DNA of 64,000 nt, taken from positions 1-64,000 of the IMG/VR virus record IMGVR_UViG_3300021142_000013; one strand, given 5' to 3'. Source of the stretch: a virus. The position numbers were made by a program, and so were the translations under genes. This document shows positions 1 to 64,000 of the stretch, piece by piece; the first letter of the stretch is position 1; the number at the start of each line of letters is the position of its first letter. Under the pieces are notes generated by a model. The model was not told where the DNA came from, did not search any database, and saw only the letters and a list, made by a program, of their open reading frames with translations.

Positions 1-235
1 CAGCAGCAGCAGCATCAGCAGCAGCAGTAGCAGCAGCATAAGCAGCATCAGCATAAGCAGCAGCATCAGCATCAGCAGCATCAACAGCAGCAGCAGCAGC
101 ATCAGCAGCAGCAGCAGCATAAGCAGCAGCAGCAGTAGCAGCAGCAGCAGTAACAGCAGCAGCAGCATAAGCAGCAGCAGCAGTAACAGCAGTAACAGCA
201 GCAGCATAAGCAGCAGCAGCATCAGCAGCAGCATT
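1..235. repeat. Degenerate (CAG/GCT)n trinucleotide tract encoding poly-Ala interrupted by D/Y/T/V
   Basis: cagcagcagc... runs with catca/cataa/gtaa interruptions; in frame with the minus-strand ORF. Confidence 0.9.
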
Positions 236-511
236 GTTTAATTCTTCTCTAGTAGCTTGATCATTACCGAACTTAATAGCAACATCTATTGCATTGGTAC
301 TTCTGGAATCTTGCATTAAATGTCTAACCGTATCAGCACAATATGCTTTAACTAACATAAGAAGTTTTAAATCACCTCTATTAGTTTTTTTAAATAACCA
401 AAGTAACCAATCTCCTCTATGACAAGTTGTATATATTTCTTGCCAAGATTTACCCTCTGCCCAAACTTGTGCTTTTTTACAAGCATTTAGTTTAATTAAT
501 AATTCTTTCAT
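2..511 (-). CDS. Ala-rich phage hypothetical protein (Imm5-like helical family), truncated by window edge
   Basis: Hand translation from ATG at 511: MKELLIKLNACKKAQVWAEGKSWQEIYTTCHRGDWLLWLF...DSRSTNAIDVAIKF...EELNNAAADAAAAYAAA...; open to the window start, so absent from the ORF track. Confidence 0.75.
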   Translation of the reverse strand, partial: MKELLIKLNACKKAQVWAEGKSWQEIYTTCHRGDWLLWLFKKTNRGDLKLLMLVKAYCADTVRHLMQDSRSTNAIDVAIKFGNDQATREELNNAAADAAAAYAAAVTAVTAAAAYAAAAVTAAAATAAAAYAAAAADAAAAAVDAADADAAAYADAAYAAATAAADAAAA

Positions 512-538
512 ATGAATAATTTTAATAGTCAATAAGTG

Positions 539-712
539 TTAGTTTAATGAAAATTTTGGAAATAAAAGATCTTTTAACCTATTATGGTTATAGAATTCTT
601 TTATTATGGACTTTGAAGTTTCGTGATATAGATTACAATTAAAAGTAACAATTACTATCAAATGTTCTAATCTATTAGTTTTAATGTTCTTGCAACAGTT
701 AATTGTGTTCAT
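539..712 (-). CDS. small hypothetical protein (57 aa)
   Basis: Hand-translated ATG..TAA ORF, co-oriented with neighbours; no motif. Confidence 0.3.
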   Translation of the reverse strand: MNTINCCKNIKTNRLEHLIVIVTFNCNLYHETSKSIIKEFYNHNRLKDLLFPKFSLN

Positions 713-788
713 ATAATAAATTTTATTAATGAGTAATAATGGTATAGTAGAAGATGTAATAAACTATAAATTTTTAAAGTGGTTGTTT

Positions 789-1118
789 TTATAAATTATT
801 TTCGTCCTTGAATTGTTTTAGAGCTTTTTCATATGTGATAGGTTTCTTTACCCTTTCATTAGATATTGAAATATTCCAACCATCAAAAAATGCATCTTCA
901 ATTAAATTTTTCATCCTTTCAATCTCTGCTTTCAGTTCTTCAATTTCTTTAGCGTTCTCGGAGTTGTATCTATTAAGTAGTTCACATACAGTACTATAAT
1001 CATAAAACGCACCATTTAATGTTTGCGTTAATGAAATATTCTTTTGTTTTAATAGCCAATCACCAACTGGTTTTAACTCTTTCGCTTTCTGTTCAATCAT
1101 TTCTTTTGTGAATGTCAT
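789..1118 (-). CDS. hypothetical protein
   Basis: 109-aa ORF, ATGA-type 4-bp overlap with upstream gene, coiled-coil segment. Confidence 0.7.
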   Translation of the reverse strand: MTFTKEMIEQKAKELKPVGDWLLKQKNISLTQTLNGAFYDYSTVCELLNRYNSENAKEIEELKAEIERMKNLIEDAFFDGWNISISNERVKKPITYEKALKQFKDENNL

Positions 1119-1330
1119 TTTAGTTGGTCTTTGATGTTAAGAATTGATTGTTTGTTTACGGTTGGCTCATTTCCATTATCCATATAAGCCGAAGCCACTT
1201 CGACACATTCATCCACAACCTGCCTGCCATATTCGAGCATTGCTTGTTTTACTTCCTTCTTTGTTTCTGGAAATTTATCCCAAAATCCTATTGGACTATA
1301 AAAATTAAGTATTTCTTCTGCTGTTTTCAT
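1115..1330 (-). CDS. hypothetical protein
   Basis: 71-aa ORF in a tightly packed leftward run; MKTAEEIL start typical of small phage genes. Confidence 0.7.
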   Translation of the reverse strand: MKTAEEILNFYSPIGFWDKFPETKKEVKQAMLEYGRQVVDECVEVASAYMDNGNEPTVNKQSILNIKDQLK

Positions 1331-1337
1331 TTATATT

Positions 1338-1544
1338 CTAATTTTGTAATTTATTTTTAATAATAGCATACTGAATAGCTTGCATCCATTTTTTATCTTT
1401 AGTTTTCATATCAACTGCAAGCATAACAACATAACCTAAAAATCTAGTTTGTTCATTTGAGTATCTATGATCTAAGTTATCCATAAAAAACTTTTTAAGC
1501 TTTGGATATTTAATAGTTTCAAGATGTTGTAGTACGGTTTTCAT
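1338..1544 (-). CDS. hypothetical protein
   Basis: 68-aa ORF, tight spacing. Confidence 0.6.
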   Translation of the reverse strand: MKTVLQHLETIKYPKLKKFFMDNLDHRYSNEQTRFLGYVVMLAVDMKTKDKKWMQAIQYAIIKNKLQN

Positions 1545-1557
1545 TTTCTTTTTATAG

Positions 1558-1761
1558 TTATTTCTTTAGGAAAACTTCATTGAATAATACTATTAATCTA
1601 GTAAATCCAGTTATACCTAATCCTATAACAGTAATAAAAAGTAGCCCGATATCTATATTTTCTAGCATTGGGTTATCAGTTATCTCTGACATTACAGAAA
1701 AACTTACACAAATTAGGTATAAGAAGAACGTTATTGAGCCAAACATTATGAGTATTTTCAT
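1558..1761 (-). CDS. small two-TM membrane protein
   Basis: Two hydrophobic stretches (ILIMFGSITFFLYLICVSF; IGLLFITVIGLGITG). Confidence 0.6.
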   Translation of the reverse strand: MKILIMFGSITFFLYLICVSFSVMSEITDNPMLENIDIGLLFITVIGLGITGFTRLIVLFNEVFLKK

Positions 1762-1791
1762 AGAATTAAATTTTTTAGTTAAATAATAATA

Positions 1792-1946
1792 AGTAATACA
1801 GTATTGTCTACCTCAGAGGTTACAACATGTAACATAATAGACGTTTTCTATTGATACACATAGTCATATTTATAAGGATTAATGATTTTATCACGCATTT
1901 CTGCTATCCTGACTATGAATTATAATCTCAAAACTACTATATTACT
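1792..1946 (-). ncRNA. candidate multi-stem structured RNA / leader
   Basis: 12-bp closing stem (1792-1803 with 1935-1946), inner CATAGTCA/TGACTATG stem, GCA-GAAA-TGC GNRA hairpin and several further hairpins; mismatches become G-U on the minus strand. Confidence 0.45.
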
Positions 1947-2297
1947 AATAAGTTAGTAGTACTATATAGATATCAACAGATAATACACAGAAGGTATATT
2001 ATTTCTATCACACAAAGTACACAAATACATAAAATAGAGATAATTACTAATTCATCTTTATCTATAAGAACAGTTATTATAAATAATAGAAGAAACGTAA
2101 TGAGAAAAACATGTATAAATATCATAATTTGTAGTTATTTTCAGTTAATAATTTGTTCATTATATCTATTCTAGTTTGAAGAGATTTGAATATATCTTCT
2201 GAATTGCTGCATTGATATATAGTTTTTGTTCAATACACTTCTTTAGGATTTATAAGATCTACCCACTTCTCACCATATATACCTATACCAAATATGT

Positions 2298-2564
2298 TCA
2301 ATGAAGCATGGCAAAATAGTTAGTTTTAATTGAAGTATATGAAATAGAATGTATATTTAGATCAAATATATCAAGTAGGTTTAAATGTTCAATATTATTG
2401 GATAGTGTAGAGTCAATAGGAGAAATAATAAAAAGTACAAAATCTCCTAAACGTTTAGTTCTCGTGAAATTTCTTTCATATCTTGCTTTAAAACCAAAGT
2501 TATGTAAGCTCTTACATAAATATTCCAATATATCTATATGACTAGATAAATGTATTTTAAACAT
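2298..2564 (-). CDS. hypothetical protein (possibly frameshifted/decayed at its 3' end)
   Basis: 88-aa ORF; a -1 frame continues past the stop but contains an in-frame TGA. Confidence 0.35.
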   Translation of the reverse strand: MFKIHLSSHIDILEYLCKSLHNFGFKARYERNFTRTKRLGDFVLFIISPIDSTLSNNIEHLNLLDIFDLNIHSISYTSIKTNYFAMLH

Positions 2565-2635
2565 AATAATAGATTTTAATTAGTTAATGCTATTTAATGT
2601 GCATATCTAAGATAAATAAATAATTTTTTGTAGAG

Positions 2636-2894
2636 TTATTGCAAGAGGTATTTAATTATGTAAAGAGTAATAATAAATCCTACGTAATTAGTTTCTTCTA
2701 AATGGAAATCTCCTGTAGATAATAACTTTTCTTTCAACTCTGGGATATTAAATTTAATAGTACATAAATCAAGCATTACTTCTAATTTAAAATTTTTTGC
2801 ATTACTCGCATCTAATTTAGTGAATAAAGATCTATTATCTCTGATAGAAGTTGGATAAGAATCGATGTTCGTTGAAAAAGCCTTTTATGTCCAT
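2636..2894 (-). pseudogene. NADAR (YbiA-like) family pseudogene
   Basis: MDIKGFFNEHRFLSNFY, then frameshift to ...AKNFKLEVMLDLCTIKFNIPELKEKLLSTGDFHLEETNY; these are NADAR blocks, but the EHxYQAxK, GRxxxxRxDW and C-terminal DxxWG...GxNxLG blocks are missing. Confidence 0.75.
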
Positions 2895-3349
2895 TTAACG
2901 CTATATTAAAATGATTAAAGTTACTGAATATATGAAAGTTTCAATAAGTACTGAAAGTTCAGAAGTGTGTGTATATCATTATTATCACTCTTAAACTAAA
3001 AACTTAGTTTTAGCTCTAAATACAATAGAATCAATGGTTTATATATCTATTATTTCACAATGAAATAAAAAAAACAGATAGAATTCAGTATAGATATACT
3101 AAATTTAACCATCTGTAACCACAAAAACTACTCACATTCATAGTAAGTTTATGTAATATGTTCTATGTTCTATTGCATTACTATTATATAAGGAGTCAAA
3201 CTAGATCCTAGTATAGATTAGTTGCAAAGAGTATAATAGTATTATAATAACAATCTATATAAGGAGCCCAATTGGCTTAAAAACTAGAATAAGATAAGAT
3301 AAAGATAGAACTATTCAATACCAGTAAGGATTACAGCTATACTTTTTTA

Positions 3350-3425
3350 ATAATAGTACAACAGTTTTCGATTATAGTACAATGTTTTTGGATTATAGTA
3401 CTATATTTATCGATAAATTTATCGA
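3350..3425. repeat. three 21-bp-period iteron-like direct repeats plus a 16-bp perfect palindrome
   Basis: ATAGTAC cores at 3353, 3374, 3395; TCGATAAATTTATCGA at 3410-3425. Confidence 0.7.
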
Positions 3426-3431
3426 AATATA

Positions 3432-3463
3432 TTTGCAAATTTGAAAAATGTTTTGTATCTTTG
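3432..3463 (+). promoter_or_regulatory. Bacteroidota sigma-A promoter
   Basis: TTTG (3432) - 20 nt - TATCTTTG (3456). Confidence 0.8.
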
Positions 3464-3479
3464 CATCAAATAATATATT

Positions 3480-3905
3480 ATGCCACAACAAGTATTCACG
3501 CAAGTAACAGAAGATTATCAAACAGGAGAGGTAATCAAAAGGGAAATATTCAGAAAATCAGTAGAGAACAAAGAACAATTTGTTAGAACTTACATAGAAG
3601 ATATAGGTCTATTAGCTAAATGTTCTGGTGCTGAGACATCTACTATGTTATGTCTATTAAAGTATACTGATTACAATACTAATAAGTTATTTATTACTGC
3701 AGATAGACGCAGAGAGATATCAGACAGTTCTGGATTGAAATTAGGAACAGTACATACTGCTATATCCAGATTAGTTAAAAAGAATCTATTAGTTAAATGC
3801 AGTAGTTCTACATATATATTGAATCCTAAGATATTCTTTTATGGTGCTGATCCAGAGAGAAGTAAAGTATTTGAAGCAATTATTAGGTATGAAATTAAAG
3901 CTTAA
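3480..3905 (+). CDS. RepL-like winged-helix replication/DNA-binding protein
   Basis: N-terminal DYQTGEV, central HTH (TVHTAISRLVKKNLL) and YILNPKIFFYG, typical of RepL-family proteins. Confidence 0.7.
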   Translation: MPQQVFTQVTEDYQTGEVIKREIFRKSVENKEQFVRTYIEDIGLLAKCSGAETSTMLCLLKYTDYNTNKLFITADRRREISDSSGLKLGTVHTAISRLVKKNLLVKCSSSTYILNPKIFFYGADPERSKVFEAIIRYEIKA

Positions 3906-4000
3906 TTGATTTGAATCCTTATACAGGGAACAACTATTGCACAATCTTTCCTACCTTTGGTAATCAAACGGTATTAATAAAACAAATATATACTGAAAGA

Positions 4001-4032
4001 TTTGGGTGGAAGCTAAATATTTTGTAACTTCG
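4001..4032 (+). promoter_or_regulatory. Bacteroidota sigma-A-like promoter
   Basis: TTTG - 20 nt - TAACTTCG. Confidence 0.55.
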
Positions 4033-4082
4033 TGAAAACTATGTACTAACTAGATTCCTTGAATAGAAATTTAAAAAATTAA

Positions 4083-4531
4083 ATGGTCGCATCAAATCAA
4101 AATGATATATTATGGACTTATGGATATGTTCCTAAAGTAAAACAATATCCTAAGAAAAAGAAAAAAGTAAAGAAATCTATAAAAAAGAAGAATCGATTAT
4201 ACTATACTGTAAATAAAAATATAGAACCTTCTGCATCAGAACAAAGAATAATAACTATACTAAGGAAACTTAATATATTCTATTGTAGAGAAGTATCTTT
4301 TGAAGGGTTTTTAGATTAAAAGATCATCCTTATAGATTTGATTTCTATTTACCCAAATATAATATAATTATTGAATATGATGGTGAGGATTATCACAAAG
4401 CAAAAGATGTAATAAAAAGAGACAATTTAAAGAATGATTTCTGCAAAAATAACAATATTAAGTTGTTGAGACTAAATAAAGCTAATTGGTATTCTTTAGA
4501 GAAAGATATTATAAGTTTCATTAGTAAGTAG
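4083..4531 (+). pseudogene. DUF559/Vsr-like PD-(D/E)xK endonuclease, split by a -1 frameshift
   Basis: SASEQRII...REVSFEG in frame 0 continues in the -1 frame as RLKDHPYRFDFYLPKYNIIIEYDGEDYH...RDNLKNDFCKNNNIKLLR; break at T5 run 4308-4312. Confidence 0.75.
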
Positions 4532-4619
4532 AATAATAGAGGCTAAAAGTTTGTTTCACATTATATAATATAACAATATAAGAAACATTTGTTAAATGTA
4601 CCTTGAGCTCCACCGCAAG

Positions 4620-4665
4620 CAAAGAGAAGACTACTCAACTCCCTAATATAAGGAGTCAAGTAGTC
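4620..4665 (-). terminator. Rho-independent terminator of the 4676-5065 gene
   Basis: GACTACTTGACTCCTT...AGGGAGTTGAGTAGTC long stem followed by TTCTCTTTT on the minus strand. Confidence 0.7.
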
Positions 4666-4675
4666 ATTCAATAGC

Positions 4676-5065
4676 CTAAGCCTCAATGTTAGCTGGAGCA
4701 GCAACACGCTTGTTGGAGAACAGGTTCTTAGCCAAAGTAGGCAACAGTTCCTTTTCTGCAATGAGAGCAATCGCATCCTCACTAAATGCTGCAGTAACCT
4801 CTTCAAAGGTTCCATGCATAGTAAGTGATGGACGATCAACTGCTGGTCCATTGTACAAAGGTTTACCATCTGCGTCAACTTCAAGCTCACCTGTTGCAGG
4901 ATCAATCTGCTGAGTTTTCTCAAAGTGTTCGGTAACAGCAATAGCCCAATCACCAACCTGAATGTTGTCACGCATGTCCTTTGGTACAAAGAACTTTTGT
5001 CCTGCTGCGTTACGAGCAACTGCTTGTTTCTCGCCTAAAAATCCAACAATTTGGATACGTTTCAT
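4676..5065 (-). CDS. hypothetical protein, first gene of the leftward (putative early) arm
   Basis: Likely start MKRIQIVGF (ATG 5065); higher GC than surroundings, followed by a strong terminator. Confidence 0.8.
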   Translation of the reverse strand: MKRIQIVGFLGEKQAVARNAAGQKFFVPKDMRDNIQVGDWAIAVTEHFEKTQQIDPATGELEVDADGKPLYNGPAVDRPSLTMHGTFEEVTAAFSEDAIALIAEKELLPTLAKNLFSNKRVAAPANIEA

Positions 5066-5233
5066 AAATATATATTTAAAAGTGAAAAAATACAAATGTC
5101 AAAGGTGGGGAGTACACCCTACCCAAATATTATAACGGGGTGTTAAAGTTGAAGTACCCTCTTCTTTTACACCTATATAAAGGTTTACCCGTATATAGAT
5201 ATAATAATAAATCTTATAATTTTTCAAATTATA

Positions 5234-5265
5234 TTTGGAAATGTTAATTTTTTTTATTAGCTTTG
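5234..5265 (+). promoter_or_regulatory. Bacteroidota sigma-A promoter driving the packaging/structural arm
   Basis: TTTG - 20 nt - TAGCTTTG. Confidence 0.75.
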
Positions 5266-5281
5266 TATAAAATTAGAAGTT

Positions 5282-5533
5282 TTGGGAATATATGAGGTAT
5301 TAGAACAAACTTGTCACATGATGCTTAGTAGAGCAAAAGGACAAGTAGTTGTTATAGAACTTACTTCAGAGTGGATAGATAAACTTAGAAAAGAGATTAA
5401 AGAAACCTTTGGTATTATCTATGATTATAAAGAAGTACATAAGTTATATTTTCCAGGAGTTACTTGTAAGATTGTAGAGTCAGATCATAATAGCCAGGAA
5501 TTTGAAAACCAATTAAAGAAAAATATAATATGA
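5282..5533 (+). CDS. hypothetical protein
   Basis: 83-aa ORF (TTG start uncertain), overlaps next gene by 4 bp. Confidence 0.55.
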   Translation: MGIYEVLEQTCHMMLSRAKGQVVVIELTSEWIDKLRKEIKETFGIIYDYKEVHKLYFPGVTCKIVESDHNSQEFENQLKKNII

Positions 5534-5871
5534 AGGCATACGTAGAAGTTAATGTATTGACATATACAGTTAAAGAAATAACTAAGTATTTTGAAAAGGG
5601 AGAAGATCCTAAAGAAGGCGATGAATGGAAAACTTTAATAGAAGATAATAATCAAGTGCCTCATGCTTATATTTCCAGGTGTAGGATAAATCCAGATAAG
5701 ATACTTTCATATACAGAAACCTTTTCAATAGATCAGTTACATATACTTAATCAGGGAGAAGAACCATCGTTTGATGTAGTAGAGCTTTCAATGGAAGATG
5801 GTCTTACAATGATACTTCAGGGAACACTTGAAGAGTTTCAGTCAAAGTTAGATAATTATTATAATAGTTAA
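5530..5871 (+). CDS. hypothetical protein
   Basis: 113-aa acidic ORF in coupled operon. Confidence 0.75.
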   Translation: MKAYVEVNVLTYTVKEITKYFEKGEDPKEGDEWKTLIEDNNQVPHAYISRCRINPDKILSYTETFSIDQLHILNQGEEPSFDVVELSMEDGLTMILQGTLEEFQSKLDNYYNS

Positions 5872-5872
5872 T

Positions 5873-6226
5873 ATGGGTTGTTTAGTAGAAATAAAAGGCA
5901 AAGGTGTAGATAGTTTTGATTTAGCACGCAAGTACTATTCAATATTGTTTCAGGTTAATAATATACCAGTTACAGCTAAAGAACTGGATTTAATCGCTTT
6001 CTCTGCTATACATGGAACTATATCAACTCCTCCTATAAGGGAAGAGTTTAGTAAAAGGTTTGGTATACCTAAAGCGAGTATTTATAATATGAGTTCTAAA
6101 TTGCAAAAGCTCAATATTTTTGTAAAAGCTTCAGATAATAAAATAAGAGTAAACCCTAAAATACAATTGGATTTTTCTAAAAAAGCATATAAGTTTATAA
6201 TTACATTATTAAAAGAAGGTGAGTAG
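5873..6226 (+). CDS. winged-helix DNA-binding protein
   Basis: KASIYNMSSKLQKLNIF...IRVNPKI wHTH-like pattern resembling the RepL-like protein. Confidence 0.55.
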   Translation: MGCLVEIKGKGVDSFDLARKYYSILFQVNNIPVTAKELDLIAFSAIHGTISTPPIREEFSKRFGIPKASIYNMSSKLQKLNIFVKASDNKIRVNPKIQLDFSKKAYKFIITLLKEGE

Positions 6227-6575
6227 GTCTATTGGAGATATATTAGATAAGAAGATATCTGATCTATTTCAGATAGATGAAGAGATTGTACATACTATTA
6301 TAATGCATGAAAAAAGTAGTGTGCGAGATGCAATGAAAAAATACAACTCTATTGAAATAAGCGGACTAGGTAAATTTACCCTTACAAGGAAACATATAGA
6401 TAAGAGGTTAAAAACATTAGAGGATATTCAAAGATCATTTCTTTTTAAACTTGAAGAAGAAACAAATGAATTTAAAATTGCTACTTTAAATAAAAGGCTG
6501 GTAGGATTAGGAGAAGAGATTAAGTTTTTAAAAGATAAGTTTTATGGATTTGAAGAAAATAGCAGAAGGATTTAG
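6219..6575 (+). CDS. HU/IHF-like DNA-binding protein
   Basis: SIEISGLGKF matches the HU/IHF beta-arm signature; such genes are typical of crAss-like phages. Confidence 0.65.
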   Translation: MSRSIGDILDKKISDLFQIDEEIVHTIIMHEKSSVRDAMKKYNSIEISGLGKFTLTRKHIDKRLKTLEDIQRSFLFKLEEETNEFKIATLNKRLVGLGEEIKFLKDKFYGFEENSRRI

Positions 6576-6864
6576 AAATCAGTTTATGCCTCCTGCAGAA
6601 TTAAAAGATTTAATTCATCAGGTACAGGAAGAAAGATTAAGTCGTTGTTTAAATTGTCGTTTTAACACTACTCCTGGGCGAATAGAGAACCTTTCTAAAT
6701 GCGATGGATGTGGATGCTTCTTAAAAACAAAGACAGCTTGTTTAAGCTGTGATTGTGGTGCAACAGTACATAATGAACGTAACCCTAATAATATTGCAGA
6801 AGTTAAATGGTATGCTGTAACAGATGAAGAAATTGAAAACCAAGTTAAAGAGAAAATAAAATGA
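6544..6864 (+). CDS. Cys-rich zinc-binding protein
   Basis: RLSRCLNC...CDGCGCFLKTKT.C...C pattern. Confidence 0.65.
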   Translation: MDLKKIAEGFRNQFMPPAELKDLIHQVQEERLSRCLNCRFNTTPGRIENLSKCDGCGCFLKTKTACLSCDCGATVHNERNPNNIAEVKWYAVTDEEIENQVKEKIK

Positions 6865-7142
6865 AAAATTACAAAAACGATATCATCCAAACCATAAAAG
6901 GAATTTGTAAGATATCTGAAGGAAGACCTTTGTCAACACATCTATCTATTGCACTATCTGAATATAGTAACTTTGATGGTATCAGTGATAAAGAATTATA
7001 CTTTATATTAGAAAAGTATAAATGTGAAATAGAACTTGATCATATAATTCCACATGATGAAGCTATTGATAGGGTAATTGAAGAAGGAACTGATTTTGAT
7101 AAACTGGTTAATGACATTTTAAATGAAGATGATGAATACTAA
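6861..7142 (+). CDS. hypothetical protein
   Basis: 93-aa ORF, coupled. Confidence 0.7.
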   Translation: MKNYKNDIIQTIKGICKISEGRPLSTHLSIALSEYSNFDGISDKELYFILEKYKCEIELDHIIPHDEAIDRVIEEGTDFDKLVNDILNEDDEY

Positions 7143-7512
7143 ATTTATAGAAAATACTATATACGAGATGGAAAATCAGATAGAAGCTAATCTTTCTGAA
7201 ATAGAAGTATATAAGCAACGTATTTCTTATTTATATGCCAAGAATAAAATATTAACAAATGAAATTGATAAAGCATATATTTCTGAAGATGAGGCATCTT
7301 GTAGCTTAAATGAAGCTTTATCATTTGATTGTAGTACAATTACTAGAACAGGTTGGACTCCTAAAGAAGAGGATTCTTTACTTGAAGGATTAAAAGAATA
7401 CAATATTATAGATAAAGGTGAATGTATAGAAGAAATTACAGATATACGTAACGGAACTCCTGTTAAAGTACAATTTAAAACCAGAGATGAAGAGTGGATT
7501 GAAATTAAATAA
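7123..7512 (+). CDS. hypothetical coiled-coil protein
   Basis: 129-aa ORF. Confidence 0.65.
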   Translation: MKMMNTKFIENTIYEMENQIEANLSEIEVYKQRISYLYAKNKILTNEIDKAYISEDEASCSLNEALSFDCSTITRTGWTPKEEDSLLEGLKEYNIIDKGECIEEITDIRNGTPVKVQFKTRDEEWIEIK

Positions 7513-7514
7513 TT

Positions 7515-7841
7515 ATGGCGACAAGTAAAAAAAATATATTTATTGCTTCAGAACTCGAATGGGCGGAGGAAAAACTTTTAGAATGGAAGGCTTATTATGA
7601 TGCAAATCCATACGGAGAATTAAAAGATAGGCTTTCGTTTAAAGAAACAAAGAATGGAGGGCTTATTCCAATGGTTGTTGCTAGTATAGAACAACAACAA
7701 AAAGCTTTAAGGGATACTCTTAAAGAGTATTTTACATTATTAGAAGTAGTTAATAGATTAAGAGAAGCAGAAGAAAAGAAGCTGGAAGTACGAGGAGATA
7801 AAGAAGTTGGTGGTATGATGCGAAGTAAATTACAAAAATAA
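7515..7841 (+). CDS. putative terminase small subunit
   Basis: 108-aa helical protein coupled (TAATG) to TerL; positional inference only. Confidence 0.45.
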   Translation: MATSKKNIFIASELEWAEEKLLEWKAYYDANPYGELKDRLSFKETKNGGLIPMVVASIEQQQKALRDTLKEYFTLLEVVNRLREAEEKKLEVRGDKEVGGMMRSKLQK

Positions 7842-10800
7842 TGAGTTTATCTACAAGTAGTGAATTTTTCATAAATATGAAAAGCATACCAGATTCCTCT
7901 TCTCAGGAGTATGATGCTTTTTTTAAAAATGAACTAGATAAAATTGAAAACGGATTTACTGTAAATGGAGTACATATAGATGGATGGCTTTATTGGCATA
8001 CTAATCACTGGAAGATTCATTTAGATGTAGAGAATAAGTTTACAGGTAAAATTAAAAGAAGTTTATCAGAACCCCTTCTTCGGGATAATGAATGGATGTT
8101 TGCTGAATATAGAGCAGAAGCTATTCGTAAAAAAATGGGGTTATGCGCTATAGGTACACGAAGATTTTCTAAAGCTCTTAGAAATGATAGTATTCTTTAT
8201 ATGGATGGTAAAGAAATAACTATAGGAGAAGTTAAAGAAGGAGATAAAATATATGGCGCAGATGGTAAACTAACTACTGTAATAGGAGTTTTTCCTCAAG
8301 GAATTAAAGATATTTATAAAGTTTCTTTACTGGATGGACGTGAAATATATTGTTGTGAAGATCATCTTTGGAAAGTATTTGATAAACATAGTCAAAGTTA
8401 TAAAGTAATTAAATTAAAAGAAATTCTTCCTAGATATAGATATCCAAGAATACATAATGGATATAAAGATGGCATAACAAGAACTATATTTGAAACAAGG
8501 TATTCTATTCCTAATAACAATTATGTGGAATATTCTCCAAGAGAAATTACCCTTGATCCATATTTTTTAGGACAATGGTTGGGTGATGGAGGTAGTAGAG
8601 ATCCTAGAATAACTACGGCTGATGAAGAAACATTAATATGGTTAAAACAATTTGCAAATTCATTAGATCTAGTTGTTAAAAAAGATGATACATCTTCTAC
8701 TAAATGTACTTATTTAATAACTACTGGAATTAAAGGAGGACATTGGACAACTAGAAAAAAGAATACTATAACAACAGAATTAAGAAAGTATAATTTAATT
8801 ACTAATAAACATATACCTTCAGATTATAAATATAATTCTTTTGAGGTAAGATTAGCTTTATTACAAGGATTAATGGATTCAGCTGGAACAGTTTCTAAAA
8901 GAGGAGATTCTATTTATTTTTCCAATAGTAATGAAAAGTTAGTTAAAGATGTGTATGATCTTGTCAGAAGCATGGGAATATCGGCATCTATTAAGAAAAA
9001 TAAAGCAGGATATAAGAAAAATGGAATTTATATACCATGTAAAGATTCTTATTCTGTAATTATGTTTACAGAATTACCTATATTTAGATTAACTAGAAAA
9101 CTTAATAAATGTGTAAAAAATAATAAAGGTAGACAATCTAAAATAAATAAAACTTCTATTGTCAATATAGAATTGATTGGTAAAGATTATGCTACATGTA
9201 TAACCGTAGATAATAAAGATCATTTATTTTTAACAGATAATTATACCCCAACACATAATTCTGAAATAGAATCATCTATTATAGGAAGGTCGGCTACTAT
9301 CTTTGAAGGTAGTGAAAATGTAATATCTGCAGGCAACGATAAGGATTTAAAGCTTATAGCAGATAAAATAGATAAAGGATTGAACAATGTTCATCCTTAT
9401 TTTAGATGGTCACGTATTGAAAATAATTGGGGTAAACAGGTAACTCTTGGTATAAAGGATAAGGAAGGGAATCGTATTCCATGGTCTTCTATTCTACCAC
9501 GAAATCTTGATGATGGTAACAATACAGAAGCTGTTGCAGGTATAACTGCATTTGAATTTATAATTGATGAGATAGGTAAGTTCTTATTTTTGAGATGTCT
9601 TGAAGCAGGTATTCCCGCATTTACATCTCCTTTTGGTTGGAGATGTTCACCATTACTTGTAGGAACAGGTGGTTCATTTGATAAAGGTAGTGACGCAGAA
9701 AAGATATTTAATAATCCAGAAGGTTATAACTTTCTGGCAATACATGTTAAAGATGAGCCTAAATCCTATGGTTTATTCCTTCCAGGAACTTATCGAATGG
9801 AAGCCAAAGAAGAATGCAAACTTGGTGAATGGTTAGCACAAGAAAAACAAATAGAAGTTCCATTAGATAGTGAAATATATAATTTGTCTTTTCAAAGAAC
9901 AAACCAGGAAAAGGCACAAGAGATAATTAAGAATGAACGAGAAACTGCTAAGAAAGCAAATGATCAGGAAGCATACTTAAAGGCAATAATGTATTATCCT
10001 TTAACTCCAGATGAATGTTTCTTAACAGCTTCTTTCAATATATTTAATGCTGCCTCTGCAGTAGGTCAGAAGAAAAGATTGGAAGGAAGTGAAACGAAAT
10101 ATACAAATGTATGGTTAGTTCATGATGGAGAAAATATCAAACATGAATTTTCAGATAAAAAACCTATAAGCACCTTTCCATATACAGGAGCAGGTAGTAA
10201 AGATGCTCCTATTCAAATGTGGGAAGCACCAATACATAATCCTCCATTCGGACTATATGTAGCAGGAGTCGATCCGTATCGTCAAGGTAAATCTGAATAT
10301 TCTACTTCATTAGGTGCTGTTTATATTTATAAACGAATGCACGATATTACAGGAGAGAAGTTTCAAGATATGTTTGTTGCTTCTTATGTTGCAAGACCTA
10401 ATTCCAAAGATACATGGCATGAACAAGCAAGACTTCTTATTAAATATTATAATGCAAGAACTCTTGTAGAAAATGATGAAATATCTTTTATAGATTATAT
10501 GAAATCTAAAGGAGATGCTAGGTATTTAGAATCTCAACCACAATGGTTACGTGAAGTAGTTCCTAATACAACGATGGATAGGGAATTTGGTATATCTCGT
10601 GCCTCTCAAAAAGTACGTGATCACTTACATAATTGTTTAAAGAAATATTTAGACGAAACTATTAAGATAGAAAAAGATGAAAACGGTTCTGTAATACGAG
10701 AGATACTAGGAGTTAATAGAATATTTGATACAATGTTACTTGAAGAAATTATTAAATATAATGAAACAGGTAACTTTGATAGAATTATTGCTGCAGAACT

Positions 10801-10954
10801 TGCCATAGCAATGGCACATCATATGGACCCTATGGGTAAAGTAAGAGATACTCAAGATGAAAGATTAGAATCACTTAAAAAGATATCAAAAAATAAATCT
10901 ATATTTTCTGAAGGAAAACCTTTCTTTGGAACAAAGCATAAAACATTTAGATAA
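7841..10954 (+). CDS. terL: terminase large subunit (intein-containing)
   Basis: Walker A GTRRFSK|S split by an intein, Walker B FIIDEIG, coupling motif VGTGG, nuclease AGVDPY and FDRI; upstream of portal. Confidence 0.93.
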   Translation: MSLSTSSEFFINMKSIPDSSSQEYDAFFKNELDKIENGFTVNGVHIDGWLYWHTNHWKIHLDVENKFTGKIKRSLSEPLLRDNEWMFAEYRAEAIRKKMGLCAIGTRRFSKALRNDSILYMDGKEITIGEVKEGDKIYGADGKLTTVIGVFPQGIKDIYKVSLLDGREIYCCEDHLWKVFDKHSQSYKVIKLKEILPRYRYPRIHNGYKDGITRTIFETRYSIPNNNYVEYSPREITLDPYFLGQWLGDGGSRDPRITTADEETLIWLKQFANSLDLVVKKDDTSSTKCTYLITTGIKGGHWTTRKKNTITTELRKYNLITNKHIPSDYKYNSFEVRLALLQGLMDSAGTVSKRGDSIYFSNSNEKLVKDVYDLVRSMGISASIKKNKAGYKKNGIYIPCKDSYSVIMFTELPIFRLTRKLNKCVKNNKGRQSKINKTSIVNIELIGKDYATCITVDNKDHLFLTDNYTPTHNSEIESSIIGRSATIFEGSENVISAGNDKDLKLIADKIDKGLNNVHPYFRWSRIENNWGKQVTLGIKDKEGNRIPWSSILPRNLDDGNNTEAVAGITAFEFIIDEIGKFLFLRCLEAGIPAFTSPFGWRCSPLLVGTGGSFDKGSDAEKIFNNPEGYNFLAIHVKDEPKSYGLFLPGTYRMEAKEECKLGEWLAQEKQIEVPLDSEIYNLSFQRTNQEKAQEIIKNERETAKKANDQEAYLKAIMYYPLTPDECFLTASFNIFNAASAVGQKKRLEGSETKYTNVWLVHDGENIKHEFSDKKPISTFPYTGAGSKDAPIQMWEAPIHNPPFGLYVAGVDPYRQGKSEYSTSLGAVYIYKRMHDITGEKFQDMFVASYVARPNSKDTWHEQARLLIKYYNARTLVENDEISFIDYMKSKGDARYLESQPQWLREVVPNTTMDREFGISRASQKVRDHLHNCLKKYLDETIKIEKDENGSVIREILGVNRIFDTMLLEEIIKYNETGNFDRIIAAELAIAMAHHMDPMGKVRDTQDERLESLKKISKNKSIFSEGKPFFGTKHKTFR
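8174..9259 (+). mobile_element. class-3-type intein (362 aa) with LAGLIDADG endonuclease domain
   Basis: Starts with Ala (ALRNDS), block B CCEDHLW, block F ATCITV, ends THN|S; LAGLIDADG motifs FLGQWLGDG and LLQGLMDSAG. Confidence 0.88.
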
Positions 10955-13527
10955 TGCCTATAATAATTACTACAAAAGAAGCAAATGTTCCTCAAGAACA
11001 GTTTCTAAATATTTATCCAGATCAATTTGTTTCTGATAAAAAGAAACAACAAGATGACTTCCTTAAAAGGAATATGGATTATTTTTATACTGTAGCAATA
11101 AATGCTTTTTCAAAAAATCATGGAAGATGCGCCAGAAACTATGAAATTCTTAAAGGAGTTATTCGTAGAGAAGATTTTTATGAAGGAGAAGAAGTAAAAA
11201 GTTTTACTGAAACAGTAATGGATTCAATTGATCTTCCCGCATATGTACAGCACTATTCTATAATGACTCCTGTGATAAATACTCTTGTAGGAGAAATGAG
11301 TAAGCGTCCAGATAATACTTATGTAAAAGCATATGATGACGATTCTAAAGCAGAAGAATTAGAATATAAAACTCAGATTCTTAATCAATTTGCAATGCAA
11401 AAAGCAAAAGAAAGAATCATGGGAATTCTTGCAATGCAGGGACAAAACGATATAGACCCACAAGAATTACAGCAAATGACTGCAGAAAGTGTGGGTAAAG
11501 ATGTAACTTCTTATACTTCAGTTGCAGAAAGATGGGGTAGTAGAATGATTGAAGCCCTTAAAGTATCCTTCTCCATGAGAGAAAAATCAGAAGAATGCTT
11601 TAGAGATTTAACAATTACTGCACGAGAATTCATGCATATATATGAGGATAAATCTCCAATGGGATTTGGTATAGAAGTATTAAATCCTAAAAATGTATGG
11701 TGGTTAACAACACCTGATGAAAAATATATATCTGACCCCTTGGATAAAGGTGCTGGTTCATATGCTGCAGGTACAATACATATAATGGAACTTTCAGAAA
11801 TTCTTCATAAATTTTCATTAACAGATAAAGAAATAGAACATTTAAAAGAACAATCTCAACAGTCTTATCTTATAAATGTAAGGGAATCTAATCTTGTGAG
11901 ACCTACTTCAAGTAGTTATGGTTCAATTACTTATGATACATATTCTCCTTTAATTATGCAAGAACGTTTCTTAATGGAAGCGCAATTGAAAGAAAATCAT
12001 GATGAACTAGATAACTTTTTAGGAATAACTAATAGTGCAGGAACATTTGGTAATAAATATATGGTTGTTAGAGCATACTGGTGTTCTAAAAAGCAAATAG
12101 GCGATCTTAAATACCTCGATGAAGATGGTGTTGAAAGAAGTATGTATGTAGATGAAAACTATGTAGAAGGATCTCATCCAGGTCAAACGTCTTTAGTTTG
12201 GGGATGGGTTAATCAATGGTATCATGGATTGAAGATAGGTCCAGATATTTATTATGTTAAACCATTTGAATTACTTGATTACTGTCCTATTATAGGATCT
12301 GTATTTGAAAATAAAAACGCAGAACCTAAATCTTTAGTAGATTTAATGAAGCCTTTCCAAACTTTATATAATTTATTTATGAATAAGTTATGGGAAACTG
12401 CTGCAAAAGATTGGGGTAATGTTATTTTAACTAATATAAGACATGTACCTACTCTTAAAGATGGTGACAGTCAAGATTCATTAGAACAGTTTGAAGAAGC
12501 TGCTAGAGCAAGAGGTATTGCATATTTAGATGATTCTCCTGAAAATACTAAAGCTCCTAGTTCATTTAATCAACATACGGTATTAAAAGCTTCTCGTGTA
12601 GAAGAACTACGTGGTTATTGGGGTATGGCTGCATCTATGAAACAAGAATGTTGGGAACTAGTAGGGCTATCCAGAGAACGTGTAGGTTCTGTTGCTGCTA
12701 CACAGACCGCTACAGGTACAAATACGGCATTAAGTCAATCATATGCTCAAACAGAACCGTGGTTTTCACATCACGAATATTTCTTAAATAAGGTATATCA
12801 GGCAATGCTTGATGCTGCTTTATATATTCAATCTCATAAACCTCTTTCTACAATATCCTATGTATCAAATGAAGGAGAACAATGTTTTGTTCAAGTAAAT
12901 GGTTCTGATCTTAAACTTAAAGATCTCATGGTTCTTGTAACTAGTAGAGCAGAAGACGCAAATACATTTAAACAGTTACAACAGTTAGCTCAACCAATGT
13001 TACAAAACGGAGCTTCTCCATATGAAGTTGCCCAATTGTATACTACCAAATCTCTTAGAATGCTTAAAGATACATTTAAAGCAAACATGGAGAAAATGGA
13101 TAAACGTGTACAAGATGAACAGCAACAGAAGCAGGAAGAAATGAAACAAAAGCAACAGATGTTTGAACAAGAACAACAGTTAGCTCTACAACAGAAAGAT
13201 AAAGAAATGGAAAACGATAACATGAATAAGCAATTAGATCGCTTATCTAAAGAAAAAATCGCATCTTTATCTAAAAAAGGAGATCCTACAACAGATTCTT
13301 CTGATAACGATATTGCTTTGAGTAAGTTAGAACAGGAAAGTGAACGTATTCAAAGAGACCATGATATTAAGAAAATGCAAATAGATCAGAAACAACAAGA
13401 AATTTTACATAATCAATCTGTGGATAATAAAAAGTTACAACTTGAACAGCAGAAAATAAATGCTGAAAAAGAAAGAACGGCTGGTCAATTAAAAATGGCT
13501 AAACAGAAAGGTAAAGATAAAAAATAG
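10954..13527 (+). CDS. portal protein
   Basis: 857 aa directly after TerL with a long Gln/Lys-rich coiled-coil C-terminal barrel; crAss-like gene order. Confidence 0.88.
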   Translation: MPIIITTKEANVPQEQFLNIYPDQFVSDKKKQQDDFLKRNMDYFYTVAINAFSKNHGRCARNYEILKGVIRREDFYEGEEVKSFTETVMDSIDLPAYVQHYSIMTPVINTLVGEMSKRPDNTYVKAYDDDSKAEELEYKTQILNQFAMQKAKERIMGILAMQGQNDIDPQELQQMTAESVGKDVTSYTSVAERWGSRMIEALKVSFSMREKSEECFRDLTITAREFMHIYEDKSPMGFGIEVLNPKNVWWLTTPDEKYISDPLDKGAGSYAAGTIHIMELSEILHKFSLTDKEIEHLKEQSQQSYLINVRESNLVRPTSSSYGSITYDTYSPLIMQERFLMEAQLKENHDELDNFLGITNSAGTFGNKYMVVRAYWCSKKQIGDLKYLDEDGVERSMYVDENYVEGSHPGQTSLVWGWVNQWYHGLKIGPDIYYVKPFELLDYCPIIGSVFENKNAEPKSLVDLMKPFQTLYNLFMNKLWETAAKDWGNVILTNIRHVPTLKDGDSQDSLEQFEEAARARGIAYLDDSPENTKAPSSFNQHTVLKASRVEELRGYWGMAASMKQECWELVGLSRERVGSVAATQTATGTNTALSQSYAQTEPWFSHHEYFLNKVYQAMLDAALYIQSHKPLSTISYVSNEGEQCFVQVNGSDLKLKDLMVLVTSRAEDANTFKQLQQLAQPMLQNGASPYEVAQLYTTKSLRMLKDTFKANMEKMDKRVQDEQQQKQEEMKQKQQMFEQEQQLALQQKDKEMENDNMNKQLDRLSKEKIASLSKKGDPTTDSSDNDIALSKLEQESERIQRDHDIKKMQIDQKQQEILHNQSVDNKKLQLEQQKINAEKERTAGQLKMAKQKGKDKK

Positions 13528-13533
13528 TTTAAT

Positions 13534-13878
13534 ATGAAGACTATAAAAATACCTATTTATGAATGTACGGTTCGTTTATATATTACAAAAAATATAAATA
13601 AAAGTGCAAATAAGATATATAAAAAGAATGACTGTAAAGATATTTTAACAGATAATCCTGCAGCATATCATTTGTATTTTGAAATGGATGCTTATTATCT
13701 TTTTATAAATACTACAAGTATTAGTTTTAATACCATATGTCATGAACTATATCATCTTGTAAGATCTATTGCAGAGGATAGAGGTATTAAAGAAGAGGAA
13801 GCTACTGCTTGGATACAAGGATATCTTGCGGATGAAATATTCAAATATATACTAAAAAAGGGATATTCTTTGACATAA
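13534..13878 (+). CDS. small zincin-like metalloprotein
   Basis: CHELYH (HExxH) with downstream EEEATAW. Confidence 0.65.
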   Translation: MKTIKIPIYECTVRLYITKNINKSANKIYKKNDCKDILTDNPAAYHLYFEMDAYYLFINTTSISFNTICHELYHLVRSIAEDRGIKEEEATAWIQGYLADEIFKYILKKGYSLT

Positions 13879-13942
13879 TATTAACCATTAAAAAACTTAA
13901 TGCTATATAATGCAACTTTTTTTAATGTTTTAAGCATAAAAA

Positions 13943-13974
13943 TTTGGTAAATATAAATATTTGACTTAATTTTA
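13943..13974 (+). promoter_or_regulatory. Bacteroidota-type promoter for capsid genes
   Basis: TTTG - 20 nt - TAATTTTA; upstream TAATGCTATATAATG motif at 13898. Confidence 0.55.
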
Positions 13975-14004
13975 CATTGAAACCAGAAATAATACTAAAT
14001 ACAT

Positions 14005-15192
14005 ATGGATAATAATCTTGAACAGTTCAAGGGGAATATTCTTAACGACCAAGAAAATACTTTCGGAATCTCAAATACAACATTGTTTGATGAAGACGAA
14101 GATCCTATTTTTGGAAATTCTAACGTTACAGCAAACCCTAAAGATATAAAACCTATAGAGCAAGAGGATAAAAAACCTGAAGCTAAACCTGTTCCTAAAA
14201 AAGAAGAGGCTAAAGTTGAAGATAAACCTGATGATCATATAGATATCTTAGATGATGAACCTAAAGAAGAAGTTTTAAATGAAACTAAAACTACTACTAA
14301 AGATAAAGTAAATCAATCTGAAGACGATAATGTTTTTGAAGCAATATCTGAACAGTTACAAGAATTGGGTATTTTTACTCCTGAAGAAGGAGAAGAAAAA
14401 ATAATTACAAAAACACCAGAAGAATTTAAAGATCGTTTTGTAAAAGAAATACAAAAACAAGCAAATGGTTATTTAAATGAAATCTTATCTCCTTTTGGAG
14501 AAGAAGGTTACGAAATGTTTAAATCTATATTTGTAGATGGTGTTCACCCAAGAGATTATTTATCCGCATTTAATGAAATCGAATCTATTAAAGATTTAGA
14601 TATAACTGATGAATCTAATCAAGAAAGTATAGTAAGAGATTACTATGAAAGGCTAGGTTGGAAAAAAGAAGGAATAAATAAAAAAATACAAACACTTAAA
14701 GATACAGCTAATCTTGAAGAAGAAGCAGGGGTTGTTTATGAACAATTACTCGCACAAGAAGAAGCTAATCTTAAAGATTTAACTGTTAAAGCAGAAGCTA
14801 GAAAAAAAGAACAGTTAAAGTATAAACAAGAATATTATAATAATATAAATAGTTTGTTACAAGAAAAAATCAAAATAAAAGAATTTGATGGTATTCCTGT
14901 AACAGATAAAATAGCTAAAGAAACACTAGACTATTTATATACTGAAAAGTATAAGACAAATAGCGGAGAGTTGCTTACAGAATTTGATAAAGATATTCTG
15001 GAATTAAGGAGACCTGAAAATCACGCAACTAAAGTTAAATTAGCACTCCTTTTAAGGAATAAGTTAGATCTTTCAAAAGTAAAAGCAAAAGAACAAGTAC
15101 AAAGTAAAGATGAACTTTTTACAAAACTTGCTCGGAAAAATAACTTAGAAAAGAAACAAAATCCATCATATACAAACGAGTCCTTTATTTAA
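14005..15192 (+). CDS. putative capsid scaffolding protein
   Basis: Acidic disordered N-half and helical C-half, immediately before MCP. Confidence 0.65.
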   Translation: MDNNLEQFKGNILNDQENTFGISNTTLFDEDEDPIFGNSNVTANPKDIKPIEQEDKKPEAKPVPKKEEAKVEDKPDDHIDILDDEPKEEVLNETKTTTKDKVNQSEDDNVFEAISEQLQELGIFTPEEGEEKIITKTPEEFKDRFVKEIQKQANGYLNEILSPFGEEGYEMFKSIFVDGVHPRDYLSAFNEIESIKDLDITDESNQESIVRDYYERLGWKKEGINKKIQTLKDTANLEEEAGVVYEQLLAQEEANLKDLTVKAEARKKEQLKYKQEYYNNINSLLQEKIKIKEFDGIPVTDKIAKETLDYLYTEKYKTNSGELLTEFDKDILELRRPENHATKVKLALLLRNKLDLSKVKAKEQVQSKDELFTKLARKNNLEKKQNPSYTNESFI

Positions 15193-15222
15193 GGAATAAT
15201 AAAACATAAATTTTAAAGCAAA

Positions 15223-16800
15223 ATGGCTTCAACTAATTTACAACAAGTACCTGGCTTTAATGGGTATATCGCCAAACGTTATTCTTCTATGGATAGGAGA
15301 GTAATTGGTAAGTTCACGGATGCAAACCACCTTGAATCATTAACCCATGGTCTTCAGCCTACGGAGTACGATAAAAAAATAATCACGTTGTATACACAGA
15401 CTTCTTTGTATGCAAATGATTTTATGCAAATGTTGGACAAATCCACACCTTTTTATCTGAATTCAAATTCAGACTATTGGCAGTGGAAAGTAGAAGTTCC
15501 TTACAAATTTAATACTATTGTAGAGATACCTTCTAGTACAAGTTCACTTTCTGTTATCGGTATTGATAGTCAGGAATTCCAGTTAGTATTTGAACGCAAG
15601 TTCAATATTAACGAGGTAATAACTTGTCATAAAATGTATGGTCAAAGGTTTGTTATAATTGACGATCCTACCCCATATAATACAGGTTGGTTGCATACAT
15701 TGACATTGATCTCTCCAACTCCTCTTACAGATTTTGTAAATCCACGATTTATCGCTGTAGGTATTGAGTATCAGGTAGTTGATGTTCTTGTTGGTGAGTT
15801 TGATTCTAAACTTGCAGGTCTTGACAATTTGGCAGATTCAATCATGCTTTACGAAACATTGTCTGCTGGTTATGGTGTTCAACACTCTATTACTGGTTGG
15901 GCAGATGCTCGTACTCTTCGTGATAGTAACGGTAAACCATTGGATATTATGGTATATGCTAAACAGCGCAGGAATGAAGCTGGTAAAGCAGAAACTGTAG
16001 ATGTACGTTGGGAACCATTTGTGGAAACACTTTGTCGTAAGAAAATGATGGATCTGAAAGTAAACCGTATGATATGGGGTACTCCAGGTTTGGCTAAGAC
16101 TCGTGGTTCTAAACAAGAACTTAAACAAGCAGTATCTGGTCTTTACTATCAGATGCGTCAAAATGGTAATCTTGTTCGTTACAATAAAGGTCAGTTCTCT
16201 ATTAACCTTTTGAGGGATGTCTTCGGTGACTTGTTCTATCGTAGGGTTGATATGGGTGAACGTCGTGTAGATATATTCACTAATGAAGCAGGTTTTGATG
16301 TATTCGATCAGGCTTGTAAGCAAGATGCAATGGGTTCAGGTGTATCGTTCATGTCTCATGGTAATGATGGTTTCATACAGAATAAAGGTATGGACGGTCA
16401 AATTAATACCCTACAAATGAACTTTGCGTTTAACTCTATTGTTACTCGTGAAACAGGTACTATTAAAGTTCATCACCTTCGCGAATTGGACTTACCACAA
16501 ACAAATACTGAATTTGGTCAGAATAAAAAATCTACTCCAATATTCATGGTGTTTGACGTATCTCCTTCTGCAGATGGTTCTTTGATAAATAACATTCGTG
16601 AAGTTCGTCACGCAGGTGCTCCTTCAATGACATGGGGTTATGTAGACGGTACTGTATCTCACTTGGGTTTTGCAAAATCTCAAGGTATGCAGTCAGCATC
16701 AATGGACCCTTGGTATACAATGTGGTTTAAAGATCGTGCAGATATATTTGTAGAAGATCTTTCTCGTACAGTTCTGATTGAAGAAATTCCTCAGTTCTAA
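15223..16800 (+). CDS. major capsid protein
   Basis: 525 aa, high-expression codon usage, position after scaffold, followed by a hairpin; crAss-like order. Confidence 0.88.
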   Translation: MASTNLQQVPGFNGYIAKRYSSMDRRVIGKFTDANHLESLTHGLQPTEYDKKIITLYTQTSLYANDFMQMLDKSTPFYLNSNSDYWQWKVEVPYKFNTIVEIPSSTSSLSVIGIDSQEFQLVFERKFNINEVITCHKMYGQRFVIIDDPTPYNTGWLHTLTLISPTPLTDFVNPRFIAVGIEYQVVDVLVGEFDSKLAGLDNLADSIMLYETLSAGYGVQHSITGWADARTLRDSNGKPLDIMVYAKQRRNEAGKAETVDVRWEPFVETLCRKKMMDLKVNRMIWGTPGLAKTRGSKQELKQAVSGLYYQMRQNGNLVRYNKGQFSINLLRDVFGDLFYRRVDMGERRVDIFTNEAGFDVFDQACKQDAMGSGVSFMSHGNDGFIQNKGMDGQINTLQMNFAFNSIVTRETGTIKVHHLRELDLPQTNTEFGQNKKSTPIFMVFDVSPSADGSLINNIREVRHAGAPSMTWGYVDGTVSHLGFAKSQGMQSASMDPWYTMWFKDRADIFVEDLSRTVLIEEIPQF

Positions 16801-16811
16801 TAAAACTCATC

Positions 16812-16862
16812 GCAGGGGAATTTCAAACTTCTCGCCTAGAAAAACCCCTGCACCTTTTATTT
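16812..16862 (+). terminator. hairpin/terminator after MCP
   Basis: GCAGGGG...CCCCTGC followed by a T-rich tract. Confidence 0.5.
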
Positions 16863-16929
16863 ATCTTCAGGATACGTTGGTTCGCGACCAGATGAAAGAC
16901 TAAAATAAACCAAAATAAATTAAATACAT

Positions 16930-17889
16930 ATGATTGGTAAGTTAGGTAAAATCTCTCCTATTAAGAAGGTTTATAGTTCTGAACATAGAACATTAGAAAC
17001 TTCACTATCCTCTTTAGGTCGCAATCGTCTTCCTGGTACAGGACTACGTGTAGGTCCAACAAGAGAACCTTCTGGAGAATATCGGACAGGTCTTAATCCA
17101 GATGCTTTGTATATCAAAAGAATGAAATCTGCTGAAGAACAAGCACAGGAAAAAGAAAGGGTTACAAAACTTAAAGATGAACTTGAAAATCTTTCAGGTC
17201 TTGATTTAGGTCCTCGCTCAGATTATTATACAAAAATGACTGATGCAGAATATGGAACCCCTACTAGGGCACGTTTTGTAAAACTAATGGACGGTACAAA
17301 CTTATTCAATCTGGATGATATACAAGATGCTATAACTTATGCATGGCTACGAGTTCATGAAAATATAGCTCCTTCGATGCAAGCATTTAAAGAAGGTCGT
17401 ATATCAGCACGTTCAGAAGATATTTTCTTTTTCGTAGATGATGAAGAATATCAAACAGAACAAACATATAAAGAAAATACAATAATAGATAAAGCAGTAG
17501 CAAGTCTTATTAATTTAAGTCCTATTAAAAGAGCTAAAATAGCAAGATTGCTAGGATTAAAAATATCTTCAGATGCAAGAGAAGATGCTGTATATAATGC
17601 TTTAACAAAATATATAAAAGATACAACTACAAAAGATAAACTACATAATGTAAACTTGTTTAATAAGTTTATAGATATGAAAGATGATAATCTTGAAGTA
17701 CAGTATCTTGTTGAAGAAGCTTTAAATTTAAATATTTATCGTTTAAATAAATATAAAGTATACGAAGGAGAAAACGTTATCGCTTCTACAAAACAAGAAG
17801 TTATAGAAATGTTATCTACTCCAAAATATCAGGAAGATCTTCTTGCACTTAAAGAAAAGATTAAATCTAAAAGAACAGTTGAAGCATGA
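16930..17889 (+). CDS. conserved crAss-like post-MCP protein
   Basis: 319 aa; position in the MCP block. Confidence 0.6.
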   Translation: MIGKLGKISPIKKVYSSEHRTLETSLSSLGRNRLPGTGLRVGPTREPSGEYRTGLNPDALYIKRMKSAEEQAQEKERVTKLKDELENLSGLDLGPRSDYYTKMTDAEYGTPTRARFVKLMDGTNLFNLDDIQDAITYAWLRVHENIAPSMQAFKEGRISARSEDIFFFVDDEEYQTEQTYKENTIIDKAVASLINLSPIKRAKIARLLGLKISSDAREDAVYNALTKYIKDTTTKDKLHNVNLFNKFIDMKDDNLEVQYLVEEALNLNIYRLNKYKVYEGENVIASTKQEVIEMLSTPKYQEDLLALKEKIKSKRTVEA

Positions 17890-18614
17890 TTCCTGTAAGA
17901 AGTTTAGTGTACGAAATGCGAATGAGACTAAATAAAAAAGTCTCAAACGAATACCAAGATATTCCAGATATGGATTTAATGGTAGCACTAAACGAAGCAC
18001 AAAATAAATTAATAAAAAAGAAATTAGGTCAAAATAATAATTACAGTTTAGGATTAGATTCTTTTAAGAAAAGATACGAAGATTTACAATCCCTTGTAGT
18101 ACCTTTTGAACAAATTTCAGTAACTAAAACACAGGAACTATTTACAAGCTATAGTTCAGATATAACTAAATTACAATATGATTATTTTGTTCCTTTGAAC
18201 ATGTACGCTACATGCACTAAAGGAAAATGTAAAAATAGAGTAATTTATATAGGAAGAATAGTAAGACATGCGGATTTAACAACATTGTTAAATAATTCAA
18301 ATTTTACTCCTTCTTTTGCCTATCAAGAAACATTAGCTGTTATATCAGGAAATAACGTTATAGTATATGCAAATGATCCTGATGGAGACTTTATAGTAAA
18401 TAATTTATATATTTCCTATTTAAGATACCCACAAAAAATAGATATTGCAGGATATTTTGATTTACAAGGTAATCCTTCAGTTGATAGTGATTGCGAACTA
18501 GTAGATTATTTAAAAGACGAATTGCTTGATATAGCTACTCGCGAATTAGCAATGGATACTGAAAATACTCCTGTAATACAATACTCAGAAATAAGAAATA
18601 AAAATAACGAATAA
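17886..18614 (+). CDS. head-tail ring/connector protein
   Basis: LNEAQ...DLQSLV...ISYLRYP...DCEL pattern seen in crAss-like ring proteins. Confidence 0.65.
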   Translation: MIPVRSLVYEMRMRLNKKVSNEYQDIPDMDLMVALNEAQNKLIKKKLGQNNNYSLGLDSFKKRYEDLQSLVVPFEQISVTKTQELFTSYSSDITKLQYDYFVPLNMYATCTKGKCKNRVIYIGRIVRHADLTTLLNNSNFTPSFAYQETLAVISGNNVIVYANDPDGDFIVNNLYISYLRYPQKIDIAGYFDLQGNPSVDSDCELVDYLKDELLDIATRELAMDTENTPVIQYSEIRNKNNE

Positions 18615-18637
18615 TAACTTATAAAATTTAGATAAAC

Positions 18638-19783
18638 ATGGATTTCTCACCAATGACGTTATTTGTCGTTGCTTCAGGTAACACTTACCCTACTACAGGT
18701 TCTACAAACAACCTTGCAGCAGGTCAGTTTGGTATCTTCCGTCCAGATTATACTCCCGCAACTGCAGGTAATATTGCTGCTGCTGCTTATGTATATTTTG
18801 CACAAGGACGTATTGAAAGTGCTCCTAATGCAAATGCACAATCAGGTAACAATGGTTCAATGCTGGGTAGCAAACGTTCTGATAAAATTTATGCTGCAAA
18901 TGTATTGCAGTGGTATAAAATTACAGCACACCAAACAGCTACTGTACAAGTAACACAAGTAAGTAATTTTAACGTAGAGTGTGGTCAGACCGTATCTCTT
19001 ACACTGAGGTTATTCTCAAGTTACATTAATGTAGGTTTCTTTAACGGACTTACTCGTACCGTAACAGTTGTTGCTCCATGTTGTGCTTGTGGTACAGATC
19101 CTTGTACAGAACTAGATCCTACTGCAATGGTAGATGCTTTTGTAGCAGGAGTTAATACAGATCCTTTCTTGTCACAATTTGTAGTTGCAAATAGGACAGG
19201 TACTGGTTTGTCAAGTGTTCTTAATTTGACAGGTATTCCTCTGAATAGTTATGGTCAACGTTGTGACCCTTCTGCTTTCCCTTATGAATATGATCGTATG
19301 GATTTCTATACTTTTGTATATCTTGGAGCACCTACTTCAGTAGATTACATTGTATATGATCCTTGTGATATAGTAGCAACAGCTACCGTAGTACAGAGGG
19401 CAACATATCCTAGGGGTACATCTGATGAAATAGCTCAGATGGAGAAAAACTACTACAGTTATCAGACATTTACTAAACATTTGTTTGAATGGGATATTTT
19501 CAACAACGGTTTTGCAAGCTATGTTGTACCAGGAACTTTCTATGATACATACTACTTGAAATTTAAAGAACCTCTTGGTCCAAATGGCGGTGGTTGGGAT
19601 AGTGCTTCTGCTCAAACATATGATGTTACAGTAGCTGTTCCTACGGGAGATACTGCTTTCACAAACATTATAAATGTATTCTTGGGTACTCCTACAGATG
19701 AATCTGGTAGCAACTTTACAACTACAACTACTACGACTACTTCTACTACTTCAACAAGTACTACAACAACTCTGTTCCCATAG
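18638..19783 (+). CDS. virion structural (auxiliary capsid-type) protein with poly-Thr/Ser tail
   Basis: Beta-rich, high-expression codons, own terminator; ends TTTTTTTTSTTSTSTTTTLFP. Confidence 0.7.
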   Translation: MDFSPMTLFVVASGNTYPTTGSTNNLAAGQFGIFRPDYTPATAGNIAAAAYVYFAQGRIESAPNANAQSGNNGSMLGSKRSDKIYAANVLQWYKITAHQTATVQVTQVSNFNVECGQTVSLTLRLFSSYINVGFFNGLTRTVTVVAPCCACGTDPCTELDPTAMVDAFVAGVNTDPFLSQFVVANRTGTGLSSVLNLTGIPLNSYGQRCDPSAFPYEYDRMDFYTFVYLGAPTSVDYIVYDPCDIVATATVVQRATYPRGTSDEIAQMEKNYYSYQTFTKHLFEWDIFNNGFASYVVPGTFYDTYYLKFKEPLGPNGGGWDSASAQTYDVTVAVPTGDTAFTNIINVFLGTPTDESGSNFTTTTTTTTSTTSTSTTTTLFP

Positions 19784-19810
19784 TAGTTCATAATTAATAT
19801 TTAATTAACG

Positions 19811-19840
19811 GGCATAGGTTTAAAAGCCTATGCCTTTTTT
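19811..19840 (+). terminator. Rho-independent terminator
   Basis: GGCATAGG-8nt-CCTATGCC-TTTTTT. Confidence 0.85.
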
Positions 19841-19851
19841 AATAAAGCCAA

Positions 19852-20304
19852 ATGTTTAGTATAAATTGTGTAAATTTAATAAAACTTTTTGAAGGATTAC
19901 GTATTAATCCATATAGAGATGCTACAGGGATTCCTACAATAGGTTATGGTTTAACATACTATTCTACAGGTGCAAGAGTTACAATGTCAGATCCTCCTGT
20001 AAATGAATTAAAAGCATCTCAGGAATTACTTTGGCATTTAAATAAAAATGAAGCTCCAAACCTAACTAAATTATTAAAAGTAGAACTTAATCAAAATCAA
20101 ATAGATGCCTTAGGTTCTTTAATTTATAATATTGGTAGTGGAAATTTTGCAAAAAGTTCTTTACTTAAAGGAATAAATTCAAACCTATCTCAGGATAAAC
20201 TTAAACCTCTTTGGTTAGAATGGAATAAAGCAAATGGAAAAACATTTGATGGATTAACTAGACGTAGAGAATCTGAATGGAATCTTTATATTAAACCTTT
20301 ATAA
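19852..20304 (+). CDS. GH24 phage lysozyme (endolysin)
   Basis: FEG...YRDATGIPTIGYG catalytic E-D-T, YNIG, GLTRRRESE. Confidence 0.92.
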   Translation: MFSINCVNLIKLFEGLRINPYRDATGIPTIGYGLTYYSTGARVTMSDPPVNELKASQELLWHLNKNEAPNLTKLLKVELNQNQIDALGSLIYNIGSGNFAKSSLLKGINSNLSQDKLKPLWLEWNKANGKTFDGLTRRRESEWNLYIKPL

Positions 20305-20825
20305 TGACTAATATATTAGATATAAATCTTGTTGATACGTATAATGTTGAATCTATTGGATTTGCAGATATATCTACGTACGATCCTAGTTATACTATAT
20401 CAAATGCAACTTTTGAAATAACTCCTCCAGGATTTAATAAAGTAAGTGTTACGTTTACACCTAAACAAGTAAATATATATAACGCATCTAATCTAAATTT
20501 AGGAGTAGGTACAGGTACACAATTACCTGATGGAATATATACTATTACATATTCAGTATTTCCTAATTTAACTTATACTGTTACAAAATCTTTTATGCGA
20601 ACTACTCTTATAAAATGTCTTTATAAAAGAGTATTTCTCGCGATGGATACAAAATGTAACTGTAGTCCTTTAAATAAAACTGATTTAAGAAACAAACTTA
20701 GAGATATTGCGTTACTTATAGATGGTTCAATCGCCTCTGCTTCAGAATGTGATATAATTAATGCAGAAGCAAAATATAATAAAGCAATGTTTCTTTTAAA
20801 AAATATCAAACTTTGTGAATGTTAA
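20304..20825 (+). CDS. virion structural protein
   Basis: LPDGIYTITYS beta-sandwich plus Cys-containing helical C-terminus. Confidence 0.6.
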   Translation: MTNILDINLVDTYNVESIGFADISTYDPSYTISNATFEITPPGFNKVSVTFTPKQVNIYNASNLNLGVGTGTQLPDGIYTITYSVFPNLTYTVTKSFMRTTLIKCLYKRVFLAMDTKCNCSPLNKTDLRNKLRDIALLIDGSIASASECDIINAEAKYNKAMFLLKNIKLCEC

Positions 20826-20837
20826 AAACCAAAACCA

Positions 20838-20963
20838 ATGGGATGTCAGCCAACAAAATGCTCAACATGTAATACAGTAGTTAAAGCGTGTCAATTAGTA
20901 AATGGTCAGTGCATAAATTGCATATCTAAACCTAAACCAGTAACTTCTCCAACTCAACCTTAA
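20838..20963 (+). CDS. 41-aa Cys-rich microprotein
   Basis: MGCQPTKCSTCNTVVKACQLVNGQCINCISKPKPVTSPTQP; TAATG-coupled to next gene; below ORF-track cutoff. Confidence 0.65.
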   Translation: MGCQPTKCSTCNTVVKACQLVNGQCINCISKPKPVTSPTQP

Positions 20964-21238
20964 TGTTTTTTGTACAAACATCTTTTAGCGATAAATGTGA
21001 TCAACCATATATTAATCTATTAGGTGTTATTGATAAACGAATAGCACAGATATCAAATTATCTTTTAAATAATATTAGATACGGATTTGATACAAAAGTT
21101 GATTATGAAACATATGAGAATTTAACTTTATATAGAGAAATTCTTTTAGATAAAATATATTGTTCTGATTGCTTATGTGATTGGAGTATTGATTGTATAA
21201 TTGCAGAAATAAGAAAACTAACAAATCAAATTTGCTAA
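20963..21238 (+). CDS. small Cys-containing structural protein
   Basis: 91 aa, CSDCLCD, coupled. Confidence 0.6.
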   Translation: MFFVQTSFSDKCDQPYINLLGVIDKRIAQISNYLLNNIRYGFDTKVDYETYENLTLYREILLDKIYCSDCLCDWSIDCIIAEIRKLTNQIC

Positions 21239-21239
21239 A

Positions 21240-22397
21240 ATGGGTTCAGGATGCACTCCATGTAATACTAATAATTGTTTAACACCTACTTCAAGTGATT
21301 GTGTTTTATATCAAGGAGATCCTGTGTCTTCTTTAAATATATGTACCAATGATACGGAAACAGAAGTATTAACAACAGTATTAAACGAAATATTAACATT
21401 AATTAATGGTACAGGAATAACTCCTACAGGAATATCTAATACTTGTGATTTTATAAATGCACAATTATTAAACACAACTAATCCTACATTAATTAATTAT
21501 TTACAAGTTATTATAAATAGTCTTTGTACTATAAATACTAACTTAACAAATTTAACTACTCAAGTTAACACATCTGCTACTTATGCAAATCCTGGATGTT
21601 TAACTTTACCAAGTAATCCTACTACTCCTCAAGTATTACAAGCTGTAATCAATGAATTGTGTGATTTATCTACACAAGTTTCACAACTAACTACTACTGT
21701 AGATAATGGACCAACTTTAACATCGACAATTATAACTCAGATAAATACAATTATTTCTAATTTTTTAGGAACGAATGTTTTAAGCTGCAATAATGTCGGA
21801 CGCAGTACAAGTGTAGATAGTAATGGTAATACCATTGTGCAATTCAATGCAATGGTGCCTCCTTTCTGTCCAATACCTTATGTAGGACCAACATCTAACT
21901 TTGATAATACAGGGGCAGGATTGGCTTCTAAAGGCTATTGTGGATGGTATTTCTGTAATGGTCAAGTAGTTAATGGTGTACAACTTCCAGATATGCGGGG
22001 ATATGTTTTTGCAGGAGCCACAAATGTTACTGGAGGAACTTTAGACAATAGAGTAGATCCTGTATTCAATAGTGATCCTACCTATGCTTCAAATGTAGGA
22101 GATAAGAAAGGTGAAGTTAAACATATATTAACAGTTAATGAACTTGCTTCGCATACTCATCCTGTAATAGATCCTGGTCATAATCATACTTATCAAACTA
22201 AGAATACAAGAAAAAGTGGTACTGATAATATAATTACTGCGTGGGATGCCCCAGGAGATTCTGCTGAATTTACAGGTCCTTTAGTAGGAACTAATTTTAA
22301 TACTACAGGTATATCAATAAGTGGTACAGGTAGCAACGTACCACATAATACAGTACAACCAACACTATATGGTGTATGGATAATGCGAATTGCTTAA
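21240..22397 (+). CDS. fibre protein with tail-collar domain
   Basis: GWYFCNG...LPDMRG collar motif and GEVKHILTVNELASHTH...PHNTVQP tip; N-terminal Cys/helical repeats. Confidence 0.75.
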   Translation: MGSGCTPCNTNNCLTPTSSDCVLYQGDPVSSLNICTNDTETEVLTTVLNEILTLINGTGITPTGISNTCDFINAQLLNTTNPTLINYLQVIINSLCTINTNLTNLTTQVNTSATYANPGCLTLPSNPTTPQVLQAVINELCDLSTQVSQLTTTVDNGPTLTSTIITQINTIISNFLGTNVLSCNNVGRSTSVDSNGNTIVQFNAMVPPFCPIPYVGPTSNFDNTGAGLASKGYCGWYFCNGQVVNGVQLPDMRGYVFAGATNVTGGTLDNRVDPVFNSDPTYASNVGDKKGEVKHILTVNELASHTHPVIDPGHNHTYQTKNTRKSGTDNIITAWDAPGDSAEFTGPLVGTNFNTTGISISGTGSNVPHNTVQPTLYGVWIMRIA

Positions 22398-22409
22398 AAA
22401 CTAATATAA

Positions 22410-24152
22410 ATGTCTTGTGGAACAAATAGTCCTTACGGTATAAATTATTTAAATCCTTTAGGTCCTTGCTTGGTTAATCCACCAGCAGGTTCTTCTGGTA
22501 CATATGATTCTAGTACTGTTATATATACAGGTCCTGCATTAACTTGTTCAGGAATTGCTACTAATACAAATCTCCAAACTATTTTACAAACTATGGATGC
22601 AAAAATTTGTGCATCTGTAAGTATTAATTGGAGTTCTTTTAATTATTATTGTTTACCTACTCTTTGTTCTTGTAGTATAACTACTGCACAACAGTTTGTA
22701 GAAACAATGAGTAATCAGTTTTGTATTTTAAATTCTGCATATAATACTTTTGTAAATACAACGTATCCTGCAGAAATAACTACTTTATTAGGATTAATAA
22801 ACGGTATTAAAGCTCCAGGATTAACTTCTTGCTCTGCAGTAAACGTTGGTTCAGGAGATAGTTTAAATACAGTACTCACTAAGATTTTAACAAATCTTTG
22901 TACAATAAATACTGAAACTAGTACAGGTTTAGCAAGTGCTAATTGGAACGAATGTTTTACAGTAAGTCCTTCTCCTACTACATTGATAGGAGCATTTAAT
23001 ACGGTATTAGATTTAATATGTCAAACAAAAGCATTAATTCCAGGAGATGTTACATTACCTACGTTTAATAATATTGGTACATGTCTTGCTTCTCCAGGTT
23101 CTGCAGATACTTTATATAATACTGTAATTAAAATAAGAACTTTACTTTGTACTTTACCTACCTTTACTACAAGTGGTTTAACTTGGGGATGTGTAACAAC
23201 AGGTACAGATTTACAAAGTACAATTCAAAATTTACTTACATTAACAACTACTAATAGAGAAAATTCAATTCTACAAGTAGATGCTAATTTTACACTTACA
23301 CCTATTAATGGAGGAAATCCTTGTGCAGGATTAAAACTTAATTTTGTAGGAGCAGGTTCTACAGATAGACTTGTTGCATCAAATCACTCAGATTCTTCTC
23401 CAGGAACTTTATCAGATAAAGTATTACCAGGAACTAATGTTACATTAGATTTTTCTGATAATACTCATATGGTAATTAATGCGGTAGGACCCGATCATAA
23501 AGTATCTGTGACTAGTGGAGACCCTACTTCTGATTATCTTCAGGCTAAATTAAATATTAAACCAGATTCTCTTAATATAGTAAGTTGGAGTTCTGTTTAT
23601 AATAGTACAACCCATCAATTAGATATTACACCTGCTATTAATCTGGTTACTTTATTTACAGATGGTTTAAATACCATTGCATCTGACCCTACTTTACTTG
23701 CTCAATTCTGCGCATTAACTTGTGGATGCCAACCTTGTACAACGACTACAACAACTACAACAACAATAAGTCCAGACGTGGTATTAAGTGGTATAATTGC
23801 AAATACGGGTGGTAGTGGAAATATTCCAGTAACCATTAGTTTTAATCAGTTAAGTCCTAATGTATCTTGGTATAATCCAGGAATGACTACTGTAAATGCT
23901 TCTACTTCATTTAGTACAGGTGCGTTTACTGTAACAGCAGCTACTCCTGTGACAGGTGTTGTAACATTACAAAATAATGATAACGTTAGTATTACATATA
24001 ATATATATGTTAAAGATGACTTTGGTGTATCTGTACCAGGTTCTACAACTTCAACAGGTACGTTAACTTCTTCTTCTATATTAACAGTTAATCCGTTTAC
24101 ATTCGGTACATCTCCTAATAATTACAGATTACATATCGAATTCCATATCTAA
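22410..24152 (+). CDS. Cys-rich fibre/structural protein with poly-Thr linker
   Basis: Roughly 40-aa Cys-helical repeats, CGCQPC-T9 linker, beta-rich C-terminal domain. Confidence 0.65.
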   Translation: MSCGTNSPYGINYLNPLGPCLVNPPAGSSGTYDSSTVIYTGPALTCSGIATNTNLQTILQTMDAKICASVSINWSSFNYYCLPTLCSCSITTAQQFVETMSNQFCILNSAYNTFVNTTYPAEITTLLGLINGIKAPGLTSCSAVNVGSGDSLNTVLTKILTNLCTINTETSTGLASANWNECFTVSPSPTTLIGAFNTVLDLICQTKALIPGDVTLPTFNNIGTCLASPGSADTLYNTVIKIRTLLCTLPTFTTSGLTWGCVTTGTDLQSTIQNLLTLTTTNRENSILQVDANFTLTPINGGNPCAGLKLNFVGAGSTDRLVASNHSDSSPGTLSDKVLPGTNVTLDFSDNTHMVINAVGPDHKVSVTSGDPTSDYLQAKLNIKPDSLNIVSWSSVYNSTTHQLDITPAINLVTLFTDGLNTIASDPTLLAQFCALTCGCQPCTTTTTTTTTISPDVVLSGIIANTGGSGNIPVTISFNQLSPNVSWYNPGMTTVNASTSFSTGAFTVTAATPVTGVVTLQNNDNVSITYNIYVKDDFGVSVPGSTTSTGTLTSSSILTVNPFTFGTSPNNYRLHIEFHI

Positions 24153-24191
24153 AATATTAGATAGGTTTGTTTGGTTTTCCTATCTTTTCAC

Positions 24192-24218
24192 AAGGGTAGC
24201 TTAAAAACTACCCTTTTT
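24192..24218 (+). terminator. Rho-independent terminator
   Basis: AAGGGTAG-8nt-CTACCCTTTTT. Confidence 0.7.
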
Positions 24219-24230
24219 AAACTTACTTTT

Positions 24231-24533
24231 ATGTTAAATTATATCTTTTTTTCTTTATTTACATTGTCTATAACTATTTTTATGATTTGGAAATGGCAGT
24301 TTATTACAGACTGTATTAGTAGCGTTGAAACAAGTCCTTCTATAAAAAGACTTGTGATATTAATATGTATGTGGACAATGATTATATCTGTATTTGCATC
24401 TATATTTTTAAAATTATTGATGCCTGATTACATGTGGTATGGTTTATTAGGCATCGTTATAGGAGGTCTCGGTTTAACTGTAGCAGAAAAAGTATGGGGA
24501 GATAAGACTCCTGAAGATAAAACACAAAATTAA
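24231..24533 (+). CDS. putative holin (3 TM)
   Basis: Likely start MLNYIF after the terminator; three hydrophobic helices and a charged C-terminus. Confidence 0.55.
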   Translation: MLNYIFFSLFTLSITIFMIWKWQFITDCISSVETSPSIKRLVILICMWTMIISVFASIFLKLLMPDYMWYGLLGIVIGGLGLTVAEKVWGDKTPEDKTQN

Positions 24534-24552
24534 AAGCAATACTTCTCCTATA

Positions 24553-24590
24553 AAAGCCTTTATATTTCTATATAAGGGCTTTATTTATTT
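24553..24590 (+). terminator. inverted repeat / terminator
   Basis: AAAGCCTTTATA...TATAAGGGCTTT followed by T-rich sequence. Confidence 0.55.
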
Positions 24591-24640
24591 AATATATAAT
24601 ATTATTTATTAATAAATCTAATAAAATTTATTATATATTA

Positions 24641-24672
24641 TTTGGTAAATTCCAAAATTTATTGTATCTTTA
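24641..24672 (+). promoter_or_regulatory. Bacteroidota-type promoter
   Basis: TTTG - 20 nt - TATCTTTA. Confidence 0.6.
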
Positions 24673-24692
24673 CATAACCTAAAGTTATACTA

Positions 24693-25910
24693 ATGCAAAA
24701 AAATAACATGTTAGAACAGTTATCTAATTTACTAAAGCAGAAAAAAAGCAATGCTTTTTATGCTGAAAAATTAGGAATTACTATATCGGAAGTAGAAGAA
24801 TTGAAGAAAGAATTACGTGAAAATAACAAAGTAGAAGAAAATGAAGAAACTGTTTATTTTCATAATATTGCAAAAGAAGAAATAGAAATTAAATCTTTTT
24901 ATAAGAATCCTCCAACACCAGAACAAATTGTAAAAGATCATAATATTGATACTACAAAATATAAACTTTCTGGATACTGGAGTAAACAGAAAACAAATGG
25001 CTGGCAAATAAGTGCTTTATTTACTCAAAAATCAGAGATAGATAAACAACCAGATTTAATTCAAAATATATTAAATAATTACAATACTACATATCAACCA
25101 ATAAGAAAAGGAGATTTATTAATAAATGTTAACGATTCTCCTTGTTGTGCTTTAATATCTTTACCCGATTTCCATTTAGATAAAAAAGAAATTACAGGAA
25201 CATCTATTCAGGAAAAAGTAGATAACTATTCTAAAGTATTAGAAAATCTTTTATATAGGTCATATCGCTCTCATTATCTAGAAGAAATTGTTTTCTTGTT
25301 AGGTAATGATTTTTTTCAAACAGATACTATACAAGGAACTACTACTAAAGGAACACCTGTTGCTATAGATATGGATTGGGATGATGCATATGAAGTAGGA
25401 TTCGACTTAATGGTTACTTCTATTAATAAATTAAAACAGTTTTGTAATAAACTGCATATCTATCTTATACCAGGAAATCATCCTAAAACAAAAGAATTTT
25501 ATCTTTCACACGCGTTAGAAGTATATTTCAAATCTGATAAAAACATAATTTTTCATAGGAGTTCTACAGAATATAAAGTACATATATATGGAGAAACGCT
25601 ATTGTGTTTTAATCATGGAAATAATATAAATGAAAAGTTGCCATTAATGTTTGCGACTTCTTTTTATAAAGAATGGGGTTCTTGTAGATATAAAGAAATT
25701 ATACTAGGGGATAAGCATCATAATACAGAAAAAGTAATACGTTCAATGCAAGGAGAAGCACAAGGTGTTAGAATGAGAATACTTCCTGCGCTATGTGGTA
25801 CAGATAAATGGCATGAAGACAATTTGTTTACCAATTCTATTCAGTCAGGAATATCTTTGATTTATGATAAGAAAAATGGTAAGTGTAGTGAATTTGAACA
25901 TCGAATTTAA
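24693..25910 (+). CDS. calcineurin-like metallophosphoesterase with N-terminal HTH
   Basis: DFH, LGNDFF, PGNH, NHG and GDKHH motifs; AEKLGIT HTH-like segment. Confidence 0.8.
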   Translation: MQKNNMLEQLSNLLKQKKSNAFYAEKLGITISEVEELKKELRENNKVEENEETVYFHNIAKEEIEIKSFYKNPPTPEQIVKDHNIDTTKYKLSGYWSKQKTNGWQISALFTQKSEIDKQPDLIQNILNNYNTTYQPIRKGDLLINVNDSPCCALISLPDFHLDKKEITGTSIQEKVDNYSKVLENLLYRSYRSHYLEEIVFLLGNDFFQTDTIQGTTTKGTPVAIDMDWDDAYEVGFDLMVTSINKLKQFCNKLHIYLIPGNHPKTKEFYLSHALEVYFKSDKNIIFHRSSTEYKVHIYGETLLCFNHGNNINEKLPLMFATSFYKEWGSCRYKEIILGDKHHNTEKVIRSMQGEAQGVRMRILPALCGTDKWHEDNLFTNSIQSGISLIYDKKNGKCSEFEHRI

Positions 25911-25915
25911 TTAAT

Positions 25916-26587
25916 ATGTCAACATTAAGAAATTATGTTTCTACAGTAAGGAGTTCGTTTAAACTTAATTCTATAGATGAACTCGTTTCTGATAGATATA
26001 TCGCATCAGAATTACAAAATACTGCTTTAAAATATATTAAACAACAGACAGATAAAAGAAAACTTTTTGCGTCTCCTAATATATTTACGGAACTTCCTTG
26101 TATAGAAATGATACAAGTTCCTTTAGCAGAATGTTGTTCATATACTTCTCCTTGTATGATAGCAAGGAGTAAAAATGTTTTACCTAAAATTGTAGATAAC
26201 TTATATGGACTTATTATACAAGGAGTCTATTCTTTAGACAAGCGTGTATCTTTTTTACAATCTAATCCTAGGAGATATGCAAATTCATTAGAACTAGGAT
26301 TACCTGATAAAAGAAAGTTTTTTTGGTTTCTAAATGGTTATTTATATATAACTGATCCATTAATAGAATCTTGTACATTAGATGCGTTTTTTGAAAATGT
26401 AGTAGATGTAAGTCTCTATAGTTGTAATAATAAACAAAGTTGTCCTGCGAATCCCTTAGATTTAGAATTTAAAGTTCCTCCTAATATAATGGATGATGTA
26501 ATTAAAGAAGTTTATAATAAAATAAAAGCCACTTATAAACAATCTGTAGAAGATCCTGAAAGTGACGATAAAGATGAATCTAAATAA
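25916..26587 (+). CDS. tail ring/structural protein
   Basis: Position before the IHF-tubular-stabilisation block; NGYLY motif. Confidence 0.55.
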   Translation: MSTLRNYVSTVRSSFKLNSIDELVSDRYIASELQNTALKYIKQQTDKRKLFASPNIFTELPCIEMIQVPLAECCSYTSPCMIARSKNVLPKIVDNLYGLIIQGVYSLDKRVSFLQSNPRRYANSLELGLPDKRKFFWFLNGYLYITDPLIESCTLDAFFENVVDVSLYSCNNKQSCPANPLDLEFKVPPNIMDDVIKEVYNKIKATYKQSVEDPESDDKDESK

Positions 26588-26589
26588 AT

Positions 26590-27075
26590 ATGCCAAGACC
26601 TATTGTAGAATATAGAAGTGCTTCTTTTGAAAATTATAAAGTATTTTCTGAAAAATATCCAAAAATAAATATTTCTTTTGATAAATGGAAAAAGATAATT
26701 TATTCATGGAATAAAGCATTTATGCATGAAATTCTAGAAACAGGTGAAAAAATAAAATTACCACATGGTCTTGGAGATTTTACAATTAATAAAAAGAAAC
26801 CTAAGAAATATATAAAAGAAGGTAAAGAACTTATAAATCGTGCAATTGATTGGAAAGAAACTAAAATTGCAGGAAAAATAATATATCATTTAAATAACCA
26901 TACAGATGGATACCGCTATACTTGGGCTTGGTTTCCTAGATCTTCTAAAATTAAATATTCTTATTGTTGGAAGTTTAAAACTTCAAGAGAACTATCTAGA
27001 ATATTAGCGAGTTATTTAAAACAAAAAGACTCTTATTATAAAGATATTTATAGAGAGTGGATAAATAAAAAATAA
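26590..27075 (+). CDS. IHF/HU-like protein
   Basis: KIKLPHGLGDFTI...IDWKETK...IYHLNNHTDGY, typical of the crAss-like IHF homologue. Confidence 0.75.
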   Translation: MPRPIVEYRSASFENYKVFSEKYPKINISFDKWKKIIYSWNKAFMHEILETGEKIKLPHGLGDFTINKKKPKKYIKEGKELINRAIDWKETKIAGKIIYHLNNHTDGYRYTWAWFPRSSKIKYSYCWKFKTSRELSRILASYLKQKDSYYKDIYREWINKK

Positions 27076-27076
27076 T

Positions 27077-28021
27077 ATGTCAACATTTTACGAACAGAAA
27101 TTTGTATCTGCTCAACCTTTATTTGCAGAGGTTAAGGAAGATTTACGTAGTTATTTTGATGGTGGCGCAGTAGATGATTTGATGTTTCCTAAATGGCTAG
27201 AACATTGTTTACGAAGATTTAGAAAAGATGCTTACAGAATAGAAGAAATTGTATTAGAAATAATTGATTATCAGGCATGTTTACCTGATGATTTCAGTGC
27301 TGTAAGAGAAGCATGGGCGTGTGCTAATATAGAAAAAGGTCCTTTTAAATCTCCAACATCTATTTATTGGCAAACCGATTGTAGATTAACTACTATAAAT
27401 GATCCTTGCAATGAATGTTTTCCAGGTAATAATAACCCATATTGTTGTGATGGGGATCACGCCTGTAACTTACCTCAGCTTCCATGTAATACCTGTGATC
27501 AACAGTTTATTGTAACAAATAAAATGAATGATAACTGGATGCTTAAATTTAGAGTATCCCATCTATTAAGACCAGGAAACATGCACGCAAAAGAAAGTTG
27601 TGGTAAAGGTCATTATTGTGGAAATACTTATTCTCAGTCAGCAGATACTTTTGATATACGAGATGGTAAAATAATAACTAATTATTGTAGTGGATTTATA
27701 TACATGCAATATTATGGATATGCTAAATCTGAAGAAGGTGAACAACTTGTTCCAGATAACTTTTGGTTGCAGGACTTTATAAGGAAATTCATAACTTATA
27801 AAGTATTATTGCAATTATTTAATCAGGTTACAGATGAAACATATAATCAAATAGAAAGGAAAGTAGATAGAGCAAAACAAGAACAAGAAGAAGCTTTCAT
27901 TATAGCGCAAACAGAAATGAAAAAAGAAACTTTTTGGGATGTGGCTAGAAAGATTACAAGAGATCAAAATCGAAATAACAAATATAAAATTAGAGACAAC
28001 TATAGAGGTTGGAGATGGTAA
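27077..28021 (+). CDS. tail tubular protein
   Basis: Between IHF-like and stabilisation genes as in crAss-like phages; ACLPDDF motif, Cys-rich insert. Confidence 0.65.
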   Translation: MSTFYEQKFVSAQPLFAEVKEDLRSYFDGGAVDDLMFPKWLEHCLRRFRKDAYRIEEIVLEIIDYQACLPDDFSAVREAWACANIEKGPFKSPTSIYWQTDCRLTTINDPCNECFPGNNNPYCCDGDHACNLPQLPCNTCDQQFIVTNKMNDNWMLKFRVSHLLRPGNMHAKESCGKGHYCGNTYSQSADTFDIRDGKIITNYCSGFIYMQYYGYAKSEEGEQLVPDNFWLQDFIRKFITYKVLLQLFNQVTDETYNQIERKVDRAKQEQEEAFIIAQTEMKKETFWDVARKITRDQNRNNKYKIRDNYRGWRW

Positions 28022-28024
28022 TAT

Positions 28025-31000
28025 ATGTCTGAACAAAATTCTAATATAAACGCTAATCAAGCAACTGTCGGTTTAAATACGGATAGTACTGCCAATCAGC
28101 TATCTCCAGGAAGCTTAACATATGCTTTAAACGCGGGAATAGAAAACTTTGACGGTAATATTGTAACGTATCAAAATGAAACCAGCAACATTAAATGTAT
28201 AACTTTTCCCGAAGGATATACTGTTATAGGTACAAAAAATCTTATTGAGATAAATAAGATAATCTTTTTTTTAACTGATGGAAAAGGTAATTCTCAGATA
28301 GGATATGCTATTGAAGGAAGTTGTCAATATATAGTTGCTATAGATGATACTGTACAAGGAAGTGATAAATTAAATTTTAATTTAAATTATCCTATTCTTA
28401 AAGTAGTAAGTAAAACAACAAACTGCTCTACGCAAATATATTGGACAGATGGTCTAAATCCTCGTAGATATTTGGATTTAGAATTTATATTATGTCCAAG
28501 TTGTTCTGCTGCAAATAACACATTTCCTTGGAAAAGCATTCCTAATCCAGTAAACGCGTTTCAGCCTATAGAGCAGATCGGACAATTAGACAGTAATAAA
28601 CTATTAGTTCAACCTAATTTTTCAATACCAGAAATAGTTCCTACAGAAGTAACCGTTGGTGGAATATTACCAATGGGAACATATCAATTTGCAATTCAAT
28701 ATTGTGATTCTCTTGGTGAAGGATATACTTCTTTTTATAGTATAACTAATCCGTTAGGTATTTTTGAACAGAAAATAGGAGAAACACTTAATCTTCCAAC
28801 AAGTCAAGCAATTGCTTTAGCAATATCTAATTTAGATATTAGTGGACTATATGATTATTTTAATATTGCAGTTGTTAAAACAATTAACAATATAACAACA
28901 GTTGATTTAGTAGGAACTTTTCCTATTCTAAATACTTCTTATTCTTATACTTATACAGGAGTAGAAACAACTAATATTAAATTAACAATAACTGATATAT
29001 TAGAACAATCTCCTTATTATGAAGTTGCACAAGATGTATTTTCTGTAGATAATGTATTGGGATGGGATAATTTGATTGAAGCTGAAGATGTAAACTATCA
29101 ACAAATATGGTCTAAAGTAAACTTATTGTGGGAAACACATAAAATTCCCTATACTCGTTTTCAAGGATATAGTAACGGATTGAATACTGAAGCATATAAA
29201 GGATATATGCGTGATGAGGTTTATTCTTTTGAAGGTAGATTTATATTAAAGAATGGGCAAAAAACAAATAGCTTTCATATACCAGGAAGAATAAAAAATA
29301 CATCAGATGATATACCTTTAGTAGATATAAATAATCAAGATTTAGACGCAATTGTAACAGATGTATGTGAAGCTCCAACTCCTAAAGAAAGATGGAAAGT
29401 ATACAATACTGCTACACGTATTGATTATACTGATGAGTATAAAGCCAACGGTATAAATAATATTTGCTATGAAGGTTCTTATGAATATGGAACGATGGCT
29501 TATTGGGAATCTACGGATAAGTATCCTTCAAATGAAGCTATCTGGGGAGATTTATCAGGACAACCTATAAGACATCATAAATTTCCAGATTCATTAGTTA
29601 CACATATATATAGTTCTGATACTAAGAACGATCTATTTATATATCCGATAGGTGTTAGAATAGATGTAACTTCTTTTTACGATGCTATTAAGAATAGTTC
29701 TTTAACAGAAGCTCAGAAAAATCAAATCGCAGGTTTTGAAATAGCTAGAGGTAATAGAACAGCAAATAAATCAGTAATTGCAAAAGGACTATTTAACAAT
29801 GTAGGTAAATATAGTTTTACTCCTCCCGAAGGAGGTAGTTCTCAAACATATTATTATGCAAATTATCCATATAATGATTTAAGACCTGATCCTTATTTTG
29901 TAACTCAACATATGAGTAACCATATTGGTTACAGACCAGATTTATCATTAGATGGTTTTACTAAAGCAGATGTTAATAGCGATGCTCGTAGTAGATTTAG
30001 TTTTCATTCACCAGATACACATTTTTATCAACCTTCTATATCTTCAGGATTACAATTAAAACTAGAAACTATAGAATATGGACAAAGTAAAGGTCACTTT
30101 GTAGCAGTTAAAAAGAATGCTGAATATAAATTTCTTAGTAGCGAAACTGTATATGCTGCAGCAGGTATCGCTGTATCTGGTTCAATGGGTTATGGAGAAG
30201 GAACTTTTGGATGGCCTGTCCTTCATTTATCAAATGCTGTGCCTGGATTTACCGAAACATTAGATTTATTTAGAAAGTTAATTCCTTACACAAACTTTGG
30301 TTATACTTATAATTCTTATGGGAGCTATAATAAATCTTATCAAATACCTAACGATCAGGGAGAAAAAATAAGACTTATTAATTTTGCAAAATATCTTACC
30401 GATGGTGTACAAGGTATTGAAGATGGTAATTTAATCAATAACTATCGAAGAGAAAGTTCTGTTTATTTAAATACTACTTATAAATTATTATTCCCTGATG
30501 AATATAGTTTAGCAATTCCTCAAGATGAATCTAGATATAATTTAGCTTCGTATACAACAAATACATATACGATTGCTGAATTTTTATATAATTTTATAGC
30601 TACAAATAGTGATATTGTAACAGATAATACTATTACTACTGCAATAAATAGATTTTATAACGCAGCTAGTATACCAGATACTATTACAGTAACTTTTAAC
30701 ATTCCGTCAGTAATTACTACTGATGTACCTAGTGTTGGAGATATTTACAGATTAGGTTCTGTAAATTATGTTGTTCAAATAGTAAATAGTGTACCAATAG
30801 GAGCTACTACTTCACAAGTTACATTAATAACTACTGTACAAGTCATTAGTTTATATACACCTCCTCCTACTTTTGGAACACTTGCTCTAGTATCTTTAGA
30901 TGATCCTTCTGAAACATCTGCTACCACATTAGGATATATTTCGTATATAGCTGTAAATTCCTCTGCTAGTAGTTCTTTAAGTGATATTAGAACAAAGTTG

Positions 31001-33361
31001 CAATCTGTTGCTTTTGCAGGAGCTACTTTAGCTGATATTGAGGCTTTAAATAATGGTTGTAGCGATTGTTCAACTGGATGTGATTGTTTTGCACAAATAG
31101 CTTATAATGCGTTTTATGCACAGTTTTATAGCGAAATACAAACAAATAATACACCACAAGCTCCTGGAGATATTAGAAGTACAAATATTGCTTCTTATTA
31201 TGGTTCAATAAAACAAATAATAGATAATCAATGGGGGCAAATATATTCTTACGAAACCATATATACAGGATTCTATAATGATCTTTTTCAAAAAGATGGT
31301 ACAAATTTTCCATCTTTTCCTACTGTATTCGGAGGAGATATTTATATAAATAGATTTGCATTAAAAACAAAAACATCTATCTTTGTAGATAATACAGTTA
31401 ACAATCCTGACGATACAGATATTCAATATGATTATTTAGCTAATTATGGATATCCGATGTTTTGGTTGAGTACTAAACCACAAGATGTCGTTGTAGATAT
31501 AAAATCAGATATTGATGCAATATATAAAATTATACAATCTTCTCCAGGAGTAGGTGGTAGTGGTTCTACTCTTAGTAAAATATGGACAGTTATTAAGGGT
31601 ATATTTTCTGGAGGAATGTTTGCAATACCTACCGTAATTAAATTACTTATAGATATATTTAATCAATTAAAAAAGAATATTCTTGTTCCTAATACAAACT
31701 TTGATAATTTCCAATTAGAAGGAATAATGGAACAAGGTTTAATGTATTTATTTAATTATGGAATACCTTATTTCTTTGTTGAAAGTGAAGTAAATGTTGA
31801 CTATAGACAAGCAACTAATGATTTAGAAGGTAATTTCTATCCTAATGTTGGAGATGGTATACCTGACGATTGGTTACAAGAAGTAAATGTTCCTATTATA
31901 AATGACAATAATTACACATACAATCAAACATATTCTAAACAAAATAAGGAAGAATATTTTTCACATTTACGTGAGAATTATGATCCTAATAATAAATGTT
32001 TTACTAATTTTCCCAATCGCGCTATTTGGTCAGATAAATCTAATCTAGAAGAAACTAAAAATAATTGGTTGGTATATAGACCTAGTGCTTTTTATGATTT
32101 TCCTAAAGCATACGGAAAACTTACTTCTCTAGATAATTTGGAAAATATTCAAGTTCTTGCGAGATTTGAGAATAAATCTCAAATATATAATGCATTAACT
32201 ACCGTACAAGTATCACAAGGACCTGCTGCTTATTTAGGTAATAGTGCATTATTTTCAGCAACTCCTCCAATTGATTTAGCAGAATCGGATTTGGGTTATG
32301 CGGGTTCTCAACATAAATTGTTACTTAAAACTGAATTCGGGCATGTATTTGTAGATGCATCTAGAGGACAAGTAATTTTATTACAAGGTTCTAAAGTAAA
32401 TGACATTGCGTCTAAAGGAATGAATAAATGGTTCGCTGAAAATCTTCCATTCAATATAACAAATAGTTTTCTTGATATAGATATAGATAATTGTTATAAT
32501 GGATTAGGTCTTACTGGTTCATATGATCCTTTTTATCAACGCTTTTTTATAACAAAGCTTGATTATCAACCGCTTATACAAGGAATTACTTATGACGGAA
32601 CCAATTTCAAATTTGCAGATAGTATAATAAATTTAAGTGATTCTAAATATTTTTGCAATAAATCATGGACAATTTCTTATAATTTTAAAACACAAACATG
32701 GATTTCTTTCCATAGCTTTATACCTAATTATTATATAGGAAATAATTTATATTTTCAAACAGGTATTAAATCTAATAATACTCTTTGGAATCATAATCAA
32801 ACATTCTTTTCTTTTCAAGAATATTACGGAACACAATATCCATATGTATTAGAATATCCATTTGTTTATAAATATCAAGATGAGATATTGAAAAATGTTA
32901 AAGAGTACTGTAGTGCAATTAAGTATACTGATTTTAATGTATATTATGAACCAAAAGAATTAATATATTTTAACAAAGCAATTATATATAATAGACAGCA
33001 ATGTTCAGGATTACTTAATTTAATACCAAAAAGTAATTCAAATATGGCACAACAGTTTATGTATCCAAAATATAACTCTACATCTAAAGATATACTTGTA
33101 TCTAAAGCAGATAATTTCTATAATTATAATACTTTTTGGGATATTATAAAAGATCCAAATAAACCTTGTTTCACATCATCTTGTGATTTATCTTTAGAAA
33201 ATATTAGTTTAGATAATACAAATTTAGATTATTCTAATAAAATTATACGTAATCAATTTAGAGCAAAAGATTTACGTATTAGAGAAATTTTAGATAATAG
33301 AAACGATATAAAATTATTATCTCGTTTTATTACTTCACCTACTACTACAAGTTACTTATAA
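28025..33361 (+). CDS. tail stabilisation (muzzle) protein
   Basis: 1778 aa; GLNTD...YALNA start, YWTDG.NP, GYMRDEVY, FGGDIYI, GYAGSQH, WTISY...WISFHS. Confidence 0.8.
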   Translation: MSEQNSNINANQATVGLNTDSTANQLSPGSLTYALNAGIENFDGNIVTYQNETSNIKCITFPEGYTVIGTKNLIEINKIIFFLTDGKGNSQIGYAIEGSCQYIVAIDDTVQGSDKLNFNLNYPILKVVSKTTNCSTQIYWTDGLNPRRYLDLEFILCPSCSAANNTFPWKSIPNPVNAFQPIEQIGQLDSNKLLVQPNFSIPEIVPTEVTVGGILPMGTYQFAIQYCDSLGEGYTSFYSITNPLGIFEQKIGETLNLPTSQAIALAISNLDISGLYDYFNIAVVKTINNITTVDLVGTFPILNTSYSYTYTGVETTNIKLTITDILEQSPYYEVAQDVFSVDNVLGWDNLIEAEDVNYQQIWSKVNLLWETHKIPYTRFQGYSNGLNTEAYKGYMRDEVYSFEGRFILKNGQKTNSFHIPGRIKNTSDDIPLVDINNQDLDAIVTDVCEAPTPKERWKVYNTATRIDYTDEYKANGINNICYEGSYEYGTMAYWESTDKYPSNEAIWGDLSGQPIRHHKFPDSLVTHIYSSDTKNDLFIYPIGVRIDVTSFYDAIKNSSLTEAQKNQIAGFEIARGNRTANKSVIAKGLFNNVGKYSFTPPEGGSSQTYYYANYPYNDLRPDPYFVTQHMSNHIGYRPDLSLDGFTKADVNSDARSRFSFHSPDTHFYQPSISSGLQLKLETIEYGQSKGHFVAVKKNAEYKFLSSETVYAAAGIAVSGSMGYGEGTFGWPVLHLSNAVPGFTETLDLFRKLIPYTNFGYTYNSYGSYNKSYQIPNDQGEKIRLINFAKYLTDGVQGIEDGNLINNYRRESSVYLNTTYKLLFPDEYSLAIPQDESRYNLASYTTNTYTIAEFLYNFIATNSDIVTDNTITTAINRFYNAASIPDTITVTFNIPSVITTDVPSVGDIYRLGSVNYVVQIVNSVPIGATTSQVTLITTVQVISLYTPPPTFGTLALVSLDDPSETSATTLGYISYIAVNSSASSSLSDIRTKLQSVAFAGATLADIEALNNGCSDCSTGCDCFAQIAYNAFYAQFYSEIQTNNTPQAPGDIRSTNIASYYGSIKQIIDNQWGQIYSYETIYTGFYNDLFQKDGTNFPSFPTVFGGDIYINRFALKTKTSIFVDNTVNNPDDTDIQYDYLANYGYPMFWLSTKPQDVVVDIKSDIDAIYKIIQSSPGVGGSGSTLSKIWTVIKGIFSGGMFAIPTVIKLLIDIFNQLKKNILVPNTNFDNFQLEGIMEQGLMYLFNYGIPYFFVESEVNVDYRQATNDLEGNFYPNVGDGIPDDWLQEVNVPIINDNNYTYNQTYSKQNKEEYFSHLRENYDPNNKCFTNFPNRAIWSDKSNLEETKNNWLVYRPSAFYDFPKAYGKLTSLDNLENIQVLARFENKSQIYNALTTVQVSQGPAAYLGNSALFSATPPIDLAESDLGYAGSQHKLLLKTEFGHVFVDASRGQVILLQGSKVNDIASKGMNKWFAENLPFNITNSFLDIDIDNCYNGLGLTGSYDPFYQRFFITKLDYQPLIQGITYDGTNFKFADSIINLSDSKYFCNKSWTISYNFKTQTWISFHSFIPNYYIGNNLYFQTGIKSNNTLWNHNQTFFSFQEYYGTQYPYVLEYPFVYKYQDEILKNVKEYCSAIKYTDFNVYYEPKELIYFNKAIIYNRQQCSGLLNLIPKSNSNMAQQFMYPKYNSTSKDILVSKADNFYNYNTFWDIIKDPNKPCFTSSCDLSLENISLDNTNLDYSNKIIRNQFRAKDLRIREILDNRNDIKLLSRFITSPTTTSYL

Positions 33362-33362
33362 T

Positions 33363-34535
33363 ATGAAAGGTAAAATGGCAAAAAGAAGCAAAAAATATTT
33401 TCCAAAAGCTGATTTTGGAGATGAACTACAAGGAAGTAATCCTTTAGAAATAATTCCTAAAGATAATTATCAAAAGTATAATTGGCAGCAGATTCATCAG
33501 CAACAGATTCCTCAACAGAATAATCCTCAGCAAGGAGCTATTGAGAATACTAGTCAAAATAACATGAAGCCTTTTATGAAAGGAGCGGCTGGTTTTGCAA
33601 AATCTGCAGGACAAGGATTAGGAGATATTGTAACAGGAGGAATATCTTTAGCTAATGCATTAGTACCAGACAATAAAAATAAGCAGCTTTTAAGACCTGA
33701 TATGCAACAAATGAGGACATACAATCCTTATCAATATGGTACAGGTAGCGAAGCTATATATGAAGATGGAGGTGTTGTAGATGGTGTAGGAGATTGGTCT
33801 ACAAGACAAGTGGAACAACCTTATCATCCCATGAAAAAACACGGCATACAAGTATCATACGATAACACAACTACCCCTTATTCAGGAAACCAATATCCTG
33901 ATCCAAACGCTATTAATTATCAAGCTCCTAATACTGATTATTCACATACTACTCCTTCAGGAGAAGATTATGTTAGATATGAAAGAACAAGAGGGGTGCG
34001 AGGAGAAAAGTATACATACGATCCTATTTTACCTAATAGCTGGGATCGTGCTCGAAAAAATGCTTTTTTACAACAGCAACCTGAATACATGGGAGAAGAG
34101 CATTTGCCTATAAATTTAAGAAATATTCAACAATACGATGAACAACAAGCGTATACTCCGAGACCAAATGACGATCCTAATTTCTTTAATAAAATGAAGG
34201 TTTGGGATAGAGACATAAAATATCCGTCTCAAGTTCCTGTAGAAGAAGATTATATGGAATATGGTGGTGAAATAGAAGAAGCTAAATCAGGTATACATAT
34301 AAAGAAAAAGAATCGTGGTAAGTTTAATGCTCTTAAAAAGAGAACAGGTAAAACTACAGAAGAACTTACACATTCAAAAAATCCTTTAACAAGGAAGCGC
34401 GCAATCTTTGCACAAAACGCGAAGAAATGGAAAAAACACGAATTTGGTGGATTAGTAGAAGGACAAGAATTAGATTTATCAGAAGAAGAAATTCAATCAC
34501 TTATCTCACAAGGATATAAATTAGATTTTGAATAA
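33363..34535 (+). CDS. putative internal cargo protein
   Basis: Disordered and Gln-rich, repeated xxxGG motifs, basic GIHIKKKNRGKF...RKRAIFAQNAKKW module. Confidence 0.6.
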   Translation: MKGKMAKRSKKYFPKADFGDELQGSNPLEIIPKDNYQKYNWQQIHQQQIPQQNNPQQGAIENTSQNNMKPFMKGAAGFAKSAGQGLGDIVTGGISLANALVPDNKNKQLLRPDMQQMRTYNPYQYGTGSEAIYEDGGVVDGVGDWSTRQVEQPYHPMKKHGIQVSYDNTTTPYSGNQYPDPNAINYQAPNTDYSHTTPSGEDYVRYERTRGVRGEKYTYDPILPNSWDRARKNAFLQQQPEYMGEEHLPINLRNIQQYDEQQAYTPRPNDDPNFFNKMKVWDRDIKYPSQVPVEEDYMEYGGEIEEAKSGIHIKKKNRGKFNALKKRTGKTTEELTHSKNPLTRKRAIFAQNAKKWKKHEFGGLVEGQELDLSEEEIQSLISQGYKLDFE

Positions 34536-36549
34536 TATGAAAGTACGTATCGCAAAAATACCCCAAGCTAAAAATGGTTTAGATGTTTTATGGGGAGGAG
34601 GTGCTAAAAAAATATCAGAAAATCCACATGATAATGGAACTATTGAGTTTAATGGAAAATCTCATGCAGATGGTGGAGTAGGTATTAACTATAACGGTAA
34701 TACTGTAGAAGTAGAAGGTGGTGAAACTGCTGCTATCAATAAAGATGGAGATATGAATATTTTTGGTAATATGTATGTACCTAATTCTAAACTCAAATTT
34801 AAAACTGCAGCGAAAAGAATTGCTAAAGAAGAAGAGAAATCTTCTAAACAATTAGATACTGCTATAAATTTAGTTAATGAATATTCTCCTTATAATAAAT
34901 ATACAGCCCTTAGTTTTAATTCAGGCGTTGCTATGCAAGAAGGTGCTCAAATTAAACAAAGATATCTATCTTCTCAAAAAGAAGATTTAGCACATTTACA
35001 AAATGCAATGTTAGATACTGCTGAAGAAAAAAATATAAGTCCTGAAAAGCTATCTAATACTCTTCGTAAGTATAAATGGGGTGGTAAAATTAAAAAATAT
35101 AAAGAAGGTGGTGAAGTAGAGAATAGTCCTTTTACTCAATATATAGCAGATGCTGCTAAAAAATATGGAGTAAATGAACAAATCATTAGAAATTTAATTA
35201 ATACTGAAAGTGGTTGGCATTCAGGTAACGTAACTTCTTCTAAAGGAGCTGAAGGAATTATGCAAATAATGCCTGGTACAGCAAAGGAATTAGGTTTAAC
35301 TCCTCAACAGTTAATCTCTAATAATCCTGAAGATGTTAAAGCAGTAATAGATGCGGGAGTACGTTATTTCAAACAAGGATTAGATAAGAATAATGGTGAT
35401 TATAAATTAGCTTTGGCAGCATATAATGGAGGACAAGGTGCTGTAGAAACAGTTAAAAAAGGATTGGGTAAACAACAAATAACAGGGGATGATTTAATTA
35501 ATTATTATGAAAAACAACCTGCTAATAAAAATCCAAATTCTTATAAAAACGAAACTCTTCCTTATATAAAATCTATATATGGAACCCAGCACGATAAAGA
35601 TGTATTCCGAAACGATGTATATGGTATAAAAGGAGAAATTGCTCCACCACCACCAAGAGATTATCAATCAATAGAATCTATTCATAGTCAAAAATATGCA
35701 GATAATCCTGGAGCAATACAACCTATTCGTCAAAATTATTTTGATAAACAAACAAATAGTTTTGTATCTAATAAACCAGACAACACTGATTACTTTAGAA
35801 CGTCTCCTAATAAAAAGAAACCTTCTCTTGCAGATAGTAATAAATTAGGAATATCTGATTTTCTAGGAGAAATACCCGCATTATTAGATAGACCTGATGA
35901 TGTAGCGCATTTCAGCTATCAACCAGAACTATATCAACCATATCAAGTATCTTTTCAGGATAGACTTAATTCTAATTTAGGTACATTTAAAGAACTTGAA
36001 GGACAAATTAAAGATAATCCTGCTGCGTTATCTGTTTTAGCAGGACAGAAATATAATGCAGATAATCAAGTATTAGCTGAACAATTTAGGACAAATCAAG
36101 GGATAAATAATGAAATAACAAATAAAAACATATCTACTATAAATGATGCTAAATTGAAAAATCTTCAGTTGGAAGATACACAATATACTAGACAAGAGCA
36201 AGCTAAATCAAATACACGTTCTCGTAGAGATCAAGCTCTAGCATCAATATCTAATAAATTCGCACGTAATCGTGCTGAAAATATGGATATACGACTTAAA
36301 GAAAATTTGTTTAACTATCGTCCAGATGCAAAGGGAGTTATGCAAAACTATAATCCTGATGCCGTTTGGTCAGTAAATCCTTCACAAGGTTCTGGTAATC
36401 AACAAGTTGTAGGTGGTAGAAAAACTTCTCATTACGATCCACAAGGTCAACTTACAGGATATACTGTTTCAGAAGATGAAGAAACAAAAAGTAAATGGGG
36501 TAGTAAGATAGAAGTAGCTAAAAAAGCAACTTCTAAATGGAAAATCTAA
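34528..36549 (+). CDS. cargo/ejection protein with lytic transglycosylase (SLT) domain
   Basis: GKSHADGG...EVEGGE N-domain; TESG...SSKGAEGIMQIMPGTA...ALAAYNGG SLT motifs. Confidence 0.8.
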   Translation: MNNMKVRIAKIPQAKNGLDVLWGGGAKKISENPHDNGTIEFNGKSHADGGVGINYNGNTVEVEGGETAAINKDGDMNIFGNMYVPNSKLKFKTAAKRIAKEEEKSSKQLDTAINLVNEYSPYNKYTALSFNSGVAMQEGAQIKQRYLSSQKEDLAHLQNAMLDTAEEKNISPEKLSNTLRKYKWGGKIKKYKEGGEVENSPFTQYIADAAKKYGVNEQIIRNLINTESGWHSGNVTSSKGAEGIMQIMPGTAKELGLTPQQLISNNPEDVKAVIDAGVRYFKQGLDKNNGDYKLALAAYNGGQGAVETVKKGLGKQQITGDDLINYYEKQPANKNPNSYKNETLPYIKSIYGTQHDKDVFRNDVYGIKGEIAPPPPRDYQSIESIHSQKYADNPGAIQPIRQNYFDKQTNSFVSNKPDNTDYFRTSPNKKKPSLADSNKLGISDFLGEIPALLDRPDDVAHFSYQPELYQPYQVSFQDRLNSNLGTFKELEGQIKDNPAALSVLAGQKYNADNQVLAEQFRTNQGINNEITNKNISTINDAKLKNLQLEDTQYTRQEQAKSNTRSRRDQALASISNKFARNRAENMDIRLKENLFNYRPDAKGVMQNYNPDAVWSVNPSQGSGNQQVVGGRKTSHYDPQGQLTGYTVSEDEETKSKWGSKIEVAKKATSKWKI

Positions 36550-36578
36550 TATTTGTTATTAAACTACTTTTAATAAAA

Positions 36579-36610
36579 TTTGTTAGATTCAATAATTTTA
36601 ATTATATTTG
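36579..36610 (+). promoter_or_regulatory. Bacteroidota sigma-A promoter
   Basis: TTTG - 20 nt - TATATTTG. Confidence 0.75.
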
Positions 36611-36623
36611 CAAATAATATTCA

Positions 36624-39032
36624 ATGAGTTCATTTACAGAAAACCCGACGTTAGCTCTCTCTCCTTATGTTCCAAAGGTTAATGTGGATACATATGCTCA
36701 AGTCGGCATGTATAAGCAAAATCAATATAATCAAGGATACGCTAAAATTCAAGGTGCTATTGATAATGTTGCAGGACTAGACGTATATGGAGATCATCGC
36801 AAACAATATCTTGAAAATAAAGTAAATGAATTAAATACTCATTTAAAGTCTATAGCAGGAGCCGATTTAAGTAATCAACAACTTATTAATCAAGTGGGTG
36901 CGTTTGCATCACATATAGCAAATGATCCTAATATACAACAATCCGTAGCAGCAGCACACCAAATAAAATCTTATTATAAAGATGCTAATACATTAAAACA
37001 AAAACATCCTGAGCTATATACGGAACAAAATCAATGGTATGACACTCGTCAGATAGAGGCTTATGCCAATAATCCAGATGTAGGTGCTATATATAATGGT
37101 CCACGAGAAGCTACAAGATATGCTGATTACGACGAACCTATAAGAAAAGCTCTTAAAGATTTATCTCCGACAGTATCTTATAAATCAGGAGCGAATGGTA
37201 GGTATGAATATGTTATAGACAAATCTTCAACAATAACTCCTACGCAAGTAGAACAAGTTATAGAAGGAGTTCTTTCTTCTCATCCTGAATATAAGAAACA
37301 AGTTCAAATAAATGGAGCATATGCTTATAAAGATTATACTCCAGATCAGTTGGATCATCATATGAATTCTCTTACAACAGATGTTATTACAGAATTACAT
37401 AATAAGAATGAATTTTACAAACAACAAAAAGCGAAAGATCCGTCTAATCCTATTAAAAATGCTAATGCTGATGAACAAATCCAGGGAAATACCGAAATCA
37501 TAAATAAATTATCAGAAGTTAAAAAAGGTTATGACGATGTATTAAAAAACTATGGTGTTGAAGCAGCAAAAGAATATTTATATAATTCTAATTTTAAATA
37601 TAATTATATAAACAATTATCAAAAAGATAATCACGAATTAGAAATTAAAGAAAATATAGGTAATGTTCAAGCTGATAAACATTGGTTAGATTATGTTAAA
37701 GAAGGAGTAGATCCTAATACAAGGATGCCTCTTAAACCAGGTGATCCTTTATGGGAAATATCTCAAACTGCTAGTGGTAAAACTAATTATGCTACCAATA
37801 GAGTAGTTGTTGGACAACCTTCAGGAGAAACATATGCTTCTGATAAGAATACTAAAATGATTGAAGACTTAACTTCTAAATCTAAAGAAGAGCTTGCGAC
37901 TTTACGTAAAGACTATATTAACGCTTATTTTAATGGAATAGCGTCTAAAGATAATCTTAAAGCTTTCGATAATTATGTAGCAGAACAAGAAAAACATATT
38001 AATCTAGGAGACGGTCAAGGAGATCCTCTTTATTTAGGTTATAAAGAAAATTCAAAGAAAACGCAAGTACAGTTAAAATCTTTAACAGACTTAAAAACTG
38101 CTGCTGAAACATATGGTGCTGAACAAGTAAAGTTACCTGATCAAAATTTTGTAATTAAAGATAAATACGGAACAATTACAATTAATCCTTCACAGCATAT
38201 AAATTTCATAAACAAACTCAAAGATATAAACAATTATATCCAAGAACATGCACAAGTAGAGGGTGGTACAAGTAGTACAGGTATTTCTACAGGATATACT
38301 TCTAAAAAAGAATATGAAAAAGCACAACAAGAAATATTTGACAAATATAAGAATGATCCTGATTATGAATTATTAAAAAGAATATATTCTCAAAATCTTC
38401 AAACAGAAATTGCTAAAACAGTAATAAATCCTTATGATGAAGCAATATCTAAAAGAAGACAAGCAGTTAACGAATATTATACCAATCAAGGTAAAACATT
38501 AAATCCTGAAGGTATTAATGTTCAAGGAAATCCTAAGTTAGAAAAAGAAGTAGAAGGATTAGCTAAAAATGCATATACCGCAGCACACCCTGATTCAAAG
38601 TCTTTTCCTAAGAATTTTGAAGTATTAAATACTTATTATGATAGTAAAGGATTACCACATGTACAATATGTAGCGGATGGTGTACGAGAAGATTCACCGC
38701 TTACTACTTCAGGAGAACTCTCTTTTATGAAAAGAGATCCTTATGATTGGGCTGAAAACGCAATTGAATATTCTCCAGCAAAACAATTAACTACTACAAG
38801 TAGTAATGGTAAAATAACGTATTCAGTAGGTAAAGATAGTTATGGTTCATATTCTTTATATTTATTAAATAATGGTAATCGTATAAGAATACCTACTCCA
38901 CAACCATTAATTTCTGCAGGAAATGCAATATCTCAAATTGAAGATTTTGCAAATGCTAAAAATGGAGATGGTTCTCCAATGACCTCTCAACAAATAATTG
39001 AAACAATACAAAACGAATATTTAAATAGATAA
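36624..39032 (+). CDS. putative ejection/cargo protein
   Basis: 802-aa helical protein preceding the virion RNAP gene. Confidence 0.6.
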   Translation: MSSFTENPTLALSPYVPKVNVDTYAQVGMYKQNQYNQGYAKIQGAIDNVAGLDVYGDHRKQYLENKVNELNTHLKSIAGADLSNQQLINQVGAFASHIANDPNIQQSVAAAHQIKSYYKDANTLKQKHPELYTEQNQWYDTRQIEAYANNPDVGAIYNGPREATRYADYDEPIRKALKDLSPTVSYKSGANGRYEYVIDKSSTITPTQVEQVIEGVLSSHPEYKKQVQINGAYAYKDYTPDQLDHHMNSLTTDVITELHNKNEFYKQQKAKDPSNPIKNANADEQIQGNTEIINKLSEVKKGYDDVLKNYGVEAAKEYLYNSNFKYNYINNYQKDNHELEIKENIGNVQADKHWLDYVKEGVDPNTRMPLKPGDPLWEISQTASGKTNYATNRVVVGQPSGETYASDKNTKMIEDLTSKSKEELATLRKDYINAYFNGIASKDNLKAFDNYVAEQEKHINLGDGQGDPLYLGYKENSKKTQVQLKSLTDLKTAAETYGAEQVKLPDQNFVIKDKYGTITINPSQHINFINKLKDINNYIQEHAQVEGGTSSTGISTGYTSKKEYEKAQQEIFDKYKNDPDYELLKRIYSQNLQTEIAKTVINPYDEAISKRRQAVNEYYTNQGKTLNPEGINVQGNPKLEKEVEGLAKNAYTAAHPDSKSFPKNFEVLNTYYDSKGLPHVQYVADGVREDSPLTTSGELSFMKRDPYDWAENAIEYSPAKQLTTTSSNGKITYSVGKDSYGSYSLYLLNNGNRIRIPTPQPLISAGNAISQIEDFANAKNGDGSPMTSQQIIETIQNEYLNR

Positions 39033-39034
39033 TA

Positions 39035-42000
39035 ATGCCTGAATACGCACCTATAATTAATCCAGATAATACCAGACCAATTCTACCTAATCAATCACCT
39101 TTAAGTGATAATATTAGTAAAGAACCTGTTATTGGTAATTCTAAGGAATTAGATGCACAATATAGGAAACAACAGTTCAATAATATATTTTCGGCTCCTT
39201 ATAAAGATAAGGATGCGATGAAAACTTATTATACGCCTGAACCTGAAACTAGAAAATATCCTTTATTTAATCCTTTGGTTGATAATGAAGAGATTTATGC
39301 ACAACAGCAAAGTCCTTTAACACAGACTTTTCACGGTATTACAAAAGGTGTAGCAGATGCAGGTATATCTTTTGCACAAACGTTATTATTTCAACCTAAT
39401 GCACAATGGGCAGAAGATGCTAAATCTCGATTAGAAAATTTTCTACCCAATTATTATTCTCATTGGCAACAACAACATCCTGTACAAGCAGCGATACCTT
39501 TTTTTGGTAGCGGAGCAAACTTTTGGTTTGATAAAGTATTTAAGGGTACAGCCGATATGCTTGGTATGATTGGTGCAAACTATATACAATCGGCTCTTAT
39601 AGGACTCGCTACAGGAGGAATTGGTGAAATAGGTACTTTATCTGAAGGAGTAGGTAATATTTATTTAAAAGCAAGTAAATTTTTATCAGGTGTAGATAAA
39701 ACAGCAGAATTTCTAAAAGATATGAATCTTGAAGGAAGAGAGCTAGAAGCTATACAAGGATTTGAAAAAACTTATACTCAAAATGTAGGTAGGGAATTTC
39801 TTCAGAATACAGGACATGTTGCTACAAATACAATATTTTCTCATATGATGGCTTCACAAGGAGCTAAAGAAACATATGATACAATACATAAAGATTTACA
39901 TAATCAATTTGTTCAGGAAAATGGTTACGAACCAACAGGAGAAGATTTAACAAATATAGAGAAAACAGCTACATCCGCGTCTAATGTAAAATATGGTACG
40001 GATTTCGCATTATTTATGGTTCAGGCACTTGCTATGCCACACTTACTTAATTCTTTTAAATCTGCTATAAACCCTTCTTTTAAAGGAGTTGAAGAACTTA
40101 CCTCTAAAATGAGCGGTAAAGTTTCTTTGGAAGAAGGTGCTAAAACATTAACAGATGCGGATAAACTTAAATATGAGAGTACTAAAGGTAATCCTTTTGT
40201 AAATAATTATATTAAGCCTTTTACCAAAAACATGATAACTCTTGGAGGAATTACTGTAGGAACAGAGACCTCTAAAGAAGCAGTTAAAAAATATTTTGAA
40301 GATAAATATAATAAAAAGATAGTAGGAAATTTAAATGATATTATAAAATCAACTGTTTCTGGACTAGAAAATACTTTTGGTTCTAATGAGGGTTTAGAAG
40401 GCATTTTAAGCTCTATGATGACGGGTGGTATACTTGGTATAGTTGAACATGCTTTAGAGGCTAGAAACGCTCGTAAATCAGGTCAAATGACTCCTGAAGA
40501 AAGGGGTAATTATGCATATAATCAAATGAATAATTGGTCGGCGTCAGGTATATTTGAAAACAATTATGCTGAAGCTGCTGCTACGATGAAGTCAGTTGAT
40601 GATATGAATCAAGCTATTAAAGATAACGATCCTTTGGCTTTTAAAGCGGCTAAAGATGATCATTTCTTTAATTTTATTACTTCAGGTATTAAAAATAATT
40701 TGTTTGATGTACGCATTGCTCAATTGGAAGCAATGAAAGAAATTCCTTTAGAAGAACTTAATAAATCATTAGGTTTACCAAAAGATACAGATTCTCATAA
40801 ATATATAGATTCTTTAATAGATAAAGCGCATGAACTTAAAAGAGCACATGACGCAATGAATAAAACATTAGGTAATCCTTTTGTTTATAAAAATAATCCC
40901 AAAACAGAAGAAGAATTAAAACAAAATGAACTTTATCAAACATTTGAAGATTATAAATCTTCTCTTGTTAAATTATCTTATAATAAAAGAGAAATAGATA
41001 AAGATGTTAAAAATATTGAGCAAGAAGCTAAAAAAGTAGATCCTCGTATAGATAAAGATTTGTTATCTAAATTAACAGATCCTAATAAATTGCGTGATCT
41101 CAAAGAAGAATATAAAGATAATATACGAGATTTAGAAGAACAACTGAGAGCAAAATTGTTTTCTGGTAAAGATCTTATTAATAAAAAAGAACAATTAAAA
41201 CATTTAAATACGCTTGTTTCTAAAATAGAAAAGACATTAGATTCAAAAACATTTAATGGTGTTGAGTACCATCCTTTATTTAATGATTTATTGAATTATG
41301 AAGTAAATGGTAGAAATTTAGAAAATCAAGTACCTATTGATAAAGTACATATCGCTGATTTATACGATAAAGGATATGATTTAAATAAACTTACGAAACA
41401 AGTTAAAATTGCAGATTTTGCATATGATTTCCAATTCTCTAAAGATGGCTATGATGATTTTATAGCCAGAACAGATGAAGCAAGAAAAGCTTTAGATATA
41501 TTCAGGAGTGAAGCTGAAATGAAAGCCTACTCTCCTATTAAGGATGCAGATGAAATCAAAGACAATAAAGCAAAACCTGAAGAAAATCGCCAATGGAATC
41601 TTAATAAAGAACATAATCCTTATACAGTATCACAAGATGGTGATAAATGGAATGTAAAAAATCCATTCGGAGAACCTATACAATCATTTGATACAAAAGC
41701 TGAAGCTGAAGAGAATAGAGATTATGAAAATAAAAATCTATCCGATTTAAAATCAATAACTCCTACTGGAAAGAAAGCAGATGATGGACGAATTGAAGTT
41801 GTAGATAGTAAAGGTAATGTTCAATGGTTAGATCCTAGAATGTTAGAAAACTATCAACCTACTAAAACAGAAGCGGAAATTGTTGCTGCTAGAAAAGAAT
41901 TTAATAAAAATCTTCAAGTAAGTGTAAAAAAACAAACAGATAAAAATAAACCAACAGTTCTTCCTGAAAACGATGATTTTGCAGAACAGATTGTAAAAGA

Positions 42001-45000
42001 TAATGAAGCTAGACCTGAAGCTAAAAAACCTTCTTTATCAACATTATTTTTGAGAGGAACATATAATGAAAAAGATGGTTCTCCAATACATAAACGTAGA
42101 GAAGCTTTTGCTGCAAAAATTGATAATTTACCTAATCACAATAATTTAAGATTAATTTTAATAACTCCTAACACAGAAGAAGCATTTGGTCTTAAAGGAT
42201 TAAGTGATGCTTTTTTAGATAATTTAGGGGAAGTTATTAATAAGAATGACCCTGAACAAGGTCTTGTAATGCGTGCGATGGTTGAACAAGATGCCGATGG
42301 TTCTTTGTATTATGTAAACAATAAAGGAGAACGTATTGGTAAAGCAGGTGAAGAAATACCTAATATATTAGAAAAAGGTATTTTTGATACCATGCCTACT
42401 ACCGATTTATCGTGGAGAAGTAAACCAGATGAAAAACGCTTTCATTATCAACAAGGACAAACGGAAGAAGATGCTTTAGCTTATCAAAAAGCATGGAAAG
42501 CTAAACGCAAGCAAATATTTAAATGGAAAGGTGATAAAGAAAATCTTTTAGGTAATACTGAAGTTTATGAATTTTTAACTTCAAGAGGTATCGCGCAATT
42601 AAACGATTTGACTCCTACAGGAAAAGTAGATGAGAACGGAAAAGAAATTAATAAAAGAGCTAGAAATGCTGTAGGAGGAACTCTTATAGATGAAAGTAAA
42701 ATAGGAAATGAAGGATTAATTGAAATATCTACTACAGGTAAAATCTCTCATAATGGAGAGGATATATCTGTTTCTAAAGGTGTTCCATTATTCCATAACG
42801 GTTCTACTCTAGAATATCTTTCCAATAGAAAATTAATAGATAAAGAAATATCTAATATTTATAATATTTTAAAGTATTCCGCAAAAGAAGGCAAATTTAA
42901 TCAGGATGTTATAGATTATCTACAAGGAGTTATTAACTTTACAACTACCGAAACAGGTAAATCTATTTCAAGGAACCAAGTATATCTTAAAGATGGTTTC
43001 TTATATTTTGGTAATAATGAAAACGGTGTACCCTTTACAGAAAAAGGTATTAAACAAAATAGTAAACTTATCGAAGAATACTTGGGTAAGATGTATAATG
43101 GTGTAAACAATAGATATCTTAAAGAAAATCGTCCGTTTACAGAAATATCTATCAACGATAAAGGAGAATTAGAATCTTTTACTTGGAAATCTTATCAACA
43201 TTATTTACTGTCTGATAAATATATATCTGATGACGCAGAACATAATTTACATAATAAATCTAGAGGAGGTGTAGATTCTATTCCACTTACTACTCCAATT
43301 AGGAAAGTTGTGGAAGATGTTCCTAACGATAGTAATTTTATATATAAATCTTTTATAATTCAAAATCAACAAGAAGGTGCGGAATTTCTTAAAATAGAAA
43401 AAAAGAAAGAACAACCTGAACCTATAAAAGAAACTAAACCAAAAGATACTAAGGAAACGCCTATAAAATTCGATACTACTACTAAGTATAAATTCAAATC
43501 TTCTACAGGAGAAGATATTGCTTATACTGCAGGTATTGATGAAAATGGTAAAGCTCAAATAAATTGGGTAGAAGAAGATCAATTAGGTCTTAGACGAGCT
43601 GTTGCAAAAATATTAACTAATAAAGGAAAGGACTTAAATGATCCTGAAAGTCAATATGAAGCAGTAAATCAATTAGAAAAAGAAGTTACGGATTATCTTA
43701 ATGAAAGGTTAGATAAAAAGCGTGCGACAACAGTAAAAGATGAAAAAAAGATAGATGAAAAGGCTAAAGAAATAAAAAAAGAAAAGAAACCTAATAGTAA
43801 GAAAAAGCCTAATCCTGGTTTTGGAGAAGAACAATATCGTATAGTAGATAATTTTGATTATGTAAAAGCCGATTTAAATAAAGAAGAAAAATGGATGAAA
43901 GAGAACTTGTCAACAGTTCCTTTTAATCGTTTAGAAAATATTATACGTACTACTAATGGAGGTACTGCTTTTGGTGTATTTAAAGATGCTGCTATTCATA
44001 TATGGGAAAATGCTGAAGTAGGTACAACCTATCACGAGGCTTTTCACTCTGTATGGGATATGTTTACAACTTTACCTGAAAGAGAAACTCTTTTAAAAGA
44101 ATTTAATAGCAGAGAAGGTAGTTTTATTGATAGAGAAACTGGTGAAACTGTTGATTATAAAAATGCAGACGAACATCAGATTTTAGAAAAAATGGCGGAA
44201 GAATTCCGTAATCATGTTATTACTAATAATAAACCTCAAGGAAATGCTTTAACACGTTTTTTTAGAGATTTGGTTAACATGATTAAAAAATTAATATCTC
44301 CAGAATCTAAAACTATTGATCAATTATTTAAGAGAATAAATTCAGGTTATTATAATACAGGTACTTCAGTATCAGAAACTTTTGATAGAGCAGATTCTAA
44401 ATATAGAGTTCCTGGTATAAGTGCGTCTAAAAGTTATCATCTAGTAAAAGATATTACTTCTCGTATTATTTCCAGATTATTTGCAACAGATGAAGGATTA
44501 AATACACTTGTTAATTTTGAAAATCCAAAAGATACTCCTTCTAAAGTATTTGAAGATATTTATAATGAGCGTGCAACTTATTATACAGATAACGATACCG
44601 AAGGAACTATTCCTGACCAGTTTGAAAACGGTTTAATAAATGAAGATCAATTCAAATCGTATCAAAATTTCTGGGCTAATGTAGATAAAGGATGGGATAC
44701 TGTAAAAGCAGATATTGTAGATTATCTTAAAACATTAGGTATTGATACTAAATTCTCTGGAGAATATGTATCATTAGCAAATGAAGAGTCTTATATTGAG
44801 AATAACTCTGAGAATGCAGATAGCGCAGATTATGACAAATCTGATAGACAAGAACAGTATCTTAAAGACGAATTTAAATTAGATGCTAAACGCTCTGCAG
44901 GAGTTCCTATTAAACTTTTATTATCTACTTTATTTGAAGCTAGTTTTCAAAAAGAAGCACAACCTATAAATGGATTAATGCCTGTTTCAGATGTTATTGA

Positions 45001-48000
45001 TCCTAATACAGGTTTGAGAAAGATGTTACCGTATGCTAAAACATTTAATACGTTAATGTCTACATTGTATAACTTAAATACTCCTAGTGAAAAACAAGAA
45101 AAACTTAAAGAACTTGCACAAAAAGACCCTAATTATGTACGTCTTTATAATCGTCTTGGTTTTAATAAACCTGCTGATCAAATAAATGCTGCAGAATTAA
45201 AACTTCAAACAATATTCTTCAGTGTTTTCTCTAAACAGAGACCTGAAACAATGACTACTATAAAAACTGAAAATGGTAAAGAAACTTCTACATTTTCTTC
45301 TAACACAGTAGCTAATACAGGTAGATTGTTAGAATCTTGGATGACTAATCTTGTAGAAGAAGGTTTGAAATCTGGTTTAGTTGAAGAAAGAGAAGGTGTT
45401 CCTACATTTAAAGCAAGTAAACTTAGAGATGCCTCATTAAAAACAAATGCAGATAAATCTAAATTCTTATCTTCTTTTGGGATTCAGTTTGATCCTTCTT
45501 TAATGGAAAAGCTTTCTGCTAAAGATCAAAAAGATTTATCTAAAGCAATTAATGGATTAAAAGAAGGTATTATAAAAAATCCTATAATTGTAGATGTTAA
45601 TAAAAAGACATTAGGCGAACAATCTAATCTAGAGCGTATTGCTGAAATTTTAACAAGAGCTAGTGGTGAAGGAGAAGAAAGTACTATATTTGGTCTTAAA
45701 AGCGAGCAGCGTCAAACATATTTAAATAATAATACAGTAAGTAACTGGTCTAACGATTTAAATAATGTTAAGACTAAAGAAGAATTATTTAACAAACTTC
45801 CTTTTTTAGAAAACGATCCTTATAGACAAGATTCTTGGTATTTAAGTAATTTGTTTAATGAAGATGGTACTCGCAAAGCTATTAAATTAGAAACTAAATA
45901 CACTCAAGGGATAAATGATCAATCAGATAATAGAAATCCCAGAAAGCCTATAGGAGTATTACCATATGCAGAACGTGTAGTACATCAGATAAATCAAGAA
46001 CTCAATAAAAATTATTATATACTTACTCCAGGAGATTCTAAAACAGAATGGATGTTAAGTATGGAACATATTATTCCATATTCTAATTTCAAAGGTGCTT
46101 TAGTAAACGATAAAGTATATAATTTATTTAATAAATATTATAAAACTGAAAAAGAAATTGCTACTGAAGCAGATGGTAAAATTAATGAATCTTATAAATC
46201 TTTAACATATCCTATCAACGGTGATTACAATACTGAAGAATTAGGTAAGGAAAAACTAACTAAATTCGTTACTGATAGAGTAGAAGCTACCAAAAAGACG
46301 TTAATGGATTTTGGCTTTATTCAGGATACAGGTAAAGGATTTAAGTTAAAAGGCTTTGATAAGAATTTTATGAAAGCAAACGATCTTAATAAAAATTTAT
46401 CTGCTCAAGAAGTACATGATTTTATTAAGTTTCGTGAAATTAATTATATGCTTAACAACGTTGAACAAACAAAACTATTATTTGGAGATATTGTTAGTAA
46501 AGCAAAAGATTGGGAAAAACGTGTAAAATCATTTCTATCTCCAAGACAATCTTCTTATTATGGAAATGATGCATACAATAATATTTTAAACGACGAATAT
46601 AATAAAGTAGGAGATACTCCTTTGAAACAAGGTGATCCTGGGTACTGGAATCATAAAGATAATATGAAGACAGCTACTATCAAAGATGTATATTCTACAG
46701 AAGATAGAGAGTATAACGGTAATCGTAAAAGTATCGTAAATGATGCTTCTTTACCTAAAGAAATTAGAGAAGCTTATGAGAAAAATAATGTTGCGGATGC
46801 TGGTGCATGGGTAAATGCGACTGCTTATAGAGAAATACTGACAAAAAGTCAGCAAACATTCACTAAAGAACAAGAACAACAGTATCAGTATGAATTAGCA
46901 AAAGATAGAATGCTGATAGATAAAGATAGTAAAGCAGGTATTTTACCTAAATCATTATCTTGGCAGTATTCTTCTGAAGAATTAAGAAAAGCAGATGAAG
47001 AACTTTTATCTAAAGGAGATCCTAAATCTGGAAAATTTGCAATTCTTAAAACAGTAGGTACTGGTGTAGATGCAGAAGGAAATACTTTCTTGCATAAAAA
47101 ATCTATTGCCCCACAATTCTATTCTATGTTTAGAAAAGAAGAAAATGGTAAAGTGTCTATTGGAAATGGTGCATTAGCTTATCTTAAAGATCTTCGTCAA
47201 GGAGTTTCTTATCACATTGCAGAAAGTGGTGTAAAAATAGGTGCTAAAGAAAAAGTAGATTTTTACAATAAAGAAGGACAACCTAATATAGAACAGTTTA
47301 ATCTTAATCAAATATCTTCAATTCCTTTTAGATATTATGGTATACAGGTAGAAACACAAGGCTCTAAAGAAAAACAAACTTTAGGTAGTCAGGTATCTAA
47401 GCTAGTTAAAATGAACTTTTTTAATGGTGGCTTACCTATTGATATTCAGGATAAATATAATTTAGATACATGGAATGGTTTATCTGAAAAAGAAAAATTA
47501 GATAATTCTCCTGTATATAAAGCAATTAAAAGATATTCTGATGTGTATAGTGCGATGCATGATCACGGATACAATATCTTTTTAAATAAATTAGGTATTG
47601 AGGATTTAGGTGATAGATTTGCTATACCTGATAAAAGTAAAGTACTTGCATTATTACAAAACGAACTTCTTCGTAGAGAAGCTCCTGAAAATATAAAAGA
47701 TGCAATTAAACTTAATGATCAGGGAGAATTTGTAACTGCTTTTGAAGCATTACCTAATTATAAACAAATTAAAGATATATTCTCTTCTCAAATAGAGAAG
47801 AATATTGCAAAGCCTAAAATGAATGGTGGTCCTAAAATCATGTTATCAAATCTTGGATTTGAAGTAGGTGATAGGAAAATAACTCAAAAAATGGTTAAAG
47901 GTAATCCTGTTTATGTATCTTCAGGATTAGAGTTTTATACTGCAGAATATGATAATGCAGGTAAAAGAACAAAAGTAAACCATATGGAAATAATGCTACC

Positions 48001-50722
48001 AATGTGGTTTAAAAACAAACTTAAAGGAAGTAAAAAATGGAAAAATTCATCTAATGAAGAAATCCTCAATCATTTAAACAATACAGAAGAAGGAAAGAAC
48101 ATTTTAAAAGGTATTGGTTTTCGTATTCCTACACAGGAAACAAATTCATCTGAAGCATTTATTGTAAAAGATTTCCTACCAGATATGCTAGGAGATACAA
48201 TTGTAGTACCAGAAGCACTTACTACAAAAGCAGGTATCGACTTTGACGTGGATAAAATGAATACATATCTTAAAAATGTATATGTAGATTCAAATGATAA
48301 CATTAAAGAAGTTCCTTTTTTTGGTATAGGACATGATGCATTAAATAAAGTAAAAGACTTTATACTAGGAAATATATTTGAAAAAAAAGTTACTGAGAGA
48401 TTAGATGCTATTGATAATTTAAGTGATGAAGATTTAGAATCAGATGGATTATATTCAGAATCTGATAGAATATATAAAGAATCATTAGAAAATGAATATT
48501 TCAATTCAATGAATAATTTAATTCTACATCCTGATAACTATGAAAGATTAATTGTTCCTAACTCCGCAGATAAATTTAAAAAAATAGCAAGTAATTTAAC
48601 AGAATTAGCTCCTGAAGAGTTTGGTGATAAAGGTGTTAAATCTCCTTTAGATAGTTCTTATATGGCTAATGGACGACATGGTGCGCTAGTTGTAGCACAG
48701 GGTGGTGTGGGTATCGCTGCTGTAGGACAAACAAACAATGCTTATAATCAATTACAACCAATATATCTAGATCCTGCAAAATTAGCAAATGTACCCAAAA
48801 AACAAAGAGATTGGTTAGGTACACTAGATATAAAACTTCCACACAATACAATTAATATTAACGGGATAGATCTTCCATCATTTTCTTCAAAGGAAGATAC
48901 GAAAGGGAATTTAATATCTAACAATATTTCTCAGGTAATAGATGGTACTGTTGACTATGTTAAAGACCCTTGGTTATCTAAATTGGTATACTCTAAATCT
49001 TTGCTTTCTCCAGCATTAACTATAATGAAACTAGGTACAGATCCAGAAACAACTTTTATGTTTTTGAATCAACCTGTTATTAGAGAGTATCTTAAATTCA
49101 TGGATAAAAATGGTGAAACATTTTTAAATAATGATAAATTAGTAAAATCTTTTTATAAAGTACAAGAGTTTAATTCAGGAAAAGCAAAATCTACTGAAAT
49201 TAATACTAAAGATCTTAAAAATAATATTTCTAAATACTATAAAGATAAAGGCAAGTTTACAGAAGCAGAAAACGCAGAACAAAAATTAATTTTACAAGAA
49301 TTTTTAAAATATAATACAATTTCTTCTAATTTATTTGATGTTTCTCGTGTTAGTGATAACGATACAAATCCAATTGTTACTGATGCTGATATTATAAAAG
49401 AAAATCTTAATCGAGAAAAAGCATTAAATAATAATGTTATATCTGGAATAAATAATCTTTTAAATAATACAGGACAAGATAATTTGTTTAAAAAACAAGT
49501 TGATGCTGTAAATGCTGTTTCGGAATCATTAAGTAATTTAGATTATGTAAAAGATATTAGAAATTCTGTAATAGGAGATATTGCAAATATAAGTAGACTT
49601 AATAAAGAAGACTATAATAAAGCTGCTCGTGATATAGATAGTTCTTTAATTACATATATGGTTCAAACAGAATCTGGTTTATCAGATAGAATTAAAGAAA
49701 TGATGATTGACAGAGAAACTTCTGTTGCAAATAAACTTTTAAATTTAAAGAAAAGTATTCCTAAAAACTCATCTCTTACCAGCAATAGTTTTTTAAATAA
49801 ACTATTTGCTAATATCAAAGGAGATACTAAAAATATAGGTCTTTTAACTAAAGTAAATGATATATTAACATCTGATACTTATACCAATGATCTACGTGAA
49901 TTAAGAGATAACGCATCAACCAATGAACTATATAAGGATTTAGTTAATTTATCTTTTCTACAATCAGGTGTATCTAAAAATGCATTATCGTATTCAGAAT
50001 ATCTTCCACACGAAGATTATAGTGAAATGATACAACCATTAATAGAAAACATCAGTCATTATGATTTAACAGCTTTTAAAGAAAATGGTGCATATTTTAG
50101 AAATGCTTGGAGTAATACCCGTGTAGTTCCTGAAACACATGAAAGTAGATTTGAACCAACTTTCTATAATCCTGAAGGAGGTGTAAAAGTAGGTCGTATG
50201 GAGTATGAACCTTGGCACAAAAGTCTTAGAGAGAAATATAATATAAAAGAGTTTTGGAATAGACCTTATAAAGTAGGTACTGGTTATGGTGTAGCAGATG
50301 CTTCATATATAACAATGAACTTAATAGAAAAAGATAATTTCGGAGAAGATGCTAATTTTGGTAAAGTACTTCTGAAAAGATTAGAAGATTCTCAAGGTAA
50401 TCCTATTATAGAAGGTAGTAATTTTACTAATTATGTATATATTCCAATAAATGCTTGGGGTAATGGTGTGAAAGCACAAGAATATTATTCTGAACCTAAA
50501 CAATCAGAATTTAAAAATGGATATCGTAAAGTAACAGAAATACCTGCAGAAGAATTATTAAATTCTTATAATAAAACAGAAGAACTTTTGGAAAATCCAA
50601 AAATTAATCGTACTTTTGATAAACCTGAAGAAAAATCGTTATCTAAAGATAATGAGCCAGAAGTTCCTTGGGATGAATGTACAAAACCTGCTTTTACTCC
50701 TAAAAAACCAAATAAAAAATAA
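39035..50722 (+). CDS. giant virion-packaged RNA polymerase polyprotein
   Basis: GFRIPTQ and GIDFDVDK (DxDxD at 48239-48253) as in crAss-like virion RNAPs; zincin TYHEAFH; hydrophobic N-terminal helices. Confidence 0.88.
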   Translation: MPEYAPIINPDNTRPILPNQSPLSDNISKEPVIGNSKELDAQYRKQQFNNIFSAPYKDKDAMKTYYTPEPETRKYPLFNPLVDNEEIYAQQQSPLTQTFHGITKGVADAGISFAQTLLFQPNAQWAEDAKSRLENFLPNYYSHWQQQHPVQAAIPFFGSGANFWFDKVFKGTADMLGMIGANYIQSALIGLATGGIGEIGTLSEGVGNIYLKASKFLSGVDKTAEFLKDMNLEGRELEAIQGFEKTYTQNVGREFLQNTGHVATNTIFSHMMASQGAKETYDTIHKDLHNQFVQENGYEPTGEDLTNIEKTATSASNVKYGTDFALFMVQALAMPHLLNSFKSAINPSFKGVEELTSKMSGKVSLEEGAKTLTDADKLKYESTKGNPFVNNYIKPFTKNMITLGGITVGTETSKEAVKKYFEDKYNKKIVGNLNDIIKSTVSGLENTFGSNEGLEGILSSMMTGGILGIVEHALEARNARKSGQMTPEERGNYAYNQMNNWSASGIFENNYAEAAATMKSVDDMNQAIKDNDPLAFKAAKDDHFFNFITSGIKNNLFDVRIAQLEAMKEIPLEELNKSLGLPKDTDSHKYIDSLIDKAHELKRAHDAMNKTLGNPFVYKNNPKTEEELKQNELYQTFEDYKSSLVKLSYNKREIDKDVKNIEQEAKKVDPRIDKDLLSKLTDPNKLRDLKEEYKDNIRDLEEQLRAKLFSGKDLINKKEQLKHLNTLVSKIEKTLDSKTFNGVEYHPLFNDLLNYEVNGRNLENQVPIDKVHIADLYDKGYDLNKLTKQVKIADFAYDFQFSKDGYDDFIARTDEARKALDIFRSEAEMKAYSPIKDADEIKDNKAKPEENRQWNLNKEHNPYTVSQDGDKWNVKNPFGEPIQSFDTKAEAEENRDYENKNLSDLKSITPTGKKADDGRIEVVDSKGNVQWLDPRMLENYQPTKTEAEIVAARKEFNKNLQVSVKKQTDKNKPTVLPENDDFAEQIVKDNEARPEAKKPSLSTLFLRGTYNEKDGSPIHKRREAFAAKIDNLPNHNNLRLILITPNTEEAFGLKGLSDAFLDNLGEVINKNDPEQGLVMRAMVEQDADGSLYYVNNKGERIGKAGEEIPNILEKGIFDTMPTTDLSWRSKPDEKRFHYQQGQTEEDALAYQKAWKAKRKQIFKWKGDKENLLGNTEVYEFLTSRGIAQLNDLTPTGKVDENGKEINKRARNAVGGTLIDESKIGNEGLIEISTTGKISHNGEDISVSKGVPLFHNGSTLEYLSNRKLIDKEISNIYNILKYSAKEGKFNQDVIDYLQGVINFTTTETGKSISRNQVYLKDGFLYFGNNENGVPFTEKGIKQNSKLIEEYLGKMYNGVNNRYLKENRPFTEISINDKGELESFTWKSYQHYLLSDKYISDDAEHNLHNKSRGGVDSIPLTTPIRKVVEDVPNDSNFIYKSFIIQNQQEGAEFLKIEKKKEQPEPIKETKPKDTKETPIKFDTTTKYKFKSSTGEDIAYTAGIDENGKAQINWVEEDQLGLRRAVAKILTNKGKDLNDPESQYEAVNQLEKEVTDYLNERLDKKRATTVKDEKKIDEKAKEIKKEKKPNSKKKPNPGFGEEQYRIVDNFDYVKADLNKEEKWMKENLSTVPFNRLENIIRTTNGGTAFGVFKDAAIHIWENAEVGTTYHEAFHSVWDMFTTLPERETLLKEFNSREGSFIDRETGETVDYKNADEHQILEKMAEEFRNHVITNNKPQGNALTRFFRDLVNMIKKLISPESKTIDQLFKRINSGYYNTGTSVSETFDRADSKYRVPGISASKSYHLVKDITSRIISRLFATDEGLNTLVNFENPKDTPSKVFEDIYNERATYYTDNDTEGTIPDQFENGLINEDQFKSYQNFWANVDKGWDTVKADIVDYLKTLGIDTKFSGEYVSLANEESYIENNSENADSADYDKSDRQEQYLKDEFKLDAKRSAGVPIKLLLSTLFEASFQKEAQPINGLMPVSDVIDPNTGLRKMLPYAKTFNTLMSTLYNLNTPSEKQEKLKELAQKDPNYVRLYNRLGFNKPADQINAAELKLQTIFFSVFSKQRPETMTTIKTENGKETSTFSSNTVANTGRLLESWMTNLVEEGLKSGLVEEREGVPTFKASKLRDASLKTNADKSKFLSSFGIQFDPSLMEKLSAKDQKDLSKAINGLKEGIIKNPIIVDVNKKTLGEQSNLERIAEILTRASGEGEESTIFGLKSEQRQTYLNNNTVSNWSNDLNNVKTKEELFNKLPFLENDPYRQDSWYLSNLFNEDGTRKAIKLETKYTQGINDQSDNRNPRKPIGVLPYAERVVHQINQELNKNYYILTPGDSKTEWMLSMEHIIPYSNFKGALVNDKVYNLFNKYYKTEKEIATEADGKINESYKSLTYPINGDYNTEELGKEKLTKFVTDRVEATKKTLMDFGFIQDTGKGFKLKGFDKNFMKANDLNKNLSAQEVHDFIKFREINYMLNNVEQTKLLFGDIVSKAKDWEKRVKSFLSPRQSSYYGNDAYNNILNDEYNKVGDTPLKQGDPGYWNHKDNMKTATIKDVYSTEDREYNGNRKSIVNDASLPKEIREAYEKNNVADAGAWVNATAYREILTKSQQTFTKEQEQQYQYELAKDRMLIDKDSKAGILPKSLSWQYSSEELRKADEELLSKGDPKSGKFAILKTVGTGVDAEGNTFLHKKSIAPQFYSMFRKEENGKVSIGNGALAYLKDLRQGVSYHIAESGVKIGAKEKVDFYNKEGQPNIEQFNLNQISSIPFRYYGIQVETQGSKEKQTLGSQVSKLVKMNFFNGGLPIDIQDKYNLDTWNGLSEKEKLDNSPVYKAIKRYSDVYSAMHDHGYNIFLNKLGIEDLGDRFAIPDKSKVLALLQNELLRREAPENIKDAIKLNDQGEFVTAFEALPNYKQIKDIFSSQIEKNIAKPKMNGGPKIMLSNLGFEVGDRKITQKMVKGNPVYVSSGLEFYTAEYDNAGKRTKVNHMEIMLPMWFKNKLKGSKKWKNSSNEEILNHLNNTEEGKNILKGIGFRIPTQETNSSEAFIVKDFLPDMLGDTIVVPEALTTKAGIDFDVDKMNTYLKNVYVDSNDNIKEVPFFGIGHDALNKVKDFILGNIFEKKVTERLDAIDNLSDEDLESDGLYSESDRIYKESLENEYFNSMNNLILHPDNYERLIVPNSADKFKKIASNLTELAPEEFGDKGVKSPLDSSYMANGRHGALVVAQGGVGIAAVGQTNNAYNQLQPIYLDPAKLANVPKKQRDWLGTLDIKLPHNTININGIDLPSFSSKEDTKGNLISNNISQVIDGTVDYVKDPWLSKLVYSKSLLSPALTIMKLGTDPETTFMFLNQPVIREYLKFMDKNGETFLNNDKLVKSFYKVQEFNSGKAKSTEINTKDLKNNISKYYKDKGKFTEAENAEQKLILQEFLKYNTISSNLFDVSRVSDNDTNPIVTDADIIKENLNREKALNNNVISGINNLLNNTGQDNLFKKQVDAVNAVSESLSNLDYVKDIRNSVIGDIANISRLNKEDYNKAARDIDSSLITYMVQTESGLSDRIKEMMIDRETSVANKLLNLKKSIPKNSSLTSNSFLNKLFANIKGDTKNIGLLTKVNDILTSDTYTNDLRELRDNASTNELYKDLVNLSFLQSGVSKNALSYSEYLPHEDYSEMIQPLIENISHYDLTAFKENGAYFRNAWSNTRVVPETHESRFEPTFYNPEGGVKVGRMEYEPWHKSLREKYNIKEFWNRPYKVGTGYGVADASYITMNLIEKDNFGEDANFGKVLLKRLEDSQGNPIIEGSNFTNYVYIPINAWGNGVKAQEYYSEPKQSEFKNGYRKVTEIPAEELLNSYNKTEELLENPKINRTFDKPEEKSLSKDNEPEVPWDECTKPAFTPKKPNKK

Positions 50723-51542
50723 TGAAACTAGAAGCTGTAATTATATGCGTAAACTACTCAGATTTTCTGGCGCATACTTTACCACAAAATAAACAGTTTT
50801 TTGACAAGTTAGTAGTTGTCACAGATACGAAAGACACAAAAACAAAACAATTATGTGATTATTACAACGTGTTTTGCATTCAAACAGATGTTTTTTATAA
50901 TGGAGGTAGTCCTTTTAATAAAGGAATGGGTATAAATGAAGGATTGAAGTGTTTAGATAAAGATGGGTGGGTATTACATATAGATGCAGATATTTATCTA
51001 CCACCTTTAACAAGAGAAATCCTTGAAAAAATAAATTTAAATCCTATTTTTTGTATGGGATAGATCGTATGATGTGTCCTACATATGAAGAATGGATTAA
51101 ATTTAAAGAAAACCCTACTCCTACACATACAGCACATGTTTTTGTACATCCTACAATATTTCCTATGGGTGTTAGAATATGTGATTATACTACTAATCAA
51201 GGTTATCATCCTATAGGATATTTTCAGTTATGGAATCCAAAAGGTTCTGGAATATTCAATTATCCAATAGAACATGGTCGTGCAGATAGGACAGATGTGC
51301 TTTTTTCTAAAAATTGGACAAGAGAAAATAGAGTATTAATTCCAGAACTAATATGCATCCATTTAGAATCAGAAGATTTGAATCTAAAAGAAATGGGTAA
51401 GAACTGGTCTGGTAGAAAAACAACTATTTTTTCTAAAAATGCCGAACCAATTATTATAAAAACCAAACCTATACGAGGATATAAATCAGATATGTTTAGA
51501 CATCTATGTATTCTAATAGGTCGAATATTTGATAAAAAATGA
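50722..51542 (+). CDS. GT-A fold (GT2-like) glycosyltransferase, split by a -1 frameshift
   Basis: VIICVNYSDFL...FNKGMGINEG...WVLHIDAD (DxD); continues as LYGIDR...IGYFQLW if one T is added to the T6 run at 51047-51052. Confidence 0.8.
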
Positions 51543-52111
51543 TTTTAATTTCTGCACATAAAGATACTGTTTTTAATAATCCTAAAATGGATTACAAAGA
51601 CGGTAAACATATTGGTTTACTAGATAATCAAATAGGTATACTTGTAGCGAATCTTTCATTATATAGTAACGATATTATATATGAATTAGAAAAATCAGGT
51701 AAAATACAATATTATTTTAATGAAGGAGAAGAATTTGGATTATTAACAAATCCACCTAAATTAACTAAAAAAGATATTGTAATTGTTGTCGACGTATGTT
51801 CAGATAAGAAATATAAAGGATACGATGTCGCTATTGAAAATATCTGGAATATCGAAGATATTGACGGAATAATTGAAAATCTTAAATGGGAGGGCTATAA
51901 GGTATTAAAATCTGACTATACAGGAGATCTTTCAGATGAAGATGAAGCTTTCTCTTGGGTAGAACAAAAAGTGCCTGTAATGAGCTTTATAATACCAATA
52001 GAGGCTATTAATGATGGATGGCATAGAATACAGCAAGATAATACAATAACCTATCAAAAGGTTAAAAAAGCAGCTAATTGTTTAACTAGATTAATTTGTT
52101 ATACTATATAA
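51539..52111 (+). CDS. minimal M20/M28-type Zn metallohydrolase (peptidase/deacylase)
   Basis: SAHKD, LDN, GEEFG, VDV and C-terminal WH ligands in canonical order. Confidence 0.72.
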   Translation: MILISAHKDTVFNNPKMDYKDGKHIGLLDNQIGILVANLSLYSNDIIYELEKSGKIQYYFNEGEEFGLLTNPPKLTKKDIVIVVDVCSDKKYKGYDVAIENIWNIEDIDGIIENLKWEGYKVLKSDYTGDLSDEDEAFSWVEQKVPVMSFIIPIEAINDGWHRIQQDNTITYQKVKKAANCLTRLICYTI

Positions 52112-52112
52112 T

Positions 52113-54452
52113 ATGAGCATTAAAGATAAAAAAATTCTAATATTTGACACAGGTTCTTTCTTTGAAACAGCTTTAAAATTAGCAGATTATTTTCAGCAAG
52201 TATACTATTATTGTGCTTGGGAATCTGGATTTCCTGGTATGGATAAAGCAGTTTTAGGTAGTGAATGGAAAGATGGTAAACAATTAGATACTTTTGATGG
52301 TAAAAATCTTAAACGCGTTTTAAGTTTTTATGATTATATAGATGAAGTAGATGTTATTCTATTTACCGATGTATATTGGGGTGATTTGCAAGAATATCTT
52401 CGTAACCTAGGATATAATGTTTTTGGTTGTGGATATGGTTCTGAATTAGAACTTGATAGATGGGATACAGCAAAAACATTTAAAGAAAATGGTATGGATG
52501 TTGCTTCTATGAAAAAAATAATTGGAATAGATGCACTTAAAGAAGAACTACAAAAAGTAGAAGATAAATATATAAAAATATCACGATATCGTAAATGTAC
52601 AGAAACTTTTCATCATGAAACTTATGAATTATCTTTACCTATAATTCACAAAATGCAAAGTGAATTAGGTCCTTTATCTAAAATAGCAGAATTCATAATA
52701 TGTGATCCTATTGAAGCAATAGTAGAAGAAGGAATTGATTCTTATACGGTTAATGGTGAATATCCGAATGTGGTATTAGTAGGTGCAGAAATAAAAGATG
52801 CTGCTTATGCAGGAGCCATTATGCAATACAAGGATTTATCTAAAGGAATATTAAAAACAAATAAACAAATTTCTCCATTATTTAAAGAGTGTCAATATAA
52901 AGGATTCTTTTCGACAGAAGTACGTTCTACTAAAGATGATAAGAATTATCTTATAGACATGACTTGTTTTTCAGAAGATACTGAAGTGCTTACTAACAAC
53001 GGTTGGAAACTGTTTAAAGATTGTGTAACTGAAGATAAATTTGCTACTTTAAATATAGAAACTAAAGAGATAGAATATCAATATGCTTCTAACTATATAG
53101 AAAAGGACTATATAGGTAAAATGATTCATTTATCGAATAAAAGAAATACATTTGATTCTTTAGTTACTCCTGATCACGATATACTTAGATATGATGAAAA
53201 GAAAAGAAAACTTTTTAAACAAAAAGCAAAAGACTTAAATACTAAAGGATATATTCCTCGTACAGGTGTATGGAAAGGTAAAAATACTGAATTCTTTGAA
53301 TTACCTTCTTATCATAAAGAATGGGATTGGAATAGTAATCTTCATGGGGGATATAAGATATGTACTAAAATAAAACACGAAGATGTTAAGCAGATAAAGA
53401 TGATTGATTGGGCTTCTTTTATGGGATGGTATTTATCTGAAGGGAGTAACAATGGTTATATAGTAAGTATAACACAATCTAAAAGACTAATCGAATTGGA
53501 AGAATGTTTAAAAAAGCTTCCTTTTAATTATTCTAAAACTTCTTCAGGATTTCAAATTTCTTCTGTGCAATTATGCGAATATTTAAATAAATATGGATTA
53601 TGTAATGAAAAATACATTCCCGATTATATTTTAAATGCTAATAAAGAAATTATTGAAAGTTTTTTATATTCTTATTGGTTAGGTGATGGATCTTCATCTA
53701 GTGATAGACAACGATATTTTACTACATCTAAAAAAATAGTAGACGGATTACAAGAATGTATTTTGAAAGTAGGTTCTGTTGCAAATATTAGAACAGGAAA
53801 AGGTGGTAAAGGTTCTGTAATGTCTGTTAATGGTGGAAAAGAATATATAAGAAATCATGATTTATATATTATAGAACGCTATCGTGAGAGAACAGATTAT
53901 TGGTTTGAAACAACTTCTCGCAAAGATCGTTATATACACGAAATTGATTATAACGGAAAGGTATATTGTGTTACTGTACCAAATGGCACTTTGTATGTAA
54001 GAAGAAATGGAAAACCAACATGGTCTGGAAATTGTAGAGAACCTCAACCACCGTCACATTTATATTGTGAAATGTTTGCGAATCTTGGAGAAATTATATA
54101 TGAAACAGCTACAGGAAATCTAATAGATGTTATACCAAACGGTAAGTATGGATTATATGCAACAATAACTTCAGATTGGTACGATGAAAGCCATCAGGCT
54201 ATATATTTTCCTCCAGAGATAAGAGATAATGTAAAGCTTAATTATCCTATTAAAATAGATGGTAATTATTACTGTCTAAATATTAATAATTTTCCAGAAG
54301 TAGGTGCTTTAGTATGTTGTGGAGATTCTTTTGAAGAATGTAAAAAGAAAATGGAAGAAATGGCTCCTAAGATAAAAGGTTATGGTATTAGTATTAAAAT
54401 GGATAGAATAGATAAAGCAATTGAAGAATTTAGTAAAATGCAAAAATCATGA
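52113..54452 (+). CDS. PurD/GARS-like ATP-grasp amide ligase (intein-containing)
   Basis: VFG...ELELDR, YKGFFSTEV...YLIDMT|CREP (compare GARS VLEFNxRxGDP); extein is 423 aa, GARS-sized. Confidence 0.7.
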   Translation: MSIKDKKILIFDTGSFFETALKLADYFQQVYYYCAWESGFPGMDKAVLGSEWKDGKQLDTFDGKNLKRVLSFYDYIDEVDVILFTDVYWGDLQEYLRNLGYNVFGCGYGSELELDRWDTAKTFKENGMDVASMKKIIGIDALKEELQKVEDKYIKISRYRKCTETFHHETYELSLPIIHKMQSELGPLSKIAEFIICDPIEAIVEEGIDSYTVNGEYPNVVLVGAEIKDAAYAGAIMQYKDLSKGILKTNKQISPLFKECQYKGFFSTEVRSTKDDKNYLIDMTCFSEDTEVLTNNGWKLFKDCVTEDKFATLNIETKEIEYQYASNYIEKDYIGKMIHLSNKRNTFDSLVTPDHDILRYDEKKRKLFKQKAKDLNTKGYIPRTGVWKGKNTEFFELPSYHKEWDWNSNLHGGYKICTKIKHEDVKQIKMIDWASFMGWYLSEGSNNGYIVSITQSKRLIELEECLKKLPFNYSKTSSGFQISSVQLCEYLNKYGLCNEKYIPDYILNANKEIIESFLYSYWLGDGSSSSDRQRYFTTSKKIVDGLQECILKVGSVANIRTGKGGKGSVMSVNGGKEYIRNHDLYIIERYRERTDYWFETTSRKDRYIHEIDYNGKVYCVTVPNGTLYVRRNGKPTWSGNCREPQPPSHLYCEMFANLGEIIYETATGNLIDVIPNGKYGLYATITSDWYDESHQAIYFPPEIRDNVKLNYPIKIDGNYYCLNINNFPEVGALVCCGDSFEECKKKMEEMAPKIKGYGISIKMDRIDKAIEEFSKMQKS
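52965..54032 (+). mobile_element. intein (356 aa) with LAGLIDADG endonuclease
   Basis: CFSEDTEVLTNNGWK, VTPDH, FMGWYLSEG, SYWLGDG, VYCVTVPNG...WSGN|C. Confidence 0.9.
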
Positions 54453-54766
54453 ACATTCACGATTCACGAAAAATCTTTTTGAATAAAAGATATATTATCC
54501 CAAACGATAAAAATATTTATTATTTTGCAAGTGGTGGTAATTTATTTATATTTAAAGAAGATGGCGGTCAATTATCTACAAGATATACTATATATCAGGA
54601 AGGTAGTGATTGTTTTATAAAAAGTCCTGCTTTTTATGGTAATCAACCATTATTAGTTGATAAAAATAAAAAAAGTTTAATCAAATTAACTCCTAAAAAT
54701 CCAAAAGATGAACACGATTTCATATATTTACAATTATATGCAATCTTTGGAATGTCTTTTTCATAA
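54449..54766 (+). CDS. hypothetical protein
   Basis: 105-aa ORF, 4-bp overlap with the ATP-grasp gene. Confidence 0.6.
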   Translation: MNIHDSRKIFLNKRYIIPNDKNIYYFASGGNLFIFKEDGGQLSTRYTIYQEGSDCFIKSPAFYGNQPLLVDKNKKSLIKLTPKNPKDEHDFIYLQLYAIFGMSFS

Positions 54767-54780
54767 TTTAAAATAATCAA

Positions 54781-57700
54781 ATGGCTTGTAGAGTAACATA
54801 TCTATCTAATGGTAATATATCTAAAGTTTTTGCACCAGATGGCAAAGAAAGCGATCTTTATAAAAAAATATTAGATAAAGTGCTTGAATTAGATAAAACT
54901 GAAAGATTAGAATTACAAGACAAATATACTCCTTGGGTAGGTAAACATATACGTGGATTAGATGATAGGAATATTGCTTTGGCTGTTTATAAAGGAACAG
55001 ATTCTAAAGTATTCAAAGAAAAGTATCCTGATATAGAAAAAGATGCAAAAGGTGATCCTAAAATATCTCCTGAAGAGTTATTTAAAACTCAAATGAAAGA
55101 ATTGCCTAAATTATCTCACGATTATGCTGTAGAGATAATGAATAGAATGGGTATTGATGCTAAAATGTTTGATAAAAAAGAATTAGCAGAACTCCCTAAA
55201 GGAGTAACAGCTTGGGCAGATGTTGGTGGAAAATTTATTCAATATGTACAAGGACATGAAACAGATATACCCCATGAAATTTCTCACTTTGGTGTTGCAA
55301 TTACCCGCAGTAAAAATCCTAAACTATACAAGGAATTAGAAAATAAAATAGGCTCTAGTAAAGAATATGAAGAAGTAAGAAGACTATATAGTAGTAGTGA
55401 AGCTTATAAAAATGAAGATGGAACGCTAAATATCAAAAAACTCAAAGAAGAAGCTATAACTCAACTAGTAGAAAAGCATCTCGTACGGAAACTTGAAACA
55501 AACGAGAACCCTGAGACTTTAGTTGCTGTACAAAATTGGTGGAACAAAGTAAAAGATTGGTTTAAAACTCTATTACAAAAAGCAGGATATAAAGACCCGT
55601 TTGAAAAAGTTGCAGAAAATATTAAATCTGGAGATATAGGAACTACCAAAGATGTTAGTGAAAAACTATATCCTGAAGGAGACGAAGCTAAATACTTTAA
55701 ATTAGAAGATGATACTAAGAAAATTACAGATAAACTTGAAAAAGAACATCTTGATACTGTAAAAACGAAAGAAGGATTTTTAAGAAATAACGAAAAAGTA
55801 AAAGACTTATTTGAAGTTAAATCAAAAGAAGATAAGACTAAAAAAGAAGAAGTTATCGAGAAGAAATCTGAACAAGGACATAATGATATGTCTGATGTAA
55901 TGAGTAGACTTTTTGATGAAAATAATCATTTACATGAAAAACCTACGGATAGTAATTATGCTTCAGAATTAGATCCTAAAAATAGGATATATGATAATTT
56001 CTTTAATAATATTAAAGAACGTATTGAAAACGAGCATTTTCCTGAAGGAACTAAATTTTATCATGATTTAAATATTTATAATCCACAATTAGATAGAGCA
56101 GGGAGTTTAGACTTTTTAGCTGTTACACCTGAAGGAAAAGCTAGTGTATGGATGTTTAAATTTATTAATGGCGATGGCACTAAAGATATTTCGCTATCTA
56201 AAAGAGAAAGTTTCCAAAAAGAAATTGGTAATTATAAAAGAACACTTAAAGATAATTATGGTATAAATGAATTTGACCAAACACGAGTTATTCCTGTGTT
56301 CATGAGTTTTGATGTTAAAAATGGCGAATATTCATTGAAATCTGCTAAAATAGGTAATTCTAAAATAGAAGTTGAAAAGAATGAAAAATTATTGCCTATT
56401 TCAACACTTGATGAAAGAACAGGTGATTCTTTTGTAGATCATCTTATTAAGAAATTAAGTGATTTATATGATGTAAAAAGAGAATTTCTAAAGGATAAAG
56501 AAAAAGTTAACGAAATCAATAATATTTATAAAGTAATACGAGAATTACAAACAAAGCATCAATTTAATTATTTATTTAGTCAAATTGATTCTACTGTAGC
56601 AAATACTCATAAAATAGTAGATAAATATAAAGATAACTTTAAAAAAGAGAATCTTGCAAATATTTCTAATGAAGAATGGGAAAAACAAGCAATAGAACTC
56701 AATAAAACGCAAAATGAACTTTCTATATACAAGGAGTTAGATAATATCTTTGAAGATACATATCCTAATCCTACAGATAAGCAAAAAGAAGAATTAGCTA
56801 AAATTAGAGAATATTCTAATAAAGCACGTAATGAACTTTTTCAGCTTAATAAAGTAATACGTGAATTTGCTAATGAAAATGCTAAGAGATTTGGGATTGA
56901 AGATTTACTCACTCCTGAAAAAAAACCAGGATGGATTGCATCTATGTTTAATACTCAATCAGAATTCAATCTATCAGGAGTATTAACTCTTAATAGAATG
57001 ATGGATACTATGCAAAATTATAGAGATAATGAAACACGTACACATGTAAATGAATTGTTATCTATAGGTAAAGATGTTAAAAACTGGTTAAAAGGTAAAA
57101 ACGCTAAAGATCTTATTAAAGCTGTACGTAAAGAAGATAAAAATGAATTGATAGATCAATATGATAGAAAGTTTTATCAGGATTTATATTCTAACATTGA
57201 AAAAAAGAATGTTAAATGGATAAAAGAGAATGTTGATAAAAAAGCTTTTGCGCAATGGGCTGAAAAATATAAAAAAGAACGAATGGAAGCTATTCGTAAT
57301 GAAGTTTATATTGGTACAGAAGAAGAAAAGAACGAACAAAAGCGAAACGACATTGAGAAACTAAATTCTATAACAAATTTAGCTTCAGATTCAGCATGGC
57401 TGAATTATAGAAATATTAAAAACTTTCCGTTAGAGAAATGGCACTCTACAGAATATTCTAATTTAATAAAAGAAGAGAATAAACCCGTATTAAAACTTTA
57501 TAATTTTATTAAAGATTTAAATCAACAAGCTGCAGAAGTAGGTTATATTGAACATGAAAGGAAACGTAATTTCTTACCTTTCATTAAAAAATCCCTAGCA
57601 GAAAAAGTTGTAATGGGTGGTTCTTATAATTGGGTACAATCCGTATTAGATTCCGTAACTATACAAGAAAGTGATACTGACTATGGTGTTATTAATAAAT

Positions 57701-59568
57701 TAACTGGTGACGTTATAGATACTATTCCTAAGTATTTTACAAGCGAGACAGATAACGTGGAATATGCCTCATCAGATTTATTAAAAAATATAGGACTTTA
57801 CGCAGTCAAATTATTAGATTATAAATATAAACAAAGTATCGAAAATCAATTAAAGCTAATGCTTTATATTGAAAAGAATAAAGGTTCTTTACAAACTAAC
57901 TTCTTAGGTAGAGTTGTTAAAGATGCTGAACCATCGCCTTTAAATGAAAATAATTCCAAAATATTGGAAGATTATATCAAGAATCAAATATATGGACAAT
58001 CTTATGTAAAAACTGATTTTTCAGATGCTGCTAGTAAAAAGATAGGTAAAGTATATAACGAAACTTCTGAGAAAATAAATAAAAAACTTGGATTTGAATT
58101 ATTTCCTAAAATAGGAGGTGAGGATAGGCTTTCACTTATTAAAGGATTAGATACTTTAATGCGTACTCAGCAATTAAAAGTGTTAGGATTCAACTTAGGT
58201 ACTTCTGCTTATCGTTTCTTAGGTACAAATATTCAAGCATTAATCAGTACTGGCACATACGGTACTGCTGCAGATTATATGAGAAATGAGCTAAAACATA
58301 CTCAAATGAAATTCTTAAAAAATGACTTTGATGTACATATAGCTGCTTTAAAAGAATTTCTACCTGTAGATGGTCAAATAATGCACGAATTAGGTAATTT
58401 ATCTTTTAGTAAACTCACACAAGAATCAATAGGTGATTTTATGATGAGTTGGATACGTACTGCGCATGATTTTATCCAATACGTTAATTTTGGTGTATTT
58501 ATGGATAATGCAATCGTAATAGATGGTAAAATTCATAACGCAAGAGAATATTATAGAAATACTCCTGAATATAAGGCGAGATATGAATCATACCAGGATT
58601 TAAGACAAAAAGAAAAAGACTTTGAAGACAACGTTAAAAAGTTAATTGATGAACACGGATTGGAAAAAAGAATGTCTGTTAAAGATAGTCGTTTACAGAT
58701 TGATGGAGTAGATATGAATGGCGAAAGTTTTGCTGCTTATAAACAACTAATTAGACAAATAGGTCGGAGATTAAGTGGTAATATAAGCAGAGAAGATGAA
58801 TCGCGTATTAGAATGATCGTATTAGGTCGTCAAATTATGACTTTCCATAATTGGGTTCCTGGAATGATGAAGACTCGTTTTAAAGGATTATCTTATAATG
58901 ATGGTACAGATACTCATGAATGGGGTAGAATGCGCATGGTTGGTAAACTTTTATTTCAAAACGGATTAAATTCGGTTTCTCGCCTTATTTCTATGACAAA
59001 AGGTACAGATAAAGGTATTCAATTATTAGATAAACTCTGGGAACAAAAACAAAAAGAATATAAGGAACGTACAGGTAAAGACTTAAAAATGGATAAAGAA
59101 CGTTTTTTCGATCTTGTTCGCGCGAATATTAAAACAGAAGCAAAGGAACTATTGGCTTTAACTTCTCTTATAGGAATGTTCATCGCAGCAAAAGCTTTAT
59201 CTAAAGAAGAAGAGGACAAATATACTAAAGGTTATTGGAATTATGCTTTACGTATATTAGATAGAACAAAAGAAGAAATTAATTTTTTTTATAACCCAAT
59301 AGCTTTACAAGGAATGCTCAACGGTTCTATTTTTCCAGCATTAGGTGTATTAACTGATTTTACTCGTTTCGCAGAGAATTTCCTTCGAGAGGGTTTAGGA
59401 TATGTAATTCAAGATAAAAAAATAATAGATTCTGCACATCCTGCTAAATATTTCTTTAAGAGTTTTCCTGTTTCTCGTGAAATGTTAAAGTATTTTGCAA
59501 TTTTTGAACCAGATGTAGCAAAATCAATGGGTGTTGAGTTTAATGCTCAACCATTCATACAAAGATAA
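54781..59568 (+). CDS. giant ejection/virion polyvalent protein
   Basis: 1595 aa; PHEISH...KEEA zincin-like motif, GSLDFL...WMFK degenerate PD-(D/E)xK, helical C-terminal region. Confidence 0.7.
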   Translation: MACRVTYLSNGNISKVFAPDGKESDLYKKILDKVLELDKTERLELQDKYTPWVGKHIRGLDDRNIALAVYKGTDSKVFKEKYPDIEKDAKGDPKISPEELFKTQMKELPKLSHDYAVEIMNRMGIDAKMFDKKELAELPKGVTAWADVGGKFIQYVQGHETDIPHEISHFGVAITRSKNPKLYKELENKIGSSKEYEEVRRLYSSSEAYKNEDGTLNIKKLKEEAITQLVEKHLVRKLETNENPETLVAVQNWWNKVKDWFKTLLQKAGYKDPFEKVAENIKSGDIGTTKDVSEKLYPEGDEAKYFKLEDDTKKITDKLEKEHLDTVKTKEGFLRNNEKVKDLFEVKSKEDKTKKEEVIEKKSEQGHNDMSDVMSRLFDENNHLHEKPTDSNYASELDPKNRIYDNFFNNIKERIENEHFPEGTKFYHDLNIYNPQLDRAGSLDFLAVTPEGKASVWMFKFINGDGTKDISLSKRESFQKEIGNYKRTLKDNYGINEFDQTRVIPVFMSFDVKNGEYSLKSAKIGNSKIEVEKNEKLLPISTLDERTGDSFVDHLIKKLSDLYDVKREFLKDKEKVNEINNIYKVIRELQTKHQFNYLFSQIDSTVANTHKIVDKYKDNFKKENLANISNEEWEKQAIELNKTQNELSIYKELDNIFEDTYPNPTDKQKEELAKIREYSNKARNELFQLNKVIREFANENAKRFGIEDLLTPEKKPGWIASMFNTQSEFNLSGVLTLNRMMDTMQNYRDNETRTHVNELLSIGKDVKNWLKGKNAKDLIKAVRKEDKNELIDQYDRKFYQDLYSNIEKKNVKWIKENVDKKAFAQWAEKYKKERMEAIRNEVYIGTEEEKNEQKRNDIEKLNSITNLASDSAWLNYRNIKNFPLEKWHSTEYSNLIKEENKPVLKLYNFIKDLNQQAAEVGYIEHERKRNFLPFIKKSLAEKVVMGGSYNWVQSVLDSVTIQESDTDYGVINKLTGDVIDTIPKYFTSETDNVEYASSDLLKNIGLYAVKLLDYKYKQSIENQLKLMLYIEKNKGSLQTNFLGRVVKDAEPSPLNENNSKILEDYIKNQIYGQSYVKTDFSDAASKKIGKVYNETSEKINKKLGFELFPKIGGEDRLSLIKGLDTLMRTQQLKVLGFNLGTSAYRFLGTNIQALISTGTYGTAADYMRNELKHTQMKFLKNDFDVHIAALKEFLPVDGQIMHELGNLSFSKLTQESIGDFMMSWIRTAHDFIQYVNFGVFMDNAIVIDGKIHNAREYYRNTPEYKARYESYQDLRQKEKDFEDNVKKLIDEHGLEKRMSVKDSRLQIDGVDMNGESFAAYKQLIRQIGRRLSGNISREDESRIRMIVLGRQIMTFHNWVPGMMKTRFKGLSYNDGTDTHEWGRMRMVGKLLFQNGLNSVSRLISMTKGTDKGIQLLDKLWEQKQKEYKERTGKDLKMDKERFFDLVRANIKTEAKELLALTSLIGMFIAAKALSKEEEDKYTKGYWNYALRILDRTKEEINFFYNPIALQGMLNGSIFPALGVLTDFTRFAENFLREGLGYVIQDKKIIDSAHPAKYFFKSFPVSREMLKYFAIFEPDVAKSMGVEFNAQPFIQR

Positions 59569-59600
59569 TGCTATATAATGGTCGTAAATTTTATACAAAA

Positions 59601-59632
59601 GTTGTCAGATTCATTAATTATACTTATCTTTG
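59601..59632 (+). promoter_or_regulatory. Bacteroidota sigma-A promoter for the fibre cluster
   Basis: GTTG - 20 nt - TATCTTTG; upstream TAATGCTATATAATG at 59566. Confidence 0.7.
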
Positions 59633-59677
59633 TTATGAAATAATAATATATTATTTTACATATTAAACAAATTTTTT

Positions 59678-60037
59678 ATGGGTTATAATCGTTCAAATGA
59701 TCCAGGTCTAAATTTAGATCTTAATATACTACTCCAGAAGCAATTTAGAGATTTGCGGCAAATGATGTGTTGTAAATTGACAGAAATCGCTAATGGTTCA
59801 GGTATTGTTAGTAATTCTATCATGTTTACTATAGGAGATGGTCATGCAGGAACACCTCTTGTAGGAACTACTACTTATACAAATACTGTTTTAAATAATA
59901 AAACACTACTCATTTTAAAAAATGGTGTAGGATTTTTAACTGCTGGAGTTGACTTTAACTCTTTAACAGGCGGAGGATTTGTACTTATAGGAGGAGAATT
60001 ATTTAATACAGGTGAAACATATACAATTTTATATTAA
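59678..60037 (+). CDS. small beta-domain structural protein
   Basis: C-terminal domain paralogous to the next gene. Confidence 0.65.
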   Translation: MGYNRSNDPGLNLDLNILLQKQFRDLRQMMCCKLTEIANGSGIVSNSIMFTIGDGHAGTPLVGTTTYTNTVLNNKTLLILKNGVGFLTAGVDFNSLTGGGFVLIGGELFNTGETYTILY

Positions 60038-60273
60038 TGAATAGAAAAATTATCCAATTTCAAATAGGAGATGGTCAACTATATACTCCTATAACAGGTT
60101 CAAGTCAGTATATTAATCCTGATATTAAAAATGACAATTATTTAGTGTATAAAAACGGAACAGGCTATCTATTTGAAGGATTGCAGTTTTCTAAAATATA
60201 TACAGGAGGTCTTTCTTTATCAGGAACCTCTACTTTTAATACTGGTGAACAATATACTATAATTCTATATTAA
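60037..60273 (+). CDS. small beta-domain structural protein (paralog)
   Basis: FQIGDG...KNG.G.L..G...FNTGE.YTI shared with the previous gene. Confidence 0.65.
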   Translation: MNRKIIQFQIGDGQLYTPITGSSQYINPDIKNDNYLVYKNGTGYLFEGLQFSKIYTGGLSLSGTSTFNTGEQYTIILY

Positions 60274-60282
60274 AATAAAATC

Positions 60283-61986
60283 ATGAAGAAACTATTACTC
60301 ATATTAGGTTTATTAATAACGTCTTTTGCATCGAACGCGCAATGGTATAATCAGCCATATTATAACGCACATAACTATGGTAACGAATTTGGTAAACTGC
60401 AAATAGACAGTACATTCACTCTATTGTTATTAGATACAAATAATTTATATACAGGAACTGGACACTATCCTTTTATTCTAAGGCTGAATAGTGCAGATAG
60501 TAACTTATATCTTTACAACGGTCTTAATTGGAAAAAAGTAGGTGGAAGTTCAGCTACTCCAACTTTAGATCAAGTATTAACCACTGGAAATACTTCGACA
60601 CATGGTATAACTCTTACAGGTAGTTCTGGTAATATATCTGCACAAGGTATATCAGGAACTTCTTTCACACAAACAAGTTCTAGTACAGCTAATCAGTTTC
60701 CTGGTGGATTACAGACACAATTTATAAATGTAAAAGGAACAGGTGCTACTTTTCAATATCAATTTTTACCTAATCCTAATATATCTCGTAATACAAATTA
60801 CTATTTTGGTGTACAATCAAATTTAGTAGATACTATTGTTACGGACACTAGGTTATTAAATGACACTTTGTCAGGAAGTGGTACTAATGCATTATTAATG
60901 ACTACTGCAGGTACTAATACTAAACTTAGTACTATAACTTTAGATAAAGCAATACAAAACGGACCAAATACAGCTAGAACTCCAGATTTTATTAATGGTT
61001 TTACTGTCAATACACCAACTGCTGATGGTGCTCCTCGATGTTATCTCACTATAAATGGAGGAGTAAATATATATGATACGGCAACAGGTAGTACTAAAGT
61101 AGGACCTTTTGGTGGAGAATATGGTGCAGGTAATGCAAATAATACTATTTTTGGTTATAATATACAAGTACATAGTGAACAATACGCTTCTTTATTTGGT
61201 TATCATGCGGGACAGAATATATCAGGACAAAGTTATAACTCTGGATTTGGTTGGATTGCGTTAGAGAATGTAAGTGGTCCAAGAAATAATGGATTTGGTG
61301 TGGGTGCTTGTGATGCTTGTGGTACAGATAATTGTGGATTTGGATATGACGCAGGAGCTTATAATACTGGTATAAATAAATCTATTTTTATAGGTAATAA
61401 AGCGGGTTATAATCTTGGACATGGAGTTCCTAATATAGATGGTATGTTTGTGATAGATTGTTCTGCTGGAAATGGATACAATTCTTTCCTAATAGGAAAT
61501 GGTGCTGCAGATGGTGGTGGAAATATTACTTCAACTTCTTATTTAGCGAGAAACTATTCGCTAGATAGTCTTTATGGTAAAACTGTTTATTATGATAAAG
61601 TTGGTACACAAGGAGAAGGTCTTGTACCTATATATGCCTATAATAAAATAACTGGACAAACTTCTGCAGGAAATATAACTACTTATACAACTACGGCAGA
61701 CGGTGTATTTGAAGTAAGTGGTTACTTAGCAGTAATAGCAGTTGCTACAGATGTAATAAAATATCAAGTTAGTTATACAGATGAAAACAATAACGCTAGA
61801 ACTCAAGACTTTTATCCTCAAGGTACAACTACTGCTACAATAGCAGCTACAGGTAGTTATCCTTATAGTAGTATGCAAATATGGGTAAAAGCGAGTACGG
61901 TAATAACATTAAAAACATTCCTTACTAATAGTTCAGGTAGTATAACCTTTGATGCTTGTGGTAGTATTAAACAGATAGGTAAATAA
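60283..61986 (+). CDS. fibre/adhesin-like protein with Sec signal peptide
   Basis: MKKLLLILGLLITSFASNA|Q; TLDQVLTTGN fibre motif; NxxFGxxA beta-roll repeats. Confidence 0.7.
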   Translation: MKKLLLILGLLITSFASNAQWYNQPYYNAHNYGNEFGKLQIDSTFTLLLLDTNNLYTGTGHYPFILRLNSADSNLYLYNGLNWKKVGGSSATPTLDQVLTTGNTSTHGITLTGSSGNISAQGISGTSFTQTSSSTANQFPGGLQTQFINVKGTGATFQYQFLPNPNISRNTNYYFGVQSNLVDTIVTDTRLLNDTLSGSGTNALLMTTAGTNTKLSTITLDKAIQNGPNTARTPDFINGFTVNTPTADGAPRCYLTINGGVNIYDTATGSTKVGPFGGEYGAGNANNTIFGYNIQVHSEQYASLFGYHAGQNISGQSYNSGFGWIALENVSGPRNNGFGVGACDACGTDNCGFGYDAGAYNTGINKSIFIGNKAGYNLGHGVPNIDGMFVIDCSAGNGYNSFLIGNGAADGGGNITSTSYLARNYSLDSLYGKTVYYDKVGTQGEGLVPIYAYNKITGQTSAGNITTYTTTADGVFEVSGYLAVIAVATDVIKYQVSYTDENNNARTQDFYPQGTTTATIAATGSYPYSSMQIWVKASTVITLKTFLTNSSGSITFDACGSIKQIGK

Positions 61987-61998
61987 ATTAATTATATA

Positions 61999-62457
61999 AT
62001 GCCTTTTTTTGTACCTTCTTATCCAGGAATAACTAGTACCAATGTATCTATTAATACGGATAACATTGTAACTACTGTTACAAAGGATTGTAAAAGTGCA
62101 AATAATTTAAATGTATTTCAAATAATATTAACCAATAATCATGGGAATAATATTATTTGGGAATATGTAGATAAATCCAGAAGAGATAGTGATTATAGTC
62201 TATTATTAAGTCCTTCCGTTACAGCAAATGTAACTGTATCCGATTTTGTTTATGGAGAAATTGCAACAGGTGTTATAAATGGTTCTAATAATGTTTTTAC
62301 AACAGCATTTAATTTTATAATAAGTACTATACAAGTATTTGTTAATGGAATTGAGCAAACTGTTATAAATGATTTTGTACTTAGTGGTCAAAATATATTA
62401 TTAAATACTTCTCCTATAACAGGAGATATTGTTACAGTTAATTACGTTAAATCTTAA
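61999..62457 (+). CDS. fibre-associated protein
   Basis: C-terminal GxINGSNxxFT...VxxNG...PxxGD domain. Confidence 0.65.
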   Translation: MPFFVPSYPGITSTNVSINTDNIVTTVTKDCKSANNLNVFQIILTNNHGNNIIWEYVDKSRRDSDYSLLLSPSVTANVTVSDFVYGEIATGVINGSNNVFTTAFNFIISTIQVFVNGIEQTVINDFVLSGQNILLNTSPITGDIVTVNYVKS

Positions 62458-62460
62458 AAC

Positions 62461-63357
62461 ATGAGTTCTACACAAATTGCAACTAGACAGATTCAAAACG
62501 GAGCTATTAATGATGCTCAGGTAAATGCTAGTGCTGCAATAGCGTCTAGTAAACTAGCAGATGGTGCTAACTTTGTAAAAAAAGATGGTACTGTTGCGTT
62601 TACAGGTAGTCCTAATGCGGGTAATAATAAAATTATAAATGTAGGTACTCCATCTTCTTCTACAGATGCTACTACTAAAGGATATGTGGATACTGCTATA
62701 TCTAACTTAACTTCTCTTTATCAATATAAGGGTGAGGCACGAGCAGCTACTACAGGAACACTTCCTGCAAATACTTATGCAAATGGTACAGCGGGTACAG
62801 GTGCTACATTAACAGGTAATAGCAATGGTGCTTTGACAGCACAAGATGGCGTTACATTAATAGTTAATGATTACCTATTAGTTAAGAATGAAGCTACTGG
62901 TGCTAATAATGGTTTATATCAACTTACTCAGGTAGGTGATGGTTCACATCCATATATCCTTACTAGGGCAACATCAATGAGTACTACTACTCAGTATCCT
63001 GGTGCTATGATTATAGTACAGTCTGAAGGTAGTACATTAGCTAACACTATCTGGTTGTGTTCTAATGCGGAAGGCTTGACAGTAGGTACTACCGCAATTA
63101 CTTTTGTACAAAGTGCAACAGGTGGATTACAAGCTTCTAACTTTGTAGATAATGAAGTTGTTTCTGGTACTATAAATGGTTCAAATACAACATTTACACT
63201 AGCAAATACTCCAGTATCAGGTACAGTCAAATTGTATTTGAACGGCGTTAGACAACAGTCAGGAGCAGGTAATGACTTTACAATATCTTCAGGAACTATA
63301 ACAATGCTTACTGCTCCGATATCAGGAGATATATTAATCGCCGATTATAGAAAATAA
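62461..63357 (+). CDS. tail fibre-like protein
   Basis: DATTKGYVD, QDGVTL...LVKNE...NNGLY fibre motifs and the same C-terminal domain as the previous gene. Confidence 0.75.
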   Translation: MSSTQIATRQIQNGAINDAQVNASAAIASSKLADGANFVKKDGTVAFTGSPNAGNNKIINVGTPSSSTDATTKGYVDTAISNLTSLYQYKGEARAATTGTLPANTYANGTAGTGATLTGNSNGALTAQDGVTLIVNDYLLVKNEATGANNGLYQLTQVGDGSHPYILTRATSMSTTTQYPGAMIIVQSEGSTLANTIWLCSNAEGLTVGTTAITFVQSATGGLQASNFVDNEVVSGTINGSNTTFTLANTPVSGTVKLYLNGVRQQSGAGNDFTISSGTITMLTAPISGDILIADYRK

Positions 63358-63364
63358 TAAATAA

Positions 63365-64000
63365 ATGAGTGCTACTAAATTAGCTTTTAGACAAATGAAA
63401 GGTGGAGAACCTTCTCAAATGTTAACAGATGCATCAACTATATCTTGGGATTGTAACCTAGGATATGCTGCATATGTTACTATAACTGCTAATAGAACCC
63501 TTTCCATAACTAATATGCAAGATGGTACTGCAGGTATGTTAGAGGTTATTCAGGATGGTACTGGTGGACATACTCTTACAGTTACAGGTGGTACTGTTAC
63601 TTTAAATAGTGCTGCTAGTTCTAGTACAATGATAACTTGGGCATATGTAAATGGTACTTTCTTTTGGGGTACAGGTACAGCAATTCCTACAGCAGGAAGT
63701 ATAACAAATGCCATGTTAGCAGGGTCTATAGCTCCTTCTAACTTACTATATAGAGGGCTATTAATTAATATACAATATCTTACTTCAGGAACTACATATA
63801 CCCCAACTACAGGAACTAATACTGCTGTACTACATATGGTAGGTGGTGGTGGAGGCGGTGGTGGTTGTACTGGTGTATCTTCTGATACTGCTGCTGGTGG
63901 TGGTGGAGCATCTGGAGCATTCTTAATGAAAAGAATTACTGGTGTTACAGGTACATATACTTATGCAATAGGTGGTACTGGTTCAGCAGGTTCTACTTCT
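63365..64000 (+). CDS. glycine-rich tail fibre-like protein, truncated by window edge
   Basis: Hand translation MSATKLAFRQ...LTDASTISWD...IQDGTGGHTL...MVGGGGGGGG...GGGGASG; open to the window end. Confidence 0.75.
   Translation, partial: MSATKLAFRQMKGGEPSQMLTDASTISWDCNLGYAAYVTITANRTLSITNMQDGTAGMLEVIQDGTGGHTLTVTGGTVTLNSAASSSTMITWAYVNGTFFWGTGTAIPTAGSITNAMLAGSIAPSNLLYRGLLINIQYLTSGTTYTPTTGTNTAVLHMVGGGGGGGGCTGVSSDTAAGGGGASGAFLMKRITGVTGTYTYAIGGTGSAGSTS

What the first reader, a model, noticed from the sequence alone, without database searches (positions are those of the whole stretch)
50722..54766. Candidate new system: glycosyltransferase + M20/M28 hydrolase + PurD-like ATP-grasp ligase cassette among ejection genes
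Seen: three enzyme genes plus a small ORF, overlapping or abutting (TAATG, ATGA, 1-bp gap), coupled to the virion RNAP gene and so probably expressed late. No other purine genes are present in the window. Established: GT-A enzymes transfer sugars, the M20/M28 clan includes deacylases and peptidases, and GARS ligates an amino acid to an amino-sugar amine. The sequence transfer -> deacylate -> aminoacylate is the logic of mycothiol/bacillithiol synthesis, although those pathways use other folds. Inference: the cassette builds an aminoacylated glycan on virion proteins (poly-Thr tracts), on the host surface (superinfection exclusion) or on packaged DNA. Alternatively the ligase and peptidase act as a writer/eraser pair for a peptide tag.
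Basis: partly seen in the sequence, partly recalled or inferred. Interest (0 to 1): 0.88.

Follow-up and report, generated by a model that had tools for sequence, protein, structure and literature searches.

The report
Phage PurD-like ligase with peptidase partner
The three enzyme genes are real but are not one pathway: only the purine-enzyme-like ligase (split by an intein) and the tiny zinc peptidase recur together elsewhere, the sugar-transferase gene is an unrelated, frameshifted passenger, and what the ligase joins is still unknown.

Summary
Observation partly confirmed. The genes and their junctions (TAATG, ATGA, 1-bp gap, ATGA) are there. However, the GT-A gene is split by a 1-nt frameshift in a T6 run (51047-51052), where relatives have one 250-280 aa protein. 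The 779-aa "ligase" ORF is a 423-aa PurD-fold ATP-grasp enzyme interrupted by a 356-aa LAGLIDADG intein (52965-54032) at the catalytic D-x-T|C-R motif.

The trio is not a conserved cassette. None of 42 ligase loci from IMG/VR has the GT, and 8 GT loci lie among DNA-metabolism genes with neither partner.

The 190-aa M28-like hydrolase does recur beside the ligase: 14 of about 26 informative loci, at least 4 separate ligase clades, both gene orders. Three of these loci are non-prophage sites in Chitinophagaceae chromosomes that keep a canonical purD elsewhere. In 17 of the 42 ligase loci the neighbour is instead a small HExxE zincin-like protein, never both. Some ligases are fused to HAD or acylphosphatase domains.

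The ligase is not PurD: TIGR00877 gives no hit, and the GGRE(H/S)A, NTGGMG and GDPE motifs are lost.

Best reading: a ligase-hydrolase pair with an unknown amide product, expressed late. The scan has found this family and this pair before on other DNA (28 or more notes).

The parts
39035..50722 (+). Giant 3895-aa upstream ORF (putative ejected protein or virion RNAP). Its stop overlaps the GT start (TAATG).
   Evidence: Homologues flank the ligase in L003 and L004. No PDB sequence hit, so RNAP identity is not verified here.
50722..51063 (+). N-terminal fragment (113 aa) of a GT-A/GT2-like glycosyltransferase. It carries the DxD motif (HIDADIY).
   Evidence: Pfam GT2 and Glyco_tranf_2_4, E about 5e-4, below cut-off. 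It aligns to residues 1-108 of single-chain relatives.
51047..51052 (+). T6 homopolymer where the GT reading frame changes by -1. One extra T would give ...NPIFLYGIDRMMCP..., as in relatives.
51054..51542 (+). C-terminal fragment of the same GT gene (listed ORF 51051-51542; frame open from 51027).
   Evidence: 60 relatives of 190-282 aa cover it, and most also contain the N-terminal half.
51539..52111 (+). 190-aa minimal M28/M42/M20-clan metallohydrolase. It has no signal peptide; the metal-ligand His7 and Asp9 sit at the very N-terminus.
   Evidence: Pfam M28 E 0.002 (18.3 bits against a cut-off of 21.3). H7, D9, D29, E64-E65, D85 and H162 are conserved across 22 relatives. Atlas structural TM 0.7-0.8 to M28/M42/M20 clusters.
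52113..52964 (+). N-extein (aa 1-284) of the PurD-fold ATP-grasp ligase.
52965..54032 (+). 356-aa intein with a LAGLIDADG homing endonuclease. It has Cys1, a TPDH block B, two LAGLIDADG motifs, and ends ...WSGN with a +1 Cys. It is inserted in the catalytic D-x-T|C-R motif.
   Evidence: Pfam LAGLIDADG_3 30.3 bits (over cut-off) and Intein_splicing 29.8 bits (below cut-off). The insertion is a clean gap against 9 intein-less homologues. Homologous same-site inteins occur in L002, L018 and L038. Coordinates.
54033..54452 (+). C-extein (aa 641-779) of the ligase, beginning CREPQPPS.
54449..54766 (+). 105-aa ORF of unknown function, ATGA-coupled to the ligase. It may be a distant positional counterpart of the 126-129 aa gene that follows the ligase in L003 and L004.
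   Evidence: No Pfam, PHROG or PADLOC hit. Pairwise BLASTP E about 0.01 to the L003 and L004 proteins.
54781..59568 (+). Giant 1595-aa downstream ORF. Its homologues follow the ligase block in L003 and L004.

Best explanation
The stretch is a variable accessory island between two giant late genes of a roughly 102-kb phage with crAss-like layout. It holds two unrelated things.

(1) A two-gene ligase-hydrolase module. The ligase belongs to a large, uncharacterised family derived from PurD. It keeps the four-domain PurD fold and the ATP-grasp catalytic core, so it should activate a carboxylate as an acyl-phosphate and join it to an amine. It has lost PurD's substrate motifs and is therefore retargeted. 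Here it can only work after protein splicing removes a LAGLIDADG intein that sits in the Mg/acyl-phosphate motif. Its partner is a cytoplasmic 190-aa two-metal M28-like hydrolase. I infer that this hydrolase cleaves the same kind of amide bond, either trimming the ligase's product or removing a competing substrate.

(2) A GT-A glycosyltransferase gene that is a separate mobile accessory gene. In this assembly it is broken by a 1-nt frameshift.

Shown here:
- gene structure, fold assignments and the intein;
- non-membership in PurD;
- recurrent ligase-hydrolase adjacency;
- absence of the GT from every other ligase locus examined.

Inferred:
- late co-expression;
- that hydrolase and ligase share a substrate;
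- the nature of that substrate. My split is about 40% a small peptide-like or aminoacyl amide (possibly made for packaging, or by a packaged enzyme), about 30% a terminus or side chain of virion cargo proteins, and the rest other.
For: Gene structure
- The intein is delimited by alignment to intein-less homologues, and all family-invariant residues are present in the exteins.

Ligase fold and family
- AF2 of a 62%-identical intein-less homologue has pLDDT 95. The top 14 listed Foldseek hits are all GAR synthetases (TM up to 0.74, 11-15% identity).
- The family profile hits PurD in the PDB at E 2.7e-8.
- The family has about 1,000 representatives at E <= 1e-30.

Not PurD
- TIGR00877 gives no hit in this genome, while 14 control genomes and 4 Chitinophagaceae genomes pass.
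- hhalign against canonical PurD gives only 30% probability. ExKD and (D/E)-x-x-C-R are retained; GGRE(S/H)A, NTGGMG and GDPE are not.

Pairing with the M28-like hydrolase
- The two genes are adjacent in the window and in L004, L053, L058, L060, L062, L072-L077, L079 and L080.
- These ligases fall in at least 4 separate ligase clades, and the M28 tree is discordant with the ligase tree.
- L058, L060 and L062 are chromosomal sites flanked by T9SS cargo, PorP, PriA and histidine-kinase genes.

Interchangeable hydrolase partners
- The HExxE protein 'c2' is next to the ligase in 17 of 42 loci and never occurs together with M28. The closest relative L003 has c2 where the window and L004 have M28.
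- c2 resembles minimal zincins only weakly.
- Some ligases carry N-terminal HAD or acylphosphatase domains.

GT is unrelated.
Against: - No substrate, product or interaction has been shown.
- About half of M28-like genes occur without the ligase, for example after portal-DUF6712 in L051/L052, or next to enolase or FeoB in bacteria. Only 1 of 42 ligase loci found through the ligase has M28, so the partnership is facultative.
- The c2 zincin assignment rests on Z < 5 and TM about 0.5.
- Asn of the ATP-grasp E-x-N motif is Thr or Cys in this family, so the chemistry could differ in detail.
- The intein lacks the usual penultimate His (it ends G-N), and splicing is assumed, not shown.
- The GT frameshift could be an assembly error. 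An intact GT next to the pair could then still cooperate with it in this one phage.
- The structure model is of a homologue, not of the window's own spliced protein.
Confidence: 0.55

Rival explanations
1. One reading: GT transfers a sugar, the M28-like enzyme deacylates it, and the PurD-like ligase aminoacylates the freed amine. The result would be an aminoacylated glycan on virion proteins, DNA or the host surface.
For: All three genes are translationally coupled in this window. PurD's natural acceptor is an amino-sugar phosphate. HAD-phosphatase fusions of the ligase would fit a phospho-sugar substrate.
Against: The GT is frameshifted here. The GT is absent from all 42 other ligase loci and from all M28 loci. 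GT relatives sit among DNA-metabolism genes without either partner. The sister genomes L003 and L004 have the ligase block without a GT. The ligase has lost PurD's phosphoribosylamine-binding motifs.
Confidence: 0.05
2. The ligase is an ordinary auxiliary metabolic purD that boosts purine synthesis during infection.
For: PurD is the best structural and profile match. Relatives in GenBank phage records are annotated as purine enzymes. The literature treats viral purD as an auxiliary metabolic gene (PMC12647753).
Against: TIGR00877 gives no hit at E <= 1e-3. No Pfam GARS domain is detected. Identity to PurD is only 11-15%. The substrate motifs are lost. Bacteria that carry the pair also have a canonical purD elsewhere. 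The gene lies in late or virion-gene blocks, not with nucleotide-metabolism genes.
Confidence: 0.03
3. Protein-directed writer/eraser system. The ligase adds amino acids to termini or side chains of packaged or ejected virion proteins, as RimK or tubulin-tyrosine ligase do. The M28-like or zincin-like partner trims those additions.
For: The ligase is embedded between giant internal or ejected-protein genes in many unrelated podophage lineages. The partner c2 is fused to an Erv1/ALR thiol oxidase in the L026-type phages. M28-like genes also follow portal-DUF6712 in other phages.
Against: The PurD/PurK/PurT/biotin-carboxylase branch has no known protein-modifying member (textbook knowledge). The pair also sits in bacterial chromosomes with no virion genes. 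HAD and acylphosphatase fusions point to small phospho-metabolites.
Confidence: 0.3
4. The arrangement has no joint function. The gap between the two giant genes is simply a hot spot where mobile accessory genes (GT, M28-like, ligase, homing elements) accumulate independently.
For: The island content differs between the three closest genomes: the window has GT, M28, ligase with intein, and a small ORF; L003 has c2, ligase, a small ORF and a GIY-YIG endonuclease; L004 has M28, ligase and a small ORF. The M28 and ligase trees are discordant.
Against: M28-ligase adjacency recurs in at least 4 ligase clades, in both gene orders, and in bacterial chromosomes. That is far more than chance placement would give, and the mutual exclusion of c2 and M28 in the same slot suggests replacement of an equivalent function.
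Confidence: 0.12

Closest known systems
PurD / glycinamide ribonucleotide synthetase (EC 6.3.4.13; TIGR00877; PDB 2YW2, 1VKZ, 2QK4, 1GSO)
   Same: It has the full four-domain fold (TM up to 0.74) and profile-level homology (E 2.7e-8). The ExKD motif, the (D/E)-x-x-C-R motif and the GARS_C-like C-domain are retained.
   Different: Identity is 11-15%. It fails the TIGR00877 and Pfam GARS models. It lacks the GGRE(H/S)A, NTGGMG and GDPE motifs. Asn of E-x-N is Thr or Cys. It is encoded in late or virion operons or as a two-gene island, and it coexists with a canonical purD in bacteria.
Ligase + hydrolase pairs built on ATP-grasp enzymes: VanA/VanX, glutathionylspermidine synthetase/amidase, LysX/LysK (ATP-grasp + M20), tubulin-tyrosine ligase/carboxypeptidase
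   Same: The logic is shared: an ATP-grasp amide ligase is genetically coupled to a small metallohydrolase able to cleave amide bonds. The hydrolase type is interchangeable between lineages. This comparison rests on established knowledge of those systems, not on a test here.
   Different: The ligase comes from the PurD branch, not the Ddl, RimK or TTL branches. The hydrolase is a 190-aa minimal M28-like enzyme. No substrate is known, and no homology to any of these systems was detected.
M28 / M42 / M20 (MH clan) co-catalytic metallopeptidases
   Same: The metal-ligand pattern H-x-D ... D ... EE ... D ... H is conserved. The predicted fold matches M28/M42/M20 clusters (TM 0.7-0.8), and some relatives pass Pfam M28.
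   Different: It has only 190 aa, with no PA, dimerisation or lid domains and no signal peptide. The window protein itself scores below Pfam's cut-off, and there is no PDB sequence hit even with a profile.
phiEco32-type phage amidoligase cassette (reported by an earlier agent about 18.7 kb beyond this window in the same genome)
   Same: It is another amide-bond-forming enzyme set of unknown product carried by the same phage (not tested here).
   Different: The enzyme families differ (COOH-NH2 ligase, GATase, Amidoligase_2), the locus is different, and the cassette is not adjacent to virion genes.

Membership tests
PurD / GAR synthetase (TIGR00877 equivalog) | Scores over the curated cut-off (288 bits) of TIGR00877 | tested here: not met
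   There is no match at E <= 0.001 anywhere in the 102-kb genome. All 14 control genomes and 4 Chitinophagaceae genomes pass at 421-507 bits, and their ligase paralogues next to M28 are not even weak hits.
PurD / GAR synthetase (TIGR00877 equivalog) | Four-domain (N, B, A, C) PurD architecture | tested here: met
   The AF2 model of P0001 (62% identical, intein-less) has pLDDT 95. Foldseek gives 2yw2 at E 4e-21 and TM 0.74 over 452 alignment columns. The model is of a homologue, not of the window's spliced protein.
PurD / GAR synthetase (TIGR00877 equivalog) | Substrate-binding motifs GGRE(H/S)A (N-domain), D-x-G-x-NTGGMG (A-loop) and R-x-GDPE | tested here: not met
   The family consensus has D-x-G-x-F-F-E, no NTGGMG, and C-R-x-x-x-P-P. 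hhalign against four canonical PurDs aligns only positions 103-340, with 30% probability. The role of these motifs in PurD comes from established knowledge.
ATP-grasp superfamily | Mg/ATP-binding acidic pair and catalytic Arg in the (E/D)-x-N-x-R motif, plus conserved Lys/Glu in the central domain | tested here: inconclusive
   E226, K228, E269, D282 and R642 are invariant, but the Asn position is Thr or Cys across the family.
Intein (HINT domain + LAGLIDADG homing endonuclease) | Cys/Ser1, block B TxxH, C-terminal Asn, +1 Cys/Ser/Thr, and a clean in-frame insertion relative to intein-less homologues | tested here: met
   C285, TPDH and ...SGN|C641 are present. There is a 356-aa gap in 9 homologues. 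LAGLIDADG_3 scores 30.3 bits (over cut-off) and Intein_splicing 29.8 bits (under the 35.8 cut-off). The penultimate His is absent (G639). Splicing itself was not tested.
Peptidase family M28 (MH clan) | Pfam PF04389 over the gathering score | tested here: not met
   The window protein scores 18.3 bits against a cut-off of 21.3. Five of 22 relatives match at E <= 0.01, the best at 4.3e-6.
Peptidase family M28 (MH clan) | Co-catalytic metal ligands (His, Asp, bridging Asp, Glu-Glu, Asp/Glu, His) and the MH-clan fold | tested here: met
   H7, D9, D29, E64-E65, D85 and H162 are invariant or nearly so in 22 sequences. Atlas structure search gives TM 0.68-0.80 to M28/M42/M20 clusters. The assignment of residues to metal sites is by analogy.
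GT-A / GT2 glycosyltransferase | GT2 Rossmann-like domain with DxD, encoded as one intact ORF | tested here: not met
   The domain and DxD (DAD) are present at sub-threshold Pfam scores (20.6 against 23.3), and 7 of 10 alignment rows (8 relatives plus the two window fragments) match GT2 models. But the ORF is broken at the T6 run, whereas relatives are continuous.
   None of 42 ligase loci, 8 GT loci or about 30 M28 loci has all three. The GT never lies within 6-8 kb of either partner.
Known anti-phage defence systems (PADLOC-DB) | Any component matches a PADLOC model | tested here: not met
   There are no hits at E <= 0.01 for M28, ligase, GT, c2, the small ORF or the bacterial copies.

The most novel reading that the evidence does not exclude
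The PurD-derived ligase and its interchangeable hydrolase partner (mini-M28, HExxE zincin-like, or fused HAD/acylphosphatase) could form an undescribed, widespread enzyme system, shared by podophage late operons and by some Bacteroidota chromosomes. It would install and edit an amide-linked product tied to virion assembly or ejection. That product could be a modification of packaged cargo proteins, a small cationic or peptide-like molecule co-packaged with DNA, or the output of an enzyme that is itself ejected to act first in the next host.
Probability: 0.3. Interest if true: 0.75.

Novelty: new variant of a known kind. Interest (0 to 1): 0.48.

Why it matters
Annotation pipelines label these genes purD, purK or "auxiliary purine genes". 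The evidence here indicates a retargeted ligase family of about 1,000 or more sequence clusters that lies in phage virion-gene blocks and pairs with varied hydrolases. If its product were identified, it could reveal a new late-stage step in podophage biology, such as cargo modification or a packaged enzyme or metabolite. It would also correct a systematic mis-annotation in viromics.

For this particular finding the practical message is narrower:
- The proposed three-enzyme glycan pathway is not supported.
- The GT is a broken passenger gene.
- The ligase needs intein splicing to work.
- The ligase-peptidase pair has already been seen repeatedly by this scan on other DNA.

Tried and rejected
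Searches that gave nothing
- A DNA-level search of the phage collection gave no match.
- A single-sequence M28 scan of IMG/VR found nothing; the family alignment was needed.
- The alignments A2 and A6 were too diverse for pattern scans.
- The M28 family profile gave no PDB hit, and the giant ORF gave no PDB sequence hit.
- Foldseek against the PDB gave nothing significant for c2. The wide VIA search gave only Z <= 4.7, with zincins dominating the top rows; this is a lead only.
- c2 has no copy in this genome, although an empty answer there proves little.
- PADLOC gave no hits.
- Literature searches found no description of this ligase family or of an intein in it. Iyer et al. 2009 is not held in the library.

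Tools unavailable

Ideas considered and dropped
- Programmed -1 slippage on A-TTT-TTT-G as the reason for the GT split. P-site re-pairing is possible, but there is no canonical heptamer and no evidence.
- A mycothiol/bacillithiol analogy. No fold or gene-association support.
- A defence-island reading of the bacterial pair. No PADLOC hit, and the neighbours are housekeeping or T9SS genes.

Full report
1. WHAT IS IN THE SEQUENCE

The window is about 30% GC. It carries a large terminase (7841-10954), a portal (10954-13527), a major head protein (15223-16800), a lytic-transglycosylase protein (34528-36549) and a 3895-aa giant ORF (39035-50722). It is the first 64 kb of a 102,074-bp IMG/VR virus record estimated 88% complete.

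Downstream of the giant ORF, on the same strand, are these ORFs:
- 50722-51063 (113 aa)
- 51051-51542 (163 aa)
- 51539-52111 (190 aa)
- 52113-54452 (779 aa)
- 54449-54766 (105 aa)
- a 1595-aa ORF at 54781-59568

No terminator-like site lies in 50300-55200, and sigma-70-like promoter matches are at the level of shuffled sequence. Co-transcription with the giant genes is therefore plausible but only inferred. The giant ORF has no PDB sequence match. Its RNAP identity rests only on a DFDVD motif that I saw in the translation.

2. THE GLYCOSYLTRANSFERASE IS ONE GENE, BROKEN

- The 113-aa ORF gives sub-threshold GT2 hits and has the DxD motif. The 163-aa ORF has no Pfam hit.
- A search with the second ORF found 60 proteins. 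Nearly all are 220-282 aa, and several carry Pfam GT2.
- The alignment shows that these proteins cover both window ORFs continuously. The window changes frame by -1 exactly at ...NLNPIF|LYGIDRMMCP..., inside the T6 run 51047-51052.
- Both halves are otherwise well conserved (about 60-70% identity). This points to a recent lesion or a homopolymer error in the assembly.

3. THE M28-LIKE HYDROLASE

- Pfam M28 scores E 0.002, below the cut-off.
- 93 relatives of 135-215 aa were found.
- In 22 of them H7, D9, D29, E64-E65, D85 and H162 are invariant or nearly so. This is the ligand pattern of co-catalytic MH-clan enzymes.
- Five of 22 members hit Pfam M28, the best at 4e-6.
- The ESM Atlas places the protein with M28/M42/M20 clusters, with structural TM 0.68-0.80.
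- A profile search gave no PDB hit.
- The ligand His and Asp lie at residues 7 and 9, so there is no signal peptide and the enzyme is cytoplasmic.

4. THE LIGASE AND ITS INTEIN

- Pfam finds LAGLIDADG_3 and Intein_splicing in residues 300-629 of the 779-aa ORF.
- 83 homologues of about 415-440 aa lack this segment. Alignment gives a clean insertion between ...YLIDMT and CREPQPPS.
- The exact limits are aa 285-640, nt 52965-54032, which leaves a 423-aa extein.
- The intein has Cys1, a TPDH block B, two LAGLIDADG motifs and ends ...WSGN, followed by Cys. Homologous inteins (44-52% identity) sit at the same site in L002, L018 and L038.
- In the 1.84-billion-protein library the family has 1,786 representatives at E <= 1e-3 and 998 at E <= 1e-30.
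- About 15 of the best 150 are 758-793 aa with two matched stretches. These break at profile position about 275 (this site) or about 206-224 (a second site), and the inserts begin TE(V/I)LT..GW.
- An AF2 model of the intein-less homologue P0001 (62% identical) has pLDDT 95. Its best PDB matches are all GAR synthetases (2yw2, E 4e-21, TM 0.74, 15% identity), followed by biotin carboxylases, PurT and PurK.
- The family profile hits PurD of Aquifex at E 2.7e-8, including the C-domain.

5. IT IS NOT PurD

- Neither the window protein nor P0001 hits any Pfam GARS domain or PHROG family.
- TIGR00877 finds nothing in the phage genome, while all 14 control genomes pass.
- Four Chitinophagaceae genomes that carry the M28-like gene, three of them (L058, L060, L062) with the ligase beside it, each have a canonical purD elsewhere (421-507 bits). 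The ligase paralogues are not even weak hits.
- Profile-profile comparison with those canonical PurDs gives 30% probability. It aligns E-x-K-D and (D/E)-x-x-C-R but not GGRE(S/H)A, NTGGMG or GDPE.
- In the E-x-N motif the Asn is Thr or Cys in this family.

6. IS THE TRIO A SYSTEM? NO, BUT TWO OF THE THREE ARE LINKED

Loci fetched:
- 42 ligase loci from IMG/VR and GenBank phages
- 8 GT loci
- 7 M28 loci from IMG/VR
- 7 M28 loci from GTDB genomes
- 17 M28 loci from metagenomes

GT:
- No ligase or M28 locus contains the GT.
- No GT locus contains the ligase or M28.
- In other phages the GT lies among PD-(D/E)XK nuclease, PhoH, SNase and helicase genes.

M28:
- It is adjacent to the ligase in the window and in L004, L053, L058, L060, L062, L072, L073, L074, L075, L076, L077, L079 and L080.
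- It is without the ligase in about 12 loci that have enough flank.
- Both gene orders occur.

Chromosomal copies:
- L058, L060 and L062 are Chitinophagaceae MAG contigs of up to 1.17 Mb.
- There the pair is flanked by T9SS cargo proteins, PorP/SprF, PriA or a histidine kinase. These sites are not prophages.
- The syntenic L063 has M28 but no ligase.

Trees:
- On a ligase tree the M28-linked ligases fall in at least 4 separate clades.
- On an M28 tree the window's enzyme groups with the bacterial clade, not with the M28 of its sister phage L004.
- The association has therefore been assembled or replaced repeatedly.

7. OTHER PARTNERS OF THE LIGASE

- In 17 of the 42 ligase loci the neighbouring gene is a roughly 125-aa protein ('c2'). 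Its invariant residues are H51-E52-x-x-E55, D73, H102 and E109. It never occurs together with M28.
- The closest relative L003 has c2 exactly where the window and L004 have M28.
- The AF2 model of c2 has pLDDT 93. Foldseek against the PDB finds nothing significant.
- The wide VIA search lists almost only minimal zincins at the top: selecase, PprI, YbeY, CapP, jannalysin, SPRTN and Wss1. All score Z <= 4.7.
- The Atlas gives TM 0.5 to M78/SprT clusters. This is a lead, not a finding.
- In the L026-type phages c2 is fused to an Erv1/ALR thiol-oxidase domain.
- Some ligases carry N-terminal HAD phosphatase domains (P0280 and P0368 over Pfam cut-offs) or an acylphosphatase domain (P0351, 52.5 bits).
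- The recurring theme is a ligase plus a hydrolase of variable type.

8. THE SMALL ORF AND THE ISLAND

- The 105-aa ORF has no family hit.
- It shows only weak pairwise similarity (E about 0.01) to the 126-129-aa gene at the same position in L003 and L004.
- Island content differs among the three closest genomes. L003 additionally has a GIY-YIG homing endonuclease. The gap between the two giant genes is thus a variable accessory region rich in selfish elements.

9. INTERPRETATION

Shown:
- gene models
- the frameshift
- the intein
- the fold assignments
- non-membership in PurD
- non-conservation of the trio
- recurrent M28-ligase linkage

Inferred:
- The ligase makes an amide through an acyl-phosphate intermediate.
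- The hydrolase acts on the same chemistry.

Substrate class is open.
- Evidence for a small molecule:
  - the PurD-branch ancestry
  - the HAD and acylphosphatase fusions
  - the chromosomal copies
- Evidence for virion proteins, or for an enzyme or product that is packaged:
  - the constant placement beside ejected-protein genes
  - the c2-Erv1 fusion
  - M28 genes after portal-DUF6712 in other phages

10. RELATION TO EARLIER NOTES OF THIS SCAN

The scan has flagged this PurD-like ligase in phage ejection cassettes at least 28 times on other genomes. It has also flagged the ligase with a mini-peptidase or HExxE partner several times, including another crAss-like phage with an intein. I re-tested the following here:
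- PurD non-membership
- the intein limits
- the M28 adjacency
- the c2 adjacency

The notes on DPANN and Paceibacteria (polyamine neighbours) were not tested. No description of the family was found in the paper library.

Noticed in passing
window 7841-10954 (+): The large terminase ORF is 1037 aa. Its N-terminal third matches intein-bearing PHROG families (primase, helicase loader), and it contains a LAGLIDADG-like FLGQWLGDGGS with weak similarity to the ligase intein's endonuclease. This is probably a second intein in this genome.
   Followed up: partly
L003:9629-10624 (+): The closest relative carries a GIY-YIG/NUMOD homing endonuclease gene in the same island, between the small post-ligase gene and the downstream giant gene. 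This gap appears to be a hot spot for selfish elements.
   Followed up: partly
Proteins P0244, P0297, P0307, P0372, P0285 and P0382: Members of the ligase family carry intein-like insertions at a second site (profile position about 206-224), and possibly a third (about 149), in addition to the window's site (about 275).
   Followed up: partly
Proteins P0280, P0368, P0363, P0245, P0269 (HAD-like) and P0351 (acylphosphatase): The PurD-like ligase is fused at its N-terminus to phosphohydrolase domains in several lineages. P0280, P0368 and P0351 pass Pfam cut-offs. P0363 is weak. P0245 and P0269 are judged by eye only.
   Followed up: partly
L026:9392-10075, L027:9386-10081, L029:9393-10076, L038:10484-11179: The HExxE partner protein of the ligase is fused to an Erv1/ALR sulfhydryl-oxidase domain in one phage group. 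In L028 this fusion gene is split into two ORFs.
   Followed up: partly
L058, L060, L062 (Chitinophagaceae MAG contigs); L063 is syntenic without the ligase: The M28-like and PurD-like ligase pair sits as a two-gene unit in bacterial chromosomes, between T9SS cargo/PorP genes and PriA or next to a histidine kinase. No phage genes are nearby, and a canonical purD lies elsewhere in each genome.
   Followed up: yes
L051:3954-6561, L052:934-3650, L067:5954-8561: In another phage group the mini-M28 gene directly follows portal and a DUF6712 gene, the position usually held by head-maturation functions. No ligase is nearby.
   Followed up: no
L047:4395-5987 and L055:4021-5604: A phage-encoded Cpn60/GroEL-like chaperonin is the immediate neighbour of the GT in one contig and of the M28-like gene in another.
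   Followed up: no
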